This document shows positions 1-64,000 of a DNA stretch of 64,000 nucleotides, piece after piece. Positions within the stretch are counted from its first letter, which is position 1, and the number at the start of each line of letters is the position of its first letter. The DNA is from a virus. Its lineage: Duplodnaviria > Caudoviricetes. The position numbers were made by a program, and so were the translations under genes. The notes beneath the pieces were generated by a model. The model did no database searches. It was not told where the DNA came from and saw nothing but the letters and a program-made list of their open reading frames with translations. The stretch spans positions 228 to 64,227 of IMG/VR virus record IMGVR_UViG_3300042453_004282; one strand, written 5' to 3'.

Positions 1-2
1 CC

Positions 3-299
3 GCGTACCACGAGGCGATCCACGCCACCGGCCACAAGAGCCGACTGGCGCGTGACCTCGCCGGGTACGGCCAGCAGTACGCGCAGGAGGAGCTAGTCGC
101 TGAGGTGGGAGCCGCCTTCCTGCTGGCTGAGGTGGGGCTGGACGGGACGGAGGTGCTGGACAACAGCGCCGCCTATGTGCAGGGGTGGGCCAGCCGACTG
201 GGCAGCGACCCCAAGCGGCTGCTGGACGCCGCCAGCGCCGCGCAGAAGGCGGTGGACCACATCCTAGGGGTCCGCTGGGGGGAGGAGGCGGCAGAGTGA
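3..299 (+). CDS. ardC: ArdC-like antirestriction protein, C-terminal zincin metallopeptidase-like domain (5' partial)
   Basis: Frame open from position 3: AYHEAIHATGHKSRLAR...YAQEELVAEVGAAFL...NSAAYVQGW...AASAAQKAVDHIL. HExxH plus EELVAE and SAAYxxxW motifs are typical of ArdC/DUF1738 proteins. Confidence 0.8.
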   Translation, partial: AYHEAIHATGHKSRLARDLAGYGQQYAQEELVAEVGAAFLLAEVGLDGTEVLDNSAAYVQGWASRLGSDPKRLLDAASAAQKAVDHILGVRWGEEAAE

Positions 300-442
300 G
301 CCGGGAGGGGCGGGGGCACAGTCCCCCGCCCCATCCTCACAGGATCGCGCAGGAGCCACGATCCGGCGTCCGGTAAGGGTAGGGGTGCGGTGAGGGGGTC
401 CGGTCGTTCCTAGGCGATTTTAGAGGCATTTACGGGCCTTCA

Positions 443-556
443 ATTTTTTTTGAGAAATCTTCACCGGGGCACTTGACTCCCCCGGAGAAGGGGTTAAGAT
501 CAAGGTATGAGGGACGCACACGGCGTCCCTCTCGCACCCTCAGCAGGAGATCCACG
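443..556 (+). promoter_or_regulatory. Repeated early-promoter cassette 1 (-35 TTGACT, -10 TAAGAT, leader stem-loop, AGGAGA RBS)
   Basis: TTGACT 473-478, TAAGAT 495-500, hairpin GAGGGACGC-acacg-GCGTCCCTC, AGGAGA before ATG 557; near-identical to four downstream copies. Confidence 0.85.
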
Positions 557-832
557 ATGACCGCCACGGCCACGCTTCACATCTCTGCGCAGAAGACCCC
601 CGCGATCACCCCAGCGGACATTGGCCGCACCTTCATCTGGCACGGCGACTACATCATCGACACCGACGACGGCACCCCCACGACCATCACGGGGACGCTG
701 GCGTGGGTTAGCCAGACGGACGACTGGTGCGGGATCATCCCCGACTGGACGCACAGCAGCCCGCAGGGTGCGACCACCTACACGGTCTCCATTAGCGGTC
801 TCCACCGAATCGTCATCCGCCGCGCCGACTGA
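557..832 (+). CDS. Hypothetical early protein (91 aa)
   Basis: ATG 557 follows the cassette RBS; the ORF-track start at 473 is the -35 TTG. Confidence 0.7.
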   Translation: MTATATLHISAQKTPAITPADIGRTFIWHGDYIIDTDDGTPTTITGTLAWVSQTDDWCGIIPDWTHSSPQGATTYTVSISGLHRIVIRRAD

Positions 833-944
833 GAAATTTTCAAAAAATCTTCGCCGGGGGCCTTGACTCCCCCGGAGAAGGGGTTAAGATCCAAGAAGAT
901 GGACGCACACGGCGTCCATCGCGACCCGCAGCAAGGAGATCCCG
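833..944 (+). promoter_or_regulatory. Repeated early-promoter cassette 2
   Basis: TTGACT 863-868, TAAGAT 885-890, hairpin GATGGACGC-acacg-GCGTCCATC, AAGGAGA RBS. Confidence 0.85.
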
Positions 945-1310
945 ATGCGCACCTTCCGCCGCCTCCATGGCCCCGCTGGCCTCACCCTCACCCTCGACTG
1001 CGCCGAGATCTACCCGGAAGACCCCGGCATGGGCACCCCCGCGCTGGTGGAGGTGGTGAGGGGGCGGACCACCGCCAGCGGCACCTTCTGGTGCGCCCTC
1101 GACACCGGGGAGGTGGACGGGACGGTGGACCTCACCCCCCATCAGCTCCTGTGGCTGAGTGAGCAGCACGACACGGTGGAGGCCTTCATCCAGCACTGGA
1201 CGGCAGAGGCTCGCCGGGAGATGGCCGAGGTGCGCGCCGAGGCTGCCGCCGAGTACGAGGCGCTGACGGCTGGCATCGACGCCGATCTTGAAGCCAACGG
1301 GGAGTGGTAA
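945..1310 (+). CDS. Hypothetical acidic early protein (121 aa)
   Basis: ORF directly after the cassette RBS with GC3-rich codons. Confidence 0.75.
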   Translation: MRTFRRLHGPAGLTLTLDCAEIYPEDPGMGTPALVEVVRGRTTASGTFWCALDTGEVDGTVDLTPHQLLWLSEQHDTVEAFIQHWTAEARREMAEVRAEAAAEYEALTAGIDADLEANGEW

Positions 1311-1414
1311 AAAAAATGGCCGGGGGGACTTGCGCCCCCCGGCACCCTAGGTTAGGATCCAAGGAGAGGGGCGACACTCCGTCGCCCCTCGCGACCCCAG
1401 CAGGAGATCCCGCC
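1311..1414 (+). promoter_or_regulatory. Repeated early-promoter cassette 3
   Basis: TTGCGC 1330-1335, 17-bp spacer, TAGGAT 1353-1358, hairpin GAGGGGCGAC-actcc-GTCGCCCCTC, AGGAGA RBS. Confidence 0.8.
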
Positions 1415-1627
1415 ATGTCCGCACCGACCCGCGCCTTCGACGTGAAGATGCCCCGGACCTTCGCCACCGTCGCCAACGCCATCAAGGCGGTGGAGCGCAC
1501 CACCTTTGAGCCGGGGCTGACCTATGTGATCGCCGTGGACGCGCAGGGCCGGTACTTCCCCTGTTTCGTCGGGGAGTCCGCCGCCCATGTGATCCACCAA
1601 GGTTTCGCCGTCATCAGCCGCCGCTGA
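1415..1627 (+). CDS. Hypothetical early protein (70 aa)
   Basis: ATG 1415 after the cassette RBS (MSAPTRAFDV...). Confidence 0.7.
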   Translation: MSAPTRAFDVKMPRTFATVANAIKAVERTTFEPGLTYVIAVDAQGRYFPCFVGESAAHVIHQGFAVISRR

Positions 1628-1742
1628 AAAAAAAAATCCAAAAATCTTCTCCGGGGGGCTTGATTCCCCCGGAGGAGTGGTTAAGATCCAAGGAGAGGGA
1701 CGCACACGGCGTCCCTCCCGCACCCTCAGCAGGAGATCCACG
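1628..1742 (+). promoter_or_regulatory. Repeated early-promoter cassette 4
   Basis: A-tract, TTGATT 1660-1665, TAAGAT 1682-1687, same hairpin and RBS as cassette 1. Confidence 0.85.
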
Positions 1743-2276
1743 ATGACCGCTGCCGCTCTGCTCGCCCGCGCCGCCACCGGCACCCGCATGGTGTCGCTCG
1801 TGTACACCACCCGCGAGACTGGCGAGGTGGCGCGCTACCTGATCGTCCCCGGCGCTACGTTGGAGACGCTCTACCGCAGGGACGCCGCGTGGCTGGAGCG
1901 GGCCTACCGCTTCCTCTCCCGCATCGCCCCGGAGGGGGCCGCGACGGTGGCGGTGGGGCAGGTGCTCGCCAGCCGCGCCGTGTCGCTGGAGACGCCGGGG
2001 GAGAATCCGGCGGCGACCGCCGCCCACGCCTACGACTCCGTGGCGCCGGGGCTGAAGGTCCACCGGGAGAGCGGTGAGGTCCACGTCTCCGGGGTGCTGG
2101 TGGGGAAGGTGGTCCTCACCCCCGGCACTCCCCGCAAGCCGGTGGCCCACCGCACCCCGGTGACCGCCGCGAAGGCCCGGCTCCGCTACATGGTCCCCAG
2201 CGCCAAGTGGCGCCAGTTCCGGCTGGCCGACATGGGCCGGGTGGCGGCAGAGGGGGAGGTGCTGGTGCTGGGCTGA
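1743..2276 (+). CDS. Hypothetical early protein (177 aa)
   Basis: ATG 1743 after the cassette RBS. Confidence 0.75.
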   Translation: MTAAALLARAATGTRMVSLVYTTRETGEVARYLIVPGATLETLYRRDAAWLERAYRFLSRIAPEGAATVAVGQVLASRAVSLETPGENPAATAAHAYDSVAPGLKVHRESGEVHVSGVLVGKVVLTPGTPRKPVAHRTPVTAAKARLRYMVPSAKWRQFRLADMGRVAAEGEVLVLG

Positions 2277-2379
2277 AAGAAAAACGCCGGGGGGCCTTGC
2301 GCCCCCCGGCACCCTAGGTTAGGATCCAAGAAGAGGGGCGCACACGGCGCCCCTCGCAAACGCACCACCGGAGGCTCAG
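2277..2379 (+). promoter_or_regulatory. Repeated early-promoter cassette 5
   Basis: TTGCGC 2297-2302, TAGGAT 2320-2325, hairpin GAGGGGCGC-acacg-GCGCCCCTC, GGAGG RBS. Confidence 0.8.
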
Positions 2380-3225
2380 ATGTCCCGCACCGACCTGCAC
2401 CGCCCCAGCGTCATGATCCCCGCCGACTACGACCTCCTCACGGTCTACTGGTCCGCACGGTACACCCTCGACGGCGAGTGCATCGACGAGGGGTACGGGA
2501 TCGACGAGGCGTCGGCCATCATGGCGGACGCCGTCGCCAGCGGCCAGCCGGTCTACGGGTCCATCGGCCGCTGCGGCTCCTGCGGGGCGCGCTACATCAC
2601 CGGGGCGCTGTACGAGCACCGCCCCACCGGGGAGCTTCTCAACGTGGGCCACGACTGCGCCGACAAAATGTACCTGACCGCCGACTGGACGGCGTCGGAG
2701 CTTGCGGCGAAGCGGGCGGCGGACCGCCGCGCTGCTAGCCTCAACCGGCTGCGCCGTGCGGCCGAGGCGGCGGCGTTTCTCGCGCAGCGTGAGGGGCTGG
2801 AAGACGCCCTCACCGCCACCTACACCGGGGGGCGGCAGCACCACATCCTCCGCGATCTCAGCGCCAAGCTCGCGCAATGGGGGAGCCTGTCGGAGGCGCA
2901 GACGGCGCTGGCCTACCGGCTTGCGGAGGAGGTTCGGGAGGCGAACAGCCGCCCCGTTGAGGTGCTGGTGAGCGCGCCGACTGGCCGGGTGACCATCCGT
3001 GGCCGGGTGGTGGGGCTCCGTGCGGTAGAGTCCATGTACGGGGTCACCCTGAAGGCGACCGTGCGGGTGCCGGTGGACGGGGTGGAGGGCGGCGTGTGGT
3101 ACTGCTGGCTCACCGTCCCCGGTGGCGCTAGCTGGACGCGGGGGGACACGGTGGCGGTGAAGGCGACCGTGGAGCGCAGCGACCGGGAGGGCTGGGGCTT
3201 CGGCAAGCGCCCCGCCGTCGCCTAG
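2380..3225 (+). CDS. Hypothetical protein with CxxC...C putative zinc site (281 aa)
   Basis: CGSCG...VGHDC motif; follows cassette 5 and ends at a terminator. Confidence 0.75.
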   Translation: MSRTDLHRPSVMIPADYDLLTVYWSARYTLDGECIDEGYGIDEASAIMADAVASGQPVYGSIGRCGSCGARYITGALYEHRPTGELLNVGHDCADKMYLTADWTASELAAKRAADRRAASLNRLRRAAEAAAFLAQREGLEDALTATYTGGRQHHILRDLSAKLAQWGSLSEAQTALAYRLAEEVREANSRPVEVLVSAPTGRVTIRGRVVGLRAVESMYGVTLKATVRVPVDGVEGGVWYCWLTVPGGASWTRGDTVAVKATVERSDREGWGFGKRPAVA

Positions 3226-3231
3226 CCGGGA

Positions 3232-3269
3232 GGGGGGAGGCCAAAGCACCGGCCTCCCCCCTTTTTTTT
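3232..3269 (+). terminator. Rho-independent terminator closing the GC-rich module
   Basis: GGGGGGAGGCC-aaagcacc-GGCCTCCCCCC followed by a T-run. Confidence 0.85.
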
Positions 3270-3497
3270 GTTCCTGTCTTTTCCGCCGGGTGGAACGCGG
3301 ACGGGGAACGCGGAGGGAAAGCGCGGATGAAAAGCGCGGACGAATGCGCGCAGGAGCCCGCAGGAGCCCGCAGGAGCGACGAACGCACCCCCGAAAGGGG
3401 GACAACCCCACAACGGGGGGCGAGTCGTTTATAGGGCATTTTAGAGGGATCTGGAAGGGGTGCCGGGATTGTGACGCTCAGGGTGGGGGGGATTCGT

Positions 3498-3597
3498 TGC
3501 AGGAATCGTGCCACCGTCGCCGCCTTGCAAGGATCATGCCAGCGCCGAGGCTATGCAAGGACCGTGCCACGAGGCCCTCTGTGCAAGGATCGTGCCA
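3498..3597 (-). promoter_or_regulatory. Four tandem sigma54 (RpoN) -24/-12 consensus sites
   Basis: Minus-strand TGGCACGATTCCTGCA (3498-3513), TGGCATGATCCTTGCA (3526-3541), TGGCACGGTCCTTGCA (3554-3569), TGGCACGATCCTTGCA (3582-3597); consensus TGGCACG-N4-TTGC; exact 28-bp period. Confidence 0.75.
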
Positions 3598-3605
3598 GAC
3601 TTTTG

Positions 3606-3735
3606 TGTGGATAACTCTGTGGATAACTCTGTGGATAACTCTGTGGATAACTCTGTGGAAATGTGGATAACTCTGTGGATAACTCTGTGGAAAACTCGGT
3701 GAGAAACGACTATCAAAATGTGGAAATGTGGAAAA
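3606..3735 (-). repeat. Tandem DnaA-box array
   Basis: TGTGGATAA (reverse complement TTATCCACA) at 3606, 3618, 3630, 3642, 3662, 3674; TGTGGAAAA (TTTTCCACA) at 3686 and 3727; mostly 12-bp period with CTC spacers. Confidence 0.9.
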
Positions 3736-3994
3736 CTGGGACTCCGGACATCCGCCAGAAGGCGCGGTTAACCCCCCCACCCCCAATATATGTGGCACGG
3801 GGGAATCTTACCGTAGGTCACTGAGGCGCATGGAATTTTTTTTCCGGGGCGAAAAAGGGGCAGGATAGGAAAAAATCACGATGGAACTCTGAGGATGTTA
3901 CTGGGCATACCGGGAGAAAAATTTTTTCCGGGGAAAAATCTCCCTATAGGGTCGTCACCTAAATAGTGAGAACCCTTTTTTTTTTCTTAATACT

Positions 3995-6544
3995 ATGGCC
4001 AAATCAGCCTCCACGGATCTGGAACTCATCCAATGTATTGCCTTTGCGGTGAAGGCGTGTAAACAGAAATCGTTCACGGTGCCCACGACGGTATTTCCCA
4101 AGATTGAACGAGTGCGGGGGATGGCCGTTATTGAAGCGCAATTACAGGATAGGAACACGCCCTTTCTCACCTTCGGGGGGATTACGGTGGCGAAGGAACC
4201 GAATGCCGTGGCGGGGATGGGGGCGTCTGAGGCGGATGTGAGCGCCGCGATCACCGCCTCCCGGAATCGGTTCAAAACCGCAGCCGAGAAGTATGTGGCG
4301 CGACCGATTGCGGGGAGACAACCCACGGAGACGGATATTCGAAACGTGTTGGTCTTGGATCCGCAAGCGTATTTCTATGATTTGGTGAATAACTACGCGG
4401 TGGATCTGTCGGATACGTCCTTGCCGAAGCAGCAGGGGGGGTTGGTGTTTTTCTTGGACAAGGACTTGTCCGTACAGGTGACGATTCCCCATGGGTTTCC
4501 CGTGACCGAGAAACTCTTGCAGATCCTGCCGAAGCGGTATCTGCTCTTGAAAGAGTTGCGTGGCGAGGAGTCCGCAGAAGTGGCGGCGCTGACCAAACTG
4601 GAGACGGCTTACAAAAAACTGGTGAAGGCCGAGGAGCGGCTGGAAGAGGCATTAGCCCCACTCCGGAGCATGGGGAGAAAGCCGACAAAGGGGCAAACGG
4701 ACAAGGAAGCAAAGTTGGAGGAGGTGCAGCAACAGATTAAGGAGAATCGACAAGCGGCCACGCCGAAAATGGGGTACATTCGCATCGTCTCCGGGACGCA
4801 GGGGCGGGCAAAGGATTACAGCGCCCTTGTACCCCATCTGCGGCAGAATTTTCCATGGACGCGCATGCTGGGAAGTTATGCGAAGTACAGTCTCTTTCTG
4901 ACGAAGGGGGGAGACAAGATGACGATCCCGGCGACGATCCTCAAGACATGGAACACCGGGAAGCTGTTGAAGCGCGTGGTGGATCTGGAAAATCCGGCAA
5001 AGGACTATGTGATCTATGATCAGTCGAGTCCGTTCACGGAGACCGTGAAAAATGAAGCCCTCGCGCACATCTTGGACAAAATGCAACTCAATGGATTGAA
5101 CGAGGAACTCTTGTCCCCGGTGGACTTGTTTATCGTCAATCGTCGGATGGAACGCGCCATCATGGACGAGATCCAGAAGAAAATCACGAACAACGCGGAT
5201 GTCCTACTGGATTATGTAAACGACACCCCGCAGCAGCCGACGACCTATAAAACCATTCTTCAGCGACATTTTGACGCGGACGATCTGGTCGGGGTTTCGT
5301 TGAAATTGCCAGAAAAGGTTGGATCGGATCCCTTCATGAAAGTGATGGGGGAATATCGCGGGACGGTCTCACAGGATTTGGCGAAAAAAACGGATCCGTT
5401 CACGCGCTTTTTGATGCACCTGATTCCGTCGAAGATGGATGCGATGATTGACGATTTGATCACGATTCAATTCGACAAGTTTGACATTAAACCCCAGAAA
5501 AAATCATGGTCCTACCCGGTCATCTTTAACTATGATACCATGAAGAAATATGGGTTGCAGAATATGCCCTTCAAATTGGAATTCTTCTTGATGACATGGG
5601 ACAAGGCCGGGTTCAACGGCCAATGGGCAAAAAACAACCCGGTGCCGACACCGGGAAACTGGACCGGTGGGTATGGGATGACGGCGGCAAACTTCCTCTT
5701 TTCCATGTATACCGCCTATGACCCGATTGTGAAGGACTTAGCCGCCATCCGGAAAAAGGCGATGGACGAGACGCTCCAGATGCTCCTCCGTACCGGGCAA
5801 GTGTCACCCGCGACGATGAAGATCCCCACCATACAAGCCGCCCAGCGAGAAGCCGAGCGTCTCTTGTCCGCGCCCCGTATTATTGGTCGATTTAAGGGGG
5901 ACGATTCCCCCCCGATCCTGCGTTTCACCCGGTTGGTGGAAGACGCGCAGTTGCGGGACATGGTGACGCGCATCGCGGCGCTGGAAGCCGAGGAAGCCAT
6001 GCTAGAGCGGGAACCCGCAAAAAACCCCGTGACCACCCGGCGCAAGAGTGAAGTGAAAACCTTGCTCAAAGACCTGAGAGCCCAGAGAAATAAATCACAA
6101 ACGAATCGCGGATCTGAAAGCAATACGGATCGCATCTATACGCTCTATCAGGTCCGTGTCATTGAACGCCTCTTGAGCGAATTGGATACCAGTAAGGCGG
6201 GGAAATGGACGGAATTTTTGCGTCAAGAAAATCAACCGCCTCGAAAGGACGGCCCTTTTGCGCGGAAGAGCGTCTTGGAATATATTGACGCACATTATAT
6301 CGCGGTCCAGTTTTCATGGTTCCTGCTTCGGGGAGGACGGTCCCAACATCTGGCCCTGAAGAAGAAGTTATTCTTGTCCGTATTCGGTCTCATCACGAAA
6401 TCTGGGTATAAGTCCTTTGAGACCTTCACCGATGCGGCGGGAAATCTCCAGACGAAAGACATTCTCCGGGTCGCGGTCATCACCCCGGATCAAAAACGCG
6501 CCTATGCGACCTTCAGTAACGCCCCGTATGTGATGTTCTCATAG
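3995..6544 (+). CDS. Large hypothetical protein (849 aa), possibly nuclease-like or internal virion protein
   Basis: Long ORF with coiled-coil segments and an SPVDLF...LVGVSLK motif; function not established. Confidence 0.8.
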   Translation: MAKSASTDLELIQCIAFAVKACKQKSFTVPTTVFPKIERVRGMAVIEAQLQDRNTPFLTFGGITVAKEPNAVAGMGASEADVSAAITASRNRFKTAAEKYVARPIAGRQPTETDIRNVLVLDPQAYFYDLVNNYAVDLSDTSLPKQQGGLVFFLDKDLSVQVTIPHGFPVTEKLLQILPKRYLLLKELRGEESAEVAALTKLETAYKKLVKAEERLEEALAPLRSMGRKPTKGQTDKEAKLEEVQQQIKENRQAATPKMGYIRIVSGTQGRAKDYSALVPHLRQNFPWTRMLGSYAKYSLFLTKGGDKMTIPATILKTWNTGKLLKRVVDLENPAKDYVIYDQSSPFTETVKNEALAHILDKMQLNGLNEELLSPVDLFIVNRRMERAIMDEIQKKITNNADVLLDYVNDTPQQPTTYKTILQRHFDADDLVGVSLKLPEKVGSDPFMKVMGEYRGTVSQDLAKKTDPFTRFLMHLIPSKMDAMIDDLITIQFDKFDIKPQKKSWSYPVIFNYDTMKKYGLQNMPFKLEFFLMTWDKAGFNGQWAKNNPVPTPGNWTGGYGMTAANFLFSMYTAYDPIVKDLAAIRKKAMDETLQMLLRTGQVSPATMKIPTIQAAQREAERLLSAPRIIGRFKGDDSPPILRFTRLVEDAQLRDMVTRIAALEAEEAMLEREPAKNPVTTRRKSEVKTLLKDLRAQRNKSQTNRGSESNTDRIYTLYQVRVIERLLSELDTSKAGKWTEFLRQENQPPRKDGPFARKSVLEYIDAHYIAVQFSWFLLRGGRSQHLALKKKLFLSVFGLITKSGYKSFETFTDAAGNLQTKDILRVAVITPDQKRAYATFSNAPYVMFS

Positions 6545-6548
6545 CCCC

Positions 6549-6577
6549 TTGACACGCGGCATGGTGGCGTCTATATT
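6549..6577 (+). promoter_or_regulatory. Sigma70-type promoter upstream of purA
   Basis: TTGACA-17 bp-TATATT. Confidence 0.75.
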
Positions 6578-6600
6578 CGAGGGGATCTTTTATCTGAGGG

Positions 6601-7668
6601 GTGTTTGGTATGGTGAAGGCAGTTGATATTGTGGTGGATTTGCAAGCCGGGGATACGGGAAAAGGAAAAGTCACCCACCATCTCCTCAACACCGCGACGG
6701 AGCCGTATACCGCCGTCTGTCGTTTCAATGGAGGAGGAAATGCAGGACACACGATCTATCATCACGGAAAGAAATATGTTACCCACCAAGTGCCATCAGG
6801 TATATTTTTTGGGGTTCCTTGTGTTCTTGGCCTTGGGTGTGTGGTAAATCCCCAAGCACTGGCGGATGAAGTTCGTGCGTTGCGGGAAGACGGCTTCACC
6901 GCTCCCGTGTATGTGGATCGACGTGCCCATGTAACCCGTGCCACCCACGTGGAGACCGACCGAAAGGATAGCGCGCATCTCGGGACAACGGGGCAAGGAG
7001 TCGGTCCCACGATGATGGACAAATACGGACGCACCGGGTTGCGTATGGAGCAGTGGGGGCTAGATGCCTCCGTGTTTCGCCAACTTGATATTTCCGTGAT
7101 TGATACTTTTGAGATGTTTCACACGGAATTCACGCCACACACCGTGCTATGTGAAGGGGCACAAGGCTTTCAGTTGGATGTGGATTGGGGAGATTACCCC
7201 TATGTAACCAGTTCCCATTGCACCAGCGGGGCGGTCGCCCTCAACGGCTTTCCTCCGTCCCGATGGAGAAAGGTGTATGGCGTGATGAAGCCGTATGAAA
7301 CCTATTCGGGATTCAAGTTGTTCAACGCCCGCGTGGATATGGAAACTACCTATGCCGCACTACAGACACTGGGGGGAGAAATCGGCGCGACGACGGGACG
7401 GCGGCGGCAAGTGCGCAGTTTGCATTTAGATGATGTCATTCGTGCCATTTATGTGAATGATGTAACCGATGTGATCATCAACAAGATTGATATCATGGAG
7501 GCCGCACACACGGCTGGATATACGAAGGTATACCAGTACAAGCATAATTTCCTGTGGTGGGCCTATGAGACTCGACAGGATTTTGTGGATGCGGTGACGC
7601 GAACCCTTCGGTTGGAGTGTCCCTATCTGCGCACGATCACATGGTCAGATTCCCCCCATGCGGTATAG
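6601..7668 (+). CDS. purA: Adenylosuccinate synthetase
   Basis: GDTGKGK, GGGNAGHT, GTTGQGVGP, EGAQG, YPYVTSS, GATTGRRR and NKID motifs; start may be ATG 6610. Confidence 0.9.
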   Translation: MFGMVKAVDIVVDLQAGDTGKGKVTHHLLNTATEPYTAVCRFNGGGNAGHTIYHHGKKYVTHQVPSGIFFGVPCVLGLGCVVNPQALADEVRALREDGFTAPVYVDRRAHVTRATHVETDRKDSAHLGTTGQGVGPTMMDKYGRTGLRMEQWGLDASVFRQLDISVIDTFEMFHTEFTPHTVLCEGAQGFQLDVDWGDYPYVTSSHCTSGAVALNGFPPSRWRKVYGVMKPYETYSGFKLFNARVDMETTYAALQTLGGEIGATTGRRRQVRSLHLDDVIRAIYVNDVTDVIINKIDIMEAAHTAGYTKVYQYKHNFLWWAYETRQDFVDAVTRTLRLECPYLRTITWSDSPHAV

Positions 7669-7903
7669 AACTCCTCGGCGCGTTCTCGCTCGACTCCGCA
7701 GTCGGTATCGACGATATGAAGAGCCGCTGCTCAAGTCGGTGGTGTTTCAATACTTCTCAACGATTGCCACTGGACTGTTGGTGGTAGCGGTGACCGGACA
7801 GTTTACCGATGGGTTCACCTTACTCTCTCTTGATTTTTTTGGGAAGATGATCTTATACTTTTTGTTTGAACTTGGATGGACTAGCCTTCGGAGACGACTA
7901 TGA
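7658..7903 (+). CDS. Small membrane protein, DUF2061-like
   Basis: Two hydrophobic segments with an LLKS...TG...K.ILYFLFE..W pattern. Confidence 0.5.
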   Translation: MRYRTPRRVLARLRSRYRRYEEPLLKSVVFQYFSTIATGLLVVAVTGQFTDGFTLLSLDFFGKMILYFLFELGWTSLRRRL

Positions 7904-8160
7904 ATGGAAAAGGAGATAGCCCGCGTCCCATGAGTGTTCCGGCTGAAACCTTTGAGACGAACTGGGAACATACCTTCGGCAAGGTACAACGCCTCAAGAC
8001 AGAAATTCTGGAGGACCGCTATCGGCATGCCAGTCAATCCCCAGATTTTCTCACGCAATACCCCGGCTTGACAGGAACGTGGGAGGTGGATAAGTTACGG
8101 TGGGAAATTATTCAGACACGGCGCGGTCTGGACATCGCCCGAGTTCGCGCTAACACTTAA
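7900..8160 (+). CDS. Hypothetical protein
   Basis: ATGA overlap with the upstream gene; MNGKGDSPRP start. Confidence 0.65.
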   Translation: MNGKGDSPRPMSVPAETFETNWEHTFGKVQRLKTEILEDRYRHASQSPDFLTQYPGLTGTWEVDKLRWEIIQTRRGLDIARVRANT

Positions 8161-8172
8161 CAGGAGATACCT

Positions 8173-8265
8173 ATCCCTCATCCCGGAAAAAACAGACCCC
8201 GCAAGGGACGCCGAAAGATTGGTAGCAAGAAGCGCCGCATGCGGCGTGAGCGGCGGAAGCGGTAA
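8173..8265 (+). CDS. Putative 30-aa Arg/Lys-rich peptide with non-canonical (ATC) start
   Basis: AGGAG 8162-8166, then ATC CCT CAT...; reads (M)PHPGKNRPRKGRRKIGSKKRRMRRERRKR*. Confidence 0.45.
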   Translation: MPHPGKNRPRKGRRKIGSKKRRMRRERRKR

Positions 8266-8280
8266 GACCGTCAAGTCCTC

Positions 8281-8309
8281 TTGACAGAAAGTGAGTGATA
8301 TGCTATACT
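8281..8309 (+). promoter_or_regulatory. Sigma70-type promoter upstream of uvsE
   Basis: TTGACA-17 bp-TATACT with TG extension. Confidence 0.8.
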
Positions 8310-8341
8310 CTTGGCATATCACTCACTTTTTTTCTTATCCC

Positions 8342-9295
8342 ATGCCTACCCAATTCGGCTACTGCTGCATTAACCTCACCCTAAGCTCGCACGGCATTAC
8401 CACCAGCCGCACGATGCGCAAAGCAAGTTTTGAAAAGCTGGGGATTGTCCATGCATCACGGCTGGCGCTGGAGAATGTGCAGAACCTCGCACAGATTCTT
8501 CAGTGGAATGCCGACCACGACATTCATGTGTTTCGCATGGGGTCTGGATTCTTTCCATGGTCCAGTGAATATGACATTCGTCAACTCCCGGATTTCCCTC
8601 ATATCTCCGACCTCTTGGCACAGGCTGGTGCCTTTGCACGGGAAACCTCGCAGCGCCTGACCTTTCACCCCGATCATTTCGTGAAGCTCGCTTCGCTGAA
8701 TGACATTGTGGCGATGAACAGTGTGCAGGAGATAAATCATCACGATGAGATCTTCACCTTGCTGGGGTTTCCTCCGTCGCATGTGAATTGCATCAACATC
8801 CATGTGGGGCAAAATTTCTCCCTTGACACCGTCGAGCGATTCATTGCACGATTTCATCTGCTAAGTCCAACGGCACAGCAGCGTCTGGTTGTAGAGAACG
8901 ACGACAAAGCCAACGCCTTTTCGGTGCGGCAGTTGTATACATATCTCTATCAGCGGATTCACACCCCCATCACCTTTGATTACTTCCATCATGAGTTCCA
9001 TCCTGATGGTCTCACCTCACAGGAAGCCGCGCATCTTGCCGCGCAGACATGGGATGTGCGCCCACTGTTTCACTACAGCGAGTCAAAGAATCTCCACGAA
9101 AACATCAACGGCAATCCTCGCGCACACTCTGACTACATCCGCACTCATATCGACGCCTATGGTCTAGACATTGATGTGGATCTAGAGTGCAAGGCCAAGG
9201 AACTGGCACTCTTGTCGTACCGCAAGGAACATGGCCTCTCACCAACGAGTCTTCTCCATGATACTTCCTCTTCTCTTTCTGTTGGCGCAATCTAG
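8342..9295 (+). CDS. uvsE: UV-damage endonuclease (UvsE/UVDE)
   Basis: GYCCIN, RLTFHPDHF, NIHVG, LVVENDD, FDYFHH, HYSES, AHSDY and ECKAKE motifs. Confidence 0.92.
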   Translation: MPTQFGYCCINLTLSSHGITTSRTMRKASFEKLGIVHASRLALENVQNLAQILQWNADHDIHVFRMGSGFFPWSSEYDIRQLPDFPHISDLLAQAGAFARETSQRLTFHPDHFVKLASLNDIVAMNSVQEINHHDEIFTLLGFPPSHVNCINIHVGQNFSLDTVERFIARFHLLSPTAQQRLVVENDDKANAFSVRQLYTYLYQRIHTPITFDYFHHEFHPDGLTSQEAAHLAAQTWDVRPLFHYSESKNLHENINGNPRAHSDYIRTHIDAYGLDIDVDLECKAKELALLSYRKEHGLSPTSLLHDTSSSLSVGAI

Positions 9296-9815
9296 CCTTG
9301 GCCCCGCAGATAGCACCCTGAAGATTGTTCAGCGACTGCTTCCGGTGCAAACACGACAACGAGACACTACCCGGAACGACATCGTCATTCATAACGATGG
9401 GATGAATCTGTCGGCAACAACCGTACATTCTGCATTGAGACATTCACGCCTCTCCTATCATTTTTTTGTGGATAGAAGCGGTCGCGTGTTTCAATTCATG
9501 TCACTGGATCGTGTGGCAGAACATGCTGGGAGATCCAAACATCTGAATACCAAGCAGTGGAATGACTTCAGCATAGGCATCTGTCTGCAAGGATCAAACT
9601 TCGTCGGCTACACCAAGGCGCAGTACGCGAGCTTGAACAAATTGATCCGCAACCTTACTCTGCGGTATAAACACCTCGGCCCCATTCATGTGGTAGGGCA
9701 CAACGAGGTGGCCTATCCGAAAGGACGAAAGTCAGACCCCGGAAAACACTTTGACTGGAAACAACTCCATTATGGCATACGCACCGTACCACAAGCGGCT
9801 CGACGCCGACATTAA
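9258..9815 (+). CDS. N-acetylmuramoyl-L-alanine amidase (Amidase_2) with hydrophobic N-terminus
   Basis: IVIH, SYHF, AEHAG, SIGICL, VVGH...KSDPG motifs. Confidence 0.85.
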   Translation: MILPLLFLLAQSSLGPADSTLKIVQRLLPVQTRQRDTTRNDIVIHNDGMNLSATTVHSALRHSRLSYHFFVDRSGRVFQFMSLDRVAEHAGRSKHLNTKQWNDFSIGICLQGSNFVGYTKAQYASLNKLIRNLTLRYKHLGPIHVVGHNEVAYPKGRKSDPGKHFDWKQLHYGIRTVPQAARRRH

Positions 9816-10860
9816 GCTGGATTTTGATGATGTATTGATGGTTCCACAACCAACCGATATTACATCGCGCAGTGAAGTGAATCTCGTGGCAAATATTTCC
9901 GGCGTCACAAAGAAGACGATTACGGGAGTGCCAATTATTGCGGCCAACATGGATGGAGTGGGAACATTCAGCATGAATGCCGCACTCGCCAAGCATCGTA
10001 TCTTCACGGCGATCACGAAGCATACCACGGTGAACGAGTGGAAAACGATGTTAGAAGCCTATTATCATGATGTGGATCCTATGCTCAATCCTCTACGCTA
10101 TGCCTGTGTCAGTATTGGCATGGGTGAAGACAACGTGGCATATCTTCGTGAGATTGACATGGCGATGTATGATTATGAAATCACCTCGCCGCTAAAAGTC
10201 GTGATTGATGTGGCAAACGGACATATGAAAAAGTTTGCTGCATTTGTGCAGCGCGTCAGAGATGCCTTTCCACATGCCTTCATTATGGCTGGAACGGTGG
10301 CCACACCAGACGCCACGGAACAATTGCTTCTTCATGGCGCAGATTTAGTGCGCGTTGGCATCGGAACTGGCGCCGTATGCACCACTCGTCGTGTCTCTGG
10401 TGTTGGGTATCCTCAATTTTCCGCTGTGATGGAGTGCGCGGAGGTTGCTGATGCGCATGGCGGGGGTATTATCTCGGATGGAGGGTGTGTGCATCCCGGA
10501 GATTTTGCAAAAGCGTTGGGTGCAGGGGCAAAAATGGTGATGGCTGGAAGTATTTTTGCCGGTCACACCCAATCCGAACAGGAAGTTGATGGCGGATGTG
10601 TCACATTTTATGGTATGAGTTCACACGCGGCGCAAGAAAAGCACGGAGAAGTACGAAATTATCGGTCTTCCGAGGGACGAGTAGTTAAAATTCCGTATAA
10701 AGGCGATGTAAACCTGACGGTTTTGGACATTTTGGGAGGAATTCGGTCTGCTTGTGCGTATGTCGGGGCAAGAAACCTGCAAGATATCGACAAATATGCA
10801 AGATTTGTGCGGGTAAACCATCAACTGAACCAAAGTTTGGACGCATACACGATTTCTTGA
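9772..10860 (+). CDS. guaC: GMP reductase
   Basis: KLDFDDVL, IIAANMDGVG, IDVANG, VGIGTGAVCTTR, GYPQFSA, DGGC, FYGMSS, YRSSEG and GGIRSACAYVGA motifs. Confidence 0.92.
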   Translation: MAYAPYHKRLDADIKLDFDDVLMVPQPTDITSRSEVNLVANISGVTKKTITGVPIIAANMDGVGTFSMNAALAKHRIFTAITKHTTVNEWKTMLEAYYHDVDPMLNPLRYACVSIGMGEDNVAYLREIDMAMYDYEITSPLKVVIDVANGHMKKFAAFVQRVRDAFPHAFIMAGTVATPDATEQLLLHGADLVRVGIGTGAVCTTRRVSGVGYPQFSAVMECAEVADAHGGGIISDGGCVHPGDFAKALGAGAKMVMAGSIFAGHTQSEQEVDGGCVTFYGMSSHAAQEKHGEVRNYRSSEGRVVKIPYKGDVNLTVLDILGGIRSACAYVGARNLQDIDKYARFVRVNHQLNQSLDAYTIS

Positions 10861-10885
10861 TAAATAGACGCTGAAACCGGAGCCT

Positions 10886-11083
10886 ATGATGAAAGAATTT
10901 CACACCCCCTACGATCATACACTAGACGAATACACGAAAAATCAGATCAAATACGCCTTTGATGATGTATTTGACGAGATTGACGACATTCGTGAGCGCC
11001 TGAAGAACGATCCTCACTCAGAACTGATCATTGAGTGGGTTCGATATGCCATCTCTAACGTCTTGAAAGACTACACGGAATAA
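10886..11083 (+). CDS. Hypothetical protein
   Basis: GGAG RBS and upstream ATAAATA. Confidence 0.6.
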   Translation: MMKEFHTPYDHTLDEYTKNQIKYAFDDVFDEIDDIRERLKNDPHSELIIEWVRYAISNVLKDYTE

Positions 11084-11089
11084 ATAATC

Positions 11090-11356
11090 ATGCCTACATA
11101 TGAGTATGTGTGCGATGCGTGTGACCATTATTTCACCCGGTTCACCAGTATTAGCAACATGAACCTCGCAGAGGAGGAACCCTGTCCAAACTGTGACATG
11201 ATTAAGGTAAAAAAGGTTATGTTAACTGCCCCCGCAATAGGTGATGCAGTACGCTTGAGAATTCGGCGTCCAGACAACGGTTTCAAAGAGGTTCTCCAAA
11301 AAGTTCATGAGTCTACCCCCGGATCGACCATCAACAGGAACAGTAGTTTCATTTAA
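11090..11356 (+). CDS. FmdB-family zinc-ribbon protein
   Basis: MPTYEYVCDAC...CPNC; usual neighbour of phoH in T4-like phages. Confidence 0.8.
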   Translation: MPTYEYVCDACDHYFTRFTSISNMNLAEEEPCPNCDMIKVKKVMLTAPAIGDAVRLRIRRPDNGFKEVLQKVHESTPGSTINRNSSFI

Positions 11357-11436
11357 CTTTCGTCGTGTGTCCTCACCCCAACACGGTATTTTTGCCGTGT
11401 TGGGGTATTTTTTTACCCTCAACCCACGAGAGACGT

Positions 11437-12204
11437 ATGCCACGCAGAAAACAGCGCCTCAAACTCGTTCCACAAGAACACCTCATGCAGCGAGTCGAAG
11501 AACAAGAATCCAAGCACAAAGTGCGGCTTGCCGATTTGAAGCCGGTGTCCCCCTTAACAGAAAATCAAGAGACCCTGTTTAATCTGTATACTCGCGGCAC
11601 CGTCGCGATGTTGTTGCACGGTGTGGCTGGCACAGGAAAAACCTATATTGCGCTGTACAATGCCTTTCATGAAATTTTGGAAAAATTGACGCCATACAAG
11701 AAAATTGTCCTAGTACGATCAGCCGTTGCCACACGGGATATTGGACATCTTCCCGGTGATGAAAAAGAAAAGGCTGAAGTATATTTGCAGCCCTACAAGG
11801 AAATTGTAAAGGAGCTTTTTCCTCGGTTCGGAGATACCGCATACACAAAATTGAAGGAACAAGGACTGATTGAATTCATGATCACTTCATATGTACGAGG
11901 TATAACATTTGAAAACGCCATTGTGATTGTCGATGAATGCCAGAACATGAATGATCAGGAATTGAACAGTGTGATGACTCGGGTGGGAAACAACACCAAA
12001 ATTCTGTTCTGTGGTGATTTTCGTCAAACCGATCTCCAAAAACGGCACGATGTTTCTGGGCTGAAGAAGTTCATGGGCATTATTGATCACATGCCCAGCT
12101 TCAGACATGTAGAGTTCATGGTGGACGACATCGTGCGAAGCCAACTCGTCAAAGAGTATATCGTCGCACGAATACAATATGAGGATATTGTATTGTCCGC
12201 TTGA
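11437..12204 (+). CDS. phoH: PhoH-family ATPase
   Basis: GVAGTGKT Walker A, RG.TF, IVDECQN, TRVG and GDFRQTD motifs. Confidence 0.92.
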   Translation: MPRRKQRLKLVPQEHLMQRVEEQESKHKVRLADLKPVSPLTENQETLFNLYTRGTVAMLLHGVAGTGKTYIALYNAFHEILEKLTPYKKIVLVRSAVATRDIGHLPGDEKEKAEVYLQPYKEIVKELFPRFGDTAYTKLKEQGLIEFMITSYVRGITFENAIVIVDECQNMNDQELNSVMTRVGNNTKILFCGDFRQTDLQKRHDVSGLKKFMGIIDHMPSFRHVEFMVDDIVRSQLVKEYIVARIQYEDIVLSA

Positions 12205-12229
12205 CAGAGTGAGTATGGGGAGTTAAGTT
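12201..12229 (+). promoter_or_regulatory. Sigma70-type promoter upstream of the exonuclease
   Basis: TTGACA-17 bp-TAAGTT. Confidence 0.6.
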
Positions 12230-12235
12230 TCGTGT

Positions 12236-12919
12236 ATGAAAAGATTCACCCATATCCCTCTACAAGTCGAACTCCCTGAGCTTGAAGCCGTCACCACGGA
12301 TAGTGGACGGGTATACCACTTACCAAACGGTAAGGTATACCCGTCTGCAACGACGGTACTCTCCTTGCATACCAAAGCTGGCATCGACAGGTGGCGTGAA
12401 AGAGTCGGGGAAGAAGAAGCCACGACCCTCTCTCGTCGTGCGGCATCCCGTGGCACGATGCTCCATAATAATGTGGAGCGGTATTTGAAGAACGACGACC
12501 AGTTGACCTTCAAGAGTGTATTTCCTCTTTTCAAAACCAACGAAGAGGAACTATTTACCGCTATTCGCCCAGAGCTTGACAAGATTGACAACATTCGCGC
12601 ACTGGAAAACACGCTATATTCCCATCATTTGCGGATGGCGGGGCGGGTAGATTGCATTGCGGAATATAACAAGAAATTGTCGATCATCGACTTCAAGTCC
12701 TCTTCATCAGAGAAAGATATTGATCACATCCAACATTACTTCATGCAAGGGGCAGCCTATGCCATCATGTTTGAAGAATTGACGCAGATTCCAATCGCGA
12801 ATATTGTGATCATGATTGCCGTAGAAGACGGGTTTGTGCAGGTTATGAAGGGAAAACGAGATGATTATGTGAACAACCTGTTGTTTTATCGGGATTTGTA
12901 CGAATATAAGCATAAATAG
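12236..12919 (+). CDS. PD-(D/E)XK exonuclease
   Basis: YPSATTVL, RGTMLH, AGRVDC, IIDFKSS and Q..AYA motifs; adjacent to phoH. Confidence 0.85.
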   Translation: MKRFTHIPLQVELPELEAVTTDSGRVYHLPNGKVYPSATTVLSLHTKAGIDRWRERVGEEEATTLSRRAASRGTMLHNNVERYLKNDDQLTFKSVFPLFKTNEEELFTAIRPELDKIDNIRALENTLYSHHLRMAGRVDCIAEYNKKLSIIDFKSSSSEKDIDHIQHYFMQGAAYAIMFEELTQIPIANIVIMIAVEDGFVQVMKGKRDDYVNNLLFYRDLYEYKHK

Positions 12920-12945
12920 ACCTACACCTTAACCTAGGACTTCCT

Positions 12946-13467
12946 ATGACTGTTAAGACCCTATCTATTGTGCTGTGCTTTGGGGTATTTTCTCTTGCGA
13001 CCCCTCTACACACCCCAGTAGCACCTCAACCAGACACCGCCTCTCTCGTGGAGAAGTTGAAGGCGAGAGAACAGCAGAAGGAGCTTGAGTGTCTGGCAAA
13101 AAACATCTTCTACGAAGCTGCACAAGAGTCGTATGAGGGAAAGCTGGCCGTTGGCACCGTCACAATGAATCGCGTAAAAAGTGCCGCCTTTCCAAAGACC
13201 GTGTGCAGTGTCGTATATCAACGAGGTTCCCGTGGATGTCAGTTTTCATGGACCTGTGCTGCCAAGCGAGCGAAAATGAATGCCGCACTCTACGCCGAAT
13301 CTCTGCGGGTGGCCGAACAGATCATGGTGGAGGGAATCCTACTGAAGAGCATCAAAAACGCCCTGTACTTTCACAACACTTCCATCCGACCGAATTGGAC
13401 GTTTGCCACGCCAATTAAACAGATCGGAAATCACATCTTTTACGCCCCCAAGAGGAAGGATGCCTAA
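12946..13467 (+). CDS. SleB-like cell-wall hydrolase (Hydrolase_2) with signal peptide
   Basis: CLAKNIFYEA, V.MNRV, VC.VVYQ, CQFSW, ALYFH and IGNHIFY motifs. Confidence 0.85.
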   Translation: MTVKTLSIVLCFGVFSLATPLHTPVAPQPDTASLVEKLKAREQQKELECLAKNIFYEAAQESYEGKLAVGTVTMNRVKSAAFPKTVCSVVYQRGSRGCQFSWTCAAKRAKMNAALYAESLRVAEQIMVEGILLKSIKNALYFHNTSIRPNWTFATPIKQIGNHIFYAPKRKDA

Positions 13468-13702
13468 AAAGAAGGACATAACAGTACACGAGTTACTCAC
13501 CCGGAAGTTCAAAAACTCCGACGAGTTTTCCACATTCATCAAAAATTCCGCAGAACGGAAGAAGATCACAATTATGGAAGAACTCTTGGAGTATTGCGAG
13601 ATGAACCAGATTGATCCCAGTATCTGCGGGGCTCTCATCAATGCTGAATTGATGAGTTTGTTAACCGAAGAGGCTCGCAAGATGAATTTGCTCAAGGGGT
13701 AG
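13460..13702 (+). CDS. gp33: Late-transcription co-activator gp33
   Basis: Size, LEYCE...EEARKMNLL motif and position before gp59. Confidence 0.7.
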   Translation: MPKKKDITVHELLTRKFKNSDEFSTFIKNSAERKKITIMEELLEYCEMNQIDPSICGALINAELMSLLTEEARKMNLLKG

Positions 13703-13703
13703 T

Positions 13704-14285
13704 ATGACCACCATCGAAGCGTATCAAATTTATTTGGCAGTACGTCTTCATTTCACAAACAAAAAGTACGACATCACCCACACGAAAGGACGAGTGCGTG
13801 TCGTTCCGGGGCAGCTTGAAAACAAACCTCGCATGAAGTACAGTCTGGAAAAGATGTCCGTGCGGTTTCCCCGTAAGAAGTTCATCAACTTTCTCGTCGC
13901 GAGTTTTGCAAGGGGAGAAAACCCGCTGTTTTCACCGAATGCGGAAACAAACTATCAACAGTTTGTGAAGTACATGGAGGGGATGTCATACTTTTATGAA
14001 CGGGATCTGCGCCAGCTTCAAACCTCCTGTGACTGCACCGAGGTAGAGGCATTGTGGAGTGGAGAGAACCACCCCGTCATCCTCAAAGAATATCTTGGTG
14101 GGCGTATCCATTTAGAGACATTGATCATTTTGGATCGGCTCTTTAAGTTCTCCACCATATTGAATGAGCGTCTATCCGGTGACGCCGTGTGGGAACCGCT
14201 GTATGAAGTCATGTATAAATACTTGCTGTTCATTAAATTTGACGAGGACAAAGTCAGGATGATTACGCGAAAGGTGTTTGCATGA
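13704..14285 (+). CDS. gp59: Helicase loader gp59
   Basis: AYQIYLAVRLHF, HPVILKEYLGG.I.LETL motifs; between gp33 and gp32. Confidence 0.85.
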   Translation: MTTIEAYQIYLAVRLHFTNKKYDITHTKGRVRVVPGQLENKPRMKYSLEKMSVRFPRKKFINFLVASFARGENPLFSPNAETNYQQFVKYMEGMSYFYERDLRQLQTSCDCTEVEALWSGENHPVILKEYLGGRIHLETLIILDRLFKFSTILNERLSGDAVWEPLYEVMYKYLLFIKFDEDKVRMITRKVFA

Positions 14286-14476
14286 GAAAGAATGTCAGAT
14301 GGGACGATGATGATCACTTTGGAAACAATCGGCCTGTCGAAAAAGACTTGTTCGAAAAGTACAAGAATCGTATCTATGATTATGACGAGGAAGAAGATTT
14401 TCTAGACGACGAATACGATGTATGGGATGAGTGGTACGAAGAACCGCTAGATGATGTATCCGAAGAATACAACTAA
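14282..14476 (+). CDS. Small highly acidic protein
   Basis: ATGA overlap; D/E/Y/W-rich C-terminus. Confidence 0.6.
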   Translation: MRKNVRWDDDDHFGNNRPVEKDLFEKYKNRIYDYDEEEDFLDDEYDVWDEWYEEPLDDVSEEYN

Positions 14477-14500
14477 TACACACTACACAAGGAGCACACA

Positions 14501-15403
14501 ATGACATCGCGATTCTCAGATTTACGCAACAACAGCACGAACTTCGATTCCCTGCGCAAGCAGGTAGAAGACATGTCAAAGACTACCTACGAGAAGGACG
14601 ACACCAGATTCTGGCAGCCCACCGTAGACAAGGCGGGGAACGGATATGCGGTGATTCGCTTCCTTCCGCCACCGAAGGGTGAGACTCTCGCATGGGCGCG
14701 GGTATGGAACCATGGGTTTCAGGGTCCGTCTGGGCGCTGGTACATCGAAAACAGCCTCACCACGATTAACCAGTCTGACCCGGTCAGTGAACTGAATTCA
14801 GAGCTTTGGAATTCTGGCATTGAGTCAAACAAGGACATTGCTCGTGCTCAGAAGCGCCGCCTGAACTACATCTCCAACATTATGGTGATCAAGGATCAGG
14901 CCAATCCGGAAAACAACGGCAAGGTCTTCCTCTTCAAGTATGGGAAGAAGATCTTCGACAAGATTAAGCAAGCGATGAACCCGGAATTTGATGTTGACGA
15001 GCCGATCAATCCGTTTGACTTCTGGAATGGTGCAAACTTCCGCATGAAGATCCGAAAGGTTGAAGGCTACCGGAACTATGATTTGTCTGTCTTTGAATCA
15101 CCCTCACCGATTGCAGACAACGATGAGATCATGGAAGAGATCTGGAACCAGCAGCACTCACTTGCTACCTTCACCGATCCAAAGAACTTCAAGACATATG
15201 AGGAGTTGAAGGCCAAGCTGGATCAGGTACTTCGCGGAGCAAAGCGTCCGGTTACTGCCGATTCCATTGACGAGGATGATGCGGTAGACGCTCCGTCAAT
15301 GAAGTCATCCCCGGAACAGAAGAAGCCCACGGCTTCAAGTTCCTTTGAAGAGGAAGATGATGATGACGCCGTGAGCTACTTCGAGAAGCTCTCTCGCGAA
15401 TAA
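14501..15403 (+). CDS. gp32: Single-stranded DNA-binding protein gp32
   Basis: DKAGNGYAVIRFLP, WYIENSLTT, KYGKKIFDKI, acidic tail ending YFEKL. Confidence 0.95.
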   Translation: MTSRFSDLRNNSTNFDSLRKQVEDMSKTTYEKDDTRFWQPTVDKAGNGYAVIRFLPPPKGETLAWARVWNHGFQGPSGRWYIENSLTTINQSDPVSELNSELWNSGIESNKDIARAQKRRLNYISNIMVIKDQANPENNGKVFLFKYGKKIFDKIKQAMNPEFDVDEPINPFDFWNGANFRMKIRKVEGYRNYDLSVFESPSPIADNDEIMEEIWNQQHSLATFTDPKNFKTYEELKAKLDQVLRGAKRPVTADSIDEDDAVDAPSMKSSPEQKKPTASSSFEEEDDDDAVSYFEKLSRE

Positions 15404-15411
15404 TGCGCAAG

Positions 15412-15442
15412 AAAACGGGGAAGATTTCTCTTCCCCGTTTTT
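15412..15442. terminator. Bidirectional rho-independent terminator
   Basis: AAAACGGGGAAGA-tttc-TCTTCCCCGTTTT between convergent genes. Confidence 0.85.
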
Positions 15443-16035
15443 TATTTGATGTCAGTGGATTCTATTAAGGTGTAGGTGAAACTGTTGCTCACGGCTTCCG
15501 CCTTCTTCATGATTTGCATGAACTGTTCAAAGTGCCTGATATTGGAAAACACTTGACACCCAGCACTCCACCCGTCAACCTGCACGGACACGCCGTTTGG
15601 TGATGAACGGTGAATGTTGATGCCGTACATTCCCTCATCAATGGTCTTCTCATCATAAGTCGTGTCCATGTTTGCATCACGATACACCTTAACTGGCGTA
15701 TTCTGCACGAGCGCCGTGTATTTTCCTTGATGTAGGCCAATTCGATGCGACCGGCGATATTGACCGGGGACAAGACGCGCCACGCCTCTAGGATTCAATA
15801 GTTTTCGCGTCATATAAGTTGTACCCGGATCTGTCGTGCATGGCCAAATATGAAAATTCCACACGCCAGAAACCTTATAGGACAGGGTCATCCAATCATC
15901 AAACTGATTAGTGAGTCGCTTTCCAGTGGCTGAATTTCTTACACCTACGATGTTTACGTCATAGTCCTTGTTGCTATCGAACCATACGTATGCTTTTGCC
16001 TTAACAGCAGCTTCAATTTGTTGTCTAGTAAACAT
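15442..16035 (-). CDS. Putative murein-active enzyme (L,D-transpeptidase-like H...SAGC motif)
   Basis: GINIH...WSAGCQV motif; family assignment tentative. Confidence 0.5.
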   Translation of the reverse strand: MFTRQQIEAAVKAKAYVWFDSNKDYDVNIVGVRNSATGKRLTNQFDDWMTLSYKVSGVWNFHIWPCTTDPGTTYMTRKLLNPRGVARLVPGQYRRSHRIGLHQGKYTALVQNTPVKVYRDANMDTTYDEKTIDEGMYGINIHRSSPNGVSVQVDGWSAGCQVFSNIRHFEQFMQIMKKAEAVSNSFTYTLIESTDIK

Positions 16036-16037
16036 GG

Positions 16038-17951
16038 TTATATCCTCGCGACACGTTTGTCTTGGAATCGTACAAAACTGTTTTCTGCACTACGAATGCT
16101 TGAATGGGGTACGGCTGTGGGTTGCATCATTTGAGGCCGCGTCTGTGGTACGGGAAGATTTGCTACTAACGACGGAGACGCTGGCGGCGGCACAGGCGGC
16201 ATCGTTTCGCGTTCTGCACTAGTCTCCAGTGCATCTGCGACTGACATATCTCTGGCCATCAATCCTGCATCAATTGCAACACTCGCCGCCGTACCAAACC
16301 CCGGAAGGGTTGATGCTGCCCCAGAAGCAATCTCTGCGGTCGCTCCTAGCATGTCTCCTGCGAGCATACGTTCGACGCCAAGGCCCAAACCAACTGCGGC
16401 CCCAACGATTGGTAGCTTTTTCAACGCGGCCTTTCCTAATCCTTTTGCCGCAACTTTAGCGCCTCCCTTGGCAGCGGCCCCCTTGCCAAAGAGATCAAGT
16501 TGATCGGTTGCTTTTTTGCCAGCACCTCTACCTCCTACTGACGCCTTTCCGGGGCCACGTTTGCGTTTTCCACCTTTCCCCGACGCCGAAGTGCCACCGA
16601 ATAAATCTAGTTGCGATGAAGAGCTTTCCTCTTCTCGCTTCTCCGTATCCTTCGTGATTACTTCCGTCAAGGCTTCAATTTTTTGTGCCACCTCAGTTTG
16701 TGCCTTTGTGTTGTCTTTCAGTGCAGCCTCTACTGGCGCCGCTTCGCCGCCAGAAAACATATCAGTCTGTTCTGGGGACGCTTGAAAGCTTCCATACTTT
16801 TTCTGTCTGGGGGATCGCTTTCTTTTCTTGGACGGAGTCACTGGGTTGCCAAAAAGATCCACATCCCCTTCCGTTGCTGGCTGATCGGTGAAAAGATCCA
16901 ACTGCGGGACGGCTGGAGAGGCCACAGAGGCTGCCGAGGCGGCTGGAGAGGCCACAGAGGCTGCCGAGGCGGCTGAGGCGGCTGGAGAGGTCGTAGAGGC
17001 TGCTGCCGGTGAGGCGGCAGCCGTCATTATCTTCGGCGGGTTGAACAGGCTATACTGCGCCGGGTCTCCTGCCGCCGGAATCGGCTTGGGAGCAAGGGTT
17101 TGCCCCTTGAATAGGTCAAGTTGCTCAAAAGTCGGCTGCGCAGCCGGTGGGGCGGCTGGTTCTGGTTTCTTGAACAGATTTTTGATGATCCCGCCAATTG
17201 ACATGCTTGTCTTTTTCTTTTCCACCAATTCGTCCAAGGATTTTCCTTCTGGGGACACGCGACCAAACATGGCGTCTGCTACACCACGCACTCCACCCGA
17301 GGCCACACCCTTGGCGGTGCGCTTGACCATCCCCCCGAAAGATTCCCCTTCTTCTTGCTTCCAGCGCACCCCCGGAAATACTAGGCGCAAATCTGACATC
17401 ACATCCTTTTTCAAATTACCAAGCAACACTTCCTTCGCAGACCTATCTGGCTTCGTATTCGGCCCAGTGTCCATCTGGCGCGCTTCTTTGATAACAGTCT
17501 CTCGAATCTCCTTTTCCTTTTCAAGCTTTTCAATATCCTTTTCTAGCTTGTCAATGGTCTTCTGCTTGACTTCTTTTTCAAGTTTGAAGTCAGCTTTCGT
17601 TGTTTCGATTTCTGTCTTATACCGTTCGATTTCCTGTTGAAGCGCCTCACCTTCGACTTCATTCTTTGCTACCAACTCAGCCAGCAGATTACGAATTTCC
17701 CTGCGCTCTTTCTCCGTTGACCGGTCGCTCTCTGCAATTTTTTGCAGGGTGGTCAGCATCTTCTGGAAAATGAACTTCTGGTCGTCATCAATCGTTAATT
17801 GCCCATCCACACTGACGGTATCCAACGCAGAAGAAATTTTTCCTGCCATAGCTTTGCTATAGTCAAGATTCTTCATGCTGTTGAGTTCAGCAGAATTTCC
17901 GGAAATTGCCTGTTGAATGCCTAACGCAATATCGTCTTTGGTGGGATTCAT
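16038..17951 (-). CDS. Tape-measure-like (gp29-position) protein with repeated QLDLF motifs
   Basis: Coiled-coil N-half, Ala/Pro-rich middle, Gly/Ala hydrophobic segment (KKLPIVGAAVGLGLG...); directly downstream of gp26/gp51. Confidence 0.6.
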   Translation of the reverse strand: MNPTKDDIALGIQQAISGNSAELNSMKNLDYSKAMAGKISSALDTVSVDGQLTIDDDQKFIFQKMLTTLQKIAESDRSTEKERREIRNLLAELVAKNEVEGEALQQEIERYKTEIETTKADFKLEKEVKQKTIDKLEKDIEKLEKEKEIRETVIKEARQMDTGPNTKPDRSAKEVLLGNLKKDVMSDLRLVFPGVRWKQEEGESFGGMVKRTAKGVASGGVRGVADAMFGRVSPEGKSLDELVEKKKTSMSIGGIIKNLFKKPEPAAPPAAQPTFEQLDLFKGQTLAPKPIPAAGDPAQYSLFNPPKIMTAAASPAAASTTSPAASAASAASVASPAASAASVASPAVPQLDLFTDQPATEGDVDLFGNPVTPSKKRKRSPRQKKYGSFQASPEQTDMFSGGEAAPVEAALKDNTKAQTEVAQKIEALTEVITKDTEKREEESSSSQLDLFGGTSASGKGGKRKRGPGKASVGGRGAGKKATDQLDLFGKGAAAKGGAKVAAKGLGKAALKKLPIVGAAVGLGLGVERMLAGDMLGATAEIASGAASTLPGFGTAASVAIDAGLMARDMSVADALETSAERETMPPVPPPASPSLVANLPVPQTRPQMMQPTAVPHSSIRSAENSFVRFQDKRVARI

Positions 17952-17957
17952 GGTCGA

Positions 17958-18098
17958 TTACTTTTGGGTTTTCTTTTCAATGTAACGCATTAACAGCCCT
18001 ACATACACATCTCTTTCCCATGGCATCATGTGTTCCAATTCATTCAAGGAGTATTTGTGTTCTTGCATGAGGATGAAATTGACACGATAGTATTGCAT
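17958..18098 (-). CDS. gp51: Baseplate hub assembly chaperone gp51 (below ORF-track size cutoff)
   Basis: MQYYRVNFILMQEHKYSLNELEHMMPWERDVYVGLL...; frame stays open upstream to the gp26 slippery site. Confidence 0.85.
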   Translation of the reverse strand: MQYYRVNFILMQEHKYSLNELEHMMPWERDVYVGLLMRYIEKKTQK

Positions 18099-18118
18099 GA
18101 GGGAATCATGGGAAAGAG

Positions 18119-18820
18119 TTAGACGAAAAAATTGGCGATGTCTTCCAAGGTGAGAGTGTTACTCGTTGAGCACTTCGCGCACTCATAGTTGATGCGGTGT
18201 GTAATCTTTGGCATTGTCACGAAAAACTCTCTCAGTTTCTCAAACTGCTCAGAGGTGAGCGTATCAATGAACTGCACAAAGTCTTCCACAGGCGTACTCT
18301 GGTCGTCAAATACCTCATCTTGGGAATACACCGTGTGAATGCATTCAGCCACGACCCGATAGATCTCTTCAATTGACGCGGTGCGCGTGGACAGCAGTCC
18401 CAAATGCTTCAGCTTCGGGTATTTCATGTCCACCCGCAAGGTGTCGCTCAGGTCAATCGTAGCGCGATGCGCAGGATTTTGGTCAATGACGACATTATTC
18501 ACATTCAAGGTACTCGGTGTTGCGTGTTTACAATTCCCACAGACCAAGGTGAACTCCATCTCTTCGCTGACAGACTTCCCTCGAATTTGCAAAAAGATGT
18601 ACTGTACATCCACCATCGAATGTGATTCACACGACACCACATTCGAAGTACACGCTCGCACGGAGGTGTCAATCGCATGTATAATGTCAGCCGGGTCGTC
18701 ACTTTCTGCGGCCATTAACAACACTTTTTCTTCTTTCATGATAAAGGGACGGAACTGCACTTGCTGCTTGCTGACCGGAAGGGTGACCGAGAAGGTCGGC
18801 AGGGTGTTTAGATTGTGCAT
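18119..18820 (-). CDS. gp26: Baseplate hub assembly protein gp26
   Basis: FRPF..KEEK.LL, YIFLQIRGKSVSE, CxxC pairs, ends NFFV. Confidence 0.9.
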   Translation of the reverse strand: MHNLNTLPTFSVTLPVSKQQVQFRPFIMKEEKVLLMAAESDDPADIIHAIDTSVRACTSNVVSCESHSMVDVQYIFLQIRGKSVSEEMEFTLVCGNCKHATPSTLNVNNVVIDQNPAHRATIDLSDTLRVDMKYPKLKHLGLLSTRTASIEEIYRVVAECIHTVYSQDEVFDDQSTPVEDFVQFIDTLTSEQFEKLREFFVTMPKITHRINYECAKCSTSNTLTLEDIANFFV

Positions 18821-18852
18821 GATATATTCACTCTTGGGTTAATTTGATTCAT

Positions 18853-19467
18853 TTATGGCGTGAAAAAACTTGTGTCTGCTAATGGCGTGGCGGTTGGCAA
18901 CAGTACTACTGGGGCTGTCACCGGAACCTCTTTCTTGACCCACCGCTTGAAGGCAAAGTCTACGGTCATGCGAATGATTCCGATGGATCCATAAGCAACA
19001 GGCGTGAGGGAGATAGTCTTTGGAAATGCTTCTTCCAAGACCACTCCATACAGTTCTTTCTCGGAAAAGTCTCCTGTTGCGGAATCTGCTACTTCTGCGA
19101 TGGATATGACTTCTATTCGGCCAATGATGTCTTTATACTGGGCCACTTCGCGATTTTCTGTGATAATCTTCGACATCCACGCATCAAAATACCGGCGAGC
19201 CAACCATGTGTTATCTATCAAGAAGGTGAAGGTTGAACTCTCACCCATGTAATTAACCGTTGCGGGGCGTTGGATATTGAGGTTATTCAACCGGATGGAT
19301 CGCGTTCCTAACATAAGACCCGGAATGCTGGCGTCTTCGCAGAGTAGGGAAAGATCTCGCTCCATGTCAGTCCCAATATTAGGACCAAAAATGTTGACCT
19401 GATACTTTTCCCGTCTCGCCAGACCGTTCTGTCGCACTAACGATAGGAAGTCTTGGATGTTTGGCAT
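18853..19467 (-). CDS. gp54: Tail-tube initiator gp54-like (tail-tube fold)
   Basis: GLAR...CEDASIPG...FDAWM...EAFPKTI...VDFAFKRW. Confidence 0.7.
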   Translation of the reverse strand: MPNIQDFLSLVRQNGLARREKYQVNIFGPNIGTDMERDLSLLCEDASIPGLMLGTRSIRLNNLNIQRPATVNYMGESSTFTFLIDNTWLARRYFDAWMSKIITENREVAQYKDIIGRIEVISIAEVADSATGDFSEKELYGVVLEEAFPKTISLTPVAYGSIGIIRMTVDFAFKRWVKKEVPVTAPVVLLPTATPLADTSFFTP

Positions 19468-19472
19468 GAGGG

Positions 19473-20111
19473 TTATGAAATTTTTGAGATGGAATCGTTC
19501 CAGACTGTGCGCTTATCCGCCTTCATGAAGGTTTCAATTGGCAACATGGTGGCCATTTTCCAATCCGTGGGATTGATTTTCAACAAACTGGTTCGTATGT
19601 GGTTACCAAGATACTGCTTAATGCAAGGCTTCACCTCGGGGAATCGTACCGTATTCGACAAAAGCTCCCACGACAGGCGAAACCGGGTGCTCTCCGTGAT
19701 GGAATTGTCATTCGTATACCGCAACAACTGATTGAACAACTTTTCGCGCAAGATTGGTGGTAGATAGTGCAAATTGAGACCCAAAAAGCCATTTTTGAGG
19801 ATGTCAAACGGCAGTACCAGCGGGAACATGTCGTAGAACGGCAAGGTAGCCTTCAGCTTGGGGTCGTACATGAACAAGTACATGTCCCCCCACCGAACAC
19901 CTCCCCGGTATTCACCAATGCTTGAGTTGGCGATAGACATGGGTGGAACCGTGCTCAAGCTCAACTTCTTGATCTGGTTCGTATACCACATGTACGAATC
20001 TCTTACGCCTTTTTTCTGGGAAATGGCGATCTGGGTGCGCAAGGCATCCAGTTTTTTGTCAACTCCCTTCAAGATTGGTGCAGGTTTCTGCTGATTTGTA
20101 TCTTTTTTCAT
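19473..20111 (-). CDS. gp2: DNA end protector gp2
   Basis: YDPK.K.TLPFYD.FPLV, GLNLHYL and W..A..LP.E.F motifs. Confidence 0.9.
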   Translation of the reverse strand: MKKDTNQQKPAPILKGVDKKLDALRTQIAISQKKGVRDSYMWYTNQIKKLSLSTVPPMSIANSSIGEYRGGVRWGDMYLFMYDPKLKATLPFYDMFPLVLPFDILKNGFLGLNLHYLPPILREKLFNQLLRYTNDNSITESTRFRLSWELLSNTVRFPEVKPCIKQYLGNHIRTSLLKINPTDWKMATMLPIETFMKADKRTVWNDSISKIS

Positions 20112-20139
20112 GTTTTTTTGGTTTTTTTCATTTTACCCC

Positions 20140-20167
20140 TTGACAAAACTGTTTTTCGGGCTAAATT
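20140..20167 (+). promoter_or_regulatory. Sigma70-like promoter facing the intergenic inverted repeat
   Basis: TTGACA-16 bp-TAAATT with no downstream plus-strand ORF. Confidence 0.4.
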
Positions 20168-20268
20168 TATGCTGTCGTTGTGGTTCAATGAATAATTGGA
20201 TCTAGTGAAATCATGATAATGCTATTTATGCTACTTGTTAAAAAGACAAGACACGAGCGAACGAAGTG

Positions 20269-20371
20269 AGCGAGCCGGAACGAGCGAAGCGAGTGACGAC
20301 AGAAGACACATGAACAGATAGATCCTGTTCCGTCTCAGATTCGTCACTCGCTTCGCTCGTTCCGGCTCGCT
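20269..20371. repeat. Perfect 31-bp inverted repeat with 41-nt loop
   Basis: AGCGAGCCGGAACGAGCGAAGCGAGTGACGA (20269-20299) and its reverse complement (20341-20371). Confidence 0.9.
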
Positions 20372-20387
20372 TCGCTCGCAGCACTGT

Positions 20388-20840
20388 TTACATGTTACTG
20401 AGATCGCGTTCAGTAATGATCATGAATTCCCATCCCATGCGCTTTGCCGCCTGTTTGGCCGCGTCCCATTTCGCATTATTGACGGACCATTGCACGACCT
20501 CGGCAATGAAATTTTGAGATTTCCTCTTCGGCACAACGGGTTCCTGAGTGAACCGAAATGGCTTGATCTCAATCAGATACTTCTTCACTTCCCCATCCTT
20601 ATTTTTGATCTTGATGTAGAAATCAACAAAATAGCGATGGGGTTTGTTGTCTTTGGGGCTGATATAGGGGACAACCACTTCTTCGGATCCCCATTCAAGC
20701 ACATTCGTATTGAGGTCGCACCATTTCATGAAGCGCAATTCCACAGAACTGCGATACCGGATGTCGCTTAAGTTGCCACGGTATTTTGCAGGATTGGCCG
20801 GTACATAGCGGCCCGTGTAGGTGTGTTTTGTATACGGCAT
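20388..20840 (-). CDS. gp4: Head completion nuclease gp4
   Basis: NPAKY.G, YRSS.E, W.SEE, HRYFVDF, IEIKP, N.AKW.AA and ITE motifs. Confidence 0.92.
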   Translation of the reverse strand: MPYTKHTYTGRYVPANPAKYRGNLSDIRYRSSVELRFMKWCDLNTNVLEWGSEEVVVPYISPKDNKPHRYFVDFYIKIKNKDGEVKKYLIEIKPFRFTQEPVVPKRKSQNFIAEVVQWSVNNAKWDAAKQAAKRMGWEFMIITERDLSNM

Positions 20841-20885
20841 AGAGGGGTCTGAGGAATCTACTATTTATCTCGTTCAAAGATGCCA

Positions 20886-20893
20886 TATAAATA
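20886..20893 (+). promoter_or_regulatory. T4-type late promoter
   Basis: TATAAATA upstream of gp48; a divergent ATAAATA at 20862-20868 faces gp4. Confidence 0.75.
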
Positions 20894-20920
20894 CAGGTAC
20901 ACCATTTTGCGGACCACGAC

Positions 20921-22129
20921 ATGCCCTTTCAGAATACTCCGATTTCGAATATTCCGCAGCCTCGTTCATTCTTGGAAGACTCCAATCGAATTGTCCCGAG
21001 ACTTCCCGACCTGAATTCCCAGATGGGGCAGAGTTCTGTCACCCCGGAAACTGCCGCCTTCTTAAACAACAGAACCTCCACATTACAGATGCTTCGGTAT
21101 CCAACTGGTGTTGGTGTTCAGGAAGAATATCCACACTGGTTGAAGATTGAGACCCATGTTCGCGCCTCAAATGAATTGCTCCTGTCGAAGTACAACACGA
21201 ACAAAACTTTTGAAGCCCCTGAAGCGAAACAACAGAGATTGGATCCAAATGCTGCCAACTTACGCATCTCCACAGTTCTAGGGGCTGGTGTAGGTGGTGC
21301 CGCAGGGAATTTTGTTGGGAAAAAGATCATAGACGGGTTGGCAAGCCGTGCCGCACAACTGGGCAGCGCCGCACTGTCAACAATTGGAAAAACGGCGATT
21401 GGTGGTGCGACGACGATTGGTGGCGCGATTATTGGCGGTGGGACTGGATTGGTGGCGGGGGCGTTATCTGGCCCAAATGGATATAAGACCTTAACCTCAG
21501 TGATTGGCTTGGCGCTTCAGGATCCCATTTCGGCGTCATACGCGAGCACATGGCAATCACAGGAGATTGGAGAATTTTTGGCCACTGGGGAAATCAGTCC
21601 CATGTCCATCGCACGTGAAACTATTCGCAATACCTATGGTCTTCGCGGCGCAGTTCCAAACGCGGCGGGAATCGAAGGCAATGCTGTCTTGGGGGCGCAA
21701 GAATTGGCATCTGGTAAGGTACGCAACCCATATAAGGAGCAGTTGTTCAAGGGGTCTGAGTTCCGAACCTTTACATTCAAATTCACGCTGCTTCCGGAAA
21801 GCATTGCAGAAGCGGAAGTGATTTTGCAGATCATCAAACAACTGCGGTCCACGATGTTGCCTAGCTTGGATCCGAGTGGGTTTTATTTGACCTATCCTGC
21901 GGAGTATACACTCACATACATGTACATGAATACCCAGAATACAAAGGTCAACGGTATTGGTACATGCGTCTTGACAGATCTAAGCACACGATATGGTGGC
22001 CGTGACTTCGTCACCTTTATTCCACCATCCGCCGACATGCGTGGCACACCAGCCGAATACGCTTTGTCCATGACATTCCGGGAAATTGTACCGATCACGG
22101 CGAATCAGGTATTGGAGGCAAATCTCTAA
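20921..22129 (+). CDS. gp48: Baseplate tail-tube cap gp48
   Basis: LRYP, NPYKEQLFKG..FRTF.F.F, CVLT...Y and L.MTFRE motifs. Confidence 0.8.
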   Translation: MPFQNTPISNIPQPRSFLEDSNRIVPRLPDLNSQMGQSSVTPETAAFLNNRTSTLQMLRYPTGVGVQEEYPHWLKIETHVRASNELLLSKYNTNKTFEAPEAKQQRLDPNAANLRISTVLGAGVGGAAGNFVGKKIIDGLASRAAQLGSAALSTIGKTAIGGATTIGGAIIGGGTGLVAGALSGPNGYKTLTSVIGLALQDPISASYASTWQSQEIGEFLATGEISPMSIARETIRNTYGLRGAVPNAAGIEGNAVLGAQELASGKVRNPYKEQLFKGSEFRTFTFKFTLLPESIAEAEVILQIIKQLRSTMLPSLDPSGFYLTYPAEYTLTYMYMNTQNTKVNGIGTCVLTDLSTRYGGRDFVTFIPPSADMRGTPAEYALSMTFREIVPITANQVLEANL

Positions 22130-23136
22130 TGTTCTCTCAGTTCCCGATTCTCATCGCGCCGATTGATCATATTACAACCGTGACCGCCCCTCTGCGCGGA
22201 ACCCTCACGGCAACAAAAGACTCTCGACAGATCACGACCACGGGAAACTTCATTGTTGAAGCTCCCGTGGGATCCAAGTTATTGGTGACGGTTGATGGGG
22301 TGACAACCGTTGTCGGCTATGTCGGCACGATTATTTCTTCAGGGGTGGCATTACTCGAAGAGCCATCAGCAGTGACACTGTCTGGATCCACCGCCACAGT
22401 ACATCAGTACAAGTCTGGTGTGGTACGAGGCAAGAACAACTATCTCTTTCCAGAGAAAGCCCAGCCGATCCTTATTGCAGATTTTTTTCGTCGGGTTCGT
22501 GTGACGGAACGATATGTGCGTGATGCTTCCGTATTGTTGCCCTATGAAGTACTGGAGAATGAGACACCAGAAATAGTCTCCACGAAATTCTATGGTACGC
22601 CGTTGTATCATTGGACGATCTTGCTGGCGAATGATATTTTGGATCCTCGCACTGAATGGCCATTGTCAGAAGTGCAACTCATACAAAAGATCTATGACCA
22701 ATATTCTGTGCCGGTAGATGGCACAGCGACGATTGATGGGATAAGTGGTTTGATGACTGGCGTCGGCACCACATGGACGGCGGACTTCTCTCCGCTCAAT
22801 CAAGTGATTGTCACAGACAAATACAAGGTATTGGGCACGGTTATCTCGGTGGGATCAAACACCTCGGCACAATTAAGCTATCCACCGGGGTTTTCCTACA
22901 CGGGAGACATTCGTCGGTGTGATTTGACTCAAGTGCATGAGTATCGAAATGTGGAGACTGGTTATGTTGAAGACTATGATGTCGAAAAGCTCGCACAAGG
23001 AATCATCTCGCCAATCACTATTCAAGAGTATGAAATCGAACAGAATGAAGCAAAGCGCCATCTGAAGATCATTCGACCAGACTTCATCACAGACTTTGCT
23101 CGTCAATTCTTTACCGCCCTCACTAGTGCAATCTAA
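22129..23136 (+). CDS. gp53: Baseplate wedge gp53 with inserted domains
   Basis: ETPEIVS.KFYG...HWTILLAN...EWPL and EYE...NEAKR.LKII motifs. Confidence 0.85.
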   Translation: MFSQFPILIAPIDHITTVTAPLRGTLTATKDSRQITTTGNFIVEAPVGSKLLVTVDGVTTVVGYVGTIISSGVALLEEPSAVTLSGSTATVHQYKSGVVRGKNNYLFPEKAQPILIADFFRRVRVTERYVRDASVLLPYEVLENETPEIVSTKFYGTPLYHWTILLANDILDPRTEWPLSEVQLIQKIYDQYSVPVDGTATIDGISGLMTGVGTTWTADFSPLNQVIVTDKYKVLGTVISVGSNTSAQLSYPPGFSYTGDIRRCDLTQVHEYRNVETGYVEDYDVEKLAQGIISPITIQEYEIEQNEAKRHLKIIRPDFITDFARQFFTALTSAI

Positions 23137-24527
23137 TGGCTGAATATTTGAATCCCGGTGCGGTTGCACTGGAAGACTGCATATTATTGACAGACAAAGG
23201 AGAAGAACTGGATATCAAGACATACATTGTGCAGATATCCATCTTTGAGGACATTTTCTCAAACGTCCTATCCGCAGAAATGCTGATGGCGGATAACAAC
23301 AATCTTGTGGGCACCGTACCGATCATTGGACGAGAAATTGTCACGCTCCGTTACCGAGTACCGGGATTTGTGGCGAGTATGCACCGATCCTTCTTTGTGT
23401 ACAAGGTGGAGAATCGCAACCCAACATCAGGCGACCGTCAGCAGATGTACGTCTTACATTTGATGGCAATTGAAGGGGTGTTGGACAATGTGACCTATGT
23501 ATCTCGTAAGTACACGGGATACACCGATCAAATTGCAGAAAACATCTTCAATGAATACTTGGCATGCCCTCGCATATGGAACAAGACCTATCCGTTTCCA
23601 TCCGGCATGTCTACTGGCAACACGTTTTTGACGCCCGAATGGAAGCAACGAGTTCCTGCGGAAAACATGAACACCCTGAACATCGTCGGTGATCGCCCAT
23701 TCAAGTCGCGCACGACTTGGGTGGTGCCTATGTGGACGCCCATGAAGGCGATGAATTGGTTGGCAACGAGATCTATCGACGGATCCACGAACGGTCCGAA
23801 TGTGCTGTTCTGGGAAACAACACAGGGCTTTTATTTCTCCAGTATCGATTCGCTCTTCGAAGCACAGAACATTCCTGCGAATCGAAAGACGTATTACTAT
23901 GGGTTGGACGAGGCGGCTATTCAACAAATCATGGCGGAAAAGAACTTAGGCTCAACCGCGCTCACGGGATATGAAAAGGTTGACGCGGTGACTATTCCGG
24001 TGTTTTCAGACTTCATCAAGTCGCAAGATTACGGTCACTTGGCGTCAAACATGCATGTGTTGGATATTGCCACGAAGCACTACCGAGAATATGTGTATGA
24101 TTATGCCAGCAACTTTGAAACATTCAAGCGCCTAGAGGGAGTTCGACCAACCTTCAATGCAAACCAGACGAGAAGTGTGTATTCTTACCGCACCTTTCGG
24201 CCCAGCCACGCTCGTTTGTTCAATGACTATGAGCCCCCTAAATACGAGCAATGGGTGGCTCAACGAACCAGCCTCATGTACGACTACAGCAATCTCCGTG
24301 TGGAGATTAGTACATTTGGCCGCTGTGATGTTCAAGCCGGTGAAGTGATTAATTTCTACTACCCAAAGATGGCTGAAAAAGGGAAAGGTTCCACCATCAC
24401 CGATGTCATTGACCCCTATCTCTCTGGCGCGTACTTGGTCGCTGCGGTTCGCCATATCATCACCGAGACGAAATATACAATGCGACTTGAGTTAATCAAG
24501 GAATCCTTCTCATCAAGTTTGGTATAG
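23136..24527 (+). CDS. Baseplate hub/tail protein (gp27-like)
   Basis: ISIFEDIF, FWET..GF and SG.YLV..VRH motifs; between gp53 and gp5. Confidence 0.65.
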   Translation: MAEYLNPGAVALEDCILLTDKGEELDIKTYIVQISIFEDIFSNVLSAEMLMADNNNLVGTVPIIGREIVTLRYRVPGFVASMHRSFFVYKVENRNPTSGDRQQMYVLHLMAIEGVLDNVTYVSRKYTGYTDQIAENIFNEYLACPRIWNKTYPFPSGMSTGNTFLTPEWKQRVPAENMNTLNIVGDRPFKSRTTWVVPMWTPMKAMNWLATRSIDGSTNGPNVLFWETTQGFYFSSIDSLFEAQNIPANRKTYYYGLDEAAIQQIMAEKNLGSTALTGYEKVDAVTIPVFSDFIKSQDYGHLASNMHVLDIATKHYREYVYDYASNFETFKRLEGVRPTFNANQTRSVYSYRTFRPSHARLFNDYEPPKYEQWVAQRTSLMYDYSNLRVEISTFGRCDVQAGEVINFYYPKMAEKGKGSTITDVIDPYLSGAYLVAAVRHIITETKYTMRLELIKESFSSSLV

Positions 24528-24530
24528 CAT

Positions 24531-25013
24531 ATGATGAACAATCTGTATGGACATAGTGGGTTTTACTGGTTTATGGGCGTGGTGGAAGACAGAAACGATC
24601 CCCTGAAAATGGGAAGATGTCGTGTACGAATCGCCGCCTATCACACCTCAGACAAAACGGTACTTCCTACGGCAGATTTGCCGTGGGCGATGCCCTTGCT
24701 GCCGATCACTTCGGCATCTGTGTCTGGTGTAGGCCATTCTCCGATTGGTCCCGTGGAAGGCACATGGGTGTTGGGCTTCTTCATAGACGGAGAAGATGCG
24801 CAGATTCCCATCATGCTTGGAACCTTCCCCGGACGCGCAGAACCAATCAATCTCACCTCGTTGGTTTCTCAGTTGGCGTCTGCGCTAACGGCGCCGCTTA
24901 TTTTGCCGGATACTGGCCTTTCGGCAACAGCAGTGCCAACGATCAACGCCGTCGAAACATTTGAAGCGAAGCAGCAGAGCCGTCTACAAGCTGATGTGAC
25001 ACAGGAGCCCTAA
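24531..25013 (+). CDS. gp5: gp5 N-terminal OB-fold domain as a stand-alone ORF
   Basis: WFMGVVEDRNDPLKMGRCRVRI...LPWA...GTWVLGFFIDG...P.MLG. Confidence 0.85.
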   Translation: MMNNLYGHSGFYWFMGVVEDRNDPLKMGRCRVRIAAYHTSDKTVLPTADLPWAMPLLPITSASVSGVGHSPIGPVEGTWVLGFFIDGEDAQIPIMLGTFPGRAEPINLTSLVSQLASALTAPLILPDTGLSATAVPTINAVETFEAKQQSRLQADVTQEP

Positions 25014-27934
25014 TGTCTGACAATCGATTCATTATCAATGAGGTTCGTCGAAACCTGCCGGGTGTGCCGATTGAGAGCTTGCAAACACTCATCGACTCAT
25101 CAAGCACACTCAAATCATTGGTAGACAGTGGGTTCACGGGATACTTGACCCCTGTGCAAATTCGGCAAATCGTGACGGAAGTTCAGAGTGCTCAACGAAA
25201 ATTTGTGGATCGGCAGACGCTCATCCAGACACTGGAGAACATCAAGAACAATAGCTTCTTTGTCACTCCGGTAGAAGCTCAACTGGCAAGTGAGACGGAG
25301 AACTACGAAGATATTCCACTGACCAACACTACGCTACTCTCTACGTTGGATGGGGATCTTTTTTATGATCCTGAAGCAGAAGCGTTTGTCTTGGCTCCTA
25401 CACCCAATGTCAGGATAGAGGCTCCTGAGACGAGCCCCGAGGGGTATGTTGGGCCGTTGGATCCCACGGATGTTGACAACTTACTGTTGCTCTTGGAAGA
25501 TGAAATCCGACAGGAATACGAGGCGCAGGGGGAACCCCATGCGCTGGATACGATCACGGAGTCTGGTAGAATCGGTGTATTTGGATTGACCGTAGATGAT
25601 CTTGTCGAGATTGGTGTGGTCAGTCAAAATGCCATCAACGACTGGGCTGCTATCCCTGAAGACGAACACGATGACTATGGAGAGGAGGCGGTAAAACAGG
25701 GTCTTATCAGCCGAGAACGGTATGACACCCTGTCAGAAATAGTTCGCACGAGTTTGATGTTGTATGTGGTAACAAATCAAAACTATTGGATCCAGAAAGC
25801 GATTGGCCCAAAGGCGTTCTTGACCTTACGTGAAATTCAACGCGCCTTGGCATTCAAGGCACAGATTAAAGACTGGAAAGGGTTGTATCAGTTCCTTTCC
25901 GGTCAACTGAATCTGTTTGCGATGACTTTGATTGACCGGAAGTCTGTTGTTGCCGCAAATATGATTCTTCAGCGCCTCTTTGGAAAAAACGCCGTCAAGT
26001 TATATGGATATGTTGGTCTCTTGGCGAACCCCATAGGACGCAAGGCGAAGGATGTGTACAATACGGTCTATCGTGGTATCCAAACACGATTGGTGACGAA
26101 AGACATCGCGCAACTGAAGGCTGCTTTGAACAAGCTACCGACTCCTCCGGTGCCGTCAGTTCGCCCATCCAGAAAATTCAAGCTCTTCCCTAACATCAAT
26201 CAACAGAAAACGAATGAAGCGTTTGTTCGAGTTCCTGACACACAGGGATTCTATGACCCAAATCGTGTGTATCCCAGAGTGCATGCGATGGGAGAAGCCG
26301 ACACAAACCGCCTCGCTCGTGCAGAAAAAATCAAAGATACGATTGTTGGCACGAAAGACGAAAACCGAACGCTGGATATTCCTGTCGCACGAGGAGCGTC
26401 TCCGAAAAAGTGGAGTCAACCAAAGTCTCCCTACAATGCCAAGTACCCGCACAATCATGTCTATGAATCGGAGTCTGGGCATGTCATGGAATATGATGAC
26501 ACACCAGACAATGAGCGAGTGCATTTGTATCACCGCGAAGGTTCATTTCTTGAAATCGACAGAAATGGCACATGGACTAGAAAGGTTGTAGGAGACGCCT
26601 ATGAGATTTATGAGCGAAATGGATACATCTACATCGCAGGAAAGGCGAACATCACGATTGATGGAAATTGCAATGTCTATGTGAAAAACAATGTCAATCT
26701 TCAAGTCGATGGTAATCTCGTTGCTGATGTGCATAAAAACATGACATGGAACATCGCCAAAGATCTAAAAATCACGGCGGGTGGTGCCATTCATGTAAAG
26801 TCAAAAAAGCAAACGAACATCGAATCCACGGACGGCAGCATCAACATCAAGGCCAAAAATGCCGTTAATACCAACGGGTCGAACGTGAATGTTCGTGCGG
26901 AAAAAACTCTCAAGCTATCTGGAGAGTTGAAGGCTTCCCTTGCTTCGCCAAAAGGGGCTGCTATGGTATTGGCTGGTCTTTCTCCCGTAGTAATCAATGG
27001 CCCCGTGTTAAGCATGCTTCCTCAACCGGGATTTGCGGCACAGATTCTTGCCTCTCAGAATGCGGCTGGAAAGGCTGATGCTTCGGAGAGTGGCGCGCCA
27101 CCACGACAGAAGAATCCAGTGGAACCGGTGTTTCCTCCGCTGGTCCTCGAAAGCAGAATAGACGATTTTTCCGAAGCGTTGTCCACCTTGTCAGAAAACC
27201 CGGACGAAAACCAGAATGAGATTAATGTCCTCAAGAAGAAAGCCATTGATGAAGGGTTGTTAACCAAAGAGGAATTTGACCGACCCCTAACCATGGGAGC
27301 GCAAGACACCTCCATTCCTCCGTCACCAACTCCACCGAAAGTGGCATCGTGTGCGGCTATTTACGGACAAACGCGCTTTTCCCCAACATACAGTCTTTCA
27401 AAAAATGTGACGCTTGGTCTATTAAAGGGCACTGATCGGCTGGCACAGCAGCACGGTCTGTCTCAACAAGACTTGGTCTGTAACCTCAAACAACTTGCAG
27501 AAAACGTGCTTGAGCCTGTTTTTTCGTCTTTTGGAAAGGATCAGGTAATTGTGACCTCGTGTTTTAGATGGCCGGGATACAATACCGGTTCATTCAAACC
27601 GGCAACGGGAATCTCCTTCCATGAACAAGGATTAGCCGTGGATTTGTGCTTTGTCAACAAGCCATTTTCTATGTACTATGATTTTGCCAAACAGATAAAG
27701 CAAACCATGAATTATGACAAACTCTTGTTGGAATATCGTCTGGGCACCGTTAACGGGGTCACCACCTATAAGCCATGGATCCATGTGCAGTGGCAACAAC
27801 CCGCCATTAATTTGGCGAATGGACGAAAGGGTGGCCCACCGAGAAAAGAAGTCTACACGATGAAAAACGATGTCCGGGTGGGACCAGCAAATGCTCTGAT
27901 TAACCTTCTCCCGAATGTCAATCTGAGCTACTAA
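25013..27934 (+). CDS. gp5: gp5 C-terminal part: beta-helix needle plus peptidase M15-like domain
   Basis: YPHNHVYESESGH..EYDDTP..ER..LYHR.G, VxG-type beta-helix repeats, then S.FR...S.H..G.AVD...WIHV. Confidence 0.8.
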   Translation: MSDNRFIINEVRRNLPGVPIESLQTLIDSSSTLKSLVDSGFTGYLTPVQIRQIVTEVQSAQRKFVDRQTLIQTLENIKNNSFFVTPVEAQLASETENYEDIPLTNTTLLSTLDGDLFYDPEAEAFVLAPTPNVRIEAPETSPEGYVGPLDPTDVDNLLLLLEDEIRQEYEAQGEPHALDTITESGRIGVFGLTVDDLVEIGVVSQNAINDWAAIPEDEHDDYGEEAVKQGLISRERYDTLSEIVRTSLMLYVVTNQNYWIQKAIGPKAFLTLREIQRALAFKAQIKDWKGLYQFLSGQLNLFAMTLIDRKSVVAANMILQRLFGKNAVKLYGYVGLLANPIGRKAKDVYNTVYRGIQTRLVTKDIAQLKAALNKLPTPPVPSVRPSRKFKLFPNINQQKTNEAFVRVPDTQGFYDPNRVYPRVHAMGEADTNRLARAEKIKDTIVGTKDENRTLDIPVARGASPKKWSQPKSPYNAKYPHNHVYESESGHVMEYDDTPDNERVHLYHREGSFLEIDRNGTWTRKVVGDAYEIYERNGYIYIAGKANITIDGNCNVYVKNNVNLQVDGNLVADVHKNMTWNIAKDLKITAGGAIHVKSKKQTNIESTDGSINIKAKNAVNTNGSNVNVRAEKTLKLSGELKASLASPKGAAMVLAGLSPVVINGPVLSMLPQPGFAAQILASQNAAGKADASESGAPPRQKNPVEPVFPPLVLESRIDDFSEALSTLSENPDENQNEINVLKKKAIDEGLLTKEEFDRPLTMGAQDTSIPPSPTPPKVASCAAIYGQTRFSPTYSLSKNVTLGLLKGTDRLAQQHGLSQQDLVCNLKQLAENVLEPVFSSFGKDQVIVTSCFRWPGYNTGSFKPATGISFHEQGLAVDLCFVNKPFSMYYDFAKQIKQTMNYDKLLLEYRLGTVNGVTTYKPWIHVQWQQPAINLANGRKGGPPRKEVYTMKNDVRVGPANALINLLPNVNLSY

Positions 27935-27940
27935 CCCCCA

Positions 27941-27948
27941 TATAAATA
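27941..27948 (+). promoter_or_regulatory. T4-type late promoter
   Basis: TATAAATA immediately upstream of gp25. Confidence 0.7.
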
Positions 27949-27953
27949 GAGAC

Positions 27954-28349
27954 ATGATCAATAATTCACCGACTAAAATCTACAAAGATTTGGACCTCTC
28001 CCTTGCCTTTACCACGAACTATGATGTGGCGAAGCGAGTAGATGTAAATGCGGTCAAACAATCCATCAAAAATCTCCTTCTTACCCGCCCCGGTGAAAGG
28101 CCATTTCAACCCGATGTAGGCAGCGAGTTGTATCGCATCTTGTTTGAGCCAATGGATGTGTTAACCTCTGAAGCCTTAAAGGGAATTATTACGACCTGTA
28201 TTAGAAATTATGAGCCGCGTGTGCGCCTACAAGATGTGATGGTGATGCCTCGGTTTGATGAAAATGCGTTTGATATCAGTTTGTATTTTTATGTGATTGG
28301 CATCTATGCGCCAGTGGTATTCAATCTAACCTTACAAAGACTACGATAA
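27954..28349 (+). CDS. gp25: Baseplate wedge gp25
   Basis: YKDLDL, AVKQSIKNLLLT.PGERPF.P and YEPRV motifs. Confidence 0.93.
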   Translation: MINNSPTKIYKDLDLSLAFTTNYDVAKRVDVNAVKQSIKNLLLTRPGERPFQPDVGSELYRILFEPMDVLTSEALKGIITTCIRNYEPRVRLQDVMVMPRFDENAFDISLYFYVIGIYAPVVFNLTLQRLR

Positions 28350-30214
28350 TGGCTGATATTCGAGTAACCGAATTAGACTTTCAACAGATCAAGGAAAATA
28401 TCATCAATTATCTGAAAGCACAGGACGAGTTTTCAGACTATAATTTTACGGGATCTGGGTTGAATGTACTATTGGATATCTTGGCGTACAACACTCACTA
28501 CAATGCCATCTTGGCGCATTTACAATCGAACGAAATGTTCATTGACACGGCGATTAAACGCTCGTCGGTTGTGTCGATTGCGAAGACGCTTGGGTACACG
28601 CCGCGTAGTGTGCAGTCATCAAAAGCCACGGTGAATGTGAATGTCATCTCTGCTGAAGATGGCCCGCTAACAATTCCCAGATTCACGAAATTCTCCACGA
28701 GCGTAAATGACCAGAGTTTCACCTTCGTCACCACAGATTCACATATTGCATATAAAGAGGCCGGAGAATTTCTATTTGAAGGTATTGAACTGATTGAAGG
28801 ATCGGTGATTGAAGAGCGCACGGTCGTCGGCGTAGATACCGTGTCTGGCCCCATAAAAATCCGCAACAACAACATCGACCTTAACACCCTCGCGGTAACG
28901 GTGCAGACGAGCGCAACGAATCTGACGACGACCGTATTCACTCGCACCACCTCCATCGTAGATATCACCCGTGACAGTAAGGTCTTCTGGGTTGAAGAGA
29001 GCCAAGACGGCTTTTATCAACTTCTCTTTGGGGACGACATCGTTGGTAAGAAACTGACCGTTGGAAATATCGTCACTGTGCAATATGTGGCCTCTCGTGG
29101 TGCGGAGGCGAACGGGGCGCAGTCATTTTCCTGTTCGATTCGAATCGGTGGCGCCTCCCCAGTAACTACACTCGTTTCAGCGTCTGCTGGTGGCTCTTTC
29201 CGCGAAAGCACGGAGAGCATCAAGTTCAACGCACCGCGCTTCCACACCACACAAAACCGTGCGGTTACCGTAGAAGACTACAAGTCTCTTATCCTGTCAA
29301 ATTTTGACAAGGCAAAGTCTGTGGCGGTATGGGGTGGAGAACAGAATGTTCCACCAATTTACGGAAAAGTCTTCATTTCAATCGATCCAAAAGACAACTA
29401 CATCATTACACAGACTGACAAAGACCATTTGTTGAATTCCGTCTTGCGACCAAGAAGCGTGTTGTCCATTTTACATGAATTTGTGGATCCGGTGTATTTG
29501 TATGTTGGGTTGAATGTCAAGGTGAATTATGACGCCTTGATCACCCCGTTCTCAAACGCAGAAATTGAAAGTATTGTCACCGAACAGATTCAAGACTATT
29601 TCGCCAATGAATTGTCCACCTTGGACAAGCGGTTCTATTATGCGCGGCTCTTGAACAAAATTCAAACCTCACATAACGCAATTATTGGCACTCTCATTGA
29701 TATGCGCCTTCAGCGTCGAATCGTGCCAATTCTGAATGTACACGAGCGGCTGAAATTCTATTTTACCACCTCGGTAGAACCTAATTCCTTCAAGAGCACT
29801 TATTTCACGACCATCGTCGCTGGCACTCAATATACCGCGTACATTCAGGATTTTCCAACAACCACCCCACCAGACAAGAATGGGCGAGGTGTGCTCAAGC
29901 TGGTAAATCAGGAAAATAATCAGGTGCTTGTTGCAGATTATGGAACTATCCAGTATGCGGCTGCCGGTGAGGTGGAAATTCCAGATTTCTATGTCACGGA
30001 CTTATTGTCCACTGACATCCGCTTTAATGCATTACCGCAGGAGTTGGCAAAAGACTTATCTCCCACGATCATTCGCGGAACCCCCGAAACTGCCGCTGCG
30101 GTATACCCATATCCATCCCAGAACATCATTGTTACCTTGGACGACAGTGAAAACAACCTCGGCGTCGGCACTCAGGCAGGGCTTCGAGTGACTGCAACTC
30201 CATCTGAAATCTAA
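28349..30214 (+). CDS. gp6: Baseplate wedge gp6
   Basis: ELDFQQIK, DYNF.GSGL..LLD.LAYNTHY, QNRAVT.EDY and WGGE motifs. Confidence 0.93.
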   Translation: MADIRVTELDFQQIKENIINYLKAQDEFSDYNFTGSGLNVLLDILAYNTHYNAILAHLQSNEMFIDTAIKRSSVVSIAKTLGYTPRSVQSSKATVNVNVISAEDGPLTIPRFTKFSTSVNDQSFTFVTTDSHIAYKEAGEFLFEGIELIEGSVIEERTVVGVDTVSGPIKIRNNNIDLNTLAVTVQTSATNLTTTVFTRTTSIVDITRDSKVFWVEESQDGFYQLLFGDDIVGKKLTVGNIVTVQYVASRGAEANGAQSFSCSIRIGGASPVTTLVSASAGGSFRESTESIKFNAPRFHTTQNRAVTVEDYKSLILSNFDKAKSVAVWGGEQNVPPIYGKVFISIDPKDNYIITQTDKDHLLNSVLRPRSVLSILHEFVDPVYLYVGLNVKVNYDALITPFSNAEIESIVTEQIQDYFANELSTLDKRFYYARLLNKIQTSHNAIIGTLIDMRLQRRIVPILNVHERLKFYFTTSVEPNSFKSTYFTTIVAGTQYTAYIQDFPTTTPPDKNGRGVLKLVNQENNQVLVADYGTIQYAAAGEVEIPDFYVTDLLSTDIRFNALPQELAKDLSPTIIRGTPETAAAVYPYPSQNIIVTLDDSENNLGVGTQAGLRVTATPSEI

Positions 30215-31821
30215 TGTCATCGCTCAAAAACAAACTCTACTACTTAATTGAAGGCCAGATTCCAGAATATCTTCGGAATAGTTATCCGAAGTTTGTGGAT
30301 TTCTTGGTTGCGTACTATCAATTTCTAGAAGAGAACCACGAAGTCAATAACATTCTGCTCAATTCAAAAAAGAACTCGGATATTGACTTGACGATGGATT
30401 TGTTTGTTGAGCAGTATAAGAAGCAATATGGATATGACTTTCCAGATTCTTCATTGATTGAACGGAGACGGCTGATCAAATTCTTGAATCAGTATTATGA
30501 TGTCAAGGGATCAGAAAATGCGGCAGAACTGTTCTTCCGCATGATGTACAATGATGACATCACGATTCAATATCCCGGCGATTATGTGCTCCGTCCGTCT
30601 GACAATGTATGGAGAACCAAATTCACCATCAAGGTGGATACGGATTATGATCAAATCAGTGCGAGTGCAAATGCGCTGAGACCGTATCCAATCTCCACTG
30701 ACCTGTTTTCACTCGAAAACAACACGATTACGCTCCGGTTCAAGATACTCGAAAATGGGAAGTTGGTAGATCGTTCGTACACCTTTGGGTGCGTAAATGC
30801 TGCGCGCATCTCCACCAACATTCAGTACACGGAAGATGGTAGACCGATTGCATTGTATGCGTTGGAACTCGACATTCCACGCACCATTAGCACTCGCACT
30901 ATCAACGCGCTGATGATGGCTCGCGCCTACAAAAATGTCGTATGGGTGACGGCGGAAGATGCAGCCGGGGCACAAAAGACCTATGGCTTTTTGTCTCAAC
31001 AGTTGGTCGATTATACGATCAATACCGGTGGCGAAGATTTCAAGTTGCGTGATACCTTTTTGATTGAGCGCACGGAGGATAGCGAGTATCCCATACCCGC
31101 CGAAGTGTACAACACAGGAATTATGCGGGTGAAGGCGCTTAAAAAAATCGATGTGGAAGAGTATTTTGCACAGAACTATACCCTTGGAAAAAACTACACC
31201 GTTGCTGACACCGAAGGCGTTATTCGGTCCTTGTCGTTCCTGTCAACAGGACATCGATACGACATCAAGGACACGTATTTTGCCGAAGACTATAATTTGG
31301 AAGGCACCTATACGATTTTCAACACATTCAGCACCATATTGGAAAATCCGCGTGAAGTAGGTTCTGATGCGCTAGTAACTCTGACCGTTGGGTATATTCA
31401 TCAACATCCGGGAGCATGGGTATCCAGCGCGTCCTTTCCGTCAGATGTCAATAAGTTGCAGGATAATTACTACTATCAGGCATATTCGTATAATATCCAG
31501 ACAAAAAATACACCATTTGTCAGATGGAAAGACATTTATGAGCGAAATGCCCATCCGGCTGGGTTCAAGGTATTTGGTGAATTGTTAACCGAAATGACCT
31601 TTAGCCTATATCCGGTAGAAATCATATCTGATATAGAATTAATCAACATCACCGAAGACGAGACATTCAAGCCTATTAGTGATGAAGTATCGGGTGCAAT
31701 TTATGCGGTTGATTTCTTCATGCCATTCCCAGCCTATACATCTGGCGATCAACAGACCTTTGGTATGGTGAAGGTAATCGAAGATGCCGTCCTCGTTGAA
31801 GATTCTGTAAATTCCGTATAA
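30214..31821 (+). CDS. Baseplate wedge gp7-like
   Basis: QIPEY, FL.AYY, KGS....LFFR, LQDNYYYQAYSY and HPAGFKVFG motifs. Confidence 0.7.
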   Translation: MSSLKNKLYYLIEGQIPEYLRNSYPKFVDFLVAYYQFLEENHEVNNILLNSKKNSDIDLTMDLFVEQYKKQYGYDFPDSSLIERRRLIKFLNQYYDVKGSENAAELFFRMMYNDDITIQYPGDYVLRPSDNVWRTKFTIKVDTDYDQISASANALRPYPISTDLFSLENNTITLRFKILENGKLVDRSYTFGCVNAARISTNIQYTEDGRPIALYALELDIPRTISTRTINALMMARAYKNVVWVTAEDAAGAQKTYGFLSQQLVDYTINTGGEDFKLRDTFLIERTEDSEYPIPAEVYNTGIMRVKALKKIDVEEYFAQNYTLGKNYTVADTEGVIRSLSFLSTGHRYDIKDTYFAEDYNLEGTYTIFNTFSTILENPREVGSDALVTLTVGYIHQHPGAWVSSASFPSDVNKLQDNYYYQAYSYNIQTKNTPFVRWKDIYERNAHPAGFKVFGELLTEMTFSLYPVEIISDIELINITEDETFKPISDEVSGAIYAVDFFMPFPAYTSGDQQTFGMVKVIEDAVLVEDSVNSV

Positions 31822-31824
31822 ATA
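31817..31824 (+). promoter_or_regulatory. T4-type late promoter
   Basis: TATAAATA upstream of the 31847 gene. Confidence 0.7.
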
Positions 31825-31846
31825 AATACAACCTTAAGGAGTTGCT

Positions 31847-32293
31847 ATGCAAGAGTCGCTTTTTGTTCAGGGAACCCTCCATATTACGCTGCGAGATGAG
31901 AATGGCAATATTCTGGTCGAGCGGATCCACAAGAATCTTGTAGTGTCGCTGGGTTTGGCGCATATGGCGGCTCGCCTCGTTGGCAACACCCCAGCCGTGA
32001 TGAGCCATATGGAACTTGGCACCGGGACAACGGTCGTCACATCAGGAGACACGGCATTAGCGTCCCGAATTGTGGACTCCAGAACGGCTTTAGCTGCATT
32101 TACTTCCACAGACTCAACAATCACGGCTGAGTGTGAATTTGGCCCCGGAATTGGATCCGGCCCCGTGTCGGAGGCTGGAATCTTTAACGCAGCGTCAAGC
32201 GGCACGATGCTTTGCCGCAGCGTCTTTCCTGTTATCAACAAGTCGGCGCTAGATACACTAACGATCCAGTGGTACATTACCCTCTCTGCATAA
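31847..32293 (+). CDS. Baseplate/tail structural protein
   Basis: AAGGAG RBS; NLVV..G...EAGIFNA..GTML.R.VF.VINK...D.L.I.W pattern. Confidence 0.7.
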   Translation: MQESLFVQGTLHITLRDENGNILVERIHKNLVVSLGLAHMAARLVGNTPAVMSHMELGTGTTVVTSGDTALASRIVDSRTALAAFTSTDSTITAECEFGPGIGSGPVSEAGIFNAASSGTMLCRSVFPVINKSALDTLTIQWYITLSA

Positions 32294-32297
32294 TACC

Positions 32298-34418
32298 ATG
32301 AGTTTGTTTATTACCCCCAGCGTTGCTCGACATGAAATAGCGCGGTCGTTTTACCGAGATGTGATTGCGGAAAACGACCGGTATTATGTGTTTGTCGGTA
32401 AGACTGACACATGGGGAACTGGTGACACCCCGGAAGACCCGGAGGACACGCGAGCGTACTTTGCCGACGCGCACACCAACATGCTGCTGGCAAAGAAGGT
32501 TACGCCGGGGCCAAATGATATCGTGTACATGGTACATCGTTATGGGTGGGAATCTGGCACCGTATACACGGCATATGGGGATGATGTCGAGCTATACGAC
32601 AACTATGAGGATGTCCCCAAGAATTTCTATGTGATGACGGATGAATACAACATCTACAAGTGCCTGTTCAATAATGATGGGGAACCCTCCACAGAAAAAC
32701 CAACCAGCACGGATCCATACAACTCTGCCGTGGAAGTATTGTCTGACGGTTACATCTGGAAGTTCATGTATCAAGTTCCTGTCATGGACCGCCTTCGCTT
32801 TCTGACTTCTGAATATATTCCGGTACGGAATGTATCCGATGGAGTGAATTTCGATGTGAACGGCGTGTTGGAGAGTGTCGTCATCCAGAATGCTGGTGCT
32901 GGTTATGTAGACCCCTATGCAATCATAGAGGGCGATGGGTACAAGCCGCAGCCACTAGTTATTGATTACGCCTCGGTGGGGGAAACCTACGATTATGCGA
33001 TTCAGTATGTCGGCCACTACTTTGAGACGGGCGACAAAGTGCTGTATTCAAAGGGGTCTGGCGCCGCATTTGGAGGACTGACGAACAACACGGTGTATTA
33101 CATCATCAAGGTTGACGCTGACAATTTCAAAATTGCAGCATCTCGCACGAATGCAGAAAGCAATATTGCGATCCCTATCACGGCAGCATCTGGCACCAAT
33201 CATCGCTTCATCTTGATTGGAGATGAAGTTGAGATTGTGACAGACGGGTTTGGTTCAATCGCACAGGTGAATATCATCAACTCGTACCGTGGCTATAGCA
33301 CGGCGAGGATCACGATGTATGATGCGGACACTGCGCCGCTCAGTGGCACGGAATATTTGGGGACCATCACCACCACAACGAATAGTAATGTGGTGCTCGG
33401 TGTTGGGACTGCATTTACCACACAACTGGCGGAAAACCGAACCCTCGTCAACACGAACAACGAGATTATTGGAATTGTTGCCAACATCACATCAAACACC
33501 CAACTGGAATTGATTGCCCCGGCTACCGTGGAAATTAATGCAGGAGCATATAGCTCGTTTGCTGGAAGCGGGTTTGAAGGAACCGTCCTGTTACAACCAG
33601 AAACGGCAAACTTAATCAACGAACAGGTTGTGCAGTCTGCAATTCATGGCGCGGTATTTCGGATTGACATTCTCGCGCCGGGAACGGACTATTCTTCATC
33701 TGGCACCTATATCACGCCGTATGGCGATGGGGATAGCTTGGTAGTCACCCCGGTAGTGGTCGATGGAGAAATCACACAGGTGACGATTGATCATCCCGGA
33801 AAAAACTACAATCGGGTGCGGTTGGCGCCGTCCAGTACCATCGGAGACGATGCAGAATTCTACGCGCATGTTGGCCCTCAAGGTGGACACGGATCCAACA
33901 TTGCAAGGGAATTGCTTGCAACGACGATATGCATCGCAACCACGATAAATACGGATAATGTAGACTTGTTTGTTGACAACGACTACCGACAAGTGGGATT
34001 GCTCAAAAATCCCAAGCAGTATAGTCAAATTCAAGACACAGACATTGGGTATTTTACCCAGAATACCGGAACAGCGTGTTTTGTCATTCAAGTGCCCGCC
34101 GCGCAGTACGACAGTTATGATGCGGATGATGAACTTGTGGCGTCAAATGGCGCACTCTATCGCGTAGTCACGAAGCGGTATGATATTGACGCAGACCGCT
34201 ACAATATCTATCTCTCATATATTGAGGGTGACAAGGAAATGAGCACTAGTGTGCTATTGAACAACAGCACCAATGGAGCCTTATCACTCCAAGTTCTCGG
34301 CGTCACGCGCCCAGAGTTTGACAAGCAAACAGGCACCATCATTTACCTGAAGAATTCTGAAGCTATCCCCAGATCGGCGCAACAGATTGAAACCGTAAAA
34401 CTCTTCTTACAATTCTAA
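32298..34418 (+). CDS. gp8: Baseplate wedge gp8 with large insertion
   Basis: W.SGTVY..Y, FYV.T.EYNIYKCL.N, DGYIWKFMY, GGHG, DYRQVGL..NP and R...Q.E motifs. Confidence 0.85.
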   Translation: MSLFITPSVARHEIARSFYRDVIAENDRYYVFVGKTDTWGTGDTPEDPEDTRAYFADAHTNMLLAKKVTPGPNDIVYMVHRYGWESGTVYTAYGDDVELYDNYEDVPKNFYVMTDEYNIYKCLFNNDGEPSTEKPTSTDPYNSAVEVLSDGYIWKFMYQVPVMDRLRFLTSEYIPVRNVSDGVNFDVNGVLESVVIQNAGAGYVDPYAIIEGDGYKPQPLVIDYASVGETYDYAIQYVGHYFETGDKVLYSKGSGAAFGGLTNNTVYYIIKVDADNFKIAASRTNAESNIAIPITAASGTNHRFILIGDEVEIVTDGFGSIAQVNIINSYRGYSTARITMYDADTAPLSGTEYLGTITTTTNSNVVLGVGTAFTTQLAENRTLVNTNNEIIGIVANITSNTQLELIAPATVEINAGAYSSFAGSGFEGTVLLQPETANLINEQVVQSAIHGAVFRIDILAPGTDYSSSGTYITPYGDGDSLVVTPVVVDGEITQVTIDHPGKNYNRVRLAPSSTIGDDAEFYAHVGPQGGHGSNIARELLATTICIATTINTDNVDLFVDNDYRQVGLLKNPKQYSQIQDTDIGYFTQNTGTACFVIQVPAAQYDSYDADDELVASNGALYRVVTKRYDIDADRYNIYLSYIEGDKEMSTSVLLNNSTNGALSLQVLGVTRPEFDKQTGTIIYLKNSEAIPRSAQQIETVKLFLQF

Positions 34419-34423
34419 TTCTC

Positions 34424-37400
34424 ATGTCTATCAATTTACAGACTTCTCCCTACTACGACGATTTTTCCGAAGAGAAGAACTTTCACAGAATTCTCTTCAA
34501 GCCGGGATATGCCGTACAGGCGAGAGAGTTGACGCAATTACAGACAATTCTTCAAGAACAGATCAAGCGAGTTGGCAATCACATCTTCAAAGACGGATCG
34601 GTGGTCTTAGGGTGTGCTGAGACGTTTCAATTTGCGGTTCCGTATGTGAAGATTCTGCGAGAAGATCAGTTAGGTACAGTGATTGCTGATACCGCATTTC
34701 AATCGTTTGAGACGGCACTCGTTGGAGCCACGGTAACAAATGAAATTGGTGTATCCGCTACGTTGGTGTTGCTGTCTACCGATCCGAACGGTCAGCGCGT
34801 GTTGTATTTGAATTACCTCACTGCTGCGACGGATGGATCCGGTGAAACCGCGTTTTCTGCAAACGACATCCTGACGATTGTTGATCTGAATGGCACAACG
34901 CTGACGCGGCGTTTCGTGGTGGCTGCTGGAACCACAGCCGTTGGAATCGGTTCACTCTATCGGATCGATGACGGTATTGTGTATGCACAGGGAAATTTCA
35001 TCCGTCATACCGCGCAGACAAAAGTGCTGGACTATTTCAGTGGAACCCCCACTAAAAACGTAGGCTTTCGAATTCTCGAAGAAGGGGTGACCTCGGATGA
35101 CGATGTCACCTTACTAGACCCTGCTGCGGGTTCGTATAACTATGCAGCCCCCGGCGCAGATCGATACAAGCTTACCACGCAACTCGAATCATATGCGCCA
35201 AATGTGACCCCAGACAGCGGGTTCTATCTGTTATTTGTGGTGGCTGATGGTGCCGTGAAGAGAGCATTCAATAAGCCGCAATATGCCGAACTTCAAAAGG
35301 CACTAGCACAACGCACCTTCGACGAGTCAGGCAACTATACAGTATCTGGCCTGAATGTGATGGTGCGCGAACATCTGAAGACCGCCACGAACAACGGAAA
35401 GTACACGGCATCTCTCGGCGGAAATTCTTCCTTGCTGGTATATGGCGTTGAACCCGGTAAGGCGTATGTGGAAGGGTTTGAAGCCGATCTGAAGTCCACT
35501 GATTACCTAGAAGTCACCAAGGCCACAGACATCGCCACATTAGATGACAAGCTGATTAGCACGGCGTATGGAAACTATGTGCTCGTCAATACGGTCTTGG
35601 GTGACTGGGATTTAACGGATGCCTGTTTGGCCGTGAATTTGAAAGCGGGGTCAAATGTGATTGCAAAGGCCACCGTAGGTATGATTAAGTACCACAGCGG
35701 TTCTGTAGTGTCTGGCGTCTATCGCCTCTATCTACAGAATATTACGGTACAGGCGCCATATACAAGCGACGACCTTTCCACGATTACCACCATCACGGAC
35801 GAAGGAACAAATTCCTGCACGGTGTCTGGCACGTTCATGACGGAAGAGCCAACACTCGGCACTCTCATATTCCCTACGACGGCAAAGGCGGTGGTTGAAT
35901 ATGACACGAATTCCACGATCTACTTCTATTGGAAGAAGTGGAGTGGCAGTATCAATCCTTCCATCACGGTGTCTCTGACTGGCGCGGAAGAATGGCCACA
36001 GTCAGGCCCCCTGTCAGCGACAGACATCAAGGCAAATTTCATGGTGGTGAACAACAGCACGAACCAACCGGTAGACTTTACGACCAGTGGTTCATCGATT
36101 GTTATCACTGGCTCTTCCGCTACACTGACATTGGCGTCAGGGTCGGCGGCAAATCACACGGTGTATGGATTGGTTCGAATCAAGAACCAGAATGCGCTAA
36201 GTGTGTCCATTGAGCGTGGATGGTTGAAAGTAGATGGCACGACATTAACAGGACAAAGCGAAACGAACCTGTCGAATGGCGTCATCTACTTGGGTGTGTC
36301 AAATGCATACGATATCGAAGCCGTCTACGCCTACCCTTCATATACAGGACCGTCAGAGAATGCATTCCCAGCGACCGAGAACTTCACGGGGTGGACGGAT
36401 ATTACCGCATTCTGCAACCTCGTCAACAACCAGAACGACAACTATTACGACACTTCATTCATTCGGTACACGGGTGGCTTGGACTTGACTACGCAGAAGA
36501 TTGTGATCAAGTACCGGTATTTTCTGCGCTCGTCTAACAGCGGGTTCCTTAACAAAAATTCCTATGTTGGATGTTTGATTGACGCGGATCCACAGAATCC
36601 GACTACACCGCCGAGTGGCATGGAATACAAGTGGATTTACACCTATCAGCTACCCACATACAAAGTATCTGCCACGGGCATCAGTTATGATCTCCGGGAT
36701 GTGATTGACTTCAGACCATCAAAGGCGATTCGCGCTGGGTATAACGCAAACAGTTATGCCACCAGCCTCATCATGTCAGCCACACACAACCTTGCGACCA
36801 GCTTCCAGAGTGGCATCTACCACCCAGATCCTGACCGCGAATTAACGACGACCTTCTCATACAACCTTCCGCGCATCGACAAGGTAGTCTTGACTCGGGA
36901 TGGCGAATTCAAGGTATTGACCGGCATTTCTTCGTTGGAGCCACAAGCACCAAATGACGAAGCCCATGCCATGACGCTCTGTGAAGTGCATTTGGCGCCA
37001 TATCCGTCGTTGTCCACCTTTGTAGCAAAGACGACAGGGCGCGAAGATTACGCTTCGTTTGTGCGGCTTGTAGACAACCGCAGATTCACTATGCGAGATA
37101 TCGGAGATTTGGAGCAACGAATCAATCGGCTGGAATACTTCACCGCATTGTCTCTCATGGAAAATGCCGTGGCTAATTCAGCGATATTCGAAGATCCAAA
37201 CGACACGACCAGTGATTTGTTGGTGAAGAAGGGCATCTTAGTGGACAACTTTGATGGCCACGCTACGGGTAACATCTATAACGAAGAGTATGCGGCGGCG
37301 GTGGATGTGAAGACGAAGCAGTTGCGTCCATCGTTCACCTTGCAACATGTAGAGTTTGAACACTTGAGTGGCGGTCATCTGTCAGGGCAGTCCGTGTTGA

Positions 37401-40144
37401 CTGGCACTTCACACACTAGCACCACATTCATTCAAAATGCGATGGCGTCGAAGAGCCGAGTCTGCGGGAACGCAATCCTTGGCAATTACAAGAACGGAAT
37501 CCTTCAGTTAGATCCACCTCAAGACATGTGGATGGATACTGAAGTACGTCCTGATGTACAAGTAAACTATCAGGGAAGCAACGATGGATGGGAGTTTAGC
37601 GAAACCCCCTTTAACATTCACTGGAATGGATGGCAGACGGTCTGGCAGGGCGTGGACATCACCACCGTCGCAACAGTAACGATGGCGCCTACGGGAGTCA
37701 GCGAAATTCGCGGGTACAATGAATCTGCACAAGTCGTGAGCAATTTAACGCGCTCCATGATATTCTCTCAGCAACTGCCAAACAACAACTTGCGCACCGT
37801 TGGTGTAAAGGTGTTTGACATCTCGGTGGTGCCATTTATCCGGCATCAAGTCGTGACCTTTATGGCATCGGGGCTGCAACCAAATACGATTGTAAAGGCG
37901 TATTTTGATAACGAAGAGGTGTCTGATCACTGCCGGTATTTTGTGCTGCCAACTGGAACGACAGTCAGCGACCTTCGCGAGTTGCCAACGGCTGAACTGA
38001 TTTCTCAATATGAGACGGGTGCGACCCAATATGGCGACGATCTGGTAGTCAGCGCACAAGGGGAAATTGTTGGTCAATTCCTCATTCCAGAAAACACATT
38101 CAGAGCAGGTTCCAGAATTTTCAAGCTGGAAAATGCGGCGAGCACGACATTGGCAGCGGCGCAGTTTGTGGCGTCTGGCCTGTCTCAGATCAATGATGCC
38201 ACGATCTCATCCACCCGCTTCTCGGATGTGCGGCAAGATTCATTGAATCTGGTGCAAAACGCGGTCATTGATCGACTGATTCTCAACAATCCTAGCACCT
38301 TTGATGCGGCTTCGTATGGTGACCCGATGGCCCAGACCTTCATCGTAGAGGGTGAAGTGGATGGCGTGATGATCACGAAGGTTGACCTCTTTTTCAGAAA
38401 GAAGTCGTCATCAAAGAATATTACCATCCAACTGCGTGAAGTGGTAAATGGATATCCGGGGGGAAAAATTGTTCCTTTCAGCACGGTAACCCTTTCACCA
38501 TCTCAAGTCGCAGTTAGCGAAATTTCGGATGTGGCCACATCCTTTGTGTTCGAGACTCCGGTCTTCTTGAAAAACAATGTCGAGTATGCGATTGTTATCT
38601 TACCTGAAAATAATAACACGGCCTATGAAGTTTGGGTTTCCGAACTCGGGCAAAACACTCTCTTGACAGGTGATCGCATCACTCAAAATCCGTCTGTTGG
38701 TGTGCTGTTTATTCCGAACAACAACACGGCGTGGACTGCATTGGAAGCGGAAGATCTCAAATTCACCTTGTGGAAGGGCGTATTTTCCACAGCAGAAACA
38801 ACCGTCCTATTCAAGTCGGCGCCGATGGATTATTTGGCAATAGAAACGGAAAGCACACGAGCCCTAGTTCCGGGTGATGTGATGACCGTCTATTCCACAA
38901 TCACCGGCACAGAGGCTCCGCTTACAGGAACTATCACAGTGTCTGGCAACAGGGTAACGGGATCATCCACGAACTTCAATCTTGAGGTTTCGATTGGTGA
39001 TCGTCTTCGTGCCGTGCAGACTGGATTTACGGCAGCGGCGTTTGCCACCACGGAAATTACTGGAACCGGCTTTTCTACTCGTCTGCGCGCCAACGATGTG
39101 TTGTTTGATGGTGATACCTTCGTTGGCGTGATTGATACGGTCAACAGCGACACTGTGTTGACGCTGAAAGACGCCGCGCCAATCAGTGGATCGCTGGTGG
39201 ATCCTAAAGCACGGGTAATCGTTGGCATGGTGGCTGACATTGCAGCCACCGGAGAAGTGATCACGCTCGAAGAAAACTATCCAAACACGATGCCGTCCTC
39301 TGTTCAATATTTCAAGGATGCCTATGTTGGGCGAGGTATCGTAAAACATGTGTATGCAAATGAAGTGGCAGCATATGTCACAGACGGAGGATTTGCCGCC
39401 GACGATACCTTCATCATTCGCCCTGCCATTTCTGGGGAAGTGTCTGATGTTGAGTACACGATTGCGGATGTGCTGAATAAGCCAGTGTCTGCGCTTGCTC
39501 CAAATTTTGGTACGCTTACCTTGGCACCAACCGCTACGGTTGATTTGCGGTATCGTATGATGGACGACAGTGGAAATCTGGCAGCTTCGTATGCGCCGAT
39601 CAAAAACGGGGATACCTTGGAGTTGCATGATCCAGCCGTTGTCTATTCCTACTCAAATTTGATTAATGGCAATACCCACACGATGGAAATTCAGGCCAAG
39701 ATTCGTAGTACCAGCCCTTCGATCAGTCCCACCATCGACCTGAGAAAGAGTGGAGTGGCTACGGTGCATAATCTGATTGGATCGGTAGAAGACGCTGCCA
39801 CGGCGGTCTATATGACCAGAGCCGTTGCATTGGATGCCCCGGCAGATAATGTGCGCGTGTTCGTAGATGTGAAGCTTCCGGAAACAACCGAAATCAAGGT
39901 TTTTGCAAAGGTTCAATTAGTTGGAGACAATACGCCATTCAATGAACTGGATTGGGAGTATCAGTTGGAAGAATTTGTGAAGCTTCCAAGAAATCGCCAG
40001 TCATTCCAAGAATATACGTATTTCCTGCCGACCAGTGAATTGGGGTTCCAGTTCTCAAAGTTTGCAATCAAGATCGAAATGTACTCGGAAAATCCGTGTA
40101 AAGTGCCGCTTATCAAGAACTTCAGAGCGGTGGCCTTGATTTAA
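34424..40144 (+). CDS. Very large baseplate/tail structural protein (DUF4815/VrlC-like)
   Basis: PYYDDF...FHRILFKPG.AVQARELTQLQ, APGADR, RTFDESGNY, RFTMRDIG.LE.RI and DPMAQTF motifs. Confidence 0.8.
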   Translation: MSINLQTSPYYDDFSEEKNFHRILFKPGYAVQARELTQLQTILQEQIKRVGNHIFKDGSVVLGCAETFQFAVPYVKILREDQLGTVIADTAFQSFETALVGATVTNEIGVSATLVLLSTDPNGQRVLYLNYLTAATDGSGETAFSANDILTIVDLNGTTLTRRFVVAAGTTAVGIGSLYRIDDGIVYAQGNFIRHTAQTKVLDYFSGTPTKNVGFRILEEGVTSDDDVTLLDPAAGSYNYAAPGADRYKLTTQLESYAPNVTPDSGFYLLFVVADGAVKRAFNKPQYAELQKALAQRTFDESGNYTVSGLNVMVREHLKTATNNGKYTASLGGNSSLLVYGVEPGKAYVEGFEADLKSTDYLEVTKATDIATLDDKLISTAYGNYVLVNTVLGDWDLTDACLAVNLKAGSNVIAKATVGMIKYHSGSVVSGVYRLYLQNITVQAPYTSDDLSTITTITDEGTNSCTVSGTFMTEEPTLGTLIFPTTAKAVVEYDTNSTIYFYWKKWSGSINPSITVSLTGAEEWPQSGPLSATDIKANFMVVNNSTNQPVDFTTSGSSIVITGSSATLTLASGSAANHTVYGLVRIKNQNALSVSIERGWLKVDGTTLTGQSETNLSNGVIYLGVSNAYDIEAVYAYPSYTGPSENAFPATENFTGWTDITAFCNLVNNQNDNYYDTSFIRYTGGLDLTTQKIVIKYRYFLRSSNSGFLNKNSYVGCLIDADPQNPTTPPSGMEYKWIYTYQLPTYKVSATGISYDLRDVIDFRPSKAIRAGYNANSYATSLIMSATHNLATSFQSGIYHPDPDRELTTTFSYNLPRIDKVVLTRDGEFKVLTGISSLEPQAPNDEAHAMTLCEVHLAPYPSLSTFVAKTTGREDYASFVRLVDNRRFTMRDIGDLEQRINRLEYFTALSLMENAVANSAIFEDPNDTTSDLLVKKGILVDNFDGHATGNIYNEEYAAAVDVKTKQLRPSFTLQHVEFEHLSGGHLSGQSVLTGTSHTSTTFIQNAMASKSRVCGNAILGNYKNGILQLDPPQDMWMDTEVRPDVQVNYQGSNDGWEFSETPFNIHWNGWQTVWQGVDITTVATVTMAPTGVSEIRGYNESAQVVSNLTRSMIFSQQLPNNNLRTVGVKVFDISVVPFIRHQVVTFMASGLQPNTIVKAYFDNEEVSDHCRYFVLPTGTTVSDLRELPTAELISQYETGATQYGDDLVVSAQGEIVGQFLIPENTFRAGSRIFKLENAASTTLAAAQFVASGLSQINDATISSTRFSDVRQDSLNLVQNAVIDRLILNNPSTFDAASYGDPMAQTFIVEGEVDGVMITKVDLFFRKKSSSKNITIQLREVVNGYPGGKIVPFSTVTLSPSQVAVSEISDVATSFVFETPVFLKNNVEYAIVILPENNNTAYEVWVSELGQNTLLTGDRITQNPSVGVLFIPNNNTAWTALEAEDLKFTLWKGVFSTAETTVLFKSAPMDYLAIETESTRALVPGDVMTVYSTITGTEAPLTGTITVSGNRVTGSSTNFNLEVSIGDRLRAVQTGFTAAAFATTEITGTGFSTRLRANDVLFDGDTFVGVIDTVNSDTVLTLKDAAPISGSLVDPKARVIVGMVADIAATGEVITLEENYPNTMPSSVQYFKDAYVGRGIVKHVYANEVAAYVTDGGFAADDTFIIRPAISGEVSDVEYTIADVLNKPVSALAPNFGTLTLAPTATVDLRYRMMDDSGNLAASYAPIKNGDTLELHDPAVVYSYSNLINGNTHTMEIQAKIRSTSPSISPTIDLRKSGVATVHNLIGSVEDAATAVYMTRAVALDAPADNVRVFVDVKLPETTEIKVFAKVQLVGDNTPFNELDWEYQLEEFVKLPRNRQSFQEYTYFLPTSELGFQFSKFAIKIEMYSENPCKVPLIKNFRAVALI

Positions 40145-40314
40145 TGAACGAATTTATTCGCGACACCGAATCGAAGGCGATTATAAATACCAATACCAAA
40201 GAGATTCATGCGAGGCGGCAATACAAGCAGCTAAAAGCTCGAATAGTCGCATTGGAACAAGAAATCGCCGCGCTGAAAACCCAAATACAAACTCTCATTT
40301 CCTCTAGAGGATAA
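40144..40314 (+). CDS. Small coiled-coil protein (56 aa)
   Basis: TAATG overlap; MNEFIRDTESKAIINTN... Confidence 0.6.
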   Translation: MNEFIRDTESKAIINTNTKEIHARRQYKQLKARIVALEQEIAALKTQIQTLISSRG

Positions 40315-40315
40315 A

Positions 40316-41278
40316 ATGGCAACATTAACACTGCGTCAAACTTCTCCAGCCACTGGAACAAACAAAGGATCCCCACTCACAAACGCCGAAGTTGACGAAA
40401 ACTTCAAAAGCCTAGATGCGGCGAAGGTGGAAAAGTCTGGCGACACGATGACGGGGCGCCTAATTTTAGCGGCTGGAACGGCGACTGTTGCCCCTTTACA
40501 GCTTCAAACAGGAACTTCGTTAACGACGGCTCTGGCTGGGAGTGTAGAATTTGACGGCACTCGGCTGTATTTTACTCCGTCTTCTTCTCGCAAAACGATT
40601 GCGTTTTTGGATGATAATATCACTGGAAAATCAGCCGGGTGGACAACCCCCAGAACCCTGACCTTGGATGGCGATGTCTCTGGCTCGGTCGTCATTGACG
40701 GCACCGAGGACGAGACTTTAACGGTATCGATTAACGCAAATGCAGTGCAACTCGGCGCTGATACGACTGGAAATTATGTAGCCACCATCACCGGCACAGA
40801 AAATCAGATCACCGTCACGAACGGCAGCATGGAAGGCGGTGCGGTGACACTGCAAACACCACAGGATATCAATACAGACAGCGATGTCGAGTTTGGTTCC
40901 CTGTTGCTTGGATCTGCTACCTTTCCGAGTACCCCGGTGGCTGGTCAACTTCGTGCGTCTGACGACATCGTAGCATATTCTTCATCAGATGCCTCACTGA
41001 AGACGGATGTTTCCATTATCCCAGACGCCTTAGCAAAGGTCAGGGCGCTGCGCGGCGTCATGTTTACATGGGACGCCAGCCAAGTACATTTGCATGGCCA
41101 TGAAGGCCGCGACACAGGCGTAATCGCCCAAGATGTCGCAGCAGTTCTACCAGAAGTCGTGACGCAACGCGACAACGGTGTAATGGCTGTTCGCTATGAG
41201 AAGATGATGGGTCTACTCATCGAAGCTGTCAAGGAACTCGACGCAAAATTGTCTGCTTGCACTTGCCAGTGCAAGTAA
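40316..41278 (+). CDS. Tail fibre protein with C-terminal intramolecular chaperone (peptidase S74) domain
   Basis: KGSPLTNAEVDENF at the N-terminus; SSD..LK...GVIAQDV..VLPEVV...VRYEK..GLLIEA.KEL. Confidence 0.85.
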   Translation: MATLTLRQTSPATGTNKGSPLTNAEVDENFKSLDAAKVEKSGDTMTGRLILAAGTATVAPLQLQTGTSLTTALAGSVEFDGTRLYFTPSSSRKTIAFLDDNITGKSAGWTTPRTLTLDGDVSGSVVIDGTEDETLTVSINANAVQLGADTTGNYVATITGTENQITVTNGSMEGGAVTLQTPQDINTDSDVEFGSLLLGSATFPSTPVAGQLRASDDIVAYSSSDASLKTDVSIIPDALAKVRALRGVMFTWDASQVHLHGHEGRDTGVIAQDVAAVLPEVVTQRDNGVMAVRYEKMMGLLIEAVKELDAKLSACTCQCK

Positions 41279-41313
41279 TCGCTGCATCTGCTCCCCTACT
41301 CTAGGACTCGAAT

Positions 41314-43491
41314 ATGTGTACTGAATGGTTTGCATATAATGCGCACCCAGCCGATCAAAACAGCATCCTCTATACGGACTGTTTTGATAATGTTGTGGTG
41401 GCATATGTCAATCCCATGGAGACGGCTACGATTTGTGCAAAATCGGGGCTCACCCCACAATGGAATTTTTCACCATATTCTGGGTCTCAGCTATACGACA
41501 CTTCCGTCAGTTGCACGGGTATCACGACAACAACTAGCACAGCAGCCCCAACCACGACAACCACGACAACGGCAGCGCCAACAGCCACATTCCGCTATAG
41601 CTTTGACACAGCAACGGCTGCATGGCCGGGTAACGGCGAGATGAATTTTGACTCGAACATCAGTTCGAGTATTACATACACTCGCCTTGATTACCTAGAT
41701 TACTATGGTAATGACATCAGTTCCTATTTGCGCACAATTCCATCAAGCGGCTCAATCACGGTACAGAGCGTAAGCAATCCTACTAACCTTGCTGCATTCA
41801 ATATTACCGGGGCGTATTATGATGAACCTTCACAAACCGCCCTTGCTACGTTTATGTCGTATGTCAGTGGATTCACTGCCTTTTCAGACGGCGAGCTAGT
41901 CGATATCACATTACCAATTTCAGGGCCACCCCCGTCTACAACGACGACGACCACTGAAGCGCCGACGACAACGACGACCACTGAAGCGCCGACTACAACA
42001 ACGACTACAGGTGGACCTACAACAACGACGACGGCAGCCCCGTGCTATACCGCATCGTATATCTTGTTAGGCCCATACTCCACAATTGAAGAAGCGTGTT
42101 ATCCCACCGTATTTCCTACAGTGAATTTATATGCAAGCGGAAGCTTGATTTTTGCCGATGCAAATTGCACCACTGGGGCAGCGACTGGCTATTATTCTGG
42201 TGATGGGGACTACTATTTGGTAGAACCCGGTTCTCCATATCCATATAGTTTGATGGTTCCAACCCCGTGCGCAGCAACGACTACGACGACAACTACTGCC
42301 GCACCGACAACGACCACAACAACTACTGCTGCGCCGACAACGACCACAACAACTACTGCTGCGCCGACTACGACCACAACAACTACTGCTGCGCCGACTA
42401 CAACGACAACCACTGAAGCGCCGACTACGACGACAACTACCACTGCTGCGCCGACTACGACGACAACTACCACTGCCGCTCCATCCGCATCTCTTCCGTT
42501 CGAAAACATTTCAATCGTGGCAGTAGTAAATCATAAAGGCCAATTGCTTGGTGGTTATTCTGCTATTCCGGGTCAATCCTATTCATTGAAGGTTATTTCT
42601 CAAGACGGAGACCCAAATGCCACACCACAAAATATCAATACACTAAGCGCGCTTCGTCCAGACACGATTGCTCCACATAGCCTTAGTGAATTTCGTGGTT
42701 ACAATCATTATACATCTTCAGGAACAACGACCACAACGTCATCAACCACATCAACGACCACTACGGCAGCGCCTGTAGAGACCACAACCTCAACAACTTC
42801 AACCACATCAACGACCACTACGGCAGCGCCTGTAGAGACTACAACCTCTACTACATCAACGACCACTACGGCAGCGCCTGTAGAGACTACAACCTCTACT
42901 ACATCAACGACATCGACCACAACAACGACATCTACGACTTCAACAACGTCAACGACCTCAACAACTACACTTGGTTGTGTTGAGGTGTACACCCTGTCAG
43001 GTCCATTCGGAACAAGCTCTGAAGCCTGTGCAGCATTTGATGCGGCTGATGTCACCCTATACTACTCCGGTGGAGCATATTGGACAAACAACACCTGTAG
43101 TAATGCCTTCACAGGAACCGGGTACTACTTGGTTGATGGAACCGATCCAAATGAAGTAGTAGAGTTTGTCAGTGGGTCGCTGATTAGCGGACCAACGGTA
43201 TGTGGGTCCACGTCCACGACAACATCTACCACATCTACCAGCACCACGACCACGCTGACATGCGCATCAACGAATTACTTGGGATCTAACGTCATTGCAG
43301 CGTATACCGGTGCTTGCAGCCAAACCTTGAACCTCCCGGTGTACAGCAGTTCGACTGGGTTGCAATTAGGTGATTACATCTTCCAAGGCATTAACTGCAC
43401 CTCTCCATATGACGGCGTCTTCACCGATAACTCAAATGTCATCACCGTCAGTGGCGGTCTGATCACAAATCTCACTCCATGTGATGTATAA
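41314..43491 (+). CDS. Mucin-like Thr-rich modular structural protein
   Basis: Multiple TTTTTAAP/TTSTTS tracts separating Cys-containing modules. Confidence 0.8.
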   Translation: MCTEWFAYNAHPADQNSILYTDCFDNVVVAYVNPMETATICAKSGLTPQWNFSPYSGSQLYDTSVSCTGITTTTSTAAPTTTTTTTAAPTATFRYSFDTATAAWPGNGEMNFDSNISSSITYTRLDYLDYYGNDISSYLRTIPSSGSITVQSVSNPTNLAAFNITGAYYDEPSQTALATFMSYVSGFTAFSDGELVDITLPISGPPPSTTTTTTEAPTTTTTTEAPTTTTTTGGPTTTTTAAPCYTASYILLGPYSTIEEACYPTVFPTVNLYASGSLIFADANCTTGAATGYYSGDGDYYLVEPGSPYPYSLMVPTPCAATTTTTTTAAPTTTTTTTAAPTTTTTTTAAPTTTTTTTAAPTTTTTTEAPTTTTTTTAAPTTTTTTTAAPSASLPFENISIVAVVNHKGQLLGGYSAIPGQSYSLKVISQDGDPNATPQNINTLSALRPDTIAPHSLSEFRGYNHYTSSGTTTTTSSTTSTTTTAAPVETTTSTTSTTSTTTTAAPVETTTSTTSTTTTAAPVETTTSTTSTTSTTTTTSTTSTTSTTSTTTLGCVEVYTLSGPFGTSSEACAAFDAADVTLYYSGGAYWTNNTCSNAFTGTGYYLVDGTDPNEVVEFVSGSLISGPTVCGSTSTTTSTTSTSTTTTLTCASTNYLGSNVIAAYTGACSQTLNLPVYSSSTGLQLGDYIFQGINCTSPYDGVFTDNSNVITVSGGLITNLTPCDV

Positions 43492-43494
43492 ATA
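43487..43494 (+). promoter_or_regulatory. T4-type late promoter for the glycosyltransferase cluster
   Basis: TATAAATA; another copy at 44440-44447. Confidence 0.7.
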
Positions 43495-43554
43495 ACCTGT
43501 GGCTGATGGCATACGTTTGCCATAGATCATATCATACATTTTCGTGGAGTCATT

Positions 43555-44493
43555 ATGAGAACATTACGGTACGTATCGGCTCAACCTGCCATTGATTACT
43601 ACACATGGCAGGTTGAAGTCATGATCAACAATTTCATCAAGAACGGCGTCAACCCGAATAACATCGACATCGTGTGCGCGATCAAAAACGGCGAAATTCC
43701 CGAAAAGTGGAAGAAGCTGGCCGCGCATTATAACTTCGTCCGATTCTTCTTTTACAACGACGAGCGCGTCAACCCGATCTATATCTCGTCTGTTCGCCCC
43801 CACATCCTCAAGCAACATTTCGCCGCGCACCCAGAGTTAAAGAATGACGCGATCTTCTATCACGACTGTGACATCATTCTAACGAAGCCGGTCTCATGGA
43901 ATCATCTCCTCGACGATGATATGTGGTATTTGAGTGACACGCGCTTTTACATCGCCGCTTCGTATATCAAGAGCAAGAAATTTGGCGTCTATGAAGAGAT
44001 GTGCAAGATCATCGGGATTGATGAAGCCATCCCAGAGGAAAACGAAATGCACAGCGGCGGCGCACAATATTTGATGAAGAACATCGACGCCGCGTTCTGG
44101 GAAAAAGTGGAAGACGATTGTAACAAACTCTATCAGTTCTTCTTGGATCACCTCAAGGAACACCCGCAAACGTCAGAGTATCATCCCATTCAAAAGTGGA
44201 CCGCCGACATGTGGGCCGTACTATGGAATGGATGGTATTTCAACCATACCGTGAAGGTCGTGCCGGAAATGGAATTTGCGTGGCCTGTGCATGGTCTGGA
44301 TATGTGGACCAAGTGCAATATTCTGCACAATGCTGGGGTACTAGACTCTGATGCGTCTCGTATGTTCTTCAAGGGGCATTACATCAACAAGCTGCCGTAT
44401 GGCATGTCCACGGAGTCTTTTAACCAGTCGCTGTGCAGCTATAAATATGTGCAAGAGATCATGGAAACCGCTGCCAAGAGTTGCTTGACATGA
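43555..44493 (+). CDS. Putative GT-A glycosyltransferase
   Basis: YHDCDII (DxD), GGAQY, WTADMWA and ILHNAG motifs. Confidence 0.6.
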   Translation: MRTLRYVSAQPAIDYYTWQVEVMINNFIKNGVNPNNIDIVCAIKNGEIPEKWKKLAAHYNFVRFFFYNDERVNPIYISSVRPHILKQHFAAHPELKNDAIFYHDCDIILTKPVSWNHLLDDDMWYLSDTRFYIAASYIKSKKFGVYEEMCKIIGIDEAIPEENEMHSGGAQYLMKNIDAAFWEKVEDDCNKLYQFFLDHLKEHPQTSEYHPIQKWTADMWAVLWNGWYFNHTVKVVPEMEFAWPVHGLDMWTKCNILHNAGVLDSDASRMFFKGHYINKLPYGMSTESFNQSLCSYKYVQEIMETAAKSCLT

Positions 44494-45146
44494 AAATTTA
44501 TGACTACATAGATGGAGCCTTGTACATCAATCTCAACTATCGCGTCGATAGAAAAGAGAGAGTGGAACAGCGGTGTGCTGAGTTGCAAATCCCCGTAGAG
44601 CGGTTCGACGCCATCCAGTTATCCTTGGCGACTATCGATAACCCGTATAACGACCCGGCATGGCACAAAAAAATGGGATGCACGGAATCGCACTTCGCAT
44701 GCATACGGCTTGCCCAATCGCGAGGATGGAAAAATGTATGGATCATGGAAGATGACGTAAAGTTCTCTCCATCCTTTGCTGAACAGGCGCCGCGAATTAT
44801 TAATGAATTGCGTTCTTTGGAATGGGACATGTTTTTCTTTGGGGGTGAGCCAAACAGAAAAGTGATTCCCCATTCAGATCTTTTGGTGAAAACGAATGGT
44901 GTGTATGGCGCACATTCCTACCTCGTCAATCACACCTTCTATGACAAGATCTTGTCTACCCCGACGACCAATAGATTACTGGACATCATTTACTTGAATT
45001 ACAACGAACACGACAAGGTCTTTTACTTGAGCAAAGATTTGTTGTGTCTTCAAGACGGAGATTTCGAATCTGATCTATGGGGTGGCAAGGTCAACCGAGA
45101 TGATCTGTATGATAACGCTTACAACCTTTATGTGCGGGGTGTATAA
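44490..45146 (+). CDS. Glycosyltransferase family 25-like
   Basis: YINL..R.DR, RFDA, GC..SH, IMEDD and GAHSY motifs. Confidence 0.85.
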   Translation: MKIYDYIDGALYINLNYRVDRKERVEQRCAELQIPVERFDAIQLSLATIDNPYNDPAWHKKMGCTESHFACIRLAQSRGWKNVWIMEDDVKFSPSFAEQAPRIINELRSLEWDMFFFGGEPNRKVIPHSDLLVKTNGVYGAHSYLVNHTFYDKILSTPTTNRLLDIIYLNYNEHDKVFYLSKDLLCLQDGDFESDLWGGKVNRDDLYDNAYNLYVRGV

Positions 45147-45688
45147 TGGAGCACTTTTATCAAACGATTCCAAACTGGTTTGACTATCACTCAGTCTATC
45201 GGGATGCAGTGGCAACTGCCCACCCCCACAGCTTGTTTGTCGAGATCGGCGTGTGGAAAGGTGGCAGCACAGCGTTCATGGGAGTGGAAATCGTGAACTC
45301 TGGGAAGCCGATTACTTTTCATGCAATTGACACCTTTTTAGGGTCAAAAGAACATGGCAATATAGAGAACTTCTACGAAGAAGCCAAACAGAATCTGTCT
45401 CCCCTGTTAGATCGCGGCGCTCTCACCTTGATTCAAGGACATTCCCATGAAGTAGTCCATCAGTATCCAGATGAAAGTATTGACTTCCTCTTTATTGATG
45501 GATCTCATGAGTATGAAGATGTTAAAAAGGATCTGCTACTCTGGCTCCCGAAGGTGAAGCACGGAGGAATTATTGCAGGACATGATTATGACCCGGCATG
45601 GCTTGGTGTAGTCCAAGCCGTGAATGAAGTGATCGGTAAAGATCACATCAAAACCATCAATTCTGCCTTTGTGCATACTAAACCATGA
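45146..45688 (+). CDS. Class I SAM methyltransferase (Methyltransf_24-like)
   Basis: VEIGVWKGGS, IDTF, FIDGSHEYEDV..D and GGIIAGHDY motifs. Confidence 0.88.
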   Translation: MEHFYQTIPNWFDYHSVYRDAVATAHPHSLFVEIGVWKGGSTAFMGVEIVNSGKPITFHAIDTFLGSKEHGNIENFYEEAKQNLSPLLDRGALTLIQGHSHEVVHQYPDESIDFLFIDGSHEYEDVKKDLLLWLPKVKHGGIIAGHDYDPAWLGVVQAVNEVIGKDHIKTINSAFVHTKP

Positions 45689-46482
45689 ATCTTGTAAGCT
45701 TTGTCTGCACCTCATATCGCCGGTTTACCTGTGTCGAACGAATCATCGCGCAGTTCAATGCGCAAACCTACCCGCACAAGGAATTAATCATCCTTAACAC
45801 GGATATGGAGCACCCATTTTCTCTTGGCTTTGAGGACGCTAGAATTCGCGTGATCAATAACAACACGGATTACCTGACGGGGCTTCCATATGCAAATCGT
45901 GGACAGATTTGCCGAGATGCGGTGACGCATGCGACTGGTGATTATTTCATGCTGGCCGATGACGATGACATCTATCTCCCGTGGCACCTGCAACAGGCCG
46001 TGGACAAAATTCTCGAAGTACAAACCGATGCATGGAAGCCTGAGCGGAGTTTTTTTGCCACCCCACATAAACTGGAACTGACGATGAACACCTTGGAAGC
46101 CAGTGTCATTGTGAAGATGCCACGGATCCGAGAGATTGGTTTCCGGTCAGACTTGACCGGGTATGAAGGACTGAGTTGGTATACGAAGCTGCGGGATGAA
46201 AAGCAGCTTGATGAACACTATACCCACTATGTTCCGTCCTACTGCTTTAACTGGTCTGACCCCCATGAAATTGCAGGGCATAAGCAGAGCGGCAACATCA
46301 ACAACCCAAACAATTTCGAAGAGCACAAGGTGGCTTCACAAGATTATGCCACGCGACCGCTGTCAAACACCTTTGATTTAGCGCAGCATGCAGTGTACGA
46401 GCGGTATTATGAGTATTTTCGCCAACACGCCGCAGCGTTTCCCTCTGATCTCATGGAGAAGTATGTTACCCCATATCTCTAA
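45685..46482 (+). CDS. Glycosyltransferase family 2
   Basis: VSFVC.SY.R, QTY...ELII and ADDDD motifs. Confidence 0.8.
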   Translation: MNLVSFVCTSYRRFTCVERIIAQFNAQTYPHKELIILNTDMEHPFSLGFEDARIRVINNNTDYLTGLPYANRGQICRDAVTHATGDYFMLADDDDIYLPWHLQQAVDKILEVQTDAWKPERSFFATPHKLELTMNTLEASVIVKMPRIREIGFRSDLTGYEGLSWYTKLRDEKQLDEHYTHYVPSYCFNWSDPHEIAGHKQSGNINNPNNFEEHKVASQDYATRPLSNTFDLAQHAVYERYYEYFRQHAAAFPSDLMEKYVTPYL

Positions 46483-47119
46483 ACAAATACAGCAAGCGGT
46501 TCACAGTTCTTCTGTCCCGGTATTGTGCCTTGTGGTGTCGGAGGGATGCGAGCATGTCGCTCCGTTGGTCCAGACGCAACTAGAGGAAGAATTGGCGGAA
46601 AAGAAGTATAACATCACCTATGTGCAATTCTGTGTGGCAGAAGACGAGATGCCATTTCCTCGTCTGGTCACCCCTGCGCTGTATTTTTTCCTCCCTCACA
46701 ACCCAGACCCCGTATTTTATCGAACACTCATGTTCCAGCCAACCCTCCATGAAGACATCATGACAACCTTCAAGATGATGCAAGGGTTGACTTTGGATGA
46801 GGCGCGATTTTCAAAAGAGCAGATGGAAGATATTCATCGGGTAGATGCCTTTCTCGAAAAGGAAAAGGCTATATTAGCCTCGTACCCGTCATCATTTCAA
46901 ACCGCACGAAATTTGGCAGCCGAAGTATGGAAAAATGGAAAGCGCATCGCCCGTGGCCTTCCCTTGCTCGTTGACACCCAAACCGGGTTTCATCGGCTGT
47001 CTACCTGCGAATCCTGTGACCGGTATGATATGGAGAAAAGCCGGTGTCAGGAATGTGGTTGTTTCATGAAGACCAAAACGCAACTCGTCGCGTCAACCTG
47101 CCCCTTAAATAAGTGGTAG
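46463..47119 (+). CDS. Protein with thioredoxin-like N-part and Cys-rich C-terminus (paralog 1)
   Basis: GGAGA RBS; CESC...CQECGCFMK.K......CP..KW. Confidence 0.7.
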   Translation: MLPHISKQIQQAVHSSSVPVLCLVVSEGCEHVAPLVQTQLEEELAEKKYNITYVQFCVAEDEMPFPRLVTPALYFFLPHNPDPVFYRTLMFQPTLHEDIMTTFKMMQGLTLDEARFSKEQMEDIHRVDAFLEKEKAILASYPSSFQTARNLAAEVWKNGKRIARGLPLLVDTQTGFHRLSTCESCDRYDMEKSRCQECGCFMKTKTQLVASTCPLNKW

Positions 47120-47123
47120 CAAC

Positions 47124-47786
47124 ATGCGTCACATAGAACACGAGTCGTTCAAGGCAATCATCGATGCGGCTGAGACGCCAGTATTACTACTGGTTGTGTC
47201 AGAAAACTGCGAAGAAAACACCCCGGTGATGCAATATCACCTAGAAAACATGATGGCGAAGCATCCGAAAGAACGAGCGGTATTACACTCCCTGTGTATC
47301 CCAGAGGTGGACATGCCGTTTCCTCGGCCAGCTACCCCAACCCTGTATTACTTTCTTCCAAAGAACCATACTCCGGTATTTTGGCGACATAATACCTTTT
47401 TGAGCAAGCTAGAGCAGGATTTGCAAGTTGTGTATAAGATGATGAAGGACAAAACGACATATCGCGAGGCAAACCTTACTCCGGCAGAGTACGAAAAGTT
47501 CAAGACAATCGAAAAGTTTCTCGAAGACGAAAAGGCGGTACTCAGTTCCTACCCCGTGGATTTCCAAGAGTCTCGAAAGCTGGCGCGAGAAACATGGGAG
47601 CAAGCCAAACGCTCAGATCGAAAGTTGCCAATTCTTTCAACTATCCGCGTGGGGTATCGTCGATACGCTGAATGTCAAAAATGTGAAAAATACGATAAAT
47701 CAGTCCACCGCTGCGGGGAATGTCTCTGTTTCATGCGAATTCGCACTCATCTAGAAGCTGAAAAGTGCCCCTTGGGGAAGTGGTAG
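47124..47786 (+). CDS. Protein with thioredoxin-like N-part and Cys-rich C-terminus (paralog 2)
   Basis: Shares VVSE.CE, MPFPR..TP.LY.FLP and CxxC...CxxCxCFM...CP..KW with the upstream gene. Confidence 0.75.
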   Translation: MRHIEHESFKAIIDAAETPVLLLVVSENCEENTPVMQYHLENMMAKHPKERAVLHSLCIPEVDMPFPRPATPTLYYFLPKNHTPVFWRHNTFLSKLEQDLQVVYKMMKDKTTYREANLTPAEYEKFKTIEKFLEDEKAVLSSYPVDFQESRKLARETWEQAKRSDRKLPILSTIRVGYRRYAECQKCEKYDKSVHRCGECLCFMRIRTHLEAEKCPLGKW

Positions 47787-47823
47787 TTTGTATAAATAAT
47801 TGGGTCTAATCAATCCCCAATTT

Positions 47824-48159
47824 ATGCCAACCACGAAGAATATCGTAATAGATCAGGGGTCTACCTTTGATTTAGATGTGCTCATTGTAGATGCCAACAG
47901 AAACCCCGTAAACTTGACGGGTTACTCCTTTCGAGCATCTATGCGAAAGACATATTTTTCATCCACGGCAACAAATTTCACCATAACCCCGGCGGAAGAC
48001 CTGACGACAGGTCTCTTCAATCTGGCTCTTACCGCAGAGCAGACCAGCGCCATCAAGGCGGGTCGATATGTCTATGATATTGAGATCGAAGACGAAGACG
48101 GCGTAGTAACCAGAGTATTTGATGGTATTGCTACCGTTACACCAGAGGTAACCCGATAA
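47824..48159 (+). CDS. Small structural/adaptor protein
   Basis: IDQG.TF...LTGY...RK...GRYVYDIEI...G...VTPEVT; late promoter TATAAATA at 47791. Confidence 0.75.
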   Translation: MPTTKNIVIDQGSTFDLDVLIVDANRNPVNLTGYSFRASMRKTYFSSTATNFTITPAEDLTTGLFNLALTAEQTSAIKAGRYVYDIEIEDEDGVVTRVFDGIATVTPEVTR

Positions 48160-48374
48160 TGGCACTCATCGTACAACAATCCGGTCAAAAAAAGATAAAT
48201 ACTTCCATCCGAAAGATTGATTATGAACTGATCAATTTGGAGGAGTTGAAGAATGTCGATGAAAATGTCAATGGGCTTCAGGACGGGTATACGGTTGTGT
48301 ATGATGCCGCCAACCGGCGCTGGATTACCCGTAGCATCGACGGGTTGCAAGAAATCGACGGCGGATTCTATTAA
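48159..48374 (+). CDS. Small structural protein
   Basis: TAATG overlap; ends IDGGFY. Confidence 0.65.
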   Translation: MALIVQQSGQKKINTSIRKIDYELINLEELKNVDENVNGLQDGYTVVYDAANRRWITRSIDGLQEIDGGFY

Positions 48375-48427
48375 GATCGCAAGTTGTATAAATAATTTTC
48401 AATATACCAACTTTCAGCTAGATACCT

Positions 48428-51400
48428 ATGCCAGCTACCTTCCGATATAGCTTCGATACCGCAACTGCTGCGTGGCCGGGTAACGGAGAGATGAATTTTG
48501 ACTCGAACGTCAGTTCGAGTATTGCGTATGCGCGTCTGGATTATTTCGATTATTTTGGAAATGACATTCGCACTTATCTACGCACGATTCCATCATCCGG
48601 CACAATCACCGTACAGAGCGTAAACACCCCGGCGAATATTGCTACCTTCAATATTACCGGGGCGTATTATGACGAACCATCACAGACGGCACTCGCTCCG
48701 TTTATCTCATATGTAAGCGGGTTTACGGCCTTCTCAGATGGAGAACTAGTCGATATTACGCTGCCGATTGACGGACCAGCCACAACAACGACTACAACCA
48801 CTACCGCAGCACCAACAACGACCACTACCACAGAAGCTCCGACGACTACAACAACGTCAACCAGTAGCACGACGACCACCACCACGACCGCATCACCAGT
48901 TCTTTTTGAGGTAGATGCGTCAGATAATGCCTCGTATTCTGGCTCAGGCTCTACTTGGTTTGATATCTCTGGGGCAGACCGAGATCTTACCCTCGCGGGA
49001 ACATTTTCTCACGAAATCAACGGCGGTTTCGGCCAGTTCGATCTGAATTCATCGGCCACGGCAACGTCCCCGCAGATGAATCTCTCTGGGTCTACGTCAT
49101 TCACCATTTCTTCTTGGGTAAATCTAGAATCTACAAAATCTGGCGATAGAAACCTGATCAAAATTTTGGGTGCTAATGATAAGGTAGAGATAAGAGCATT
49201 TGTTCCGGACTCTTCATTCAATTCTCGCGTATACTACAGATTCAACTCAGTAGGACAAGGATATGAATCACAGAGCAGTGTAGTATCTAATGTGTATAAT
49301 GAACAATGGGCACATGTAGTTTTGGTCTACAATCAATTCCCATCTGGTGTCTACACACAGGGCGCTGTTAAAGTTTATGTAAATGGAGTTTTGCTACACG
49401 ATGCATCTGGGTTTCTACTTGATAAAGTTTCAATTACTGATGGATTCTTAAATGCCGGACCTAGAACAGATATTTCAGTAATTTTCTCCGGTGCTGAATT
49501 TATCACCCGCGCTAAGATGACAAATACGTTGTTGTCTGATGCTGATGTCACTGCGTTGTACAATGCTGAAGTTGGAGACATGCCAACCATTAGTACAACC
49601 ACGACCACTACGGCAGCACCAACAACGACAACAACAACCGCAGCACCAACAACAACCACGACCACCACAACTAGCAGCACAACTACGACAACAACCGCAG
49701 CACCAACAACCACAACCACACAATCACCGGGAGCAAGCATGGCAACAACAATTCAGATTAAGCGTTCCTCTGGCGTCTCAGCACCTTCAACCGGTATTCT
49801 TGCAGAAGGCGAGCTTGCCTACTCACAAGACCGCTCGAACGAAGGCGCTGGTGCGATTCTGTACATCGAATCCGTAGCGGCAGACGGCACCACCGCAGTC
49901 GTAGACAAAGTCGGTGGTAAGTACTACACGAATACCGTAGACACCTTCTTGGCGCCGAAGACCGCGTCAGTAGCGGCGGCTTTGGTACTTCACGAAGCTG
50001 GCAACAACGGCTCAAACAAGGTTTCTTTGAAGGCTCCAGCGGCGTTGGCGGCTGATATCAGCTACACGCTTCCGGCCACCATCACGGAAAACTACTTCCT
50101 GAAGACCGACGCTTCAGGTAACATGTCATGGGCTGAAGTTGTATCAAGCCTTTCAATCAGCGGCGACACTGGCTCAGACAGCATCAACACTGGCGAAACC
50201 CTTGACTTCGCTGGCACTGCGAACCAGATCGCGACAGCAGTAACCGACAACACCGTAACCTTCGCGTTGACGGATGACGTAGTCCTCGTAGGCGACTTGA
50301 CTGTCGGCGGCAACGACATCAAGATGAACGGCGGCACCACAGCGTTGACCTTCTCAGGTTCAGGTGACGTAGCCGTCGCGGGCGACCTGAAGGTTGGCGG
50401 AAACGACATCCTCGCGTCAGATGGCACCACAGCCCTTACAATGGCTGGAGCCGATGTAACTGTCGCGGGCGACTTGCAGGTTTCAGGTAACGATGTGAAG
50501 ATGGCGGGTGGAGTAACAGCCTTGACCTTCTCAGGTTCAGGTGACGTAGCGGCTGCTGGCGACCTCAAGGTTGGTGGCAACGACATCCTCGCGTCAGACA
50601 ACACGGTAGCGATCACCCTCTCAGGCGCTGACGTAGCGGTTGCGGGCGACCTTAAGGTCGGTGGAAACGACATCAAGGCGTCAGACAACACCGTAGCCAT
50701 TACATTGGCTGGTGCCGATGTAACGGTTGCTGGCGACCTTCAGGTCTCAGGCAACGATGTCAAGATGGCTGGTGGCACTACGGCCTTGACCTTCTCAGGT
50801 TCAGGGGACGTAGCCGTCGCGGGTGACTTGACGGTAACAGGCAATGACATCAAGTCTTCATCAGCTACAGCGATCACCCTCTCAGGCGCTGACGTAGCGG
50901 TTGCTGGCGACCTGAAGGTTGGCGGAAACGACATCAAGGCGTCAGATGACACCGTAGCGATCACCCTCTCAGGCGCTGACGTAGCGGTTGCGGGCGACCT
51001 GAAGGTTGGCGGCAACGACATCAAGGCGTCAGACGGCACCACCGCCATCTCACTCTCAGGCGCTGACGTAACCATCGCGGGTAACTTGACGATCAACGGA
51101 ACAACCACCACGGTCAACTCCGTAACCGTAACGGTTGACGACAACTTGATCAAGTTGGCCGACAACAACACCGCCAACTCACTCGACACGGGTGTATTTG
51201 CGAAGTATGTCGAAAGCTCAACGGACAAGTTCGCGGGTCTCTTCCGCGATGCGTCAGACAGCAACAAGTTCAAGCTCTTCGTTGGACTTGAAGTTGAGCC
51301 GACGACCACAGTTGCGACAGGTGATGCCTCATATGTTCGCGGTACACTTGAAGCCAACCTCTCAGGTGGTACGATCTCCAACCTCGCGTCAGACCTCGCG

Positions 51401-51568
51401 GTTGCTGACGGTGGTACAGGCGCCAGCACCTTCACCGCAAACGGTGTACTGTACGGTAACGGCACCGACCCGATTCAGGTAACTGCGGCGGGAACCAGCG
51501 GTCAGGTACTTCAGGTCAACGGCTCTGGCGTACCGGTCTTCGCCCACTTGGACGGCGGCACGTACTAA
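48428..51568 (+). CDS. Fibre protein: duplicated N-module, Thr tracts, LamG-like domain, repeat shaft
   Basis: Late promoter at 48387; W.HVV.VY...VYVNG LamG-like motif; about nine 28-30-aa DVxVAGDLxVGGNDI repeats; ends LDGGTY. Confidence 0.85.
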   Translation: MPATFRYSFDTATAAWPGNGEMNFDSNVSSSIAYARLDYFDYFGNDIRTYLRTIPSSGTITVQSVNTPANIATFNITGAYYDEPSQTALAPFISYVSGFTAFSDGELVDITLPIDGPATTTTTTTTAAPTTTTTTEAPTTTTTSTSSTTTTTTTASPVLFEVDASDNASYSGSGSTWFDISGADRDLTLAGTFSHEINGGFGQFDLNSSATATSPQMNLSGSTSFTISSWVNLESTKSGDRNLIKILGANDKVEIRAFVPDSSFNSRVYYRFNSVGQGYESQSSVVSNVYNEQWAHVVLVYNQFPSGVYTQGAVKVYVNGVLLHDASGFLLDKVSITDGFLNAGPRTDISVIFSGAEFITRAKMTNTLLSDADVTALYNAEVGDMPTISTTTTTTAAPTTTTTTAAPTTTTTTTTSSTTTTTTAAPTTTTTQSPGASMATTIQIKRSSGVSAPSTGILAEGELAYSQDRSNEGAGAILYIESVAADGTTAVVDKVGGKYYTNTVDTFLAPKTASVAAALVLHEAGNNGSNKVSLKAPAALAADISYTLPATITENYFLKTDASGNMSWAEVVSSLSISGDTGSDSINTGETLDFAGTANQIATAVTDNTVTFALTDDVVLVGDLTVGGNDIKMNGGTTALTFSGSGDVAVAGDLKVGGNDILASDGTTALTMAGADVTVAGDLQVSGNDVKMAGGVTALTFSGSGDVAAAGDLKVGGNDILASDNTVAITLSGADVAVAGDLKVGGNDIKASDNTVAITLAGADVTVAGDLQVSGNDVKMAGGTTALTFSGSGDVAVAGDLTVTGNDIKSSSATAITLSGADVAVAGDLKVGGNDIKASDDTVAITLSGADVAVAGDLKVGGNDIKASDGTTAISLSGADVTIAGNLTINGTTTTVNSVTVTVDDNLIKLADNNTANSLDTGVFAKYVESSTDKFAGLFRDASDSNKFKLFVGLEVEPTTTVATGDASYVRGTLEANLSGGTISNLASDLAVADGGTGASTFTANGVLYGNGTDPIQVTAAGTSGQVLQVNGSGVPVFAHLDGGTY
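50275..51100 (+). repeat. Coding tandem repeat (about 9 x 84-90 bp)
   Basis: DVAVAGDLKVGGNDIKASDGTTAITLSGA-type units. Confidence 0.85.
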
Positions 51569-51616
51569 TCAAACGCACGGTGGGGAGTGGAGAAACATGT
51601 CTCCCTCCCCACCAGT

Positions 51617-51645
51617 TTGACAAGATTGAATACATGAGATATCTT
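51617..51645 (+). promoter_or_regulatory. Sigma70-type promoter
   Basis: TTGACA-17 bp-TATCTT after a GC-rich hairpin at about 51579-51613. Confidence 0.6.
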
Positions 51646-51675
51646 TAGTATTCACCTTTCACCTGACATCATATC

Positions 51676-51933
51676 ATGGACCAGCAACAGTTTATCAATG
51701 AGTACATCAACACGCTCGCCAACAACTACAAGCAAGCTTGCATCGACAAGGTCATGCTTGGTACACAGGTTACCGTACTGAATCGACAGCTTGAAGAACT
51801 GAAGGCGTCAGTGAATGCGCTGGAAACGAAGTTGAAGCAAGAGGCAGAAGCCGCGAAGCTCCCACAAGTAACCCAGCAGCCAACCGCAGGAATCTCAGTT
51901 AAGCCACCAGTTATTGTTGGCGAAGACTACTAA
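51676..51933 (+). CDS. Small coiled-coil protein
   Basis: MDQQQFINEYI... with heptad pattern. Confidence 0.7.
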   Translation: MDQQQFINEYINTLANNYKQACIDKVMLGTQVTVLNRQLEELKASVNALETKLKQEAEAAKLPQVTQQPTAGISVKPPVIVGEDY

Positions 51934-51934
51934 G

Positions 51935-51966
51935 AAAAAGGGCACCGAATCCGGTGCCCTTTTTTT
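51935..51966. terminator. Bidirectional rho-independent terminator
   Basis: AAAAAGGGCACCG-aatc-CGGTGCCCTTTTTTT. Confidence 0.85.
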
Positions 51967-51969
51967 ATT

Positions 51970-54633
51970 TCATAGTGTCAAGGTGTGTGTGGTTTTGTGA
52001 CCACATTGCACGTGAGGATCGACCATCACTCGGAACCCATGTATCTTTGCCGTGTTACAGAAGTCCACATCTTCTGACACGGTATAGGCGTGGTCAATCG
52101 CGGAATGATATCTAAAGTGTGGATATTTCAGGATTTCAAACACCTTTCGTTTCACCAAGACGCAACCAAATCCACACGCATCAACCTCAAACGGCTGCTG
52201 TGCTGTGATGATCTCATCGCGAGTCAAGTTTCTCATAGAGAGATCGGCATGAATATGTGGGCGGGTTCGAACATATAGCTCAGGCTTCTTTTCTTCAGTG
52301 CGTTGCACATACACGCCACTCACAATATCGCTGTCAACGCGCAGCAAACTCTGAAGAGCATGTGCCGGAAGCACCATGTCGCTATCAACTGAGAAGAGAT
52401 AGTCATACTGCTTGGTCAGCACCCAGTGTGCTATCAGATTTCGGATTTGATCAATCTGATATCCGTAGAAGTACTGAAAGTCCACCTGTACCCCATCTGG
52501 AATCTGTAAGTCATAGATGCTTTTGAAGGTGTCCACTTCAATGTATTTCGCAGTGGGGATTGCTAACAGAATGCGCTTAGGGGGCGAACCGGTGCGTTGA
52601 GACAGGACGAGGTTCGCCGTAGCAGTCTGCTCTGTCGCATGCACTTTATAGTCATTGATCGGATTGACATCATTGTACCGATACCATACATCCTTCACGA
52701 CATGAATTTTCTCTGGGTCTGCGCGTTCAATGGTTTCGTAGAAAATAATGGTGTCTCCCCCGGCACGAGCCCACTTTCCATCAATCTGAAAGGTCTCAAC
52801 TGGGATAGATTCAAAGAGACTTTTCTTGAATGTACGTAGGTGCGTGTATGGCATGTTCCACGGGAACAGATGCTTTCGATAGGAGCGCGTCTGTTTTACT
52901 TCAGGGGGATATTCCTGTGCAATCAATGGAATCTGGTCAGCCTCTGACCACATAGAGCCATAGGTCAGTTCTGCACCCTGTACATAAATGGCATTGAGCT
53001 TTGACAGGATTTGATTGTCAGGCATCAAGGCATCATCCCCATCTAGCATGACAATTACATTGGACGAGTTAATCGACGCATCTTGCATGACCTTCACATA
53101 GTTGTAGACCGACCCCATGTTGTCTTGCCGATGTAGCAAAACAAACCTGTGACGAATATCACTTGGCAGTTCTGCAATCGTCTTCTGTGCAACTTCATAA
53201 CTGGAGTCAGTTGAAGCGTCATCAACCAAGATGTGCGAATAGAATGGATAATCTTGTGCCGCAACCGATTGAATGCACTGCGCAATATAGGACGCTGCAT
53301 TATAGAACGGAGAGATGATTGCAAAGGTCTGCTCTGCGGGTAACTGTGGAAAATACCGATCCTCTGGATTTGTGAAACGACGACCAAATACTTGACCAAC
53401 GCGATAGTTGATGTGAGAGACAGCGCGGAATTCTTCCGCAGAAAGATATGCATTCCGCACTTGGCAGAAATGCTGCTTCCATTGCAGCGCAACCGACGAC
53501 CAATCAGCCACATCATGTACACGACTACACGTATGTGCTTTTTGACTGTATAGATAGGTGTCACGTGCTGCGGCTAGTACCATATCAACGAACTGCTGCG
53601 TCTGACGATGGGCGTCGATATGAGGAAAGAGTGAATTCGAAACAATCGGATAGTCGATCTTGTAACATGCGTCATCAATCGCAGTCTCTTCAAGAGCGCC
53701 AAACCGATTCGTCAACACTGGAGTATTGTACGCCAAGGACTCCAGCGTAGAGATACCAAAGGTCTCTGGGAACGCCGCAGGATAGATAGTGAATTTTGCC
53801 TTGGCGAGAATATCTGCCACTTGCCACTGTGGAATTACGCCAGTGAAAGTGACGCCCAGATTCTTCAAATCTGACCGGGTGCTGAGTTCTCTCCACTGAA
53901 TCTCTTGGGCGTCTGGCGGGGCCGTGCCATTACGGTAATACCCTCCAATCACCATCAGCTTTGCCAACGGAAGGGAGCCCTTCACTTTAGGCCAAATGTC
54001 ATTTACCAAGGGCAATAATCCTTTGGTCACCGACGCATTATATACATACAGATTTGGATCTTTTTTCGAAATGTCAACAAAATCATGATAACGACGGATT
54101 CCATTCCTTGTCACGAAAATGTGTTTTTTGAGCACCTCGAAGTTTCTCCGAGGACCATGAGTGCAGGTAGTCACATAACTCGTGTGGAAATCCGACAAGG
54201 TGAAGATCTTGTCAATTTTTTTCTCCACCACAAATTGTTCCAAAAGATCATCCCCTTGACAAAAGGTGTCGTGCATCCACAACACCTTATATGCAGCAGC
54301 ATCTCGCATTTTGCGAATTGCAGCAGGGAGCCCGTACTGTTCCACATTATCAGCAAATGGAAAGACTGACCGGCTAGAAATCAATACATCATATGCGTCC
54401 GGAGAATGCAGGGACAGCCACTTCAAATCGCGGTAGATCACACCCGATTCTGCCACCTGTTCATAGGTAGAGGTATCAGCGCTGTTAGAATTGTACAGCG
54501 TCACGCGCATACCCAGCTTTTGAAGCTCCTGTGCCATGAAAATGGCGGCAGACTCCGAACCACCGAGTCCCTGTGTCCGAACTGTCGATTCTGTGTATGG
54601 CAGTCCTATGGTGTCCAAAATGGCAATTTGCAT
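51970..54633 (-). CDS. Three-domain glycosyltransferase (GT-B/GT4-like plus two GT-A/GT2-like domains)
   Basis: GLGGSE and ETFGISTLESLA (GT-B); SPFYNA..VDDASTD..LDGDD; FSVDSD..GFGCVLV..SED..FC. Confidence 0.88.
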   Translation of the reverse strand: MQIAILDTIGLPYTESTVRTQGLGGSESAAIFMAQELQKLGMRVTLYNSNSADTSTYEQVAESGVIYRDLKWLSLHSPDAYDVLISSRSVFPFADNVEQYGLPAAIRKMRDAAAYKVLWMHDTFCQGDDLLEQFVVEKKIDKIFTLSDFHTSYVTTCTHGPRRNFEVLKKHIFVTRNGIRRYHDFVDISKKDPNLYVYNASVTKGLLPLVNDIWPKVKGSLPLAKLMVIGGYYRNGTAPPDAQEIQWRELSTRSDLKNLGVTFTGVIPQWQVADILAKAKFTIYPAAFPETFGISTLESLAYNTPVLTNRFGALEETAIDDACYKIDYPIVSNSLFPHIDAHRQTQQFVDMVLAAARDTYLYSQKAHTCSRVHDVADWSSVALQWKQHFCQVRNAYLSAEEFRAVSHINYRVGQVFGRRFTNPEDRYFPQLPAEQTFAIISPFYNAASYIAQCIQSVAAQDYPFYSHILVDDASTDSSYEVAQKTIAELPSDIRHRFVLLHRQDNMGSVYNYVKVMQDASINSSNVIVMLDGDDALMPDNQILSKLNAIYVQGAELTYGSMWSEADQIPLIAQEYPPEVKQTRSYRKHLFPWNMPYTHLRTFKKSLFESIPVETFQIDGKWARAGGDTIIFYETIERADPEKIHVVKDVWYRYNDVNPINDYKVHATEQTATANLVLSQRTGSPPKRILLAIPTAKYIEVDTFKSIYDLQIPDGVQVDFQYFYGYQIDQIRNLIAHWVLTKQYDYLFSVDSDMVLPAHALQSLLRVDSDIVSGVYVQRTEEKKPELYVRTRPHIHADLSMRNLTRDEIITAQQPFEVDACGFGCVLVKRKVFEILKYPHFRYHSAIDHAYTVSEDVDFCNTAKIHGFRVMVDPHVQCGHKTTHTLTL

Positions 54634-54644
54634 CTGTTCTCCTA

Positions 54645-54682
54645 TATAAATAGACCGCTAGATCTCACTGGGTGTATAAATA
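54645..54682 (+). promoter_or_regulatory. Two tandem T4-type late promoters
   Basis: TATAAATA at 54645-54652 and 54675-54682. Confidence 0.65.
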
Positions 54683-54741
54683 TAGCATGGACACTGTCGT
54701 CTGTCAACCCAGCCGTTATATCATGAAATCTTTCCCTATAT

Positions 54742-55689
54742 ATGAGGATGCCCATGGCAAGCATAAATGTGATGAGAATAAAGAGATCTGACACCCCCGG
54801 TAAAATCCCTTTGGTTGCAGACTTGCAGCTTGGCGAACTTGCGGTAAATACCCATGAGGGACGAGCGTTTACGGTAAAGGAAATCAACGGCGTAAAGACT
54901 GTCGTAGACCTCGGTATGCCGGTTGAATATGCAACCGTTTCATCTTCTTCCATAGGCAGCGCCGTTAATTTTGATGTAAAGTCTAACGCTACGCTATATT
55001 ACTCGTCAGCCGCACAAAACACATGGACCTTGAATGTGCGCGGCTCCTCTGCGGTTTCGTTGAATGACTTTTTATCAACAAATCAACAAATTGAGATCAG
55101 TCTCTTCACGAGAAATGGAACTACGGCGTATGGTATTACGCAATTCTTCATCGACGGGGTAGAATATTTTCCTCTGTGGGAAAATACCGATACACCTACA
55201 CCAAATTCAAACTCAATTGATTGTTATATGTTCAAGATTATCAAGACTGCGGCCTCGCAATTTTTGGTGTTTGCGAAATTCTCTACACACGGGTCAAACG
55301 TCACAACCACAACGACGACCTCTACGACCTCTACGACCTCTACGACAACGACGGCTGCGCCAACCACTACCACGACTTCTACGACGACCACAGAAGCGCC
55401 AGCAACCACCACGACCACAACAGCCGCTCCAACAACGACCACCACAGTTTCGTGTGTGTACATGTATACACTGACTGGTCCGTTCTCTACCGCATATGAA
55501 GCGTGTGTGGCCTCTGCTGCGGCAGATGTGACGCTCTATCTCGGCAGCGGTTCCCTGTATTACACTGATAGCCAATGCACCACCTTGTTCACTGGTAATG
55601 GCTATTATCTCATCGACGGAACTTCACCGAAACAGTATATCCAGTTCAACTACGGAACTGTTTCATCTGGTCCGTCTACCTGTGCTTAA
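54742..55689 (+). CDS. Modular fibre-associated protein with Thr tract and Cys module
   Basis: IKRS..PGK.P...L..GELAVNT N-module, Thr tract, C-terminal Cys module; start may be ATG 54754. Confidence 0.8.
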   Translation: MRMPMASINVMRIKRSDTPGKIPLVADLQLGELAVNTHEGRAFTVKEINGVKTVVDLGMPVEYATVSSSSIGSAVNFDVKSNATLYYSSAAQNTWTLNVRGSSAVSLNDFLSTNQQIEISLFTRNGTTAYGITQFFIDGVEYFPLWENTDTPTPNSNSIDCYMFKIIKTAASQFLVFAKFSTHGSNVTTTTTTSTTSTTSTTTTAAPTTTTTSTTTTEAPATTTTTTAAPTTTTTVSCVYMYTLTGPFSTAYEACVASAAADVTLYLGSGSLYYTDSQCTTLFTGNGYYLIDGTSPKQYIQFNYGTVSSGPSTCA

Positions 55690-55701
55690 TTGAGGTTATA
55701 C

Positions 55702-58700
55702 ATGTCAACCACGACGACTACCACATCAACTACAACCACGACTACAGCAGCCCCCACTACGGATATCCGCTACATCACGGTGCGGATAAAGAGGTCGGCT
55801 GTCCCGAATAAAATCCCTACCGTAGATGATTTGGAACTTGGCGAGTTGGCATTAAACACATACGACGGCAAGCTCTACACATTAAAGTCAACCGGTCCAG
55901 TAAAAACCGTTGTGCATCTCAGTGAAGGTAAGACCTATACCGCTGGGGATGGTATCGAAATTGACGGCACCACGATCAACAACACAGGCGTCACATACAT
56001 TTCCGGTGGAGATAATATCTCGGTCACAGAGAACACCGGAAATGTAGTTGTCTCGTTTGACGGTGTGTTGGGAATTGATCAAGGTGGCACTGGAGAGACT
56101 ACTGCGAATGCCGCATTCAATGCGCTGGCTCCAACTCAAACTAGCCACGCTGGTAAGTTCTTGCGGACAGACGGCAGCGACACTGAATGGGAAGAAATCA
56201 CGGCGACTTTCTTAACCGATACGTTGGGTTTCACTCCGGTAAATAGAGCCGGGGATACCATGCAAGGCAATTTGAACTTTGCAGAGACCCATCGTATCAC
56301 AAATCTCCCGGAACCAGAATTAGGCAACCAACCTGCCACAAAAAATTACGTTGATAACGCAATCACCGGGTTACACTGGAAGCCCTCCGTTGCGGTATTT
56401 GCAGACAGTCATGTCAATCTATCGGTTGGCCCATGGACAATTGACGGCTATACCATATCGACGAATGAGCGCATACTGTTAACCAATCAAACCGCAGATG
56501 CTCAAAATGGTATCTGGGTGCTTAACAGTGACTCAACATTTTCTCGCCCAGTAGATGCTAATAGTTTCGAGAAGCTTAATGCGGCTGCCGTGTTTGTTCA
56601 GCACGGCACTACCTATGGCGACACGGGGTGGGTTCAGGTAACACAATTAACATCATTCGCTGGTCAAGAATGGGATCAATTTACCGGCGGCGGCAGTCTC
56701 AGTGCTGGAGAAGGTATCAGCATTATCGGAAACGTCATCTCAAACACTGGCGTACAGCGAGTAACGGCTGGTACAGGAATATCTCTCACGGGCGAAACCG
56801 GAGAAGTTGATATTTCGCTAGATGGACCGGTCTCCATAGAAAATGGCGGTACGGGTGAGACAACAGCAAACGATGCTATCAATGCACTTCTTCCAACGCA
56901 GACTGGGAAATCTGGTGGCATATTGACCACAGATGGTATTGATGTGCGATGGCTGCAACTCGCGTCGGAGGAGTACGCCTCGGCAAACACCTATCATGTC
57001 AGTAAGACGGGTGACGATATCACAGGGGACGGCACTACACTTCGTCCATTCAGAACAGTTCGTCGTGCAGTCGATCTCGCAGGAATTGCGACTATTAACG
57101 ATCCGATTGTCATTCGAATCGGTTCGGGGCGATACATTGAAGATGGTGATGTGTTGTTCCGTCCATGGGTATTCTTTGTTGGTGAACATCATCAAGATGT
57201 GCGCATCACGGCTGATGCGTTTGGGTTGCACGAAGATTTCGAAGGCACTGATGACCTTCGGTCTGGTGCGATAAATCTAACGCTAGATGGCCCATCACAT
57301 TTTGATTTTGCTACGATTGACTCTGATGCAGGTAAGCTGTTCTTTGAGAGCGTCAATTTCAATTCAGCCTATGAAGTAACATCGAACTCCACGGTCAACC
57401 AGATTTTCGTTGAGAACGGATGGATGTTCAGCACCGTAGTGCTGCAAGGTGGAACGCACAACTTCAACGGCACCTACTTCTTTTCAAACTGCTTCATATC
57501 ACAGGCTGCAACCACAGACGGAAATTGCATATTTACGAATGTGTCGTTGCAATCCGTGTCATTGGATATCTCGGATTTTGCGCTAGGAACCATAACGGCG
57601 TTCTTCATCAGTTCTCCGATCCAAGGATCGTTATATGTTGATGGTTCATATGGTGCGGTGCATGCCACATCAAACTCTCTTCCACCAAAAGACGATATAA
57701 CCTTTATCGCATCTATTGCCAACCCTCCAGCAAGTTTAGTTCGTCTGAATGATGCATTTGGCACATTGTACGACCCCACCACACCTCAAGATTGGTTGGA
57801 TCTTGGGGCAACATTATACAACACAGTCGGAGACTTGATTTTTGATGTCAGCAGTGCGCTTGATGCGAGCGTCAAATACACTGCGCAAAACTCGGCAAAT
57901 TGGACCGAAGTTGGGCACACGACACCAACTACAAATAAAGACGCGATTGATATCCTAGTTGCTGAGAACTACGAGCGTTGGAAAAATCTTCGCACCGTCA
58001 CGCAAATCTCCAGCAATATCACACTTCCCGCTACTGTCACTAGCCCATCACCTAGCTATAATCCAGACGAAAGCACTTCTGTTATTCTGGCGGATGCGTC
58101 AGTCGCCTCCATCACGGTCACCCTTCCGAACGCCGCCGACTGGGAAAAGAAGTTCTACACGATCAAAAAGATTGATGATACGCCAAATCTTGTGACGCTT
58201 CAAGCAGTGTCCGGACAAAAGATTGACGGGGACACTTCCTTCATTTTGTCTGGCCAGAATAACCAAATCACCATCATTTCAGATGGCAGTAATTGGTATG
58301 AATTGTCCTCGACGGCATCTTCTGGATACACCGGATCTCGCGGCGTTCCGGGTTATACCGGATCACAAGGAGAACAGGGCGCGAAAGGTGACATTGGGTA
58401 TACGGGGTCGCAAGGACCGGAGGGGCCACCGGGTCCACCGACTGGTTATACAGGATCGCGGGGTGAACAGGGTGCCATTGGATATACTGGTTCACAGGGT
58501 ATACCCGGACCTCCAAGTGGATATACAGGATCTCAGGGCGAACAAGGACCGATGGGATTCACTGGATACACGGGGTCTCAGGGAGTAGAAGGGCCGATTG
58601 GACCACCGGGGCCGCAGGGTCCAGCCGGTGGGTATACCGGGTCTCGCGGTGAAACTGGCTACACCGGTTCTCAGGGAGAGCAAGGCCCTGCTGGCGGTTA

Positions 58701-60222
58701 CACCGGTTCTCGTGGTGAGATTGGCTACACCGGCTCTCAAGGTATACCCGGAGTTGACGGTGTGTCTGCTGGAACTACCTTCAAATACGAATATCGCAAT
58801 CTTACATCATCTGCTGCTGGATTGGGTGAAGTAAATTTCAATTCAGTGAGTTTGTCATCTGCTACGGTGATCCGCCTTCACTACACCGATGCGCGATTTG
58901 TCAATAACAAGGACTTCTTCACGAATATTACGAGTGGCAGTTCTACCATTCGTGCGTATCTGATCTTCACCAAAGAAAGCGATCCTTCAACCTTCGCCAT
59001 CTATTCCATTCTGGCGGCAGCAACGGATGATGTCACCAATAGCAATATCTCATACACTATCAGTTTTGTCTCTGGGTCATCGTCGATTATCTACAGCGAT
59101 TCTGATCCTGTCTTGATTTCTTTTGTTCGCACTGGAGATCGCGGTGACACGGGATATGTTGGCTCCGTTGGCCCCATAGGATATACGGGGTCACGAGGAG
59201 AGTCTGGGTTGGTAGGCGGATCTACTTTTCCATATCAATATGACACTTCCGTGTTCTCTGATGCAACACCGGGAATTGTTCGTTTCACTTCAGTCAATTT
59301 TACAACCGCAGGAATCATGCGGCTCCATGATATTGATCGTGACGGGAATGACAACTACGGATTCTACACATTCATCAGCACAATCAGCAACACAAATAAA
59401 GCGTTTGTCACACTTCTAGATCGATCTGATTCCACGAATTTTGTCATTTTCAGAGTGACAGGAATGACATATGTTGGCCCCGGAGGATATTATCAGTATG
59501 ATGTTCAGTATGTCACGGGTGTCACCTCTTTCACGCAGGGGACTCTTGTTGAGGTAAATTTTGTTCCCTTTGGAGACGCTGGCGCAACAGGTTACACGGG
59601 ATCTAGTGGCACGAATGGGTATACGGGGTCCAGAGGAGAAATTGGATATACTGGATCCAGTTCAACCACCCTGACGACAACAAATGACACCACGACGGCA
59701 TCGTTGTATCCAGTTATGGTGGCCGCAACGGGAAGCGGCCAATCTCCAAAAATCAATACATCAGATTTTTCGTTTGATGCGTCTACTGGAAAGCTTACCC
59801 TTAAGACGCTCAAGATAACAGGGGCATTGAACATTCAAGAAGCGTTCGAAGTGGTAAGCGTGGTGCCTTCAGGTATTTCTGAAGCCAATAGTTATTATGC
59901 CAACACACAAAGCATCGTGTATTTCACCGGAGACTCTACGGGAAATTGGACGATGAACTTCGTTGGAGACGGAAGCACCTCATTAAATTCAATCATGGAA
60001 ACTGGTCAAAGTTTGACTTTGACGCTGTTAGTAACACATGGGGCTACGGGACATTATGAAACCGCTACATCCGTGGATGGCACTCCGATCACGGTAAAGT
60101 GGTTGAATGGCATATCTCCTGCTACCGCAACACCAAATACAATTTCTGCCTACACCTATTCTATCGTCAAAACGGCGTCGAACACATTTACGGTGTTCGG
60201 TTCTATTGCTCGGTTTGGATAA
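55702..60222 (+). CDS. Long tail fibre with N-terminal Thr tract and collagen-like GYTGS repeats
   Basis: MSTTTTTT..., IKRS..GELALNT module, ATKNYVD, Gly-X-Y/GYTGSxG repeats at about 58324-58760 and later. Confidence 0.85.
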   Translation: MSTTTTTTSTTTTTTAAPTTDIRYITVRIKRSAVPNKIPTVDDLELGELALNTYDGKLYTLKSTGPVKTVVHLSEGKTYTAGDGIEIDGTTINNTGVTYISGGDNISVTENTGNVVVSFDGVLGIDQGGTGETTANAAFNALAPTQTSHAGKFLRTDGSDTEWEEITATFLTDTLGFTPVNRAGDTMQGNLNFAETHRITNLPEPELGNQPATKNYVDNAITGLHWKPSVAVFADSHVNLSVGPWTIDGYTISTNERILLTNQTADAQNGIWVLNSDSTFSRPVDANSFEKLNAAAVFVQHGTTYGDTGWVQVTQLTSFAGQEWDQFTGGGSLSAGEGISIIGNVISNTGVQRVTAGTGISLTGETGEVDISLDGPVSIENGGTGETTANDAINALLPTQTGKSGGILTTDGIDVRWLQLASEEYASANTYHVSKTGDDITGDGTTLRPFRTVRRAVDLAGIATINDPIVIRIGSGRYIEDGDVLFRPWVFFVGEHHQDVRITADAFGLHEDFEGTDDLRSGAINLTLDGPSHFDFATIDSDAGKLFFESVNFNSAYEVTSNSTVNQIFVENGWMFSTVVLQGGTHNFNGTYFFSNCFISQAATTDGNCIFTNVSLQSVSLDISDFALGTITAFFISSPIQGSLYVDGSYGAVHATSNSLPPKDDITFIASIANPPASLVRLNDAFGTLYDPTTPQDWLDLGATLYNTVGDLIFDVSSALDASVKYTAQNSANWTEVGHTTPTTNKDAIDILVAENYERWKNLRTVTQISSNITLPATVTSPSPSYNPDESTSVILADASVASITVTLPNAADWEKKFYTIKKIDDTPNLVTLQAVSGQKIDGDTSFILSGQNNQITIISDGSNWYELSSTASSGYTGSRGVPGYTGSQGEQGAKGDIGYTGSQGPEGPPGPPTGYTGSRGEQGAIGYTGSQGIPGPPSGYTGSQGEQGPMGFTGYTGSQGVEGPIGPPGPQGPAGGYTGSRGETGYTGSQGEQGPAGGYTGSRGEIGYTGSQGIPGVDGVSAGTTFKYEYRNLTSSAAGLGEVNFNSVSLSSATVIRLHYTDARFVNNKDFFTNITSGSSTIRAYLIFTKESDPSTFAIYSILAAATDDVTNSNISYTISFVSGSSSIIYSDSDPVLISFVRTGDRGDTGYVGSVGPIGYTGSRGESGLVGGSTFPYQYDTSVFSDATPGIVRFTSVNFTTAGIMRLHDIDRDGNDNYGFYTFISTISNTNKAFVTLLDRSDSTNFVIFRVTGMTYVGPGGYYQYDVQYVTGVTSFTQGTLVEVNFVPFGDAGATGYTGSSGTNGYTGSRGEIGYTGSSSTTLTTTNDTTTASLYPVMVAATGSGQSPKINTSDFSFDASTGKLTLKTLKITGALNIQEAFEVVSVVPSGISEANSYYANTQSIVYFTGDSTGNWTMNFVGDGSTSLNSIMETGQSLTLTLLVTHGATGHYETATSVDGTPITVKWLNGISPATATPNTISAYTYSIVKTASNTFTVFGSIARFG

Positions 60223-60223
60223 T

Positions 60224-60934
60224 ATGCCTACGCAATCTGTCTTGGGTCTTGGTGCGAGAGCGTTTCGTGGATATGGCGCTGCAACGACCACAACCACAAC
60301 CTCTACCACCACAACGACCCCGCCCACTATCCCACTTGTATATCTAGATGCCTCCATTCCGGCATCATACGGTGGGTCTGGAAGCACATGGTACGATCTT
60401 TCTGGAAATAACAATCATGTGACCCTGTACAATATGTCATACACCACCGATCTCGGTGGAGGGTTTGTGTGCAATGGGTCCACTAGTTCCGCGTATGATT
60501 TTTCGAAGACGTTAGACTTTCCCAACAATGCGTTTTCTATTTGTACATGGGTCAAACAATATTCCACCTCGCCGTTTTATCAACGATATTTGTCTCTAGC
60601 GAACGAAAACGGAGTATTACGCTTGCAAGGTGGATCATACGAAATGTATGTCAGATCCAGTGGCACACTTCAATTTTTGGTCGCCGGAAGTGCTCCGTTA
60701 AATACGGCACAACATGTGTGCGGCATTTGGACAGGCACGACCTTGCAAATTTATGTGAATGGCACATTGATAGGGCAAAATACCGTGGGTGGCAGCATGA
60801 TAGAGAATGATTTGACCTTCTTAATATCTGCGAATTCAGAGTCAATCAACGGGGTAATATACAACATGATGGTGTACGATGTAGCCCTGTCTAGCAGCCA
60901 AGTGTCACAGTTATATACCTCCACTTCACGATAA
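60224..60934 (+). CDS. LamG/concanavalin-like domain protein with Thr linker
   Basis: MPTQSVLGLGARAFRGYG-TTTT...-YLDA...SY.GSGSTWYDLSGN...IYVNG...VYD.ALS. Confidence 0.8.
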   Translation: MPTQSVLGLGARAFRGYGAATTTTTTSTTTTTPPTIPLVYLDASIPASYGGSGSTWYDLSGNNNHVTLYNMSYTTDLGGGFVCNGSTSSAYDFSKTLDFPNNAFSICTWVKQYSTSPFYQRYLSLANENGVLRLQGGSYEMYVRSSGTLQFLVAGSAPLNTAQHVCGIWTGTTLQIYVNGTLIGQNTVGGSMIENDLTFLISANSESINGVIYNMMVYDVALSSSQVSQLYTSTSR

Positions 60935-60956
60935 ATACTAGAAAAGGCATTCACCC

Positions 60957-61925
60957 ATGATTATCACCACCCGACAAGAACTCAAAGACTATTGTCTGCG
61001 CCGCCTCGGCTTCCCAGTCATCGAAATCAATGTTGACGATGATCAGGTGGAAGACCGTATTCAGGACGCAATCGATTATTGGAATGAATACCACTTTGAT
61101 GGTGTAGAGCGCATTTTTCTGAAGGAACAAATTGAAGCCTCCACCCTCAAACTGGCCACACCAACCGCCAATACCTTCACGGTAAAGGAACGCATTGTCG
61201 GAGAAACCTCTGGGGCTCGTGCGGATGTGCATGCAGTCGCGGGGGCGGATCTATTGAAGATCAGAAAGGTCAACGGCGTGTTCGTGGATGGAGAGACGAT
61301 CACGGGAGTTGAAAGTGGAATCTCTGCCAGTTTAGCGGCTACTGATGCGTATACGATCAAGAACTGGACTAGTGGAGAGTTTGAGGTCAGTGATGCGGTT
61401 ACTGGCGTCATTCGTATCTTCAATCTCGGGACAGCGGGAGGAGTGAGAACTTCAACAAACATTTTCGATGTGGTGTATCAATTCCGGCTGAACGACATGT
61501 ACAACCTGTTGTCGTCTGACCTCATCTACTACAGTCAGGTCAAGACCCATCTGGAACTCTTGGACATGATGTTTTCCGGGGTCCGCACCATACGATTCAA
61601 CCGCAAGCAGAACAAGATTTCTGTAGATGTGAACATGAACGATGTGTTTGTCGAAGGCGATTATGTCGTCTTTGAAGTCTATCGTGTTCTGAATCCCGCT
61701 GACTGGTCAAAGGTGTATAATGACATGTTCATCAAGCGGTACGCCACGGCGCTGATCAAACGCCAATGGGGAAGTAACATGTCGAAGTTCGATGGGATGC
61801 AACTCCCCGGCGGTGTCGTGATGAACGGCACGAAGATTTATCAGGAAGCTGTGGATGAGATCATGAAGTTGGAAGAAGAAATGCAGAGTCGCTACGAATT
61901 GCCGCCGGACTTTTTCGTAGGCTAG
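60957..61925 (+). CDS. gp13: Neck protein gp13
   Basis: RQELKDYCLRRLG.PVIEINVDDDQ and K.QWG.N..KF.G.QLPGG motifs. Confidence 0.93.
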   Translation: MIITTRQELKDYCLRRLGFPVIEINVDDDQVEDRIQDAIDYWNEYHFDGVERIFLKEQIEASTLKLATPTANTFTVKERIVGETSGARADVHAVAGADLLKIRKVNGVFVDGETITGVESGISASLAATDAYTIKNWTSGEFEVSDAVTGVIRIFNLGTAGGVRTSTNIFDVVYQFRLNDMYNLLSSDLIYYSQVKTHLELLDMMFSGVRTIRFNRKQNKISVDVNMNDVFVEGDYVVFEVYRVLNPADWSKVYNDMFIKRYATALIKRQWGSNMSKFDGMQLPGGVVMNGTKIYQEAVDEIMKLEEEMQSRYELPPDFFVG

Positions 61926-61928
61926 ACC

Positions 61929-62663
61929 ATGCCCACCAATTTTTACTTTCAATCTGGCAACACCTCGGGTACGACAAATGAGCAGCGTCTTCTAGAAGAC
62001 CTCATCATTGAAAGTATCACGATCTACGGCCATGATGTGTACTACTTGCCTCGCGTCTCCCAGAAGCAAGACAACATTCTCGGGGAGGATGTGTTAAGTC
62101 GCTTTGAAGAAGCCATTCCGATTGAAATGTACATTGCGAATGTACAAGGCTGGGAGGGAAACGGCGAACTGCTGTCCAAGTTTGGTATTCAAGTGACCCA
62201 TAACGCCACCTTTGTGGTGAGTAAGCGTCGGTGGGAAGATACCGTGGGCGCCAGCGATCTGTTGCAACTCGCGTCTCGTCCTGCGGAAGGCGACCTGATT
62301 TTCTTTCCAAAGACGAACAGCATGTTTGAAATCAAGTTCGTTGAACACTTGAACCCGTTCTATCAACTGGGAAAGATCTACATCTATAGCATGCAGTGCG
62401 AGTTGTACCAGCATAGCTCCGAAGAGTTTATCACCGGAGTTGATGAGATTGACACCAGCGATGATGCCGTGTCACAGAATATCTTCTCATTCCAGATCAT
62501 GACAATGTCTGGAGGATATCTACTTGACCAAAATGGTTTCAGCCTGATCAAGGAAGAATTCTCCACAGAGCAGAATGTTCCATTCAGTGATAACCAGCGC
62601 ATTGAGGCAGAGTCTCGCGACATCTTGGACTTCACGATAAAAAACCCCTTCGGTGAGTTGTAA
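61929..62663 (+). CDS. gp14: Neck protein gp14
   Basis: EQ.L.EDLIIESI.IYG, RP.EGDLI, PFYQLG and NPFG motifs. Confidence 0.93.
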   Translation: MPTNFYFQSGNTSGTTNEQRLLEDLIIESITIYGHDVYYLPRVSQKQDNILGEDVLSRFEEAIPIEMYIANVQGWEGNGELLSKFGIQVTHNATFVVSKRRWEDTVGASDLLQLASRPAEGDLIFFPKTNSMFEIKFVEHLNPFYQLGKIYIYSMQCELYQHSSEEFITGVDEIDTSDDAVSQNIFSFQIMTMSGGYLLDQNGFSLIKEEFSTEQNVPFSDNQRIEAESRDILDFTIKNPFGEL

Positions 62664-62665
62664 CC

Positions 62666-63472
62666 ATGTTCAAGAAGCGTTTCTTTTATCACCAGCACAT
62701 TCGAAAGGCGATCATCGCGTTTGGCGCGGTGTTTAACAACCTGCAAATTCGCAGAACCAACACAGAAGACGAAGTCACCCAAAGTCTTTTTGTGCCGCTG
62801 AGTTATGTGCCTAAGCAGAAGTTCATTGATCGCATCCGAGAGGTGCCGACAATTGACGACACCCGTCAGCCGTTTGCCATCACTCTTCCGCGCATTGGGT
62901 TTGAAATCACCGGCCTGTCCTATGATGCCTCACGGAAATTGATGGTGACGCAACCCGTGCGATCCATTGACGTAGAAGGATTCACCAAGACCGGGTATCG
63001 CGACAGCTTCATCTCAACTCCATACAACATCAATATTTCATTGAGCGTTTATGCCAAGAATCAGGATGACGGGTTGCAAATCGTTGAACAGATTCTCCCA
63101 CATTTCAATCCGGATTTCAATGTCACCATCAACGAAATTCCAGAGCTTGGGGTGAAGCGAGACCTGCAAATTGTATTGGACGGCATCAACTACACGGATG
63201 ATTGGGAGGGCGGTTTTGATAAGCGCCTATCAATTATCTGGGATTTGAACTTCACCATGAAGTTGAACTTCTTCGGCTATGTAAATGACTCCACGCTCAT
63301 CAAGCGCACGATTCAAAATATATACGCCGATATGGAACTGAAGTCTGGCGGTGGACCAACAAACACGGAAATCGGTACTCGCATTACCACCGAAATCGAT
63401 CCATTTGATGCTAACCCATTGGATCCATTTGAATATATCGTGCAGTTTGACAAAATCTACGGATTAGAATAA
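62666..63472 (+). CDS. gp15: Tail sheath stabilizer/terminator gp15
   Basis: FYHQ.IRK.I.AFG..FN, VPL.Y.PKQKF, LPR..FE and QIVEQILP.F.P motifs. Confidence 0.93.
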   Translation: MFKKRFFYHQHIRKAIIAFGAVFNNLQIRRTNTEDEVTQSLFVPLSYVPKQKFIDRIREVPTIDDTRQPFAITLPRIGFEITGLSYDASRKLMVTQPVRSIDVEGFTKTGYRDSFISTPYNINISLSVYAKNQDDGLQIVEQILPHFNPDFNVTINEIPELGVKRDLQIVLDGINYTDDWEGGFDKRLSIIWDLNFTMKLNFFGYVNDSTLIKRTIQNIYADMELKSGGGPTNTEIGTRITTEIDPFDANPLDPFEYIVQFDKIYGLE

Positions 63473-63888
63473 TGAAATATACTGGGCTGGAAGAAAAATT
63501 GAATGTGGGAACGGAATTAGAAGGTGCCCCACAGAGGGCGCCTCTCGCGATTGGCTCGCCGCAAGAGGATCATGAGTTTGCGCGTGAAACCATGCACAAC
63601 CTCATCCAGAAAGGCAATGAGGCATTAGAAGGCATCTTGGCGGTGGCGCGTCACAGCGAACACCCCCGGTCCTATGAAGTCGCGGGTCAATTGATCAAAA
63701 CAGTGTCAGACGCTGCAAAAAATCTGATGGAGCTTCAGAAGATCAAGAAAGACTTGGAGACCGAAAAGAACCCCAAGAATGTCACACAAAACAATCTGTT
63801 CGTTGGCTCCACGCACGAGTTGATGAAAATGATGAAGCAACTTCCCGGAGAAGAAATTCTTGCCACGGAAGCAAAAATCGTGGAGTAA
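63472..63888 (+). CDS. gp16: Terminase small subunit gp16
   Basis: D.EFAR, HPRSYEVAGQLIK and NNLFVGST.EL motifs. Confidence 0.92.
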   Translation: MKYTGLEEKLNVGTELEGAPQRAPLAIGSPQEDHEFARETMHNLIQKGNEALEGILAVARHSEHPRSYEVAGQLIKTVSDAAKNLMELQKIKKDLETEKNPKNVTQNNLFVGSTHELMKMMKQLPGEEILATEAKIVE

Positions 63889-63894
63889 CCATAC

Positions 63895-64000
63895 ATGGCC
63901 ACATATAATGGAAACCCGAACCTTAAGCCGGTTGGGTATGAGCATGAATTTACACCAGAACAAATACGAGAAATCATCCGGTGTAAAAATGATCCCATCT
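63895..64000 (+). CDS. gp17: Terminase large subunit gp17 (3' truncated by window)
   Basis: MATYNGNPNLK...FTPEQI.E..RC.NDPI directly after gp16. Confidence 0.88.
   Translation, partial: MATYNGNPNLKPVGYEHEFTPEQIREIIRCKNDPI

What the first reader, a model, noticed from the sequence alone, without database searches (positions are those of the whole stretch)
3498..3597. Four phased sigma54 consensus sites with no gene to drive: candidate RpoN decoy
Seen: four 16-bp matches to TGGCACG-N4-TTGC at exact 28-bp period with unrelated 12-bp spacers, so only the motif is conserved. They point leftward toward non-coding DNA and antisense to the early genes. Established: sigma54 holoenzyme forms stable closed complexes at -24/-12 sites without an activator. 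Inference: a DNA sponge that traps sigma54 or its holoenzyme (for example to blunt the phage-shock response), or a roadblock insulating the adjacent DnaA array. I do not know of a described phage element like this.
Basis: partly seen in the sequence, partly recalled or inferred. Interest (0 to 1): 0.8.

Follow-up and report, generated by a model that had tools for sequence, protein, structure and literature searches.

The report
Sigma-54 docking-site array in lake phage
An uncultured T4-like lake phage keeps four tightly packed landing sites for the bacterial sigma-54 RNA polymerase in a gene-free gap, facing no gene; a distant relative keeps the same four-site array, so the sites are selected, but their purpose (trap, barrier or promoter) is still open.

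Summary
Four sites at 3498, 3526, 3554 and 3582 (minus strand, exact 28-bp period, unrelated spacers) all fit TGGCAYR-N4-YTGCW. They are the only such sites in the 64-kb record. The contig is not a chimera. A 168-kb relative that is 93% complete has the same gene order, and its only four sites also form one tandem array (27-bp period), with a different interior, different spacers and the opposite orientation to the genes.

The same kind of array is present in more than 120 viral contigs, against 2 in 596 Gb of bacterial genomes and 0 for a reversed control. In weak copies the substitutions match the known sigma-54 degeneracy (A to T at -11, G to A after TGGCAY), and GG and GC almost never change. 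Sites are almost never closer than 25 bp. Orientation to the next gene is about even across independent phage groups (15 against 13).

My best reading is that these are real host sigma-54 holoenzyme docking sites acting mainly as a binding array (decoy or barrier). Tandem promoters and a phage-encoded binder remain rivals. The host is unknown and no binding has been shown. This scan had already noted such arrays on other phage DNA, and five literature searches found no description.

The parts
3498..3513 (-). Sigma-54-type site 1: TGGCACGATTCCTGCA (-12 element CTGCA)
3526..3541 (-). Sigma-54-type site 2: TGGCATGATCCTTGCA
3554..3569 (-). Sigma-54-type site 3: TGGCACGGTCCTTGCA (perfect to TGGCACG-N4-TTGC)
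3582..3597 (-). Sigma-54-type site 4: TGGCACGATCCTTGCA (perfect)
3226..3497 (.). Gene-free stretch that the sites face. It holds the + strand terminator (3228-3265 plus T run), 4 copies of a CGCGGA-type unit at 13-bp period (3292-3341), and 3 copies of CGCAGGAGC at 10-bp period (3346-3377). There is no codon-position GC signal.
3481..3491 (+). G run GGGTGGGGGGG, 6 nt left of site 1. Its inverted partner is at 3772-3784.
   Evidence: read directly
3606..3737 (+). DnaA-box array. Six perfect TGTGGATAA (the complement of TTATCCACA) lie mostly at 12-bp period, plus four TGTGGAAA(A/T) variants. It abuts the sigma-54 array on its upstream side.
3772..3784 (+). C run CCCCCCCACCCCC, the inverted partner of the G run. 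Together the two runs bracket both arrays.
   Evidence: read directly
2380..3225 (+). Last gene of the GC-rich early module (P0002, 281 aa, GC3 about 0.9). It converges on the array.
3995..6544 (+). 849-aa gene of unknown function (P0001) to the right of the gap. It is transcribed away from the array.

Best explanation
The four repeats are genuine docking sites for the host's sigma-54 (RpoN) RNA polymerase. They belong to a recurrent and, as far as I could find, undescribed class of sigma-54-site arrays in phage genomes.

In this phage the array sits in a 770-bp gene-free gap of the GC-rich early-gene module and faces no gene. I infer that sigma-54 holoenzyme binds each site as a stable closed complex that cannot fire without an activator. 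At 28 bp centre to centre the complexes would be about as close as they can pack.

On this reading the array works as a binding array and not as a promoter for a protein gene. In trans it would hold back the small cellular pool of sigma-54 as the phage DNA multiplies. In cis it would form a protein block between the end of the early cassettes and the DnaA-box array.

Shown: the sites exist, they are selected, and their sequence degeneracy equals that of sigma-54 sites. Inferred: that sigma-54 binds them, and what follows from binding.
For: 1. All four sites fit TGGCAYR-N4-YTGCW and are the only such sites in the record.

2. Conservation under divergence. The relative G002 is 168,292 nt and 93% complete (gp6 49%, GuaC 51%, PhoH 62% identical). 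It has exactly 4 matches in 168 kb, all in one tandem array at 27-bp period. All sigma-54-specified positions are the same as here, while 3 of the 4 free interior bases, the spacers, the flanks and the orientation differ. No other DNA similarity exists between the two gaps.

3. Recurrence. A pair of sites at 28-bp period occurs in 13 viral contigs, 0 for the reversed control, and 2 in the 596-Gb genome collection.

4. The degeneracy matches sigma-54. In 98 near-copies beside 122 distinct arrays, 51 substitutions fall on the -11 A (43 of them to T) and 41 on the G after TGGCAY (37 to A). GG takes 3 and GC takes 1. The ChIP-defined Salmonella sites vary at the same two places (PMC3844500, passages). 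Outside the searched pattern, 89% of sites have Y before TGGCA and 88% have R after TGGCAYG.

5. No shared phage protein. The arrays fall in 35 locus groups without a common neighbouring family.

6. Non-promoter behaviour. Of 28 groups with a called gene on the firing side, 15 are co-directional and 13 convergent. Only 2 of 196 spacings are 24 bp or less although 16-46 was searchable, and 83 are 25-29. W and G002 have no other sigma-54 site in front of any gene. Neither encodes an enhancer-binding ATPase or RpoN.

7. Both bacterial genomes that hold such arrays encode rpoN (2 of 2).

8. Sigma-54 holoenzyme forms stable closed complexes that need an activator (PMC3844500).
Against: - No binding data exist and the host is unknown. 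The nearest relatives of the ArdC-like gene are Brevundimonas/Caulobacter phages (43%) and Hymenobacter plasmids (45%), which is only a weak hint that the host has rpoN.
- My collection patterns required the sigma-54 core, so the core's conservation across loci is partly built in. The independent parts are the extra copies, the substitution spectrum, the flanking bases and the reversed control.
- In G002 the array is co-directional with a DUF932 gene about 190 nt downstream, and the simple scan finds no sigma-70 consensus between them. In the largest phage group 61 of 73 arrays with a called gene on that side are co-directional with it. Both facts fit promoters.
- The array is an accessory. 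Five other relatives (42-75% complete) have 0-1 sites, and 78 further GuaC loci have none in the stretch captured.
- Four sites per genome is a small sponge.
- Gene calls are crude ORF calls.
Confidence: 0.45

Rival explanations
1. The sites are working tandem sigma-54-dependent promoters. A host activator fires them, giving a leftward non-coding or antisense RNA in this phage and the DUF932 messenger in the relative. The extra copies raise local holoenzyme occupancy.
For: - G002: the array is co-directional with DUF932 and about 190 nt upstream, with no sigma-70 consensus in between.
- In the largest phage group 61 of 73 arrays are co-directional with the gene on the firing side.
- The leftward 265-nt RNA folds better than shuffles (z = -3.0), and a weak minus-strand terminator-like site lies at 3351-3334.
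- PMC3844500 notes that nearby sites may speed promoter search and that opposed sites may act through antisense RNA or interference.
Against: - There is no gene or coding signal on the firing side here.
- Across independent groups the split is 15 co-directional to 13 convergent.
- Copies 25-29 bp apart would block each other.
- No activator gene is present in G000 or in the 93%-complete G002.
- The fold z-score includes the antisense of the strong + strand terminator, and terminator-like sites are as frequent in shuffles (1.3).
- No Rfam family matches.
Confidence: 0.27
2. The repeats are iterons or operators for a phage-encoded DNA-binding protein, for example a replication initiator acting with the DnaA boxes and the AT-rich stretch to the right. 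The likeness to sigma-54 sites would be coincidence or mimicry.
For: Direct repeats beside DnaA boxes and an A+T-richer stretch (3700-3990, 46-49% GC) next to a large unknown gene resemble iteron origins. One unknown protein family (window 1677-2276) lies near the array in both W and G002.
Against: - The neighbours differ between W and G002. P0001 and P0002 have no homologue in G001, the 27-kb twin of G002, and the DnaA boxes there are 7.5 kb away.
- The shared family also occurs in G006, which has no site.
- No protein family is common to the 35 array-bearing groups.
- A private protein would not predict the sigma-54 substitution spectrum, nor the same core in phages of 32-61% GC.
Confidence: 0.13
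3. Artefact: the GC-rich left part with the array and the T4-like right part were joined wrongly through the DnaA repeat, or the four matches are chance.
For: - GC drops from 67-73% to 48% across the gap.
- Logan contigs of four runs all break inside the DnaA array.
- The left:right depth ratio varies from 0.8 to 1.9.
- One run holds the DnaA repeat in a third context.
Against: - The 168-kb single contig G002 has the same layout: a GC-richer module with the homologous gene and a four-site array, then GuaC, PhoH and gp6 in the same order.
- Other relatives also show GC-richer stretches upstream of PurA.
- Both parts are present at depths within about 2-fold in X2, X3 and X7, and up to about 4-fold for some right-hand pieces in X10, across four studies.
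- Chance is excluded.
Confidence: 0.03
4. The element acts at the RNA level. Read on the gene-sense strand, each repeat would be a small hairpin showing GGA in its loop, giving a CsrA/RsmA-type protein sponge.
For: GGA lies in the interior on the gene-sense strand in both W (AAGGAUC) and G002 (CGGAAC).
Against: - Only 6 of 315 perfect sites have GGA on the TGCAA strand and 34 of 315 on the other strand.
- The predicted fold of the + strand RNA does not form these hairpins.
- A strong terminator lies upstream and no promoter consensus lies in between.
Confidence: 0.02

Closest known systems
Bacterial sigma-54 (RpoN) -24/-12 promoters and ChIP-defined binding sites, e.g. Salmonella glnK, pspA, rsr, hypA (PMC3844500, passages read)
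   Same: The core is the same: TGGCAYR-N4-YTGCW with GG and GC 10 bp apart. Degeneracy falls at the same two positions. Y comes before TGGCA and R after TGGCAYG.
   Different: Here there are four sites in tandem at 28 bp. There is no gene in the firing direction, no recognisable enhancer, and no activator gene in the phage. The sites are on phage DNA and are the phage's only such sites.
Non-promoter (intragenic or opposed) sigma-54 sites of Salmonella, E. coli and Vibrio (PMC3844500)
   Same: These are sites that bind holoenzyme without an obvious gene to drive. The proposed roles are interference, antisense RNA or a local reservoir.
   Different: Those sites are single, weaker than consensus and scattered in genes. 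These are consensus-grade, close-packed, intergenic and conserved as an array.
Titrating site clusters such as E. coli datA for DnaA (recalled; also named in earlier scan notes) and synthetic decoy repeats (PMC3322331, listing and abstract only)
   Same: Many high-affinity sites for one host factor sit outside a promoter. An actual DnaA-box cluster lies beside this array.
   Different: The target would be a sigma factor or its holoenzyme. No titration has been measured. There are only four sites per genome copy.
Iteron-type origins (P1, F, RK2, pSC101; recalled)
   Same: Direct repeats lie next to DnaA boxes and an A+T-richer stretch.
   Different: No initiator gene was recognised. The period is 28 bp, not about 22. 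The repeat core equals the sigma-54 consensus and recurs in unrelated phages.
Phage sigma-54-site arrays noted earlier by this scan on other DNA (e1-3273539, e1-5838169, e1-5657524, e1-6073067; AI notes)
   Same: Tandem consensus sites lie in gene-free phage gaps, are common in viral contigs and rare in bacteria, and have no known function.
   Different: This case adds four points: a conserved four-site array in two distant T4-like relatives with opposite orientation, direct contact with a DnaA-box array, an internal position in a phage type with permuted ends (recalled for T4-like phages; the array is at 38 kb of the 168-kb relative), and no gene on the firing side.

Membership tests
Sigma-54 (-24/-12) promoter | GG and GC elements 10 bp apart within TGGCAYR-N4-YTGCW | tested here: met
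   All four sites have 0 mismatches. Two are perfect to TGGCACG-N4-TTGC.
Sigma-54 (-24/-12) promoter | Lies upstream of, and co-directional with, a gene or RNA that it drives | tested here: not met
   The firing side is 272 nt without coding signal, followed by the 3' end of a convergent gene. The feature is met in the relative G002 (DUF932 gene about 190 nt downstream).
Sigma-54 (-24/-12) promoter | Enhancer-binding AAA+ activator and its upstream binding site 80-150 bp away | tested here: inconclusive
   There is no PF00158 match in G000 (38% complete) or G002 (93%), and no bEBP-like GAFTGA protein in 1.07 Mb of array loci (3 GAFSGA strings in glycine-rich frames). A host activator cannot be excluded. 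The upstream 80-150 bp here is the DnaA-box array.
Sigma-54 (-24/-12) promoter | Host encodes rpoN | not testable with these tools
   The host is unknown. Both bacterial MAGs that hold such arrays have rpoN (2 of 2). Controls show rpoN in Caulobacter, Bacteroides, E. coli and Bacillus, and none in Synechococcus, Thermus, Deinococcus or Corynebacterium.
Sigma-54 (-24/-12) promoter | Bound by sigma-54 holoenzyme | not testable with these tools
   This needs EMSA, footprinting or ChIP.
Host-factor decoy / titration array (datA-like) | Several consensus-grade sites for one factor outside a promoter context, kept by selection | tested here: met
Host-factor decoy / titration array (datA-like) | Measurable depletion of the factor | not testable with these tools
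   This needs a reporter assay with the array on a multicopy plasmid or during infection.
Iteron replication origin | Direct repeats with DnaA boxes and an unwinding stretch beside the gene of the initiator that binds them | tested here: inconclusive
   Repeats and DnaA boxes are present. The neighbouring 849-aa gene has no family and no homologue was found in the relative's 27-kb twin G001. G002 has the array without adjacent boxes.
Recurrent phage sigma-54-site array (class seen by this scan) | Two or more co-oriented consensus sites 25-29, 35-38 or 46-47 bp apart in a gene-free gap of a phage | tested here: met
   Period 28 with four copies. The spacing classes come from 122 arrays.

The most novel reading that the evidence does not exclude
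Phages of many lineages carry close-packed DNA decoys for the host sigma-54 holoenzyme. Each site parks one polymerase as a closed complex that cannot fire. Because sigma-54 is scarce, replicating phage DNA would drain it and silence the sigma-54 regulon (envelope-stress, RNA-repair, nitrogen and motility genes) without any phage protein. In this phage the sigma-54 trap is fused to a DnaA trap, forming a compound landing pad for host DNA-binding proteins.
Probability: 0.22. Interest if true: 0.85.

Novelty: new variant of a known kind. Interest (0 to 1): 0.62.

Why it matters
Sigma-54 is the one bacterial sigma factor whose holoenzyme sits on DNA without firing. Phages have hardly been linked to it. 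Five full-text searches (listings and abstract starts only) gave no paper on sigma-54 site arrays in phage genomes.

If phages use consensus sites as traps, barriers or activator-gated early promoters, that is a host-takeover route made of DNA alone. It would also be testable with simple reagents. This locus is a good test case for four reasons:
- the array is short;
- it is conserved in a distant relative with only the sigma-54 positions kept;
- it faces no gene;
- it touches a DnaA-box array, so two host factors could be tested on one 300-bp fragment.

Tried and rejected
**Chimera.** I suspected one from the GC jump and from contigs breaking in the DnaA repeat. I rejected it after finding G001/G002 and the GC-richer modules in other relatives.

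**Relatives by protein.** P0001 and P0002 gave no viral-contig relatives and no useful phage or plasmid match. P0001 has only one 98% twin among 8000 scored candidates.

**A pattern with this array's own interior** found nothing in viral contigs.

**Rfam.** Nothing near threshold.

**RNA evidence.** No RNA holder was listed. This says nothing about expression.

**Variants in other runs.** Contigs of X3, X7 and X10 cover 1336-3635 collinearly with about 5% differences. The difference table was cut (238 rows not shown), so I could not read whether the four sites are unchanged there.

**Adjacency to DnaA boxes as a rule.** Only 4 of 122 arrays have 3 or more boxes within 500 nt.

G006 has the protein but no site. 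The Atlas gave nothing for it.

**P0001 function.** No Pfam or PHROG family. Atlas hits are unnamed viral clusters and its model is poor.

**CsrA-type RNA sponge.** Rejected.

**Packaging-site reading.** In one large marine group the array lies in front of a small basic protein, an M15 peptidase, TerL and portal, often near contig ends (27 of 122 arrays lie less than 300 nt from a locus end). This does not apply here, because the array is internal in a T4-like genome (38 kb into the 168-kb G002).

**Host.** Not resolved.

**Supplements** of PMC3844500 (the scoring matrix) were not opened. A formal PSSM score of the four sites is therefore missing.

**Structure and complex tools** were not used because they do not bear on a DNA element.

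Full report
**What is there.** Window 3498-3597 holds four co-oriented 16-bp repeats that start exactly 28 bp apart. On the minus strand they read TGGCACGATTCCTGCA, TGGCATGATCCTTGCA, TGGCACGGTCCTTGCA and TGGCACGATCCTTGCA. Their 12-nt spacers are unrelated. Two copies are perfect to TGGCACG-N4-TTGC and two have one mismatch. All four fit TGGCAYR-N4-YTGCW. With one mismatch allowed, the 64-kb window has 6 matches against 1.5 expected (1 of 100 shuffles reached 6). The two outside the array each carry a mismatch. The exact pattern TGGCAYGNNNNNTGC occurs four times in the whole 64,227-nt record, all here, and 0 times for the reversed control.

**Surroundings.** The record is a linear IMG/VR fragment, 38% complete by CheckV, and the window is bases 228-64227 of it. 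From about 4000 onward it is a distant T4-like myovirus of about 48% GC. It carries gp6, gp13/14/15-type and baseplate genes, gp32, gp59, PhoH, a PurA-like gene, GMP reductase and UvdE. The left 3.2 kb is 67-73% GC with third-position GC near 0.9, and all its genes are on the + strand. They comprise the C-terminal part of an ArdC-like zinc peptidase, small unknown genes, and P0002 at 2380-3225.

The 770-bp gap between P0002 and the 849-aa unknown gene P0001 (3995-6544) holds, in order:
- a strong + strand terminator (3228-3265);
- four CGCGGA-type units at 13-bp period (3292-3341);
- three CGCAGGAGC units at 10-bp period (3346-3377);
- a G run (3481-3491);
- the four sigma-54-type sites;
- a DnaA-box array (six perfect TGTGGATAA plus four variants, 3606-3737);
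- the inverted C run (3772-3784);
- an A+T-richer stretch.

As promoters the sites would fire leftward into 272 nt without coding signal and then into the 3' end of a convergent gene.

**Is the contig real?** The GC jump made a chimera plausible. In four runs from four studies, Logan contigs cover the left part up to 3635 and the right part from 3664 or 3669, and both break inside the DnaA repeat. The left:right depth ratio ranged from about 0.8 to 1.9, and one run held the DnaA repeat in a third context. The question was settled by relatives. Record G001 (26,966 nt) and its near-twin G002 (168,292 nt, 93% complete) share GMP reductase (51%), PhoH (62%), an endolysin-like gene, several small genes in the same order, and gp6 (49%). 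Upstream they have a GC-richer module containing a homologue (37%) of the window's 1677-2276 gene. Other relatives also show a GC-richer stretch upstream of PurA. I take the junction as real.

**The key comparison.** In the 168-kb G002 the pattern TGGCAYRNNNNYTGCW occurs four times, all in one tandem array at 27-bp period (38208-38304): TGGCACGGAACTTGCA three times, then TGGCACGGTTTTTGCT. G001 has three copies. Compared with the window:
- every sigma-54-specified position is the same;
- three of the four free interior bases differ;
- the spacers differ (identical to each other in G002, unrelated to each other in the window);
- no other similarity exists between the two gaps;
- the array is inverted relative to the syntenic genes.

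In G002 the array points at a DUF932 gene about 190 nt downstream, with no sigma-70 consensus in between. In the window it points at nothing. The array is an accessory. Five further relatives (42-75% complete) have 0-1 sites, and 78 other GuaC-bearing loci have none in the captured stretch.

**The wider class.** Two sites at 28-bp period (TGCAANNNNCRTGCCA-N12-the same) occur in 13 viral contigs, 0 for the pattern read backwards, and 2 in the 596-Gb species-representative genome collection. Both of those two are Bacteroidota MAGs, and both encode rpoN. Together with the window, 131 loci gave 122 distinct arrays of 2-7 copies, from contigs of 32-61% GC.

Three results do not follow from the search pattern:

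1. *Substitution spectrum.* The 98 near-copies (1-2 mismatches) beside the arrays change almost only at two positions. These are the A of TTGCA (51 changes, 43 to T) and the G after TGGCAY (41 changes, 37 to A). GG changed 3 times and GC once. These are the positions, and the alternative bases, at which the ChIP-defined Salmonella sites vary (table in PMC3844500, passages read).
2. *Flanking bases.* In 315 perfect sites the base before TGGCA is Y in 89% and the base after TGGCAYG is R in 88%. This fits the extended consensus as I recall it from Barrios et al. 1999, a paper I did not read here.
3. *Spacing.* After dropping arrays with identical spacing vectors, 196 spacings remained: 2 at 24 bp or less, 83 at 25-29, 8 at 30-34, 28 at 35-38, 22 at 39-45, 17 at 46-47 and 36 at 48 or more. 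Spacings of 16-46 bp were searchable. The binder therefore seems to need about 25 bp per site. The preferred spacings step by about 10 bp (about 27, 36.5, 46.5), which puts neighbours near half a helical turn out of phase. I read that as room for bulky neighbours; this is inference.

**Promoter or binding array?** The loci fall into 35 groups by shared neighbouring proteins. One group has 90 loci, and 55 of those share a small basic protein, an M15 peptidase, TerL and portal to one side of the array. Among the 28 groups with a called gene on the firing side, 15 are co-directional and 13 convergent (crude ORF calls, with the window entered by hand). Within the big group 61 of 73 are co-directional, which reflects common descent. 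Real promoters should be co-directional nearly always. W and G002 have no other sigma-54 site before any gene and encode no enhancer-binding ATPase or RpoN. Copies 25-29 bp apart would obstruct one another as promoters. Against this stands the promoter-like placement in G002 and in the large group. I therefore keep the promoter reading as the main rival.

**Other readings.**
- *Private phage binder.* This is disfavoured because no protein family is shared by the array-bearing groups. The only family common to W and G002 near the array also occurs in G006, which has no site. Such a protein would also not predict the sigma-54 substitution spectrum.
- *Iteron origin with the DnaA boxes.* This reading is specific to the window. 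Only 4 of 122 arrays have three or more DnaA boxes within 500 nt, and in G001 the boxes lie 7.5 kb from the array.
- *CsrA-type RNA sponge.* This was rejected.

**Mechanism proposed.** Host sigma-54 holoenzyme binds each site as a closed complex. Such complexes are stable and need an enhancer-binding ATPase to open (PMC3844500). Four complexes at 28-bp spacing would coat about 110 bp between the terminator of the early cassettes and the DnaA-box array. As phage DNA multiplies, the sites would come to outnumber the small sigma-54 pool (about a hundred molecules per E. coli cell, recalled). This would lower expression of the host's sigma-54 regulon. In cis the block could stop read-through or separate the two arrays. 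The steps beyond "these are selected sigma-54-type sites" are inferred.

**Limits.**
- The host is unknown. The best matches of the ArdC-like fragment are Brevundimonas/Caulobacter phages (43%) and Hymenobacter plasmids (45%). Both lineages have rpoN in the controls, but this is weak evidence.
- No RNA run holds the stretch.
- Supplements were not opened.
- The class was already noted by this scan on other phage DNA. I re-tested its recurrence myself.
- Five literature searches listed no paper describing such arrays. I read only listings and the passages of PMC3844500.

**Verdict.** The sigma-54 identity of the sites is well supported by comparison. The decoy or barrier function is plausible and favoured here, but unproven.

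Noticed in passing
window 3606-3737: This is a DnaA-box array with six perfect TGTGGATAA plus four variants. Blastn finds similar arrays in T7-like coliphages (near genome ends) and in microviruses. In run X2 the same repeat (3629-3692) sits between unrelated AT-rich flanks, which is a third context.
   Followed up: partly
window 3292-3377: Two more tandem repeat sets lie in the same gap: four CGCGGA-type units at 13-bp period and three CGCAGGAGC units at 10-bp period. They may be sites for further DNA-binding proteins. I recognise neither motif.
   Followed up: no
window 3481-3491 and 3772-3784: Inverted G and C runs (GGGTGGGGGGG and CCCCCCCACCCCC) bracket the sigma-54 array plus the DnaA array. 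A G-rich run of the GGGGGTGGGGG type also lies 10-90 nt from the arrays in many loci of the large marine group. No strand-switch joint was listed.
   Followed up: partly
window 1-3225 and relatives L147, L149, L155, L160, L162, L168: The early module is 15-20 GC points richer than the rest of the phage, here and in several relatives. It carries genes typical of plasmid leading regions (ArdC-like here, DUF932 in G002). In other runs its cassettes are rearranged, with joints 947>2276, 2310>1352 and 1203>1307.
   Followed up: partly
window 3995-6544: An 849-aa protein has no Pfam or PHROG family and only one 98% twin among the candidates scored from a collection of 5.8 billion proteins. Atlas neighbours are unnamed viral clusters.
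   Followed up: partly
L007, L008, L015, L017 and about 50 further loci (e.g. L107:1252-2508): A large uncultured, mostly marine phage group has 2-7 sigma-54-type sites in a divergent gap. On one side lie a G-rich run, a small basic protein, an M15 peptidase, TerL and portal. The array is often close to contig ends.
   Followed up: partly
L140:1381-1401 and 1462-1485 (G002): Upstream of the G002 array lie a 7-bp-arm dyad (TGCGCCG-N7-CGGCGCA), about 100 nt before the first site, and a (GCAATC)3 repeat just before it. These may be candidate activator or other binding sites.
   Followed up: no
window 6601-7668 and 9751-10860: A PurA-like gene and a GMP reductase are conserved in order across many relatives: GuaC in 80 of 80 fetched loci by design, and PurA in 11.
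   Followed up: no

Follow-up and report, generated by a model that had tools for sequence, protein, structure and literature searches.

In a 64,000-nucleotide stretch of DNA from an uncultured lake phage of the T4 type (the window), we find two multivalent arrays of host-type motifs that we read, at a probability of about 0.45, as separate features of one phage. The first would be a docking hub at 3498-3735, where four sites for the sigma-54 holoenzyme stand beside a graded row of DnaA boxes; the second would be a tape-measure protein, P0001, whose linker between an N-terminal coiled coil and membrane-type helices carries seven peptides of the clamp-binding type. A sequence-only reading of the same DNA had taken the arrays as two sponges, one for DnaA and one for the host beta clamp, that together shut down host replication. 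Multivalent copies of host consensus motifs, on which that reading was built, are indeed present in the DnaA array, the clamp-type peptides and the sigma-54 array, whereas the sponge function, the shutdown and the link between the two features found no support, and for now the idea of a two-pronged shutdown adds little.

The T4-like genes recognised in the window are gp59, gp32, gp26, gp2, gp4, gp48, gp53, gp5, gp25, gp6, gp8, gp15 and the small terminase. At its left end lies a block of small plus-strand genes (1..3265; 66-67% G+C) in which a promoter-hairpin cassette is repeated before each gene; the block closes with a strong terminator just left of the hub and has a counterpart in none of the relatives searched. 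To the right of the hub, direct reading of the sequence shows the rest of a gene-free control region (3736..3994) with a C-rich run and A/T tracts and no strongly AT-rich stretch, ending at the start of the gene for P0002 (3995..6544, plus strand), a protein of 849 amino acids that belongs to no family and is encoded at 54% G+C in a genome of about 47%. P0002 is physically tied to the right half of the DnaA array in independent assemblies. Neither of the genes flanking the hub (281 and 849 amino acids) matches any replication family, and no initiator or helicase-loading gene is recognisable next to it.

Consensus search, TRF and direct reading agree on four sigma-54-type -24/-12 sites spaced 28 bp apart (3498-3513, 3526-3541, 3554-3569 and 3582-3597), all on the minus strand and pointing towards lower coordinates. 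Each has GG at -24, GC at -12 and the exact spacing between them, fitting TGGCAY-N5-YTGCA. The pattern TGGCAY-N5-YTGCW occurs six times in the window against 0.35 expected, a number reached in none of 100 shuffles, and four of the six matches fall within 3498-3597, where TRF reports a period of 28 and 3.6 copies. No co-oriented gene lies downstream of the four sites; in other phages with sigma-54 clusters the downstream open reading frame is co-oriented in 68 of 86. The 217 nt downstream fold no better than shuffled sequence (z = -1.7) and match nothing in Rfam at the gathering score, and no upstream activator site was identified for the cluster.

Directly adjoining these sites is the DnaA-box array (3606..3735, minus strand), which was likewise found by box search, TRF and direct reading and which confirms the array claimed earlier. 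The exact box TTATCCACA occurs six times on the minus strand (3606-3614, 3618-3626, 3630-3638, 3642-3650, 3662-3670 and 3674-3682) in a 12-bp phase, followed by two boxes with one mismatch (3686-3694 and 3727-3735), and on direct reading the row decays into degenerate box-like words as far as 3735. TRF describes 8.3 copies of period 12 over 3606-3701. Boxes with at most one mismatch number 26 in the whole window, compared with 15.2 +/- 3.8 in shuffles, none of 100 of which reached 26. Such a co-oriented box cluster is a hallmark of DnaA-dependent origins, and chromosomal clusters of DnaA boxes are familiar from the box rows of oriC, from E. coli datA and from DARS. The hub resembles these in its close, co-oriented high-affinity boxes followed by weaker ones; unlike them, it is carried by a lytic T4-like phage, is abutted by sigma-54 sites and has no AT-rich unwinding element beside it (the lowest 60-bp window in 3200-4100 is 38% G+C). 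Neither an IHF site nor a DnaA-trio was identified at the hub. A row of perfect boxes that decays to weak ones would nucleate a DnaA filament, and most likely the phage would dock DnaA and the sigma-54 polymerase here for control of its own early transcription or for the start of its own replication. T4-like phages are not known to require DnaA; phages regarded as needing neither the host initiator nor sigma-54 would thus still keep perfect landing sites for both.

The same kinds of array are found in other viruses. At least 120 viral contigs contain three or more perfect DnaA boxes in 12-bp phase, and a second, iteron-like tandem array lies within 500 bp of 31 of the 111 DnaA-array loci listed, against 41 of 647 control windows. 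The neighbours of these arrays are often helicase/primase, initiator or recombination genes: a flanking open reading frame falls in a DNA-metabolism PHROG, helicase/primase and O-like initiators included, at 28 of the 80 loci examined. Tandem sigma-54 sites are likewise present in at least 120 viral contigs, and two or more perfect DnaA boxes occur within 600 bp of 9 of 115 sigma-54 cluster loci but of 0 of 540 control windows. Judged by its sequence, segment 3498-3735 represents a type of phage docking hub for host factors that turns up repeatedly, with building blocks that recur in hundreds of uncultured phages. The enrichment of such arrays next to replication genes and iteron-like repeats points to use of DnaA rather than to its sequestration, which speaks against the DnaA sponge proposed earlier; the settings of the arrays elsewhere are accounted for by docking that serves the phage itself no less well than by titration, and any soaking up of DnaA, as at a datA-like locus, would be no more than a by-product.

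Origins that combine iterons with DnaA boxes are known from P1 oriR, RK2 oriV, pSC101 and lambdoid phages, and the hub is like them in having a row of direct repeats (17-28 bp) beside DnaA boxes. The 28-bp repeats could be iterons that, with the DnaA boxes, make up the replication origin of a foreign high-G+C mobile element, or the contig could be a chimera joined at a shared DnaA-box repeat, either of which would make the sigma-54 sites and part of the array foreign to the T4-like phage. At the hub G+C drops from 66-67% to 47-54%, the syntenic relatives have no counterpart of anything left of 6600, and DnaA boxes beside iteron-like arrays are common, as the 31 loci above attest. Both halves of the array are present in independent lake assemblies, in which the contigs break within the repeat: in three of four public runs (X3, X7 and X10, from three studies) long contigs end at 3635 and restart at 3664-3669, and in the fourth (X2) one contig has the same array between unlike, AT-rich flanks. 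Because these contigs break in the array, they provide no independent bridge from the 67% G+C block, with its sigma-54 sites, to the T4-like part. A 31-mer assembly, however, would be expected to break in a 48-bp perfect repeat whatever the join, and the read depths to the left and right lie within about two-fold of each other in all four runs, which come from four studies (33.5/17.4, 18.1/22.2, 28.6/23.1 and 5.1-5.7/4.1-4.5). P0002, which is firmly linked to the phage, has 54% G+C, so that the fall at the hub is graded. Unlike iteron origins, moreover, the hub has no adjoining Rep or O-like gene, and indeed no recognisable initiator gene; all four of its repeats fit the sigma-54 consensus exactly, in both dinucleotides and in spacing, and sigma-54 clusters accompany DnaA boxes in some of the other viral contigs, as counted above. 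On balance we consider a foreign or chimeric origin unlikely.

The second feature resides in P0001, a protein of 637 amino acids (16038..17951, minus strand). Its gene comes directly after a gp26-type baseplate hub gene (18119..18820, minus strand; PF12322, E = 1.1e-53; phrog_150), which places it in the tail/hub module, with gp2, gp4, gp48, gp53 and gp5 nearby, and over residues 514-582 P0001 matches the gene next after gp26 in Synechococcus phages. Directly after P0001 comes a gene for 197 amino acids (15442..16035, minus strand; phrog_3000), which also matches the C-terminal part of a PHROG annotated 'endolysin' and whose cyanophage counterpart is one longer gene. P0001 begins with helices and coiled coil, continues with a disordered linker and then with hydrophobic helices rich in Gly and Ala, and ends in a conserved tail, combining the long helical part and the membrane-type hydrophobic helix of tape measures, and its hydropathy peaks at 508-532. 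The 1,744 relatives found by phmmer share the coiled-coil N-terminus, a Gly-rich hydrophobic segment and the conserved C-terminal tail. In sequence P0001 matches neither T4 gp29 nor any Pfam or NCBIfam model, and a profile search against the PDB returned nothing relevant (weak coiled-coil matches, E > 0.1); the PHROG families that it does match bear the names peptidase, endolysin or tail-associated lysin. With neither a gp29 nor a family match, the tape-measure identity rests on position and architecture, by which P0001 is predicted to be a gp29-like tape measure and a structural protein of the virion.

Translation gives seven clamp-type peptides in the linker: QLDLF at residues 277-281 (17109..17123), QYSLF at 299-303 (17043..17057), QLDLF at 350-354 (16890..16904), DVDLF at 363-367 (16851..16865), QTDMF at 395-399 (16755..16769), and QLDLF again at 447-451 (16599..16613) and 484-488 (16488..16502), all encoded on the minus strand. 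The protein with multiple QLDLF motifs named in the sequence-only reading is therefore real, with four exact copies, and their codons differ, so that they do not stem from a recent DNA duplication. The pattern Q.[DS][LM]F occurs six times in P0001, against a maximum of two in 20,000 shuffles of the protein, and once in all other open frames of at least 100 amino acids in the window (34,318 residues, all frames); seven of the nine phenylalanines of the linker sit within motifs. In an AF2 model, residues 5-260 and 514-581 form confident helices, while 262-405 and 439-513 are coil of pLDDT 30-40; all seven motifs fall in this coil and would be accessible in an unstructured linker where Ala, Pro, Ser, Gly and Lys abound. 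The bacterial clamp-binding consensus is given as QL[SD]LF, with a Mor/C-family form Qx[D/E][L/M]F, in a study of phage Mu (PMC12867686), and the four QLDLF copies together with QYSLF and QTDMF fit QL[SD]LF or Qx[DE][LM]F variants. Among the closest homologues the motif persists although the sequence around it differs: P0005, P0009, P0008 and P0040, the nearest relatives of full length, have 3, 3, 2 and 2 motifs at non-aligned positions, counts that were reached in 0, 0, 1 and 0 of 5,000 shuffles, respectively. It is absent from 145 of the 154 proteins compared, nearly all of them family members. These observations, made on sequence, point to an accessory short linear motif of the bacterial clamp-binding type.

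The partner of these peptides could instead be the phage's own gp45-type sliding clamp. The DNA polymerase of G001, a syntenic relative that is 99% complete, is a protein of 831 amino acids (phrog_262, E = 0) ending in ...ATLDDLF, which is the expected epitope for a phage clamp and resembles the P0001 motif, and the glutamine is missing both from DVDLF of P0001 and from one LDLF peptide of P0008. Glutamine nevertheless stands at position 1 in six of the seven P0001 copies and in all ten counted in P0005, P0008, P0009 and P0040, and it is this residue that marks the bacterial consensus and that the G001 polymerase tail does not have. The known gp45 epitopes are C-terminal, whereas those of P0001 are internal. 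An incoming tape measure would, furthermore, meet no phage clamp, none having yet been made, and late in infection the phage polymerase and the late sigma factor would face competition from seven newly made decoy epitopes. We therefore regard a phage clamp as an unlikely partner. Another candidate is a periplasmic or membrane entry protein or an assembly factor, the likeness of the Q-x-D-L-F peptides to clamp motifs being then convergent. Tape measures do contact host envelope proteins and phage exclusion proteins, and T4 Imm is reported to bind that of T4; in the T4 model the proline-rich region between coiled coil and membrane helix is possibly outside the cytoplasm. Against this, the clamp consensus is exact in four copies, the variation among the others (any residue at x; D or S; L or M) is that of proven clamp binders, and tail assembly does not depend on a motif that most of the family lacks, which makes such a partner distinctly improbable. 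A linker that stayed in the periplasm could not meet the cytoplasmic clamp.

In T4, according to the available part of a recent account (bioRxiv 10.64898/2026.03.06.709160), gp29 combines a coiled coil with a proline-rich region and a transmembrane helix, exits the tube on contraction and forms a conduit for the genome, with which 'the rest of the TMP' is translocated; that part makes no mention of clamp motifs in gp29. P0001 is like gp29 in its hub/baseplate module, N-terminal coiled coil, linker and membrane-type helix, and differs in having no detectable sequence similarity, no counterpart of the helical bundle and hydrophobic helices near the C-terminus. If P0001 works as gp29 does, it would leave the tube before the DNA when the tail fires and its hydrophobic helices would enter the inner membrane. 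We infer the further steps, in which the linker would reach the cytoplasm and its multivalent motifs would seize the host beta sliding clamp just where the genome comes in, and would affect replication there: they could tether the end of the incoming DNA to clamp-loaded DNA or drive off other partners of the clamp. A comparable case is the tape measure of mycobacteriophage TM4, described as containing an embedded peptidoglycan-hydrolase motif (PMC1796659). Both proteins would have an accessory host-directed motif inside a tape measure for use at infection, that of TM4 being folded, enzymatic and directed at the cell wall, while P0001 has short linear motifs with a putative cytoplasmic target in replication. 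Should the linker grip the host clamp, an injected structural protein would act on the host replication machinery from the first second of infection; tape measures would have gained a new job, and clamp-targeting peptides, which attract interest as possible antibacterials, a new route.

Among known systems that come close is the MuC/Mor family of phage Mu (PMC12867686), in which a phage protein that binds the host beta clamp has more than one near-consensus clamp motif; QHDLF and QPDLF of MuC bind the E. coli clamp, and an L-to-A change abolishes binding. MuC is made after infection, as a small folded transcription factor whose two motifs are terminal, unlike P0001, a tape-measure-like virion protein whose seven motifs lie internally, in a disordered linker, and whose binding is only putative. 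MuC also bears on the proposal that the DnaA array titrates DnaA while P0001 titrates the beta clamp, the two together stopping initiation and elongation in the host. In both arrays the fit to host consensus motifs is far beyond chance, each genome copy brings 8-12 boxes, so that a replicating pool would offer many high-affinity sites, and over-expressed MuC, with its two clamp motifs, is reported to be lethal to E. coli (PMC12867686). By its tape-measure position, however, P0001 would be a low-copy virion protein, made late if T4 is a guide, and hence a poor bulk sponge rather than an abundant early inhibitor; in Mu, occupancy of the clamp is described as blocking RIDA and so causing over-initiation, the opposite of shut-off (PMC12867686). 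The enrichment of similar arrays by replication genes and iteron-like repeats counts against titration as well. Nor do the two features co-occur: none of the three contigs with a motif-bearing tape measure has a DnaA array, none of the 120 DnaA-array loci listed has a frame with two or more motifs, and the 99%-complete G001 has neither array nor motifs, evidence that is weak because all but one of the records are fragments. Taken together, a joint shutdown is very unlikely.

The two features could also cooperate in the opposite sense, although we give this the slimmest chance of the readings considered here. A seven-fold clamp-binding array, multiplied by the copies per tail, would enter with the DNA and locally block the Hda-clamp step of RIDA, as MuC does, so that DnaA stays in its ATP form; ATP-DnaA would then fill the strong and weak boxes of the hub beside a poised sigma-54 polymerase, and the outcome would be the start of phage replication or a switch in early transcription. 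Were this true, a supposedly DnaA-independent T4-type phage would be carrying, in its virion, a device for tuning the host initiator to its own ends. The DnaA hub and the P0001 gene lie about 12 kb apart, and position 17123, where the sequence-only reading ended the span it considered, is the first base of the first QLDLF.

The sequence-only reading had described a protein with multiple QLDLF motifs, and this protein, P0001, is encoded by an open reading frame at 16038-17951 on the minus strand (637 aa) that contains QLDLF four times together with QYSLF, QTDMF and DVDLF. The gene lies directly after a gp26-type hub gene, and residues 514-582 match the long gene found after gp26 and before the tail and gp5 genes in Synechococcus T4-like phages. 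A full phmmer search gave 1,744 relatives, and the layout shared across the aligned family is helical at the N-terminus and variable in the centre, then hydrophobic and Gly-rich, with a conserved tail at the C-terminus. In the AF2 model of P0001, confident helices span residues 5-260, a further helix 407-441 and others 514-581, with coil of pLDDT 30-40 over 262-405 and 439-513 in which all seven motifs fall. A preprint, in the portion available, gives T4 gp29 a layout of coiled coil, proline-rich region and transmembrane helix, and states that it forms the genome conduit and that its remaining part is translocated along with the genome (bioRxiv 10.64898/2026.03.06.709160). The predicted order of helices, motif-bearing coil and hydrophobic helices in P0001 matches that layout. 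No sequence match was found between P0001 and gp29 or any curated family, so we call the protein tape-measure-like by position and architecture, family membership not being proven; a PDB profile search with the family alignment returned coiled-coil noise only (E > 0.1).

The motif pattern equals QL[SD]LF, the consensus published for clamp binding, and also Qx[D/E][L/M]F, the Mor/C form of it in phages, and the sections of that source at hand also report that QHDLF and QPDLF of MuC, an already known phage protein with clamp-binding motifs, bind the E. coli clamp, a change of L to A abolishing binding (PMC12867686). P0001 has six matches to Q.[DS][LM]F, against at most two among 20,000 shuffles, with a single match elsewhere in the window (other open frames of at least 100 aa), and seven of the nine Phe residues of its central segment lie within motifs. 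The codons differ among the four QLDLF copies, which rules out a recent DNA repeat as their source and indicates that the peptide is what is kept. Among the closest full-length relatives, P0005 and P0009 have three motifs each and P0008 and P0040 two each, at positions that do not align; of 5,000 shuffles for each protein, one reached the observed count for P0008 and none for the other three. The same motif class is present on three viral contigs (L214, L215 and L217), while no motif occurs in 145 of the 154 proteins collected, a set made up almost entirely of family hits, and none was found in the syntenic relatives G001, G002 and G004. Copies at unaligned sites in near relatives, together with absence from most of the family, are characteristic of an accessory short linear motif, one that, to judge by these sequences, has been gained, kept and multiplied in one sub-lineage within a segment dispensable for tail building. 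A tape measure with an embedded host-directed motif is already known from TM4, according to an excerpt of PMC1796659; our literature search returned no paper that joins a tape measure with clamp-binding.

Whether the partner of these motifs would be the host clamp is the point on which the main rival differs, for the phage's own clamp could be bound instead. The DNA polymerase of G001, a 99%-complete relative, ends at its C-terminus in ...ATLDDLF (locus L228, G001:C1:137147-139642), presumably an epitope for the phage clamp in the G001 clade, and the available part of PMC2988020 describes T4-family clamp epitopes as short, hydrophobic, acidic and C-terminal. This tail is useful for separating host-clamp from phage-clamp motifs: in P0001, by contrast, the conserved Q and the internal position of the motifs favour the host clamp, as does its being the only clamp encountered by a virion protein on entry, although none of the three points is decisive. 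When residues 268-495 of P0001 were modelled together with two E. coli beta clamps, the complex prediction scored 0.08 against a mark of 0.34 in a run without controls, a score that speaks neither for nor against binding.

Both DNA arrays of the hub are likewise confirmed. Six exact DnaA boxes in 12-bp phase occupy 3606-3682, followed by one-mismatch copies at 3686-3694 and 3727-3735, between which the row, when the sequence is read directly, fades into weaker box-like words. Directly to the left of the boxes are four 28-bp repeats, each with the full -24/-12 sigma-54 consensus on the minus strand; this consensus has six matches in the window where 0.35 are expected, four of the six being in the hub. 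Strong boxes grading into weak ones form the layout that nucleates a DnaA filament, as at oriC, and by this analogy DnaA docking for the phage's own control is favoured over pure titration. We found no AT-rich unwinding element near the hub, no initiator gene beside it in Pfam and PHROG searches, and no co-oriented gene behind its sigma-54 sites; an Rfam search of 3100-4100 gave no match up to the gathering score, and the RNA fold of 3270-3486 on the minus strand is not notable (z = -1.7). To the right, at 3936-3980 on the minus strand, about 30 bases resemble a fusion of what seem to be two promoters of phage single-subunit RNA polymerases, the upstream half coming from one and the downstream half from the other. 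The stretch faces the DnaA array, and no gene for such a polymerase was found in the window.

The sequence-only reading had joined the array and the motifs into a two-pronged shutdown of host replication, in which the DNA would act as a sponge for DnaA and the protein as a sponge for the beta clamp. Co-occurrence, looked for across relatives that are fragments in all cases but one, speaks for this from neither side: the DnaA array is in none of the three contigs with a motif-bearing tape measure (records of 5-12% of a genome), a frame with at least two motifs is in none of the 120 DnaA-array loci listed, and the 99%-complete G001 has neither feature. A tape measure delivered in a handful of copies, moreover, would not be able to titrate the cellular clamp pool at entry, and in Mu, as the consulted portion of PMC12867686 has it, clamp occupancy leads to loss of RIDA and to over-initiation, the opposite of a shut-off. 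Taken together, these results leave the two-pronged shutdown unsupported rather than refuted, so many of the relatives being fragments, and the RIDA connection suggests that a different, bolder link might exist between the hub and the tape measure.

Clusters of DnaA boxes are known from chromosomes and plasmids. In titles and abstract starts, our literature search met nothing on DnaA-box arrays that serve as phage decoys or occur in T4-like phages, and no paper about tandem DnaA-box arrays in bacteriophages, nor did it return one joining DnaA boxes, a phage genome and titration. Arrays of three or more perfect boxes in 12-bp phase occur on at least 120 viral contigs, with 3-10 boxes per array and contig G+C of 28-66% among the matches listed. 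In 31 of 111 non-redundant DnaA-array loci, taken from among the matches listed, another tandem array (period 13-40 bp) lies within 500 bp; for control windows from the same loci the figure is only 41 of 647. In 28 of the first 80 of the 120 loci listed, a flanking ORF belongs to a DNA-metabolism PHROG (helicase/primase, O-like initiator, RecE-like, RusA, Sak). At several loci (L092, L101, L105, L110, L127, L130, L139, L153, L158 and others) a five-box array is followed after about 30 bp by six or seven GATC-containing 13-bp repeats, a layout that recalls the 13-mers of enterobacterial oriC but is here on phage contigs, beside genes for a RecE-like exonuclease, a RusA-like resolvase, an ssDNA-binding protein, a DNA methyltransferase or a PAPS reductase. 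A near-identical row of boxes is also found in a genome of microvirus size, since PQ006258.1, a 5,612-base virus record from a rodent sample, matches 3618-3673 of the window at 91.5%.

Tandem pairs of the sigma-54 consensus are also found on at least 120 viral contigs. Among the matches listed, the clusters have 2-7 sites spaced mostly 25-30 bp apart, lie between genes in 111 of 115 loci and have a co-oriented downstream ORF in 68 of 86; at least two perfect DnaA boxes lie within 600 bp in nine of 115 sigma-54 loci, against none of 540 control windows. By this recurrence, the pairing in the window belongs to a type of control hub that phages carry repeatedly. At seven loci (L242, L274, L275, L310, L312, L323 and L349) two perfect boxes stand in tandem at a distance of 11 bp, with a sigma-54 row no more than 600 bp away. 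In the two loci that were read (L242 and L275) the pair falls within the row itself, with a C-rich word upstream of it and small co-oriented genes following. The tandem box pair with a sigma-54 row is a recurrent, undescribed control-region design.

Public contigs from four runs in four studies were placed on the window, and they cover both sides of the array and break inside it, as a 31-mer assembly must, so that the join is neither proven nor disproven by them. Runs X3, X7 and X10 contain long contigs with roughly 95-97% identity to the window; these span 1336-3635 (in X7 split in two, 3237-3291 being missing) and resume at 3664-3669 rightwards, the right-hand contig being 9.5-9.6 kb in two of the three. 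These long contigs firmly link the right half of the array to P0002, the 849-aa protein encoded to the right of the hub, and to the phage genes, and from the PurA-like gene through to the tape measure the genes follow the same order as in relatives. Depth left and right of the array agrees within about 2-fold in all four runs; run X2 also has the same array between unlike flanks. We consider it likely that the join of the high-G+C side with the T4-like side is real.

Left of 6600 the window has no counterpart in the relatives, which makes the hub, P0002 and the high-G+C genes a lineage-specific block. The plus strand of 1-3265 (66-67% G+C) encodes five small genes; of a sixth, the tail is present, and this resembles the metallopeptidase end of ArdC (HExxH), with no family match. 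Ahead of each gene stands a near-identical cassette of an A-run, a G+C hairpin with a -35-like TTGAC in its loop, a TAAGAT -10, a second hairpin and a ribosome-binding site. Viral contigs gave no relatives of this block, and the homologues of its 281-aa protein are all uncharacterised. P0002 has only viral hypothetical proteins as relatives; its Atlas model has a pLDDT of 0.38, and the score of 0.85 against restriction-endonuclease look-alikes is a lead only. None of four protein queries against viral contigs (P0001, P0002, the gp26-like protein, the 281-aa protein) recovered a close relative, and among metagenome contigs neither P0002 nor a 22-base word adjoining the array found a match.

The source record (IMG/VR) has 64,227 bases, nearly all within the window, and a completeness rating of 38%. 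By Pfam and PHROG searches with 47 ORFs the genome is that of a T4-type myovirus, its recognised genes including the gp59 helicase loader, gp32, the gp26-type hub, gp2, gp4, gp48, gp53, gp5, gp25, gp6, gp8, neck proteins, gp15 and the small terminase, and the public runs that contain the stretch are lake and freshwater metagenomes. G+C falls from 66-67% in the first 4 kb to 51-54% at 4-10 kb and 46-49% over most of the rest, with a local peak of 55% at 50-52 kb. At 6601-7668 and 9751-10860 lie a short adenylosuccinate-synthase-like gene, whose 355-aa product is below all NCBIfam cut-offs for both PurA and PurZ, and a nearby GMP-reductase-like gene; both are kept in the syntenic relatives. Amid the tail-fibre genes, at 44481-47119 and 51970-54633, is a cluster of glycosyltransferase and methyltransferase genes, including one for an 887-aa protein with two glycosyltransferase domains, which may serve to modify virion proteins or the host surface.

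Follow-up and report, generated by a model that had tools for sequence, protein, structure and literature searches.

An array of β-clamp-type peptides in a putative tail-lumen protein of an uncultured T4-like myovirus and its possible role in capturing host DnaN at entry

Natural β-clamp-binding motifs are described in PMC11139829 as Q-aliphatic-x-[L/M]-[F/L], and the same source reports QLDLF to be the strongest-binding pentapeptide, with the Gln important for affinity and position 2 tolerant. All papers containing "QLDLF" among the matches listed concern the β clamp. Phage Mu offers a described viral use of such peptides, its protein MuC being stated in PMC12867686 to bind E. coli DnaN via QHDLF and QPDLF, and the partners of the T4 clamp carry a C-terminal LDFL by the account in PMC9690074. 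On the side of delivery, T4 gp29 was reported in a preprint (10.64898/2026.03.06.709160) to comprise a coiled coil near the genome end, a Pro-rich stretch, a membrane segment, and a C-terminal loop at the hub; according to the same account, it is present in six copies per virion, and all but the hub-bound C-terminal loop is translocated with the genome.

The locus described here lies on a 64-kb viral contig, referred to as the window (the whole stretch of DNA that was analysed), and encodes a protein with features of both kinds. The 637-aa ORF at 16038-17951 (minus strand) was confirmed to be real, and the plus-strand ORFs 16516-16785, 16683-16976, and 16888-17640 were rejected as antisense frames, given that the minus-strand product has relatives at E 1e-94. 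The protein, its parts, and the neighbouring genes are as follows.

16038-17951, minus strand: tail-lumen (tape-measure-like) protein with the motif array, 637 aa, so named from gene position and architecture
17172-17951, minus strand: N-terminal helical or coiled-coil domain, aa 1-260 (helices over aa 5-260 in the AF2 model)
16431-17171, minus strand: Ala/Pro/Lys/Gly/Ser-rich linker with all seven motifs, aa 261-507, 247 residues, mostly predicted to be disordered
16209-16430, minus strand: Gly-zipper hydrophobic module, aa 508-581 (model helices over aa 514-581)
16041-16085, minus strand: conserved C-terminal peptide ENSFVRFQDKRVARI, aa 623-637
18119-18820, minus strand: baseplate hub gene resembling gp26, located upstream within the same operon; PF12322 (E 1.1e-53), phrog_150
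17958-18098, minus strand: gp51-like ORF, 46 aa, flanked by gp26 and the tail-protein gene; phrog_634 "baseplate hub assembly catalyst" (E 6e-19)
15442-16035, minus strand: peptidase/lysin-like gene, 197 aa, downstream, its start 2 nt past the tail-protein stop

The N-terminal domain, with pLDDT block means of 85-94 across aa 61-160 in the AF2 model, is common to P0006, P0007, P0009, P0010, P0012, P0016, and P0041. The linker contains 46 Ala, 26 Lys, 24 Gly, 23 Pro, and 23 Ser among its 247 residues, so that its earlier description as an Ala/Pro/Lys low-complexity region was correct, and it includes two basic clusters, KKRKR (aa 375-379) and KRKR (aa 462-465). Its pLDDT block means fall to 31-45 over aa 261-410 and 451-510, and a single helix is predicted inside it at aa 408-447; five of the motifs are surrounded by values of 31-45, while the other two flank or follow this helix in low-confidence sequence. 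By this model, the array is placed in a mostly disordered linker, as is characteristic of the β-clamp motif class. The Gly-zipper module is the most hydrophobic stretch of the tail protein (maximum Kyte-Doolittle value of 1.5) and likely its membrane-active part. It is common to cyanophage tail proteins of 969-971 aa and to PHROGs named peptidase or endolysin, and in the ESM Atlas the closest clusters bear PF13488 Gly-zipper_Omp, taken as a lead only. Among nine long proteins with this C-terminal module, Pfam named a domain in two only, Peptidase_M23 and SLT.

The protein was found to have 1744 relatives at E 0.001 or below, the majority via the C-terminal module, and its PHROG matches are confined to aa 458-590, together with a weak tail-associated-lysin match at aa 79-251. 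Using the whole protein, tblastn matched only the Gly-zipper module, in 18 Synechococcus phage records, and the linker alone gave no tblastn match in the phage collection at E 10; a 6 kb megablast returned a 56-nt piece of gp32 only. Word-index searches with the whole protein or the N-terminal domain retrieved nothing beyond their own cluster, P0005, P0010, and P0276. IMG/VR scans started from single proteins (the tail protein and gp26) gave no match, whereas an alignment-based scan did succeed: the C-terminal peptide, in which N624, S625, F626, R628, Q630, K632, and R633 are invariant columns of alignment A1, served as the search pattern by which 14 IMG/VR loci were obtained.

The gene order of gp4, gp2, gp54-like (tube-like), gp26, gp51-like, and tail-protein gene recurs in L010; L012, which is truncated on the 5' side, is consistent with it, the tail-protein gene being followed there by gp32 and gp59, and cyanophage records are syntenic. 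Late-type NATAAATA promoters were located upstream of gp4 and gp2, in the same operon as the tail-protein gene. For the 197-aa downstream gene, the PHROG matches are phrog_3000 (E 2.8e-36) and the "endolysin" phrog_33083 (E 1.4e-12); in cyanophages, a lysin-like part is fused to the tail-protein homolog. The sequence-only reading had called the protein "tape-measure-like", and its gene position and architecture agree with this: a hub and tube-initiator neighbourhood, as for a gp29-type tape measure, a length of 637 aa as against the 590 of T4 gp29, and the same order of coiled coil, Pro-rich linker, membrane segment, and putative hub-binding C-terminal peptide. The helical bundle domain that follows the membrane segment in gp29, as described in the preprint, is missing, however, and homology to gp29 was undetectable by hhalign of alignment A1 (probability of 0.6%). 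No Pfam family, tape-measure or other, was found on the protein at a cut-off of E 0.01, and hhalign against T4 gp51 detected no relationship. A PF25671 T4_Tape_measure cluster emerged in the ESM Atlas at 0.81, below the level that counts, with all ESM Atlas leads lying below 0.9 and structural TM scores at or below 0.26. The label "tape measure" is hence the less secure part of the description, being drawn solely from gene position and architecture.

The seven motifs are distributed along the linker as listed below.

17109-17123, minus strand: QLDLF, aa 277-281
17043-17057, minus strand: QYSLF, aa 299-303
16890-16904, minus strand: QLDLF, aa 350-354
16851-16862, minus strand: VDLF, aa 364-367, the sole copy without the Gln
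16755-16769, minus strand: QTDMF, aa 395-399
16599-16613, minus strand: QLDLF, aa 447-451, assigned by the predicted fold to the DnaN copy 1 cleft
16488-16502, minus strand: QLDLF, aa 484-488, assigned by the predicted fold to the DnaN copy 2 cleft

Translation of the ORF bore out these positions, which had been read off the sequence alone, and likewise the four different codon sets reported for the QLDLF copies; a DNA repeat comparison confirmed that the copies have nothing in common outside the motif. Repeats at the DNA level are limited to an Ala/Ser/Pro tract at 16910-17003, a true tandem repeat. The presence of this repeat in a linker of low complexity could suggest that the motifs are a by-product of repetitive Ala/Pro-rich sequence. 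The composition of the protein, however, gives an expectation of just 0.00025 QLDLF and 0.085 Q..[LM]F; even one QLDLF was obtained in merely 4 of 20,000 shuffles, and six or more Q..[LM]F in none of the 20,000. The 139 background proteins (97,885 aa) that have only the C-terminal module in common with the tail protein contain a total of 3 Qx[DS][LM]F, the Gln being present in 3 of 47 [DS][LM]F, and the lone match in the other called ORFs of the window is MQESLF, with which ORF 31847-32293 begins. On account of the shuffles, the differing codons and unrelated flanks, and the retention of the motifs in orthologs of 28-43% identity, an origin by chance or low-complexity artefact was rejected, its probability being practically nil. 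The motifs, enriched and conserved with differing codons and flanks, are a selected peptide feature, and the proposal that selection is on the peptide is upheld.

Conservation of the array was followed in a tree of 14 rows, from which P0004 (99% identical to the query), the fragments P0007 and P0008, and P0018 were left out, as were L005-L008 (same match as L004), L009 and L010 (like P0041), L012 (like P0010, truncated), and the fragments L013, L014, and L016. Counting of motifs in orthologs, which the sequence-only reading had put forward as a check, gave a divided answer. All close orthologs, which span three deep lineages, have Qx[DS][LM]F motifs, with P0006, P0009, P0010/P0276, and P0041 carrying 2-3 each in linkers that are otherwise unalignable; the motifs are absent from the sister clade (7 of the 14 tree rows) and P0017, from the cyanophage homologs, and from T4 gp29. 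Since they are missing from a whole sister clade, the motifs would serve an accessory, dispensable function and not the core tail mechanism. Taken over six motif-bearing proteins, the 21 instances of [DS][LM]F have Q in 19, D in 18 or S in 3, L in 16 or M in 5, and F in all 21, with unconserved flanks. In ten near-identical variants, none of the 20 variable columns falls inside a motif; this test is weak, as about 2.5 motif-column changes are expected by chance and the probability of none is about 0.07.

Set against the clamp motif class, the four QLDLF copies conform to it; QYSLF and QTDMF depart from it only at the tolerant position 2, and VDLF is without the Gln. Judged from the sequences, the array consensus, with Gln at -4 from Phe in 19 of 21 instances, matches the bacterial β-clamp motif as given in PMC11139829 and not the phage-clamp motif.

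Structure prediction with DnaN, another of the checks suggested at the outset, placed two QLDLF copies in both canonical clefts of one dimer, the hydrophobic pockets between domains II and III, with a score of 0.66 against 0.03 for the best of three controls, E. coli DnaN being a stand-in for the clamp of the host. That mark is reached by 51 of 78 solved complexes and by 2 of 108 mismatched pairs. Agreement between runs extends to at least 72% of contacts, with a partner pLDDT of at least 52. Residues 444-451 and 481-488 are predicted to touch DnaN residues 172, 174-177, 242, 247, 278, 320, 344, 346, 360, and 362-366 on two protomers. Complexes of the E. coli clamp with such peptides have already been solved, so the pass may reflect memory of them, and the docking is to be read as likeness and not as binding.

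The ligand of the motifs may alternatively be sought among the phage's own proteins. T4-like phages encode a PCNA-like clamp, gp45, and the relative G001 has one; the polymerase of G001 ends in ...ATLDDLF, sharing the acidic residue and terminal L-F with QLDLF, and the operon with its late-type promoters implies that the tail protein is made when gp45 is abundant. The array might then link production of the tail protein with replication or late transcription, or might titrate gp45 at a late stage of infection. Such a role is quite unlikely. The tails of 120 related gp43 proteins follow [ST]-L-[DE]-x-L-F at the extreme C-terminus, with Leu usual at -4; among the 66 distinct tails inspected from the 120 relatives ending in [ST]L[DE]xLF(x), none has Gln at -4 from the Phe. 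The tail-protein motifs, on the other hand, are internal, with Gln at -4 in 19 of 21 and a variable -3, and so lack the form of a gp45-binding peptide ([ST]L[DE]xLF or LDFL at the extreme C-terminus); [ST]L[DE]x[LM]F was likewise found in none of the six frames of the window. Sequestration of gp45 would presumably also hinder late transcription. As gp43, gp33, gp55, and gp45 of the phage itself are not on the 64-kb contig, and a clamp and polymerase were also not found on the contigs of the motif-bearing relative G003, the comparison was made only with relatives of the motif-less clade. Cross-binding to gp45 may be conceivable, the phage-type motif likewise ending in acidic-x-L-F.

Docking onto a partner other than a clamp, be it gp51-like/gp26, the tube lumen, the tube cap, or a host membrane or periplasmic factor, or the use of the motifs as a processing site, with a convergent likeness to clamp peptides, would accord with the need of tape measures for chaperones and their contact with the tube, with the gp26 and gp51-like assembly genes that flank the tail-protein gene, with clamp binding of the array being a prediction, and with a linker that may never enter the cytoplasm. 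This is nonetheless unlikely, because the Gln, the tolerant position 2, D/S at 3, L/M at 4, and invariant Phe coincide with the clamp motif at each position, the optimal QLDLF is present in four copies, and the motif-less clade also possesses gp26, gp51-like, tube, and the same synteny. We know of no phage protease or chaperone with such specificity. The host clamp could also be bound by the newly made protein in the producing cell before assembly, shutting down host replication and repair and leaving the virion copies irrelevant; late expression would yield far more motif copies than the load of one virion, and overproduced MuC, with two such motifs, is lethal through the clamp in the account of PMC12867686. 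A late structural protein is, however, a poor site for host shut-off, and the motifs are located in the part adjoining the DNA end, which fits delivery by analogy with T4. Phages usually place host shut-off functions among their early genes. The membrane-active module would, moreover, probably make the free protein hazardous to its producer, and action at this stage is quite unlikely.

Capture of host clamps on entry is the reading preferred here, at about even confidence: the protein would be a tail-lumen protein of an uncultured T4-like myovirus (a water phage), ejected at infection, and its linker array would capture host DnaN as it enters. Virion location, cytoplasmic entry of the linker, clamp binding, and its effect are all inferred. 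After tail contraction, the conserved C-terminal end would be first out of the tube and the Gly-zipper module would then insert in the inner membrane, with the linker and N-terminal coiled coil, adjoining the DNA end, being threaded to the cytoplasm before the genome. Insertion of the two Gly-zipper helices as a hairpin could instead leave the linker on the periplasmic or tube side. Once inside, the Qx[D/S][L/M]F peptides, which include four copies of the optimal QLDLF, would fill the protein-binding clefts of clamp dimers, adjacent motifs being able to occupy both clefts of a single dimer. Bound clamps would capture or tether the incoming chain, rendering threading irreversible and holding the genome end at clamp-loaded host DNA, and the same binding could locally displace other users of the clamp, among them Pol III, Hda, repair proteins, and translesion polymerases. 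Of the clamp sponge or tether first suggested, a tether or ratchet is favoured. A global sponge formed by the incoming protein alone is less likely, as about 42 motifs per particle (given six tail-protein copies per virion, as in T4) are few in relation to the clamps of a cell, which number hundreds in E. coli.

Should this hold, the array would act before any phage gene expression and tie genome entry to the host replication machinery, and it would provide a simple experimental handle on the cytoplasmic role of the ejected tape-measure part. With four copies of the tightest natural binder known for the clamp cleft, the protein would also constitute a natural template for clamp-directed inhibitors. 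A wider generalisation, in which the host clamp is a general landing pad for phage-injected proteins and clamp peptides in disordered linkers are a recurrent, undescribed device, is doubtful at present; such a device would grip clamp rings on emergence and ratchet the chain and genome end inwards, and incoming DNA with its escort proteins would be parked on clamp-loaded host DNA. Were it widespread among tape measures and polyvalent proteins, it would amount to an overlooked general rule of how phages enter cells.

Tandem QLDLF was encountered in two ART-PolyVal polyvalent proteins, L029 and L031, which are on unrelated viral contigs and presumably injected. They came from an IMG/VR scan with three codon-restricted patterns that yielded 7 stretches, 2 of them in these long ORFs; the patterns give no frequency because most codon choices are missed, even L009 and L010 being unrecovered. 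The remaining L027, L028, L030, L032, and L033, with frames of 11 to 56 codons, were not taken as genes; L030 ends at the locus edge, and the second motif of L033 is out of frame. The tail protein has no Pfam domain, and so none of the LPD or effector domains that large polyvalent proteins join on one chain, and it is unrelated to L029 and L031.

None of the titles and abstracts listed describes an array of clamp motifs in either a tape measure or a polyvalent protein, and the systems that come nearest each differ in kind. MuC and the Mor activators resemble the array in their family consensus, Qx[D/E][L/M]F, and as DnaN binders whose overproduction is toxic via the clamp; by the description in PMC12867686, however, MuC is a small folded transcription factor made in the cell, with motifs at its two ends, that uses the clamp to activate late promoters, whereas the tail protein, unrelated in sequence, holds seven motifs inside a mostly disordered linker of a structural protein. 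Gp168 of the Staphylococcus phage Twort likewise targets the host β clamp, arresting replication (PMC8565349, PMC11139829), but is a small early protein and obstructs the clamp's DNA channel, not the peptide cleft; it is a non-virion protein with no motif array. Both of these known clamp exploiters or blockers are made inside the cell, from which an array injected with the DNA would differ. Closer in delivery is gp96 of Thermus phage P23-45, in which a tape measure and a virion RNA polymerase are fused; the N-terminal part of this tape measure is active in the cytoplasm immediately upon injection according to PMC10770324; its cargo is a folded enzyme, and that of the 637-aa protein would be short docking peptides aimed at a host protein. 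The T4-type gp43, gp33, and gp55 tails are also short, acidic-hydrophobic, L-F-ending clamp-docking peptides (as presented in PMC9690074), but occur one per protein, at the extreme C-terminus and without Gln, unlike the internal, multiple, and Gln-led copies of the array. Last, the synthetic QLDLF inhibitors of PMC11139829 share the very pentapeptide, the tightest known cleft binder, and act competitively; in that account they are man-made single peptides unable to enter cells, whereas the 637-aa protein presents a natural counterpart in four copies, maybe delivered by the tail.

The seven motifs read from the sequence alone (four copies of QLDLF, together with QYSLF, QTDMF and VDLF) were all confirmed in position, and the four QLDLF copies also in the codons quoted for them. 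From composition, QLDLF is expected 0.00025 times per protein; among 20,000 shuffles of the 637-aa target, one QLDLF arose in 4 and six Q..[LM]F in none. DNA repeats were confined to an Ala/Ser/Pro tract (16910-17003), the motif copies had nothing in common at the DNA level beyond the motif itself, and every Phe residue between aa 276 and 551 is motif-final except F389. In 139 background proteins (97,885 aa) having only the C-terminal module in common, Qx[DS][LM]F occurred three times in total, and Gln preceded [DS][LM]F in just 3 of 47 cases. What the sequence shows is thus an array of several consensus clamp-binding motifs, maintained by selection and set in a linker, for the most part disordered, of a protein from the tail module.

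The relatives sharing the N-domain with the query at 28-43% identity, namely P0006, P0009, P0010 (with its near-duplicate P0276) and P0041, make up with it the six motif-bearing proteins. Motif counts in orthologs, which had been proposed as a check, held for these proteins (2-3 Qx[DS][LM]F each) but not for a sister clade, from which the motifs were absent. The linkers of the motif-bearing relatives can be aligned nowhere except at the motifs. [DS][LM]F occurs 21 times in these six sequences; Gln stands at -4 in 19 of them, position -2 is Asp (18) or Ser (3), position -1 is Leu (16) or Met (5) and Phe is present in all 21, with a variable -3 (L, T, M, V, Y, A) and patternless flanks. In an alignment of ten full-length variants from the query's own 90% cluster, 20 columns vary, 18 in the linker and none in the motifs, a sparing that agrees with constraint, if weakly on its own. 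A tree of 14 sequences united the motif-less P0011, P0012, P0016, L003, L004, L011 and L015 as a single clade with good support and left the motif-bearers outside it as three deep lineages; P0017, motif-less as well, is long-branched and sits at the root as drawn. Among 14 IMG/VR loci, L009, L010 and L012 carried motifs and L003-L008, L011 and L015 carried none; L013, L014 and L016 are C-terminal fragments. The trait is regarded as accessory because the entire sister clade and the cyanophage homologs are without it. The motif-less clade (L003, L004, L011, L015 and P0011) has one conserved linker peptide of its own, R-T-[SA]-G-[TR]-G-L-[FY]-[ST]-K-[DN]-E-L-N-[EQ]-Q-L-x-L-S, which may be another docking peptide. 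The shortest motif-bearing ortholog (P0041, or L010:8523-9989; 486-488 aa) is without the Gly-zipper module found at aa 508-581 of the target and has in its place a G-rich '...LSPGEFVMNA...' stretch, presumably the one known from other tape measures.

Among the literature matches listed for 'QLDLF', all were on the bacterial beta clamp. The consensus QL[S/D]LF, given in the sequence-only reading, is indeed stated in a review (PMC11139829), according to which natural clamp motifs follow Q-aliphatic-x-[L/M]-[F/L], with affinity gained from Gln, tolerance at position 2 and an essential Phe, and QLDLF is the strongest pentapeptide reported. The tail-protein consensus is the bacterial clamp motif at every position. 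The segment aa 440-495, holding two QLDLF copies 37 residues apart, was folded with two copies of DnaN from E. coli as a stand-in clamp. The score was 0.66, and the highest among three controls was 0.03; of 78 solved complexes 51 attain that mark, as do 2 of 108 mismatched pairs (contact agreement between runs at least 72%; partner pLDDT at least 52). In the predicted arrangement there is one motif per DnaN protomer, and aa 444-451 and 481-488 each touch DnaN residues 172, 174-177, 242, 247, 275, 278, 280, 320, 344, 346, 360 and 362-366. Complexes of the E. coli clamp with such peptides have already been solved; since they have, and since the clamp was a stand-in, the pass indicates likeness and the geometric feasibility of bivalent binding rather than binding itself.

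T4-like phages encode their own clamp, gp45, and binding of the motifs to that protein is therefore a serious rival to host DnaN. Neither gp45 nor the polymerase gp43 was found when sought on this contig; both are present in G001, a relative of 124 kb that belongs to the motif-less clade, where the polymerase ends in ...IATLDDLF. In 120 relatives of that polymerase (P0156-P0275, gp43 relatives of L017:472-2982) the tail almost uniformly reads [ST]-L-[DE]-x-L-F, extended by a single residue at most, one tail being truncated, and this ending is presumably the gp45-binding element; T4 gp45 partners carry LDFL at their C-termini (PMC9690074). By inspection of 66 distinct gp43 tails, Leu is usual at -4 and Gln never occurs there, so that the target motifs differ in register and in first residue; moreover, the gp45-type motif is terminal and single, whereas the target motifs are internal and multiple, and the phage-type motif is absent from all frames of the window. 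This contrast favours the host clamp, although the polymerase tails compared are those of relatives of the motif-less clade and not of the query phage itself. Binding to gp45 is judged improbable, and host DnaN is probably the partner, a judgement that includes the variant in which newly made protein binds DnaN late, in the cytoplasm of the producing cell.

The window is nearly the whole of a 64,227-base virus contig (CheckV completeness 38%), whose PHROG and Pfam matches mark it as that of a T4-like myovirus. Its gp6 is only 32-36% identical to those of the nearest cultured phages (hosts Synechococcus, Methylophilales, Pelagibacter and Caulobacter), hence its assignment to an uncultured aquatic lineage. 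The gene order around the target is the same in L010 and, as far as it extends, in L012.

Genes around the target
13704-14285, plus strand: gp59 (PHROG/Pfam scans)
14501-15403, plus strand: gp32 (PHROG/Pfam scans)
15442-16035, minus strand: peptidase-like gene, starting 2 nt after the target
16038-17951, minus strand: the target, 637 aa
17958-18098, minus strand: gp51-like ORF, 46 aa, between gp26 and the target (phrog_634 'baseplate hub assembly catalyst', E 6e-19, last third of the profile)
18119-18820, minus strand: gp26
beyond gp26, minus strand: gp54-like tube protein, gp2 and gp4
after the minus-strand block, plus strand: gp48, gp53, phrog_350 tail protein, split gp5, gp25, gp6 and gp7-like genes

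A further match of the gp51-like ORF is to phrog_150, the gp26 profile, at its C-terminal end (E 1.7e-4), and gp26 and this piece are therefore seemingly fused in some phages, a result that touches on a separate sequence-only observation of a gp26-gp51 frameshift. Two abutting genes, for a 160-aa N-terminal and a 973-aa product, together encode the gp5-like hub/lysozyme protein (24531-25013 and 25013-27934, plus strand). In the early region, an 849-aa ORF (3995-6544, plus strand) has no PHROG match, and an adenylosuccinate-synthetase-like gene (phrog_1211, E 2e-63; the family takes its name from the 2-aminoadenine-genome enzyme) lies near a 'dehydrogenase' (phrog_9582), the pair being at 6601-7668 and 9751-10860, plus strand. 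The window has 11 copies of TATAAATA, the consensus of T4 late promoters, where 0.85 would be expected, and all of them are on the plus strand; the minus strand has only NATAAATA variants, upstream of gp4 and gp2.

Late-promoter consensus sites, plus strand
14214, 20886, 27941, 31817, 40182, 43487, 44440, 47791, 48387, 54645, 54675

The Pfam scan of the target returned no family, and its PHROG matches were limited to aa 458-590 (families named peptidase or endolysin), except that aa 79-251 weakly matched a tail-associated lysin; ESM Atlas scores gave leads only. An AF2 model built on a nine-sequence alignment (mean pLDDT 55) has a confident helical N-domain, disorder at aa 261-411 and 448-507 with a single helix (408-447) between, and helices over aa 514-581 followed by a disordered tail. 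The stretch at aa 508-581 is the most hydrophobic in the protein and is Gly/Ala-rich, and through this module came nearly all of the 1744 relatives at E<=0.001 in an exhaustive profile search. Peptidase_M23 or SLT follows it in 2 of 9 long relatives, and in cyanophages the position behind gp26 is taken by a protein of 969-971 aa in which this module is combined with a C-terminal part resembling a lysin. The final 15 residues are near-invariant across the family. The linker holds two basic clusters (KKRKR and KRKR) that would fit a DNA-proximal role; at aa 375-388 (16788-16829, minus strand) one cluster is followed by KKYGSF..SP.QT, making a second conserved linker element directly before QTDMF, and the same stretch is found in P0006 (RKKKYGSFIDSPIQT).

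Alignment of the target family by hhalign showed no relationship to T4 gp29, the tape measure protein, or to T4 gp51. The order of domains is the same as in gp29 as described in a preprint (10.64898/2026.03.06.709160), where a coiled coil adjoins the genome end, a Pro-rich stretch and then a membrane segment come next, and the C-terminal loop sits at the hub; gp29 is there present in six copies per virion, the rest of the protein moving in with the genome. The earlier label 'tape-measure-like' can therefore be kept for a tail-lumen protein by gene position and architecture, but not by homology.

We infer that the target would fill the tail tube, its C-terminal end and Gly-zipper exiting first to open the inner membrane, and that the linker and coiled coil, preceding the DNA, would next enter the cytoplasm, where the motifs would bind host clamps. 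That the N-part of a tape measure can be active in the cytoplasm is established for P23-45 (PMC10770324). With six copies, a virion would carry about 42 motifs, few for titrating a cell's clamps; of the 'sponge or tether' suggested at the outset, a sponge acting cell-wide is therefore held less likely than capture, in which the array would serve as tether or ratchet where the DNA enters and would compete locally with clamp clients. That the motifs bind a clamp is likely; virion delivery and action at entry are no more than plausible; the complete reading, in which an ejected tail-lumen protein captures host clamps on entry, we consider evenly balanced.

Scanning IMG/VR with three codon-restricted tandem-QLDLF patterns returned 7 stretches, of which five lay in short frames and were discounted; the other two fall in long ORFs of unrelated viral contigs.

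Long frames with tandem QLDLF
L029, 1-11592, minus strand: frame of >3,864 aa with LPD13, LPD3, ART-PolyVal, InPase and Zeta_toxin domains
L031, 2603-5491, minus strand: ART-PolyVal protein, 963 aa

In both, the pair lies in an inter-domain linker, as QLDLF-GNP-QLDLF in one and as two QLDLFSQP 23 residues apart in the other. Such polyvalent proteins presumably reach the cell together with the DNA. Among the literature matches listed, no title or abstract describes clamp motifs in either a tape measure or a polyvalent protein. A likeness exists to phage Mu MuC, which binds E. coli DnaN via QHDLF and QPDLF and is lethal via the clamp when overproduced (PMC12867686); its family consensus, Qx[D/E][L/M]F, agrees with the Qx[DS][LM]F pattern of the target. 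Use of the host clamp's peptide cleft by phage proteins is already known, and the array in the target would be of this kind.
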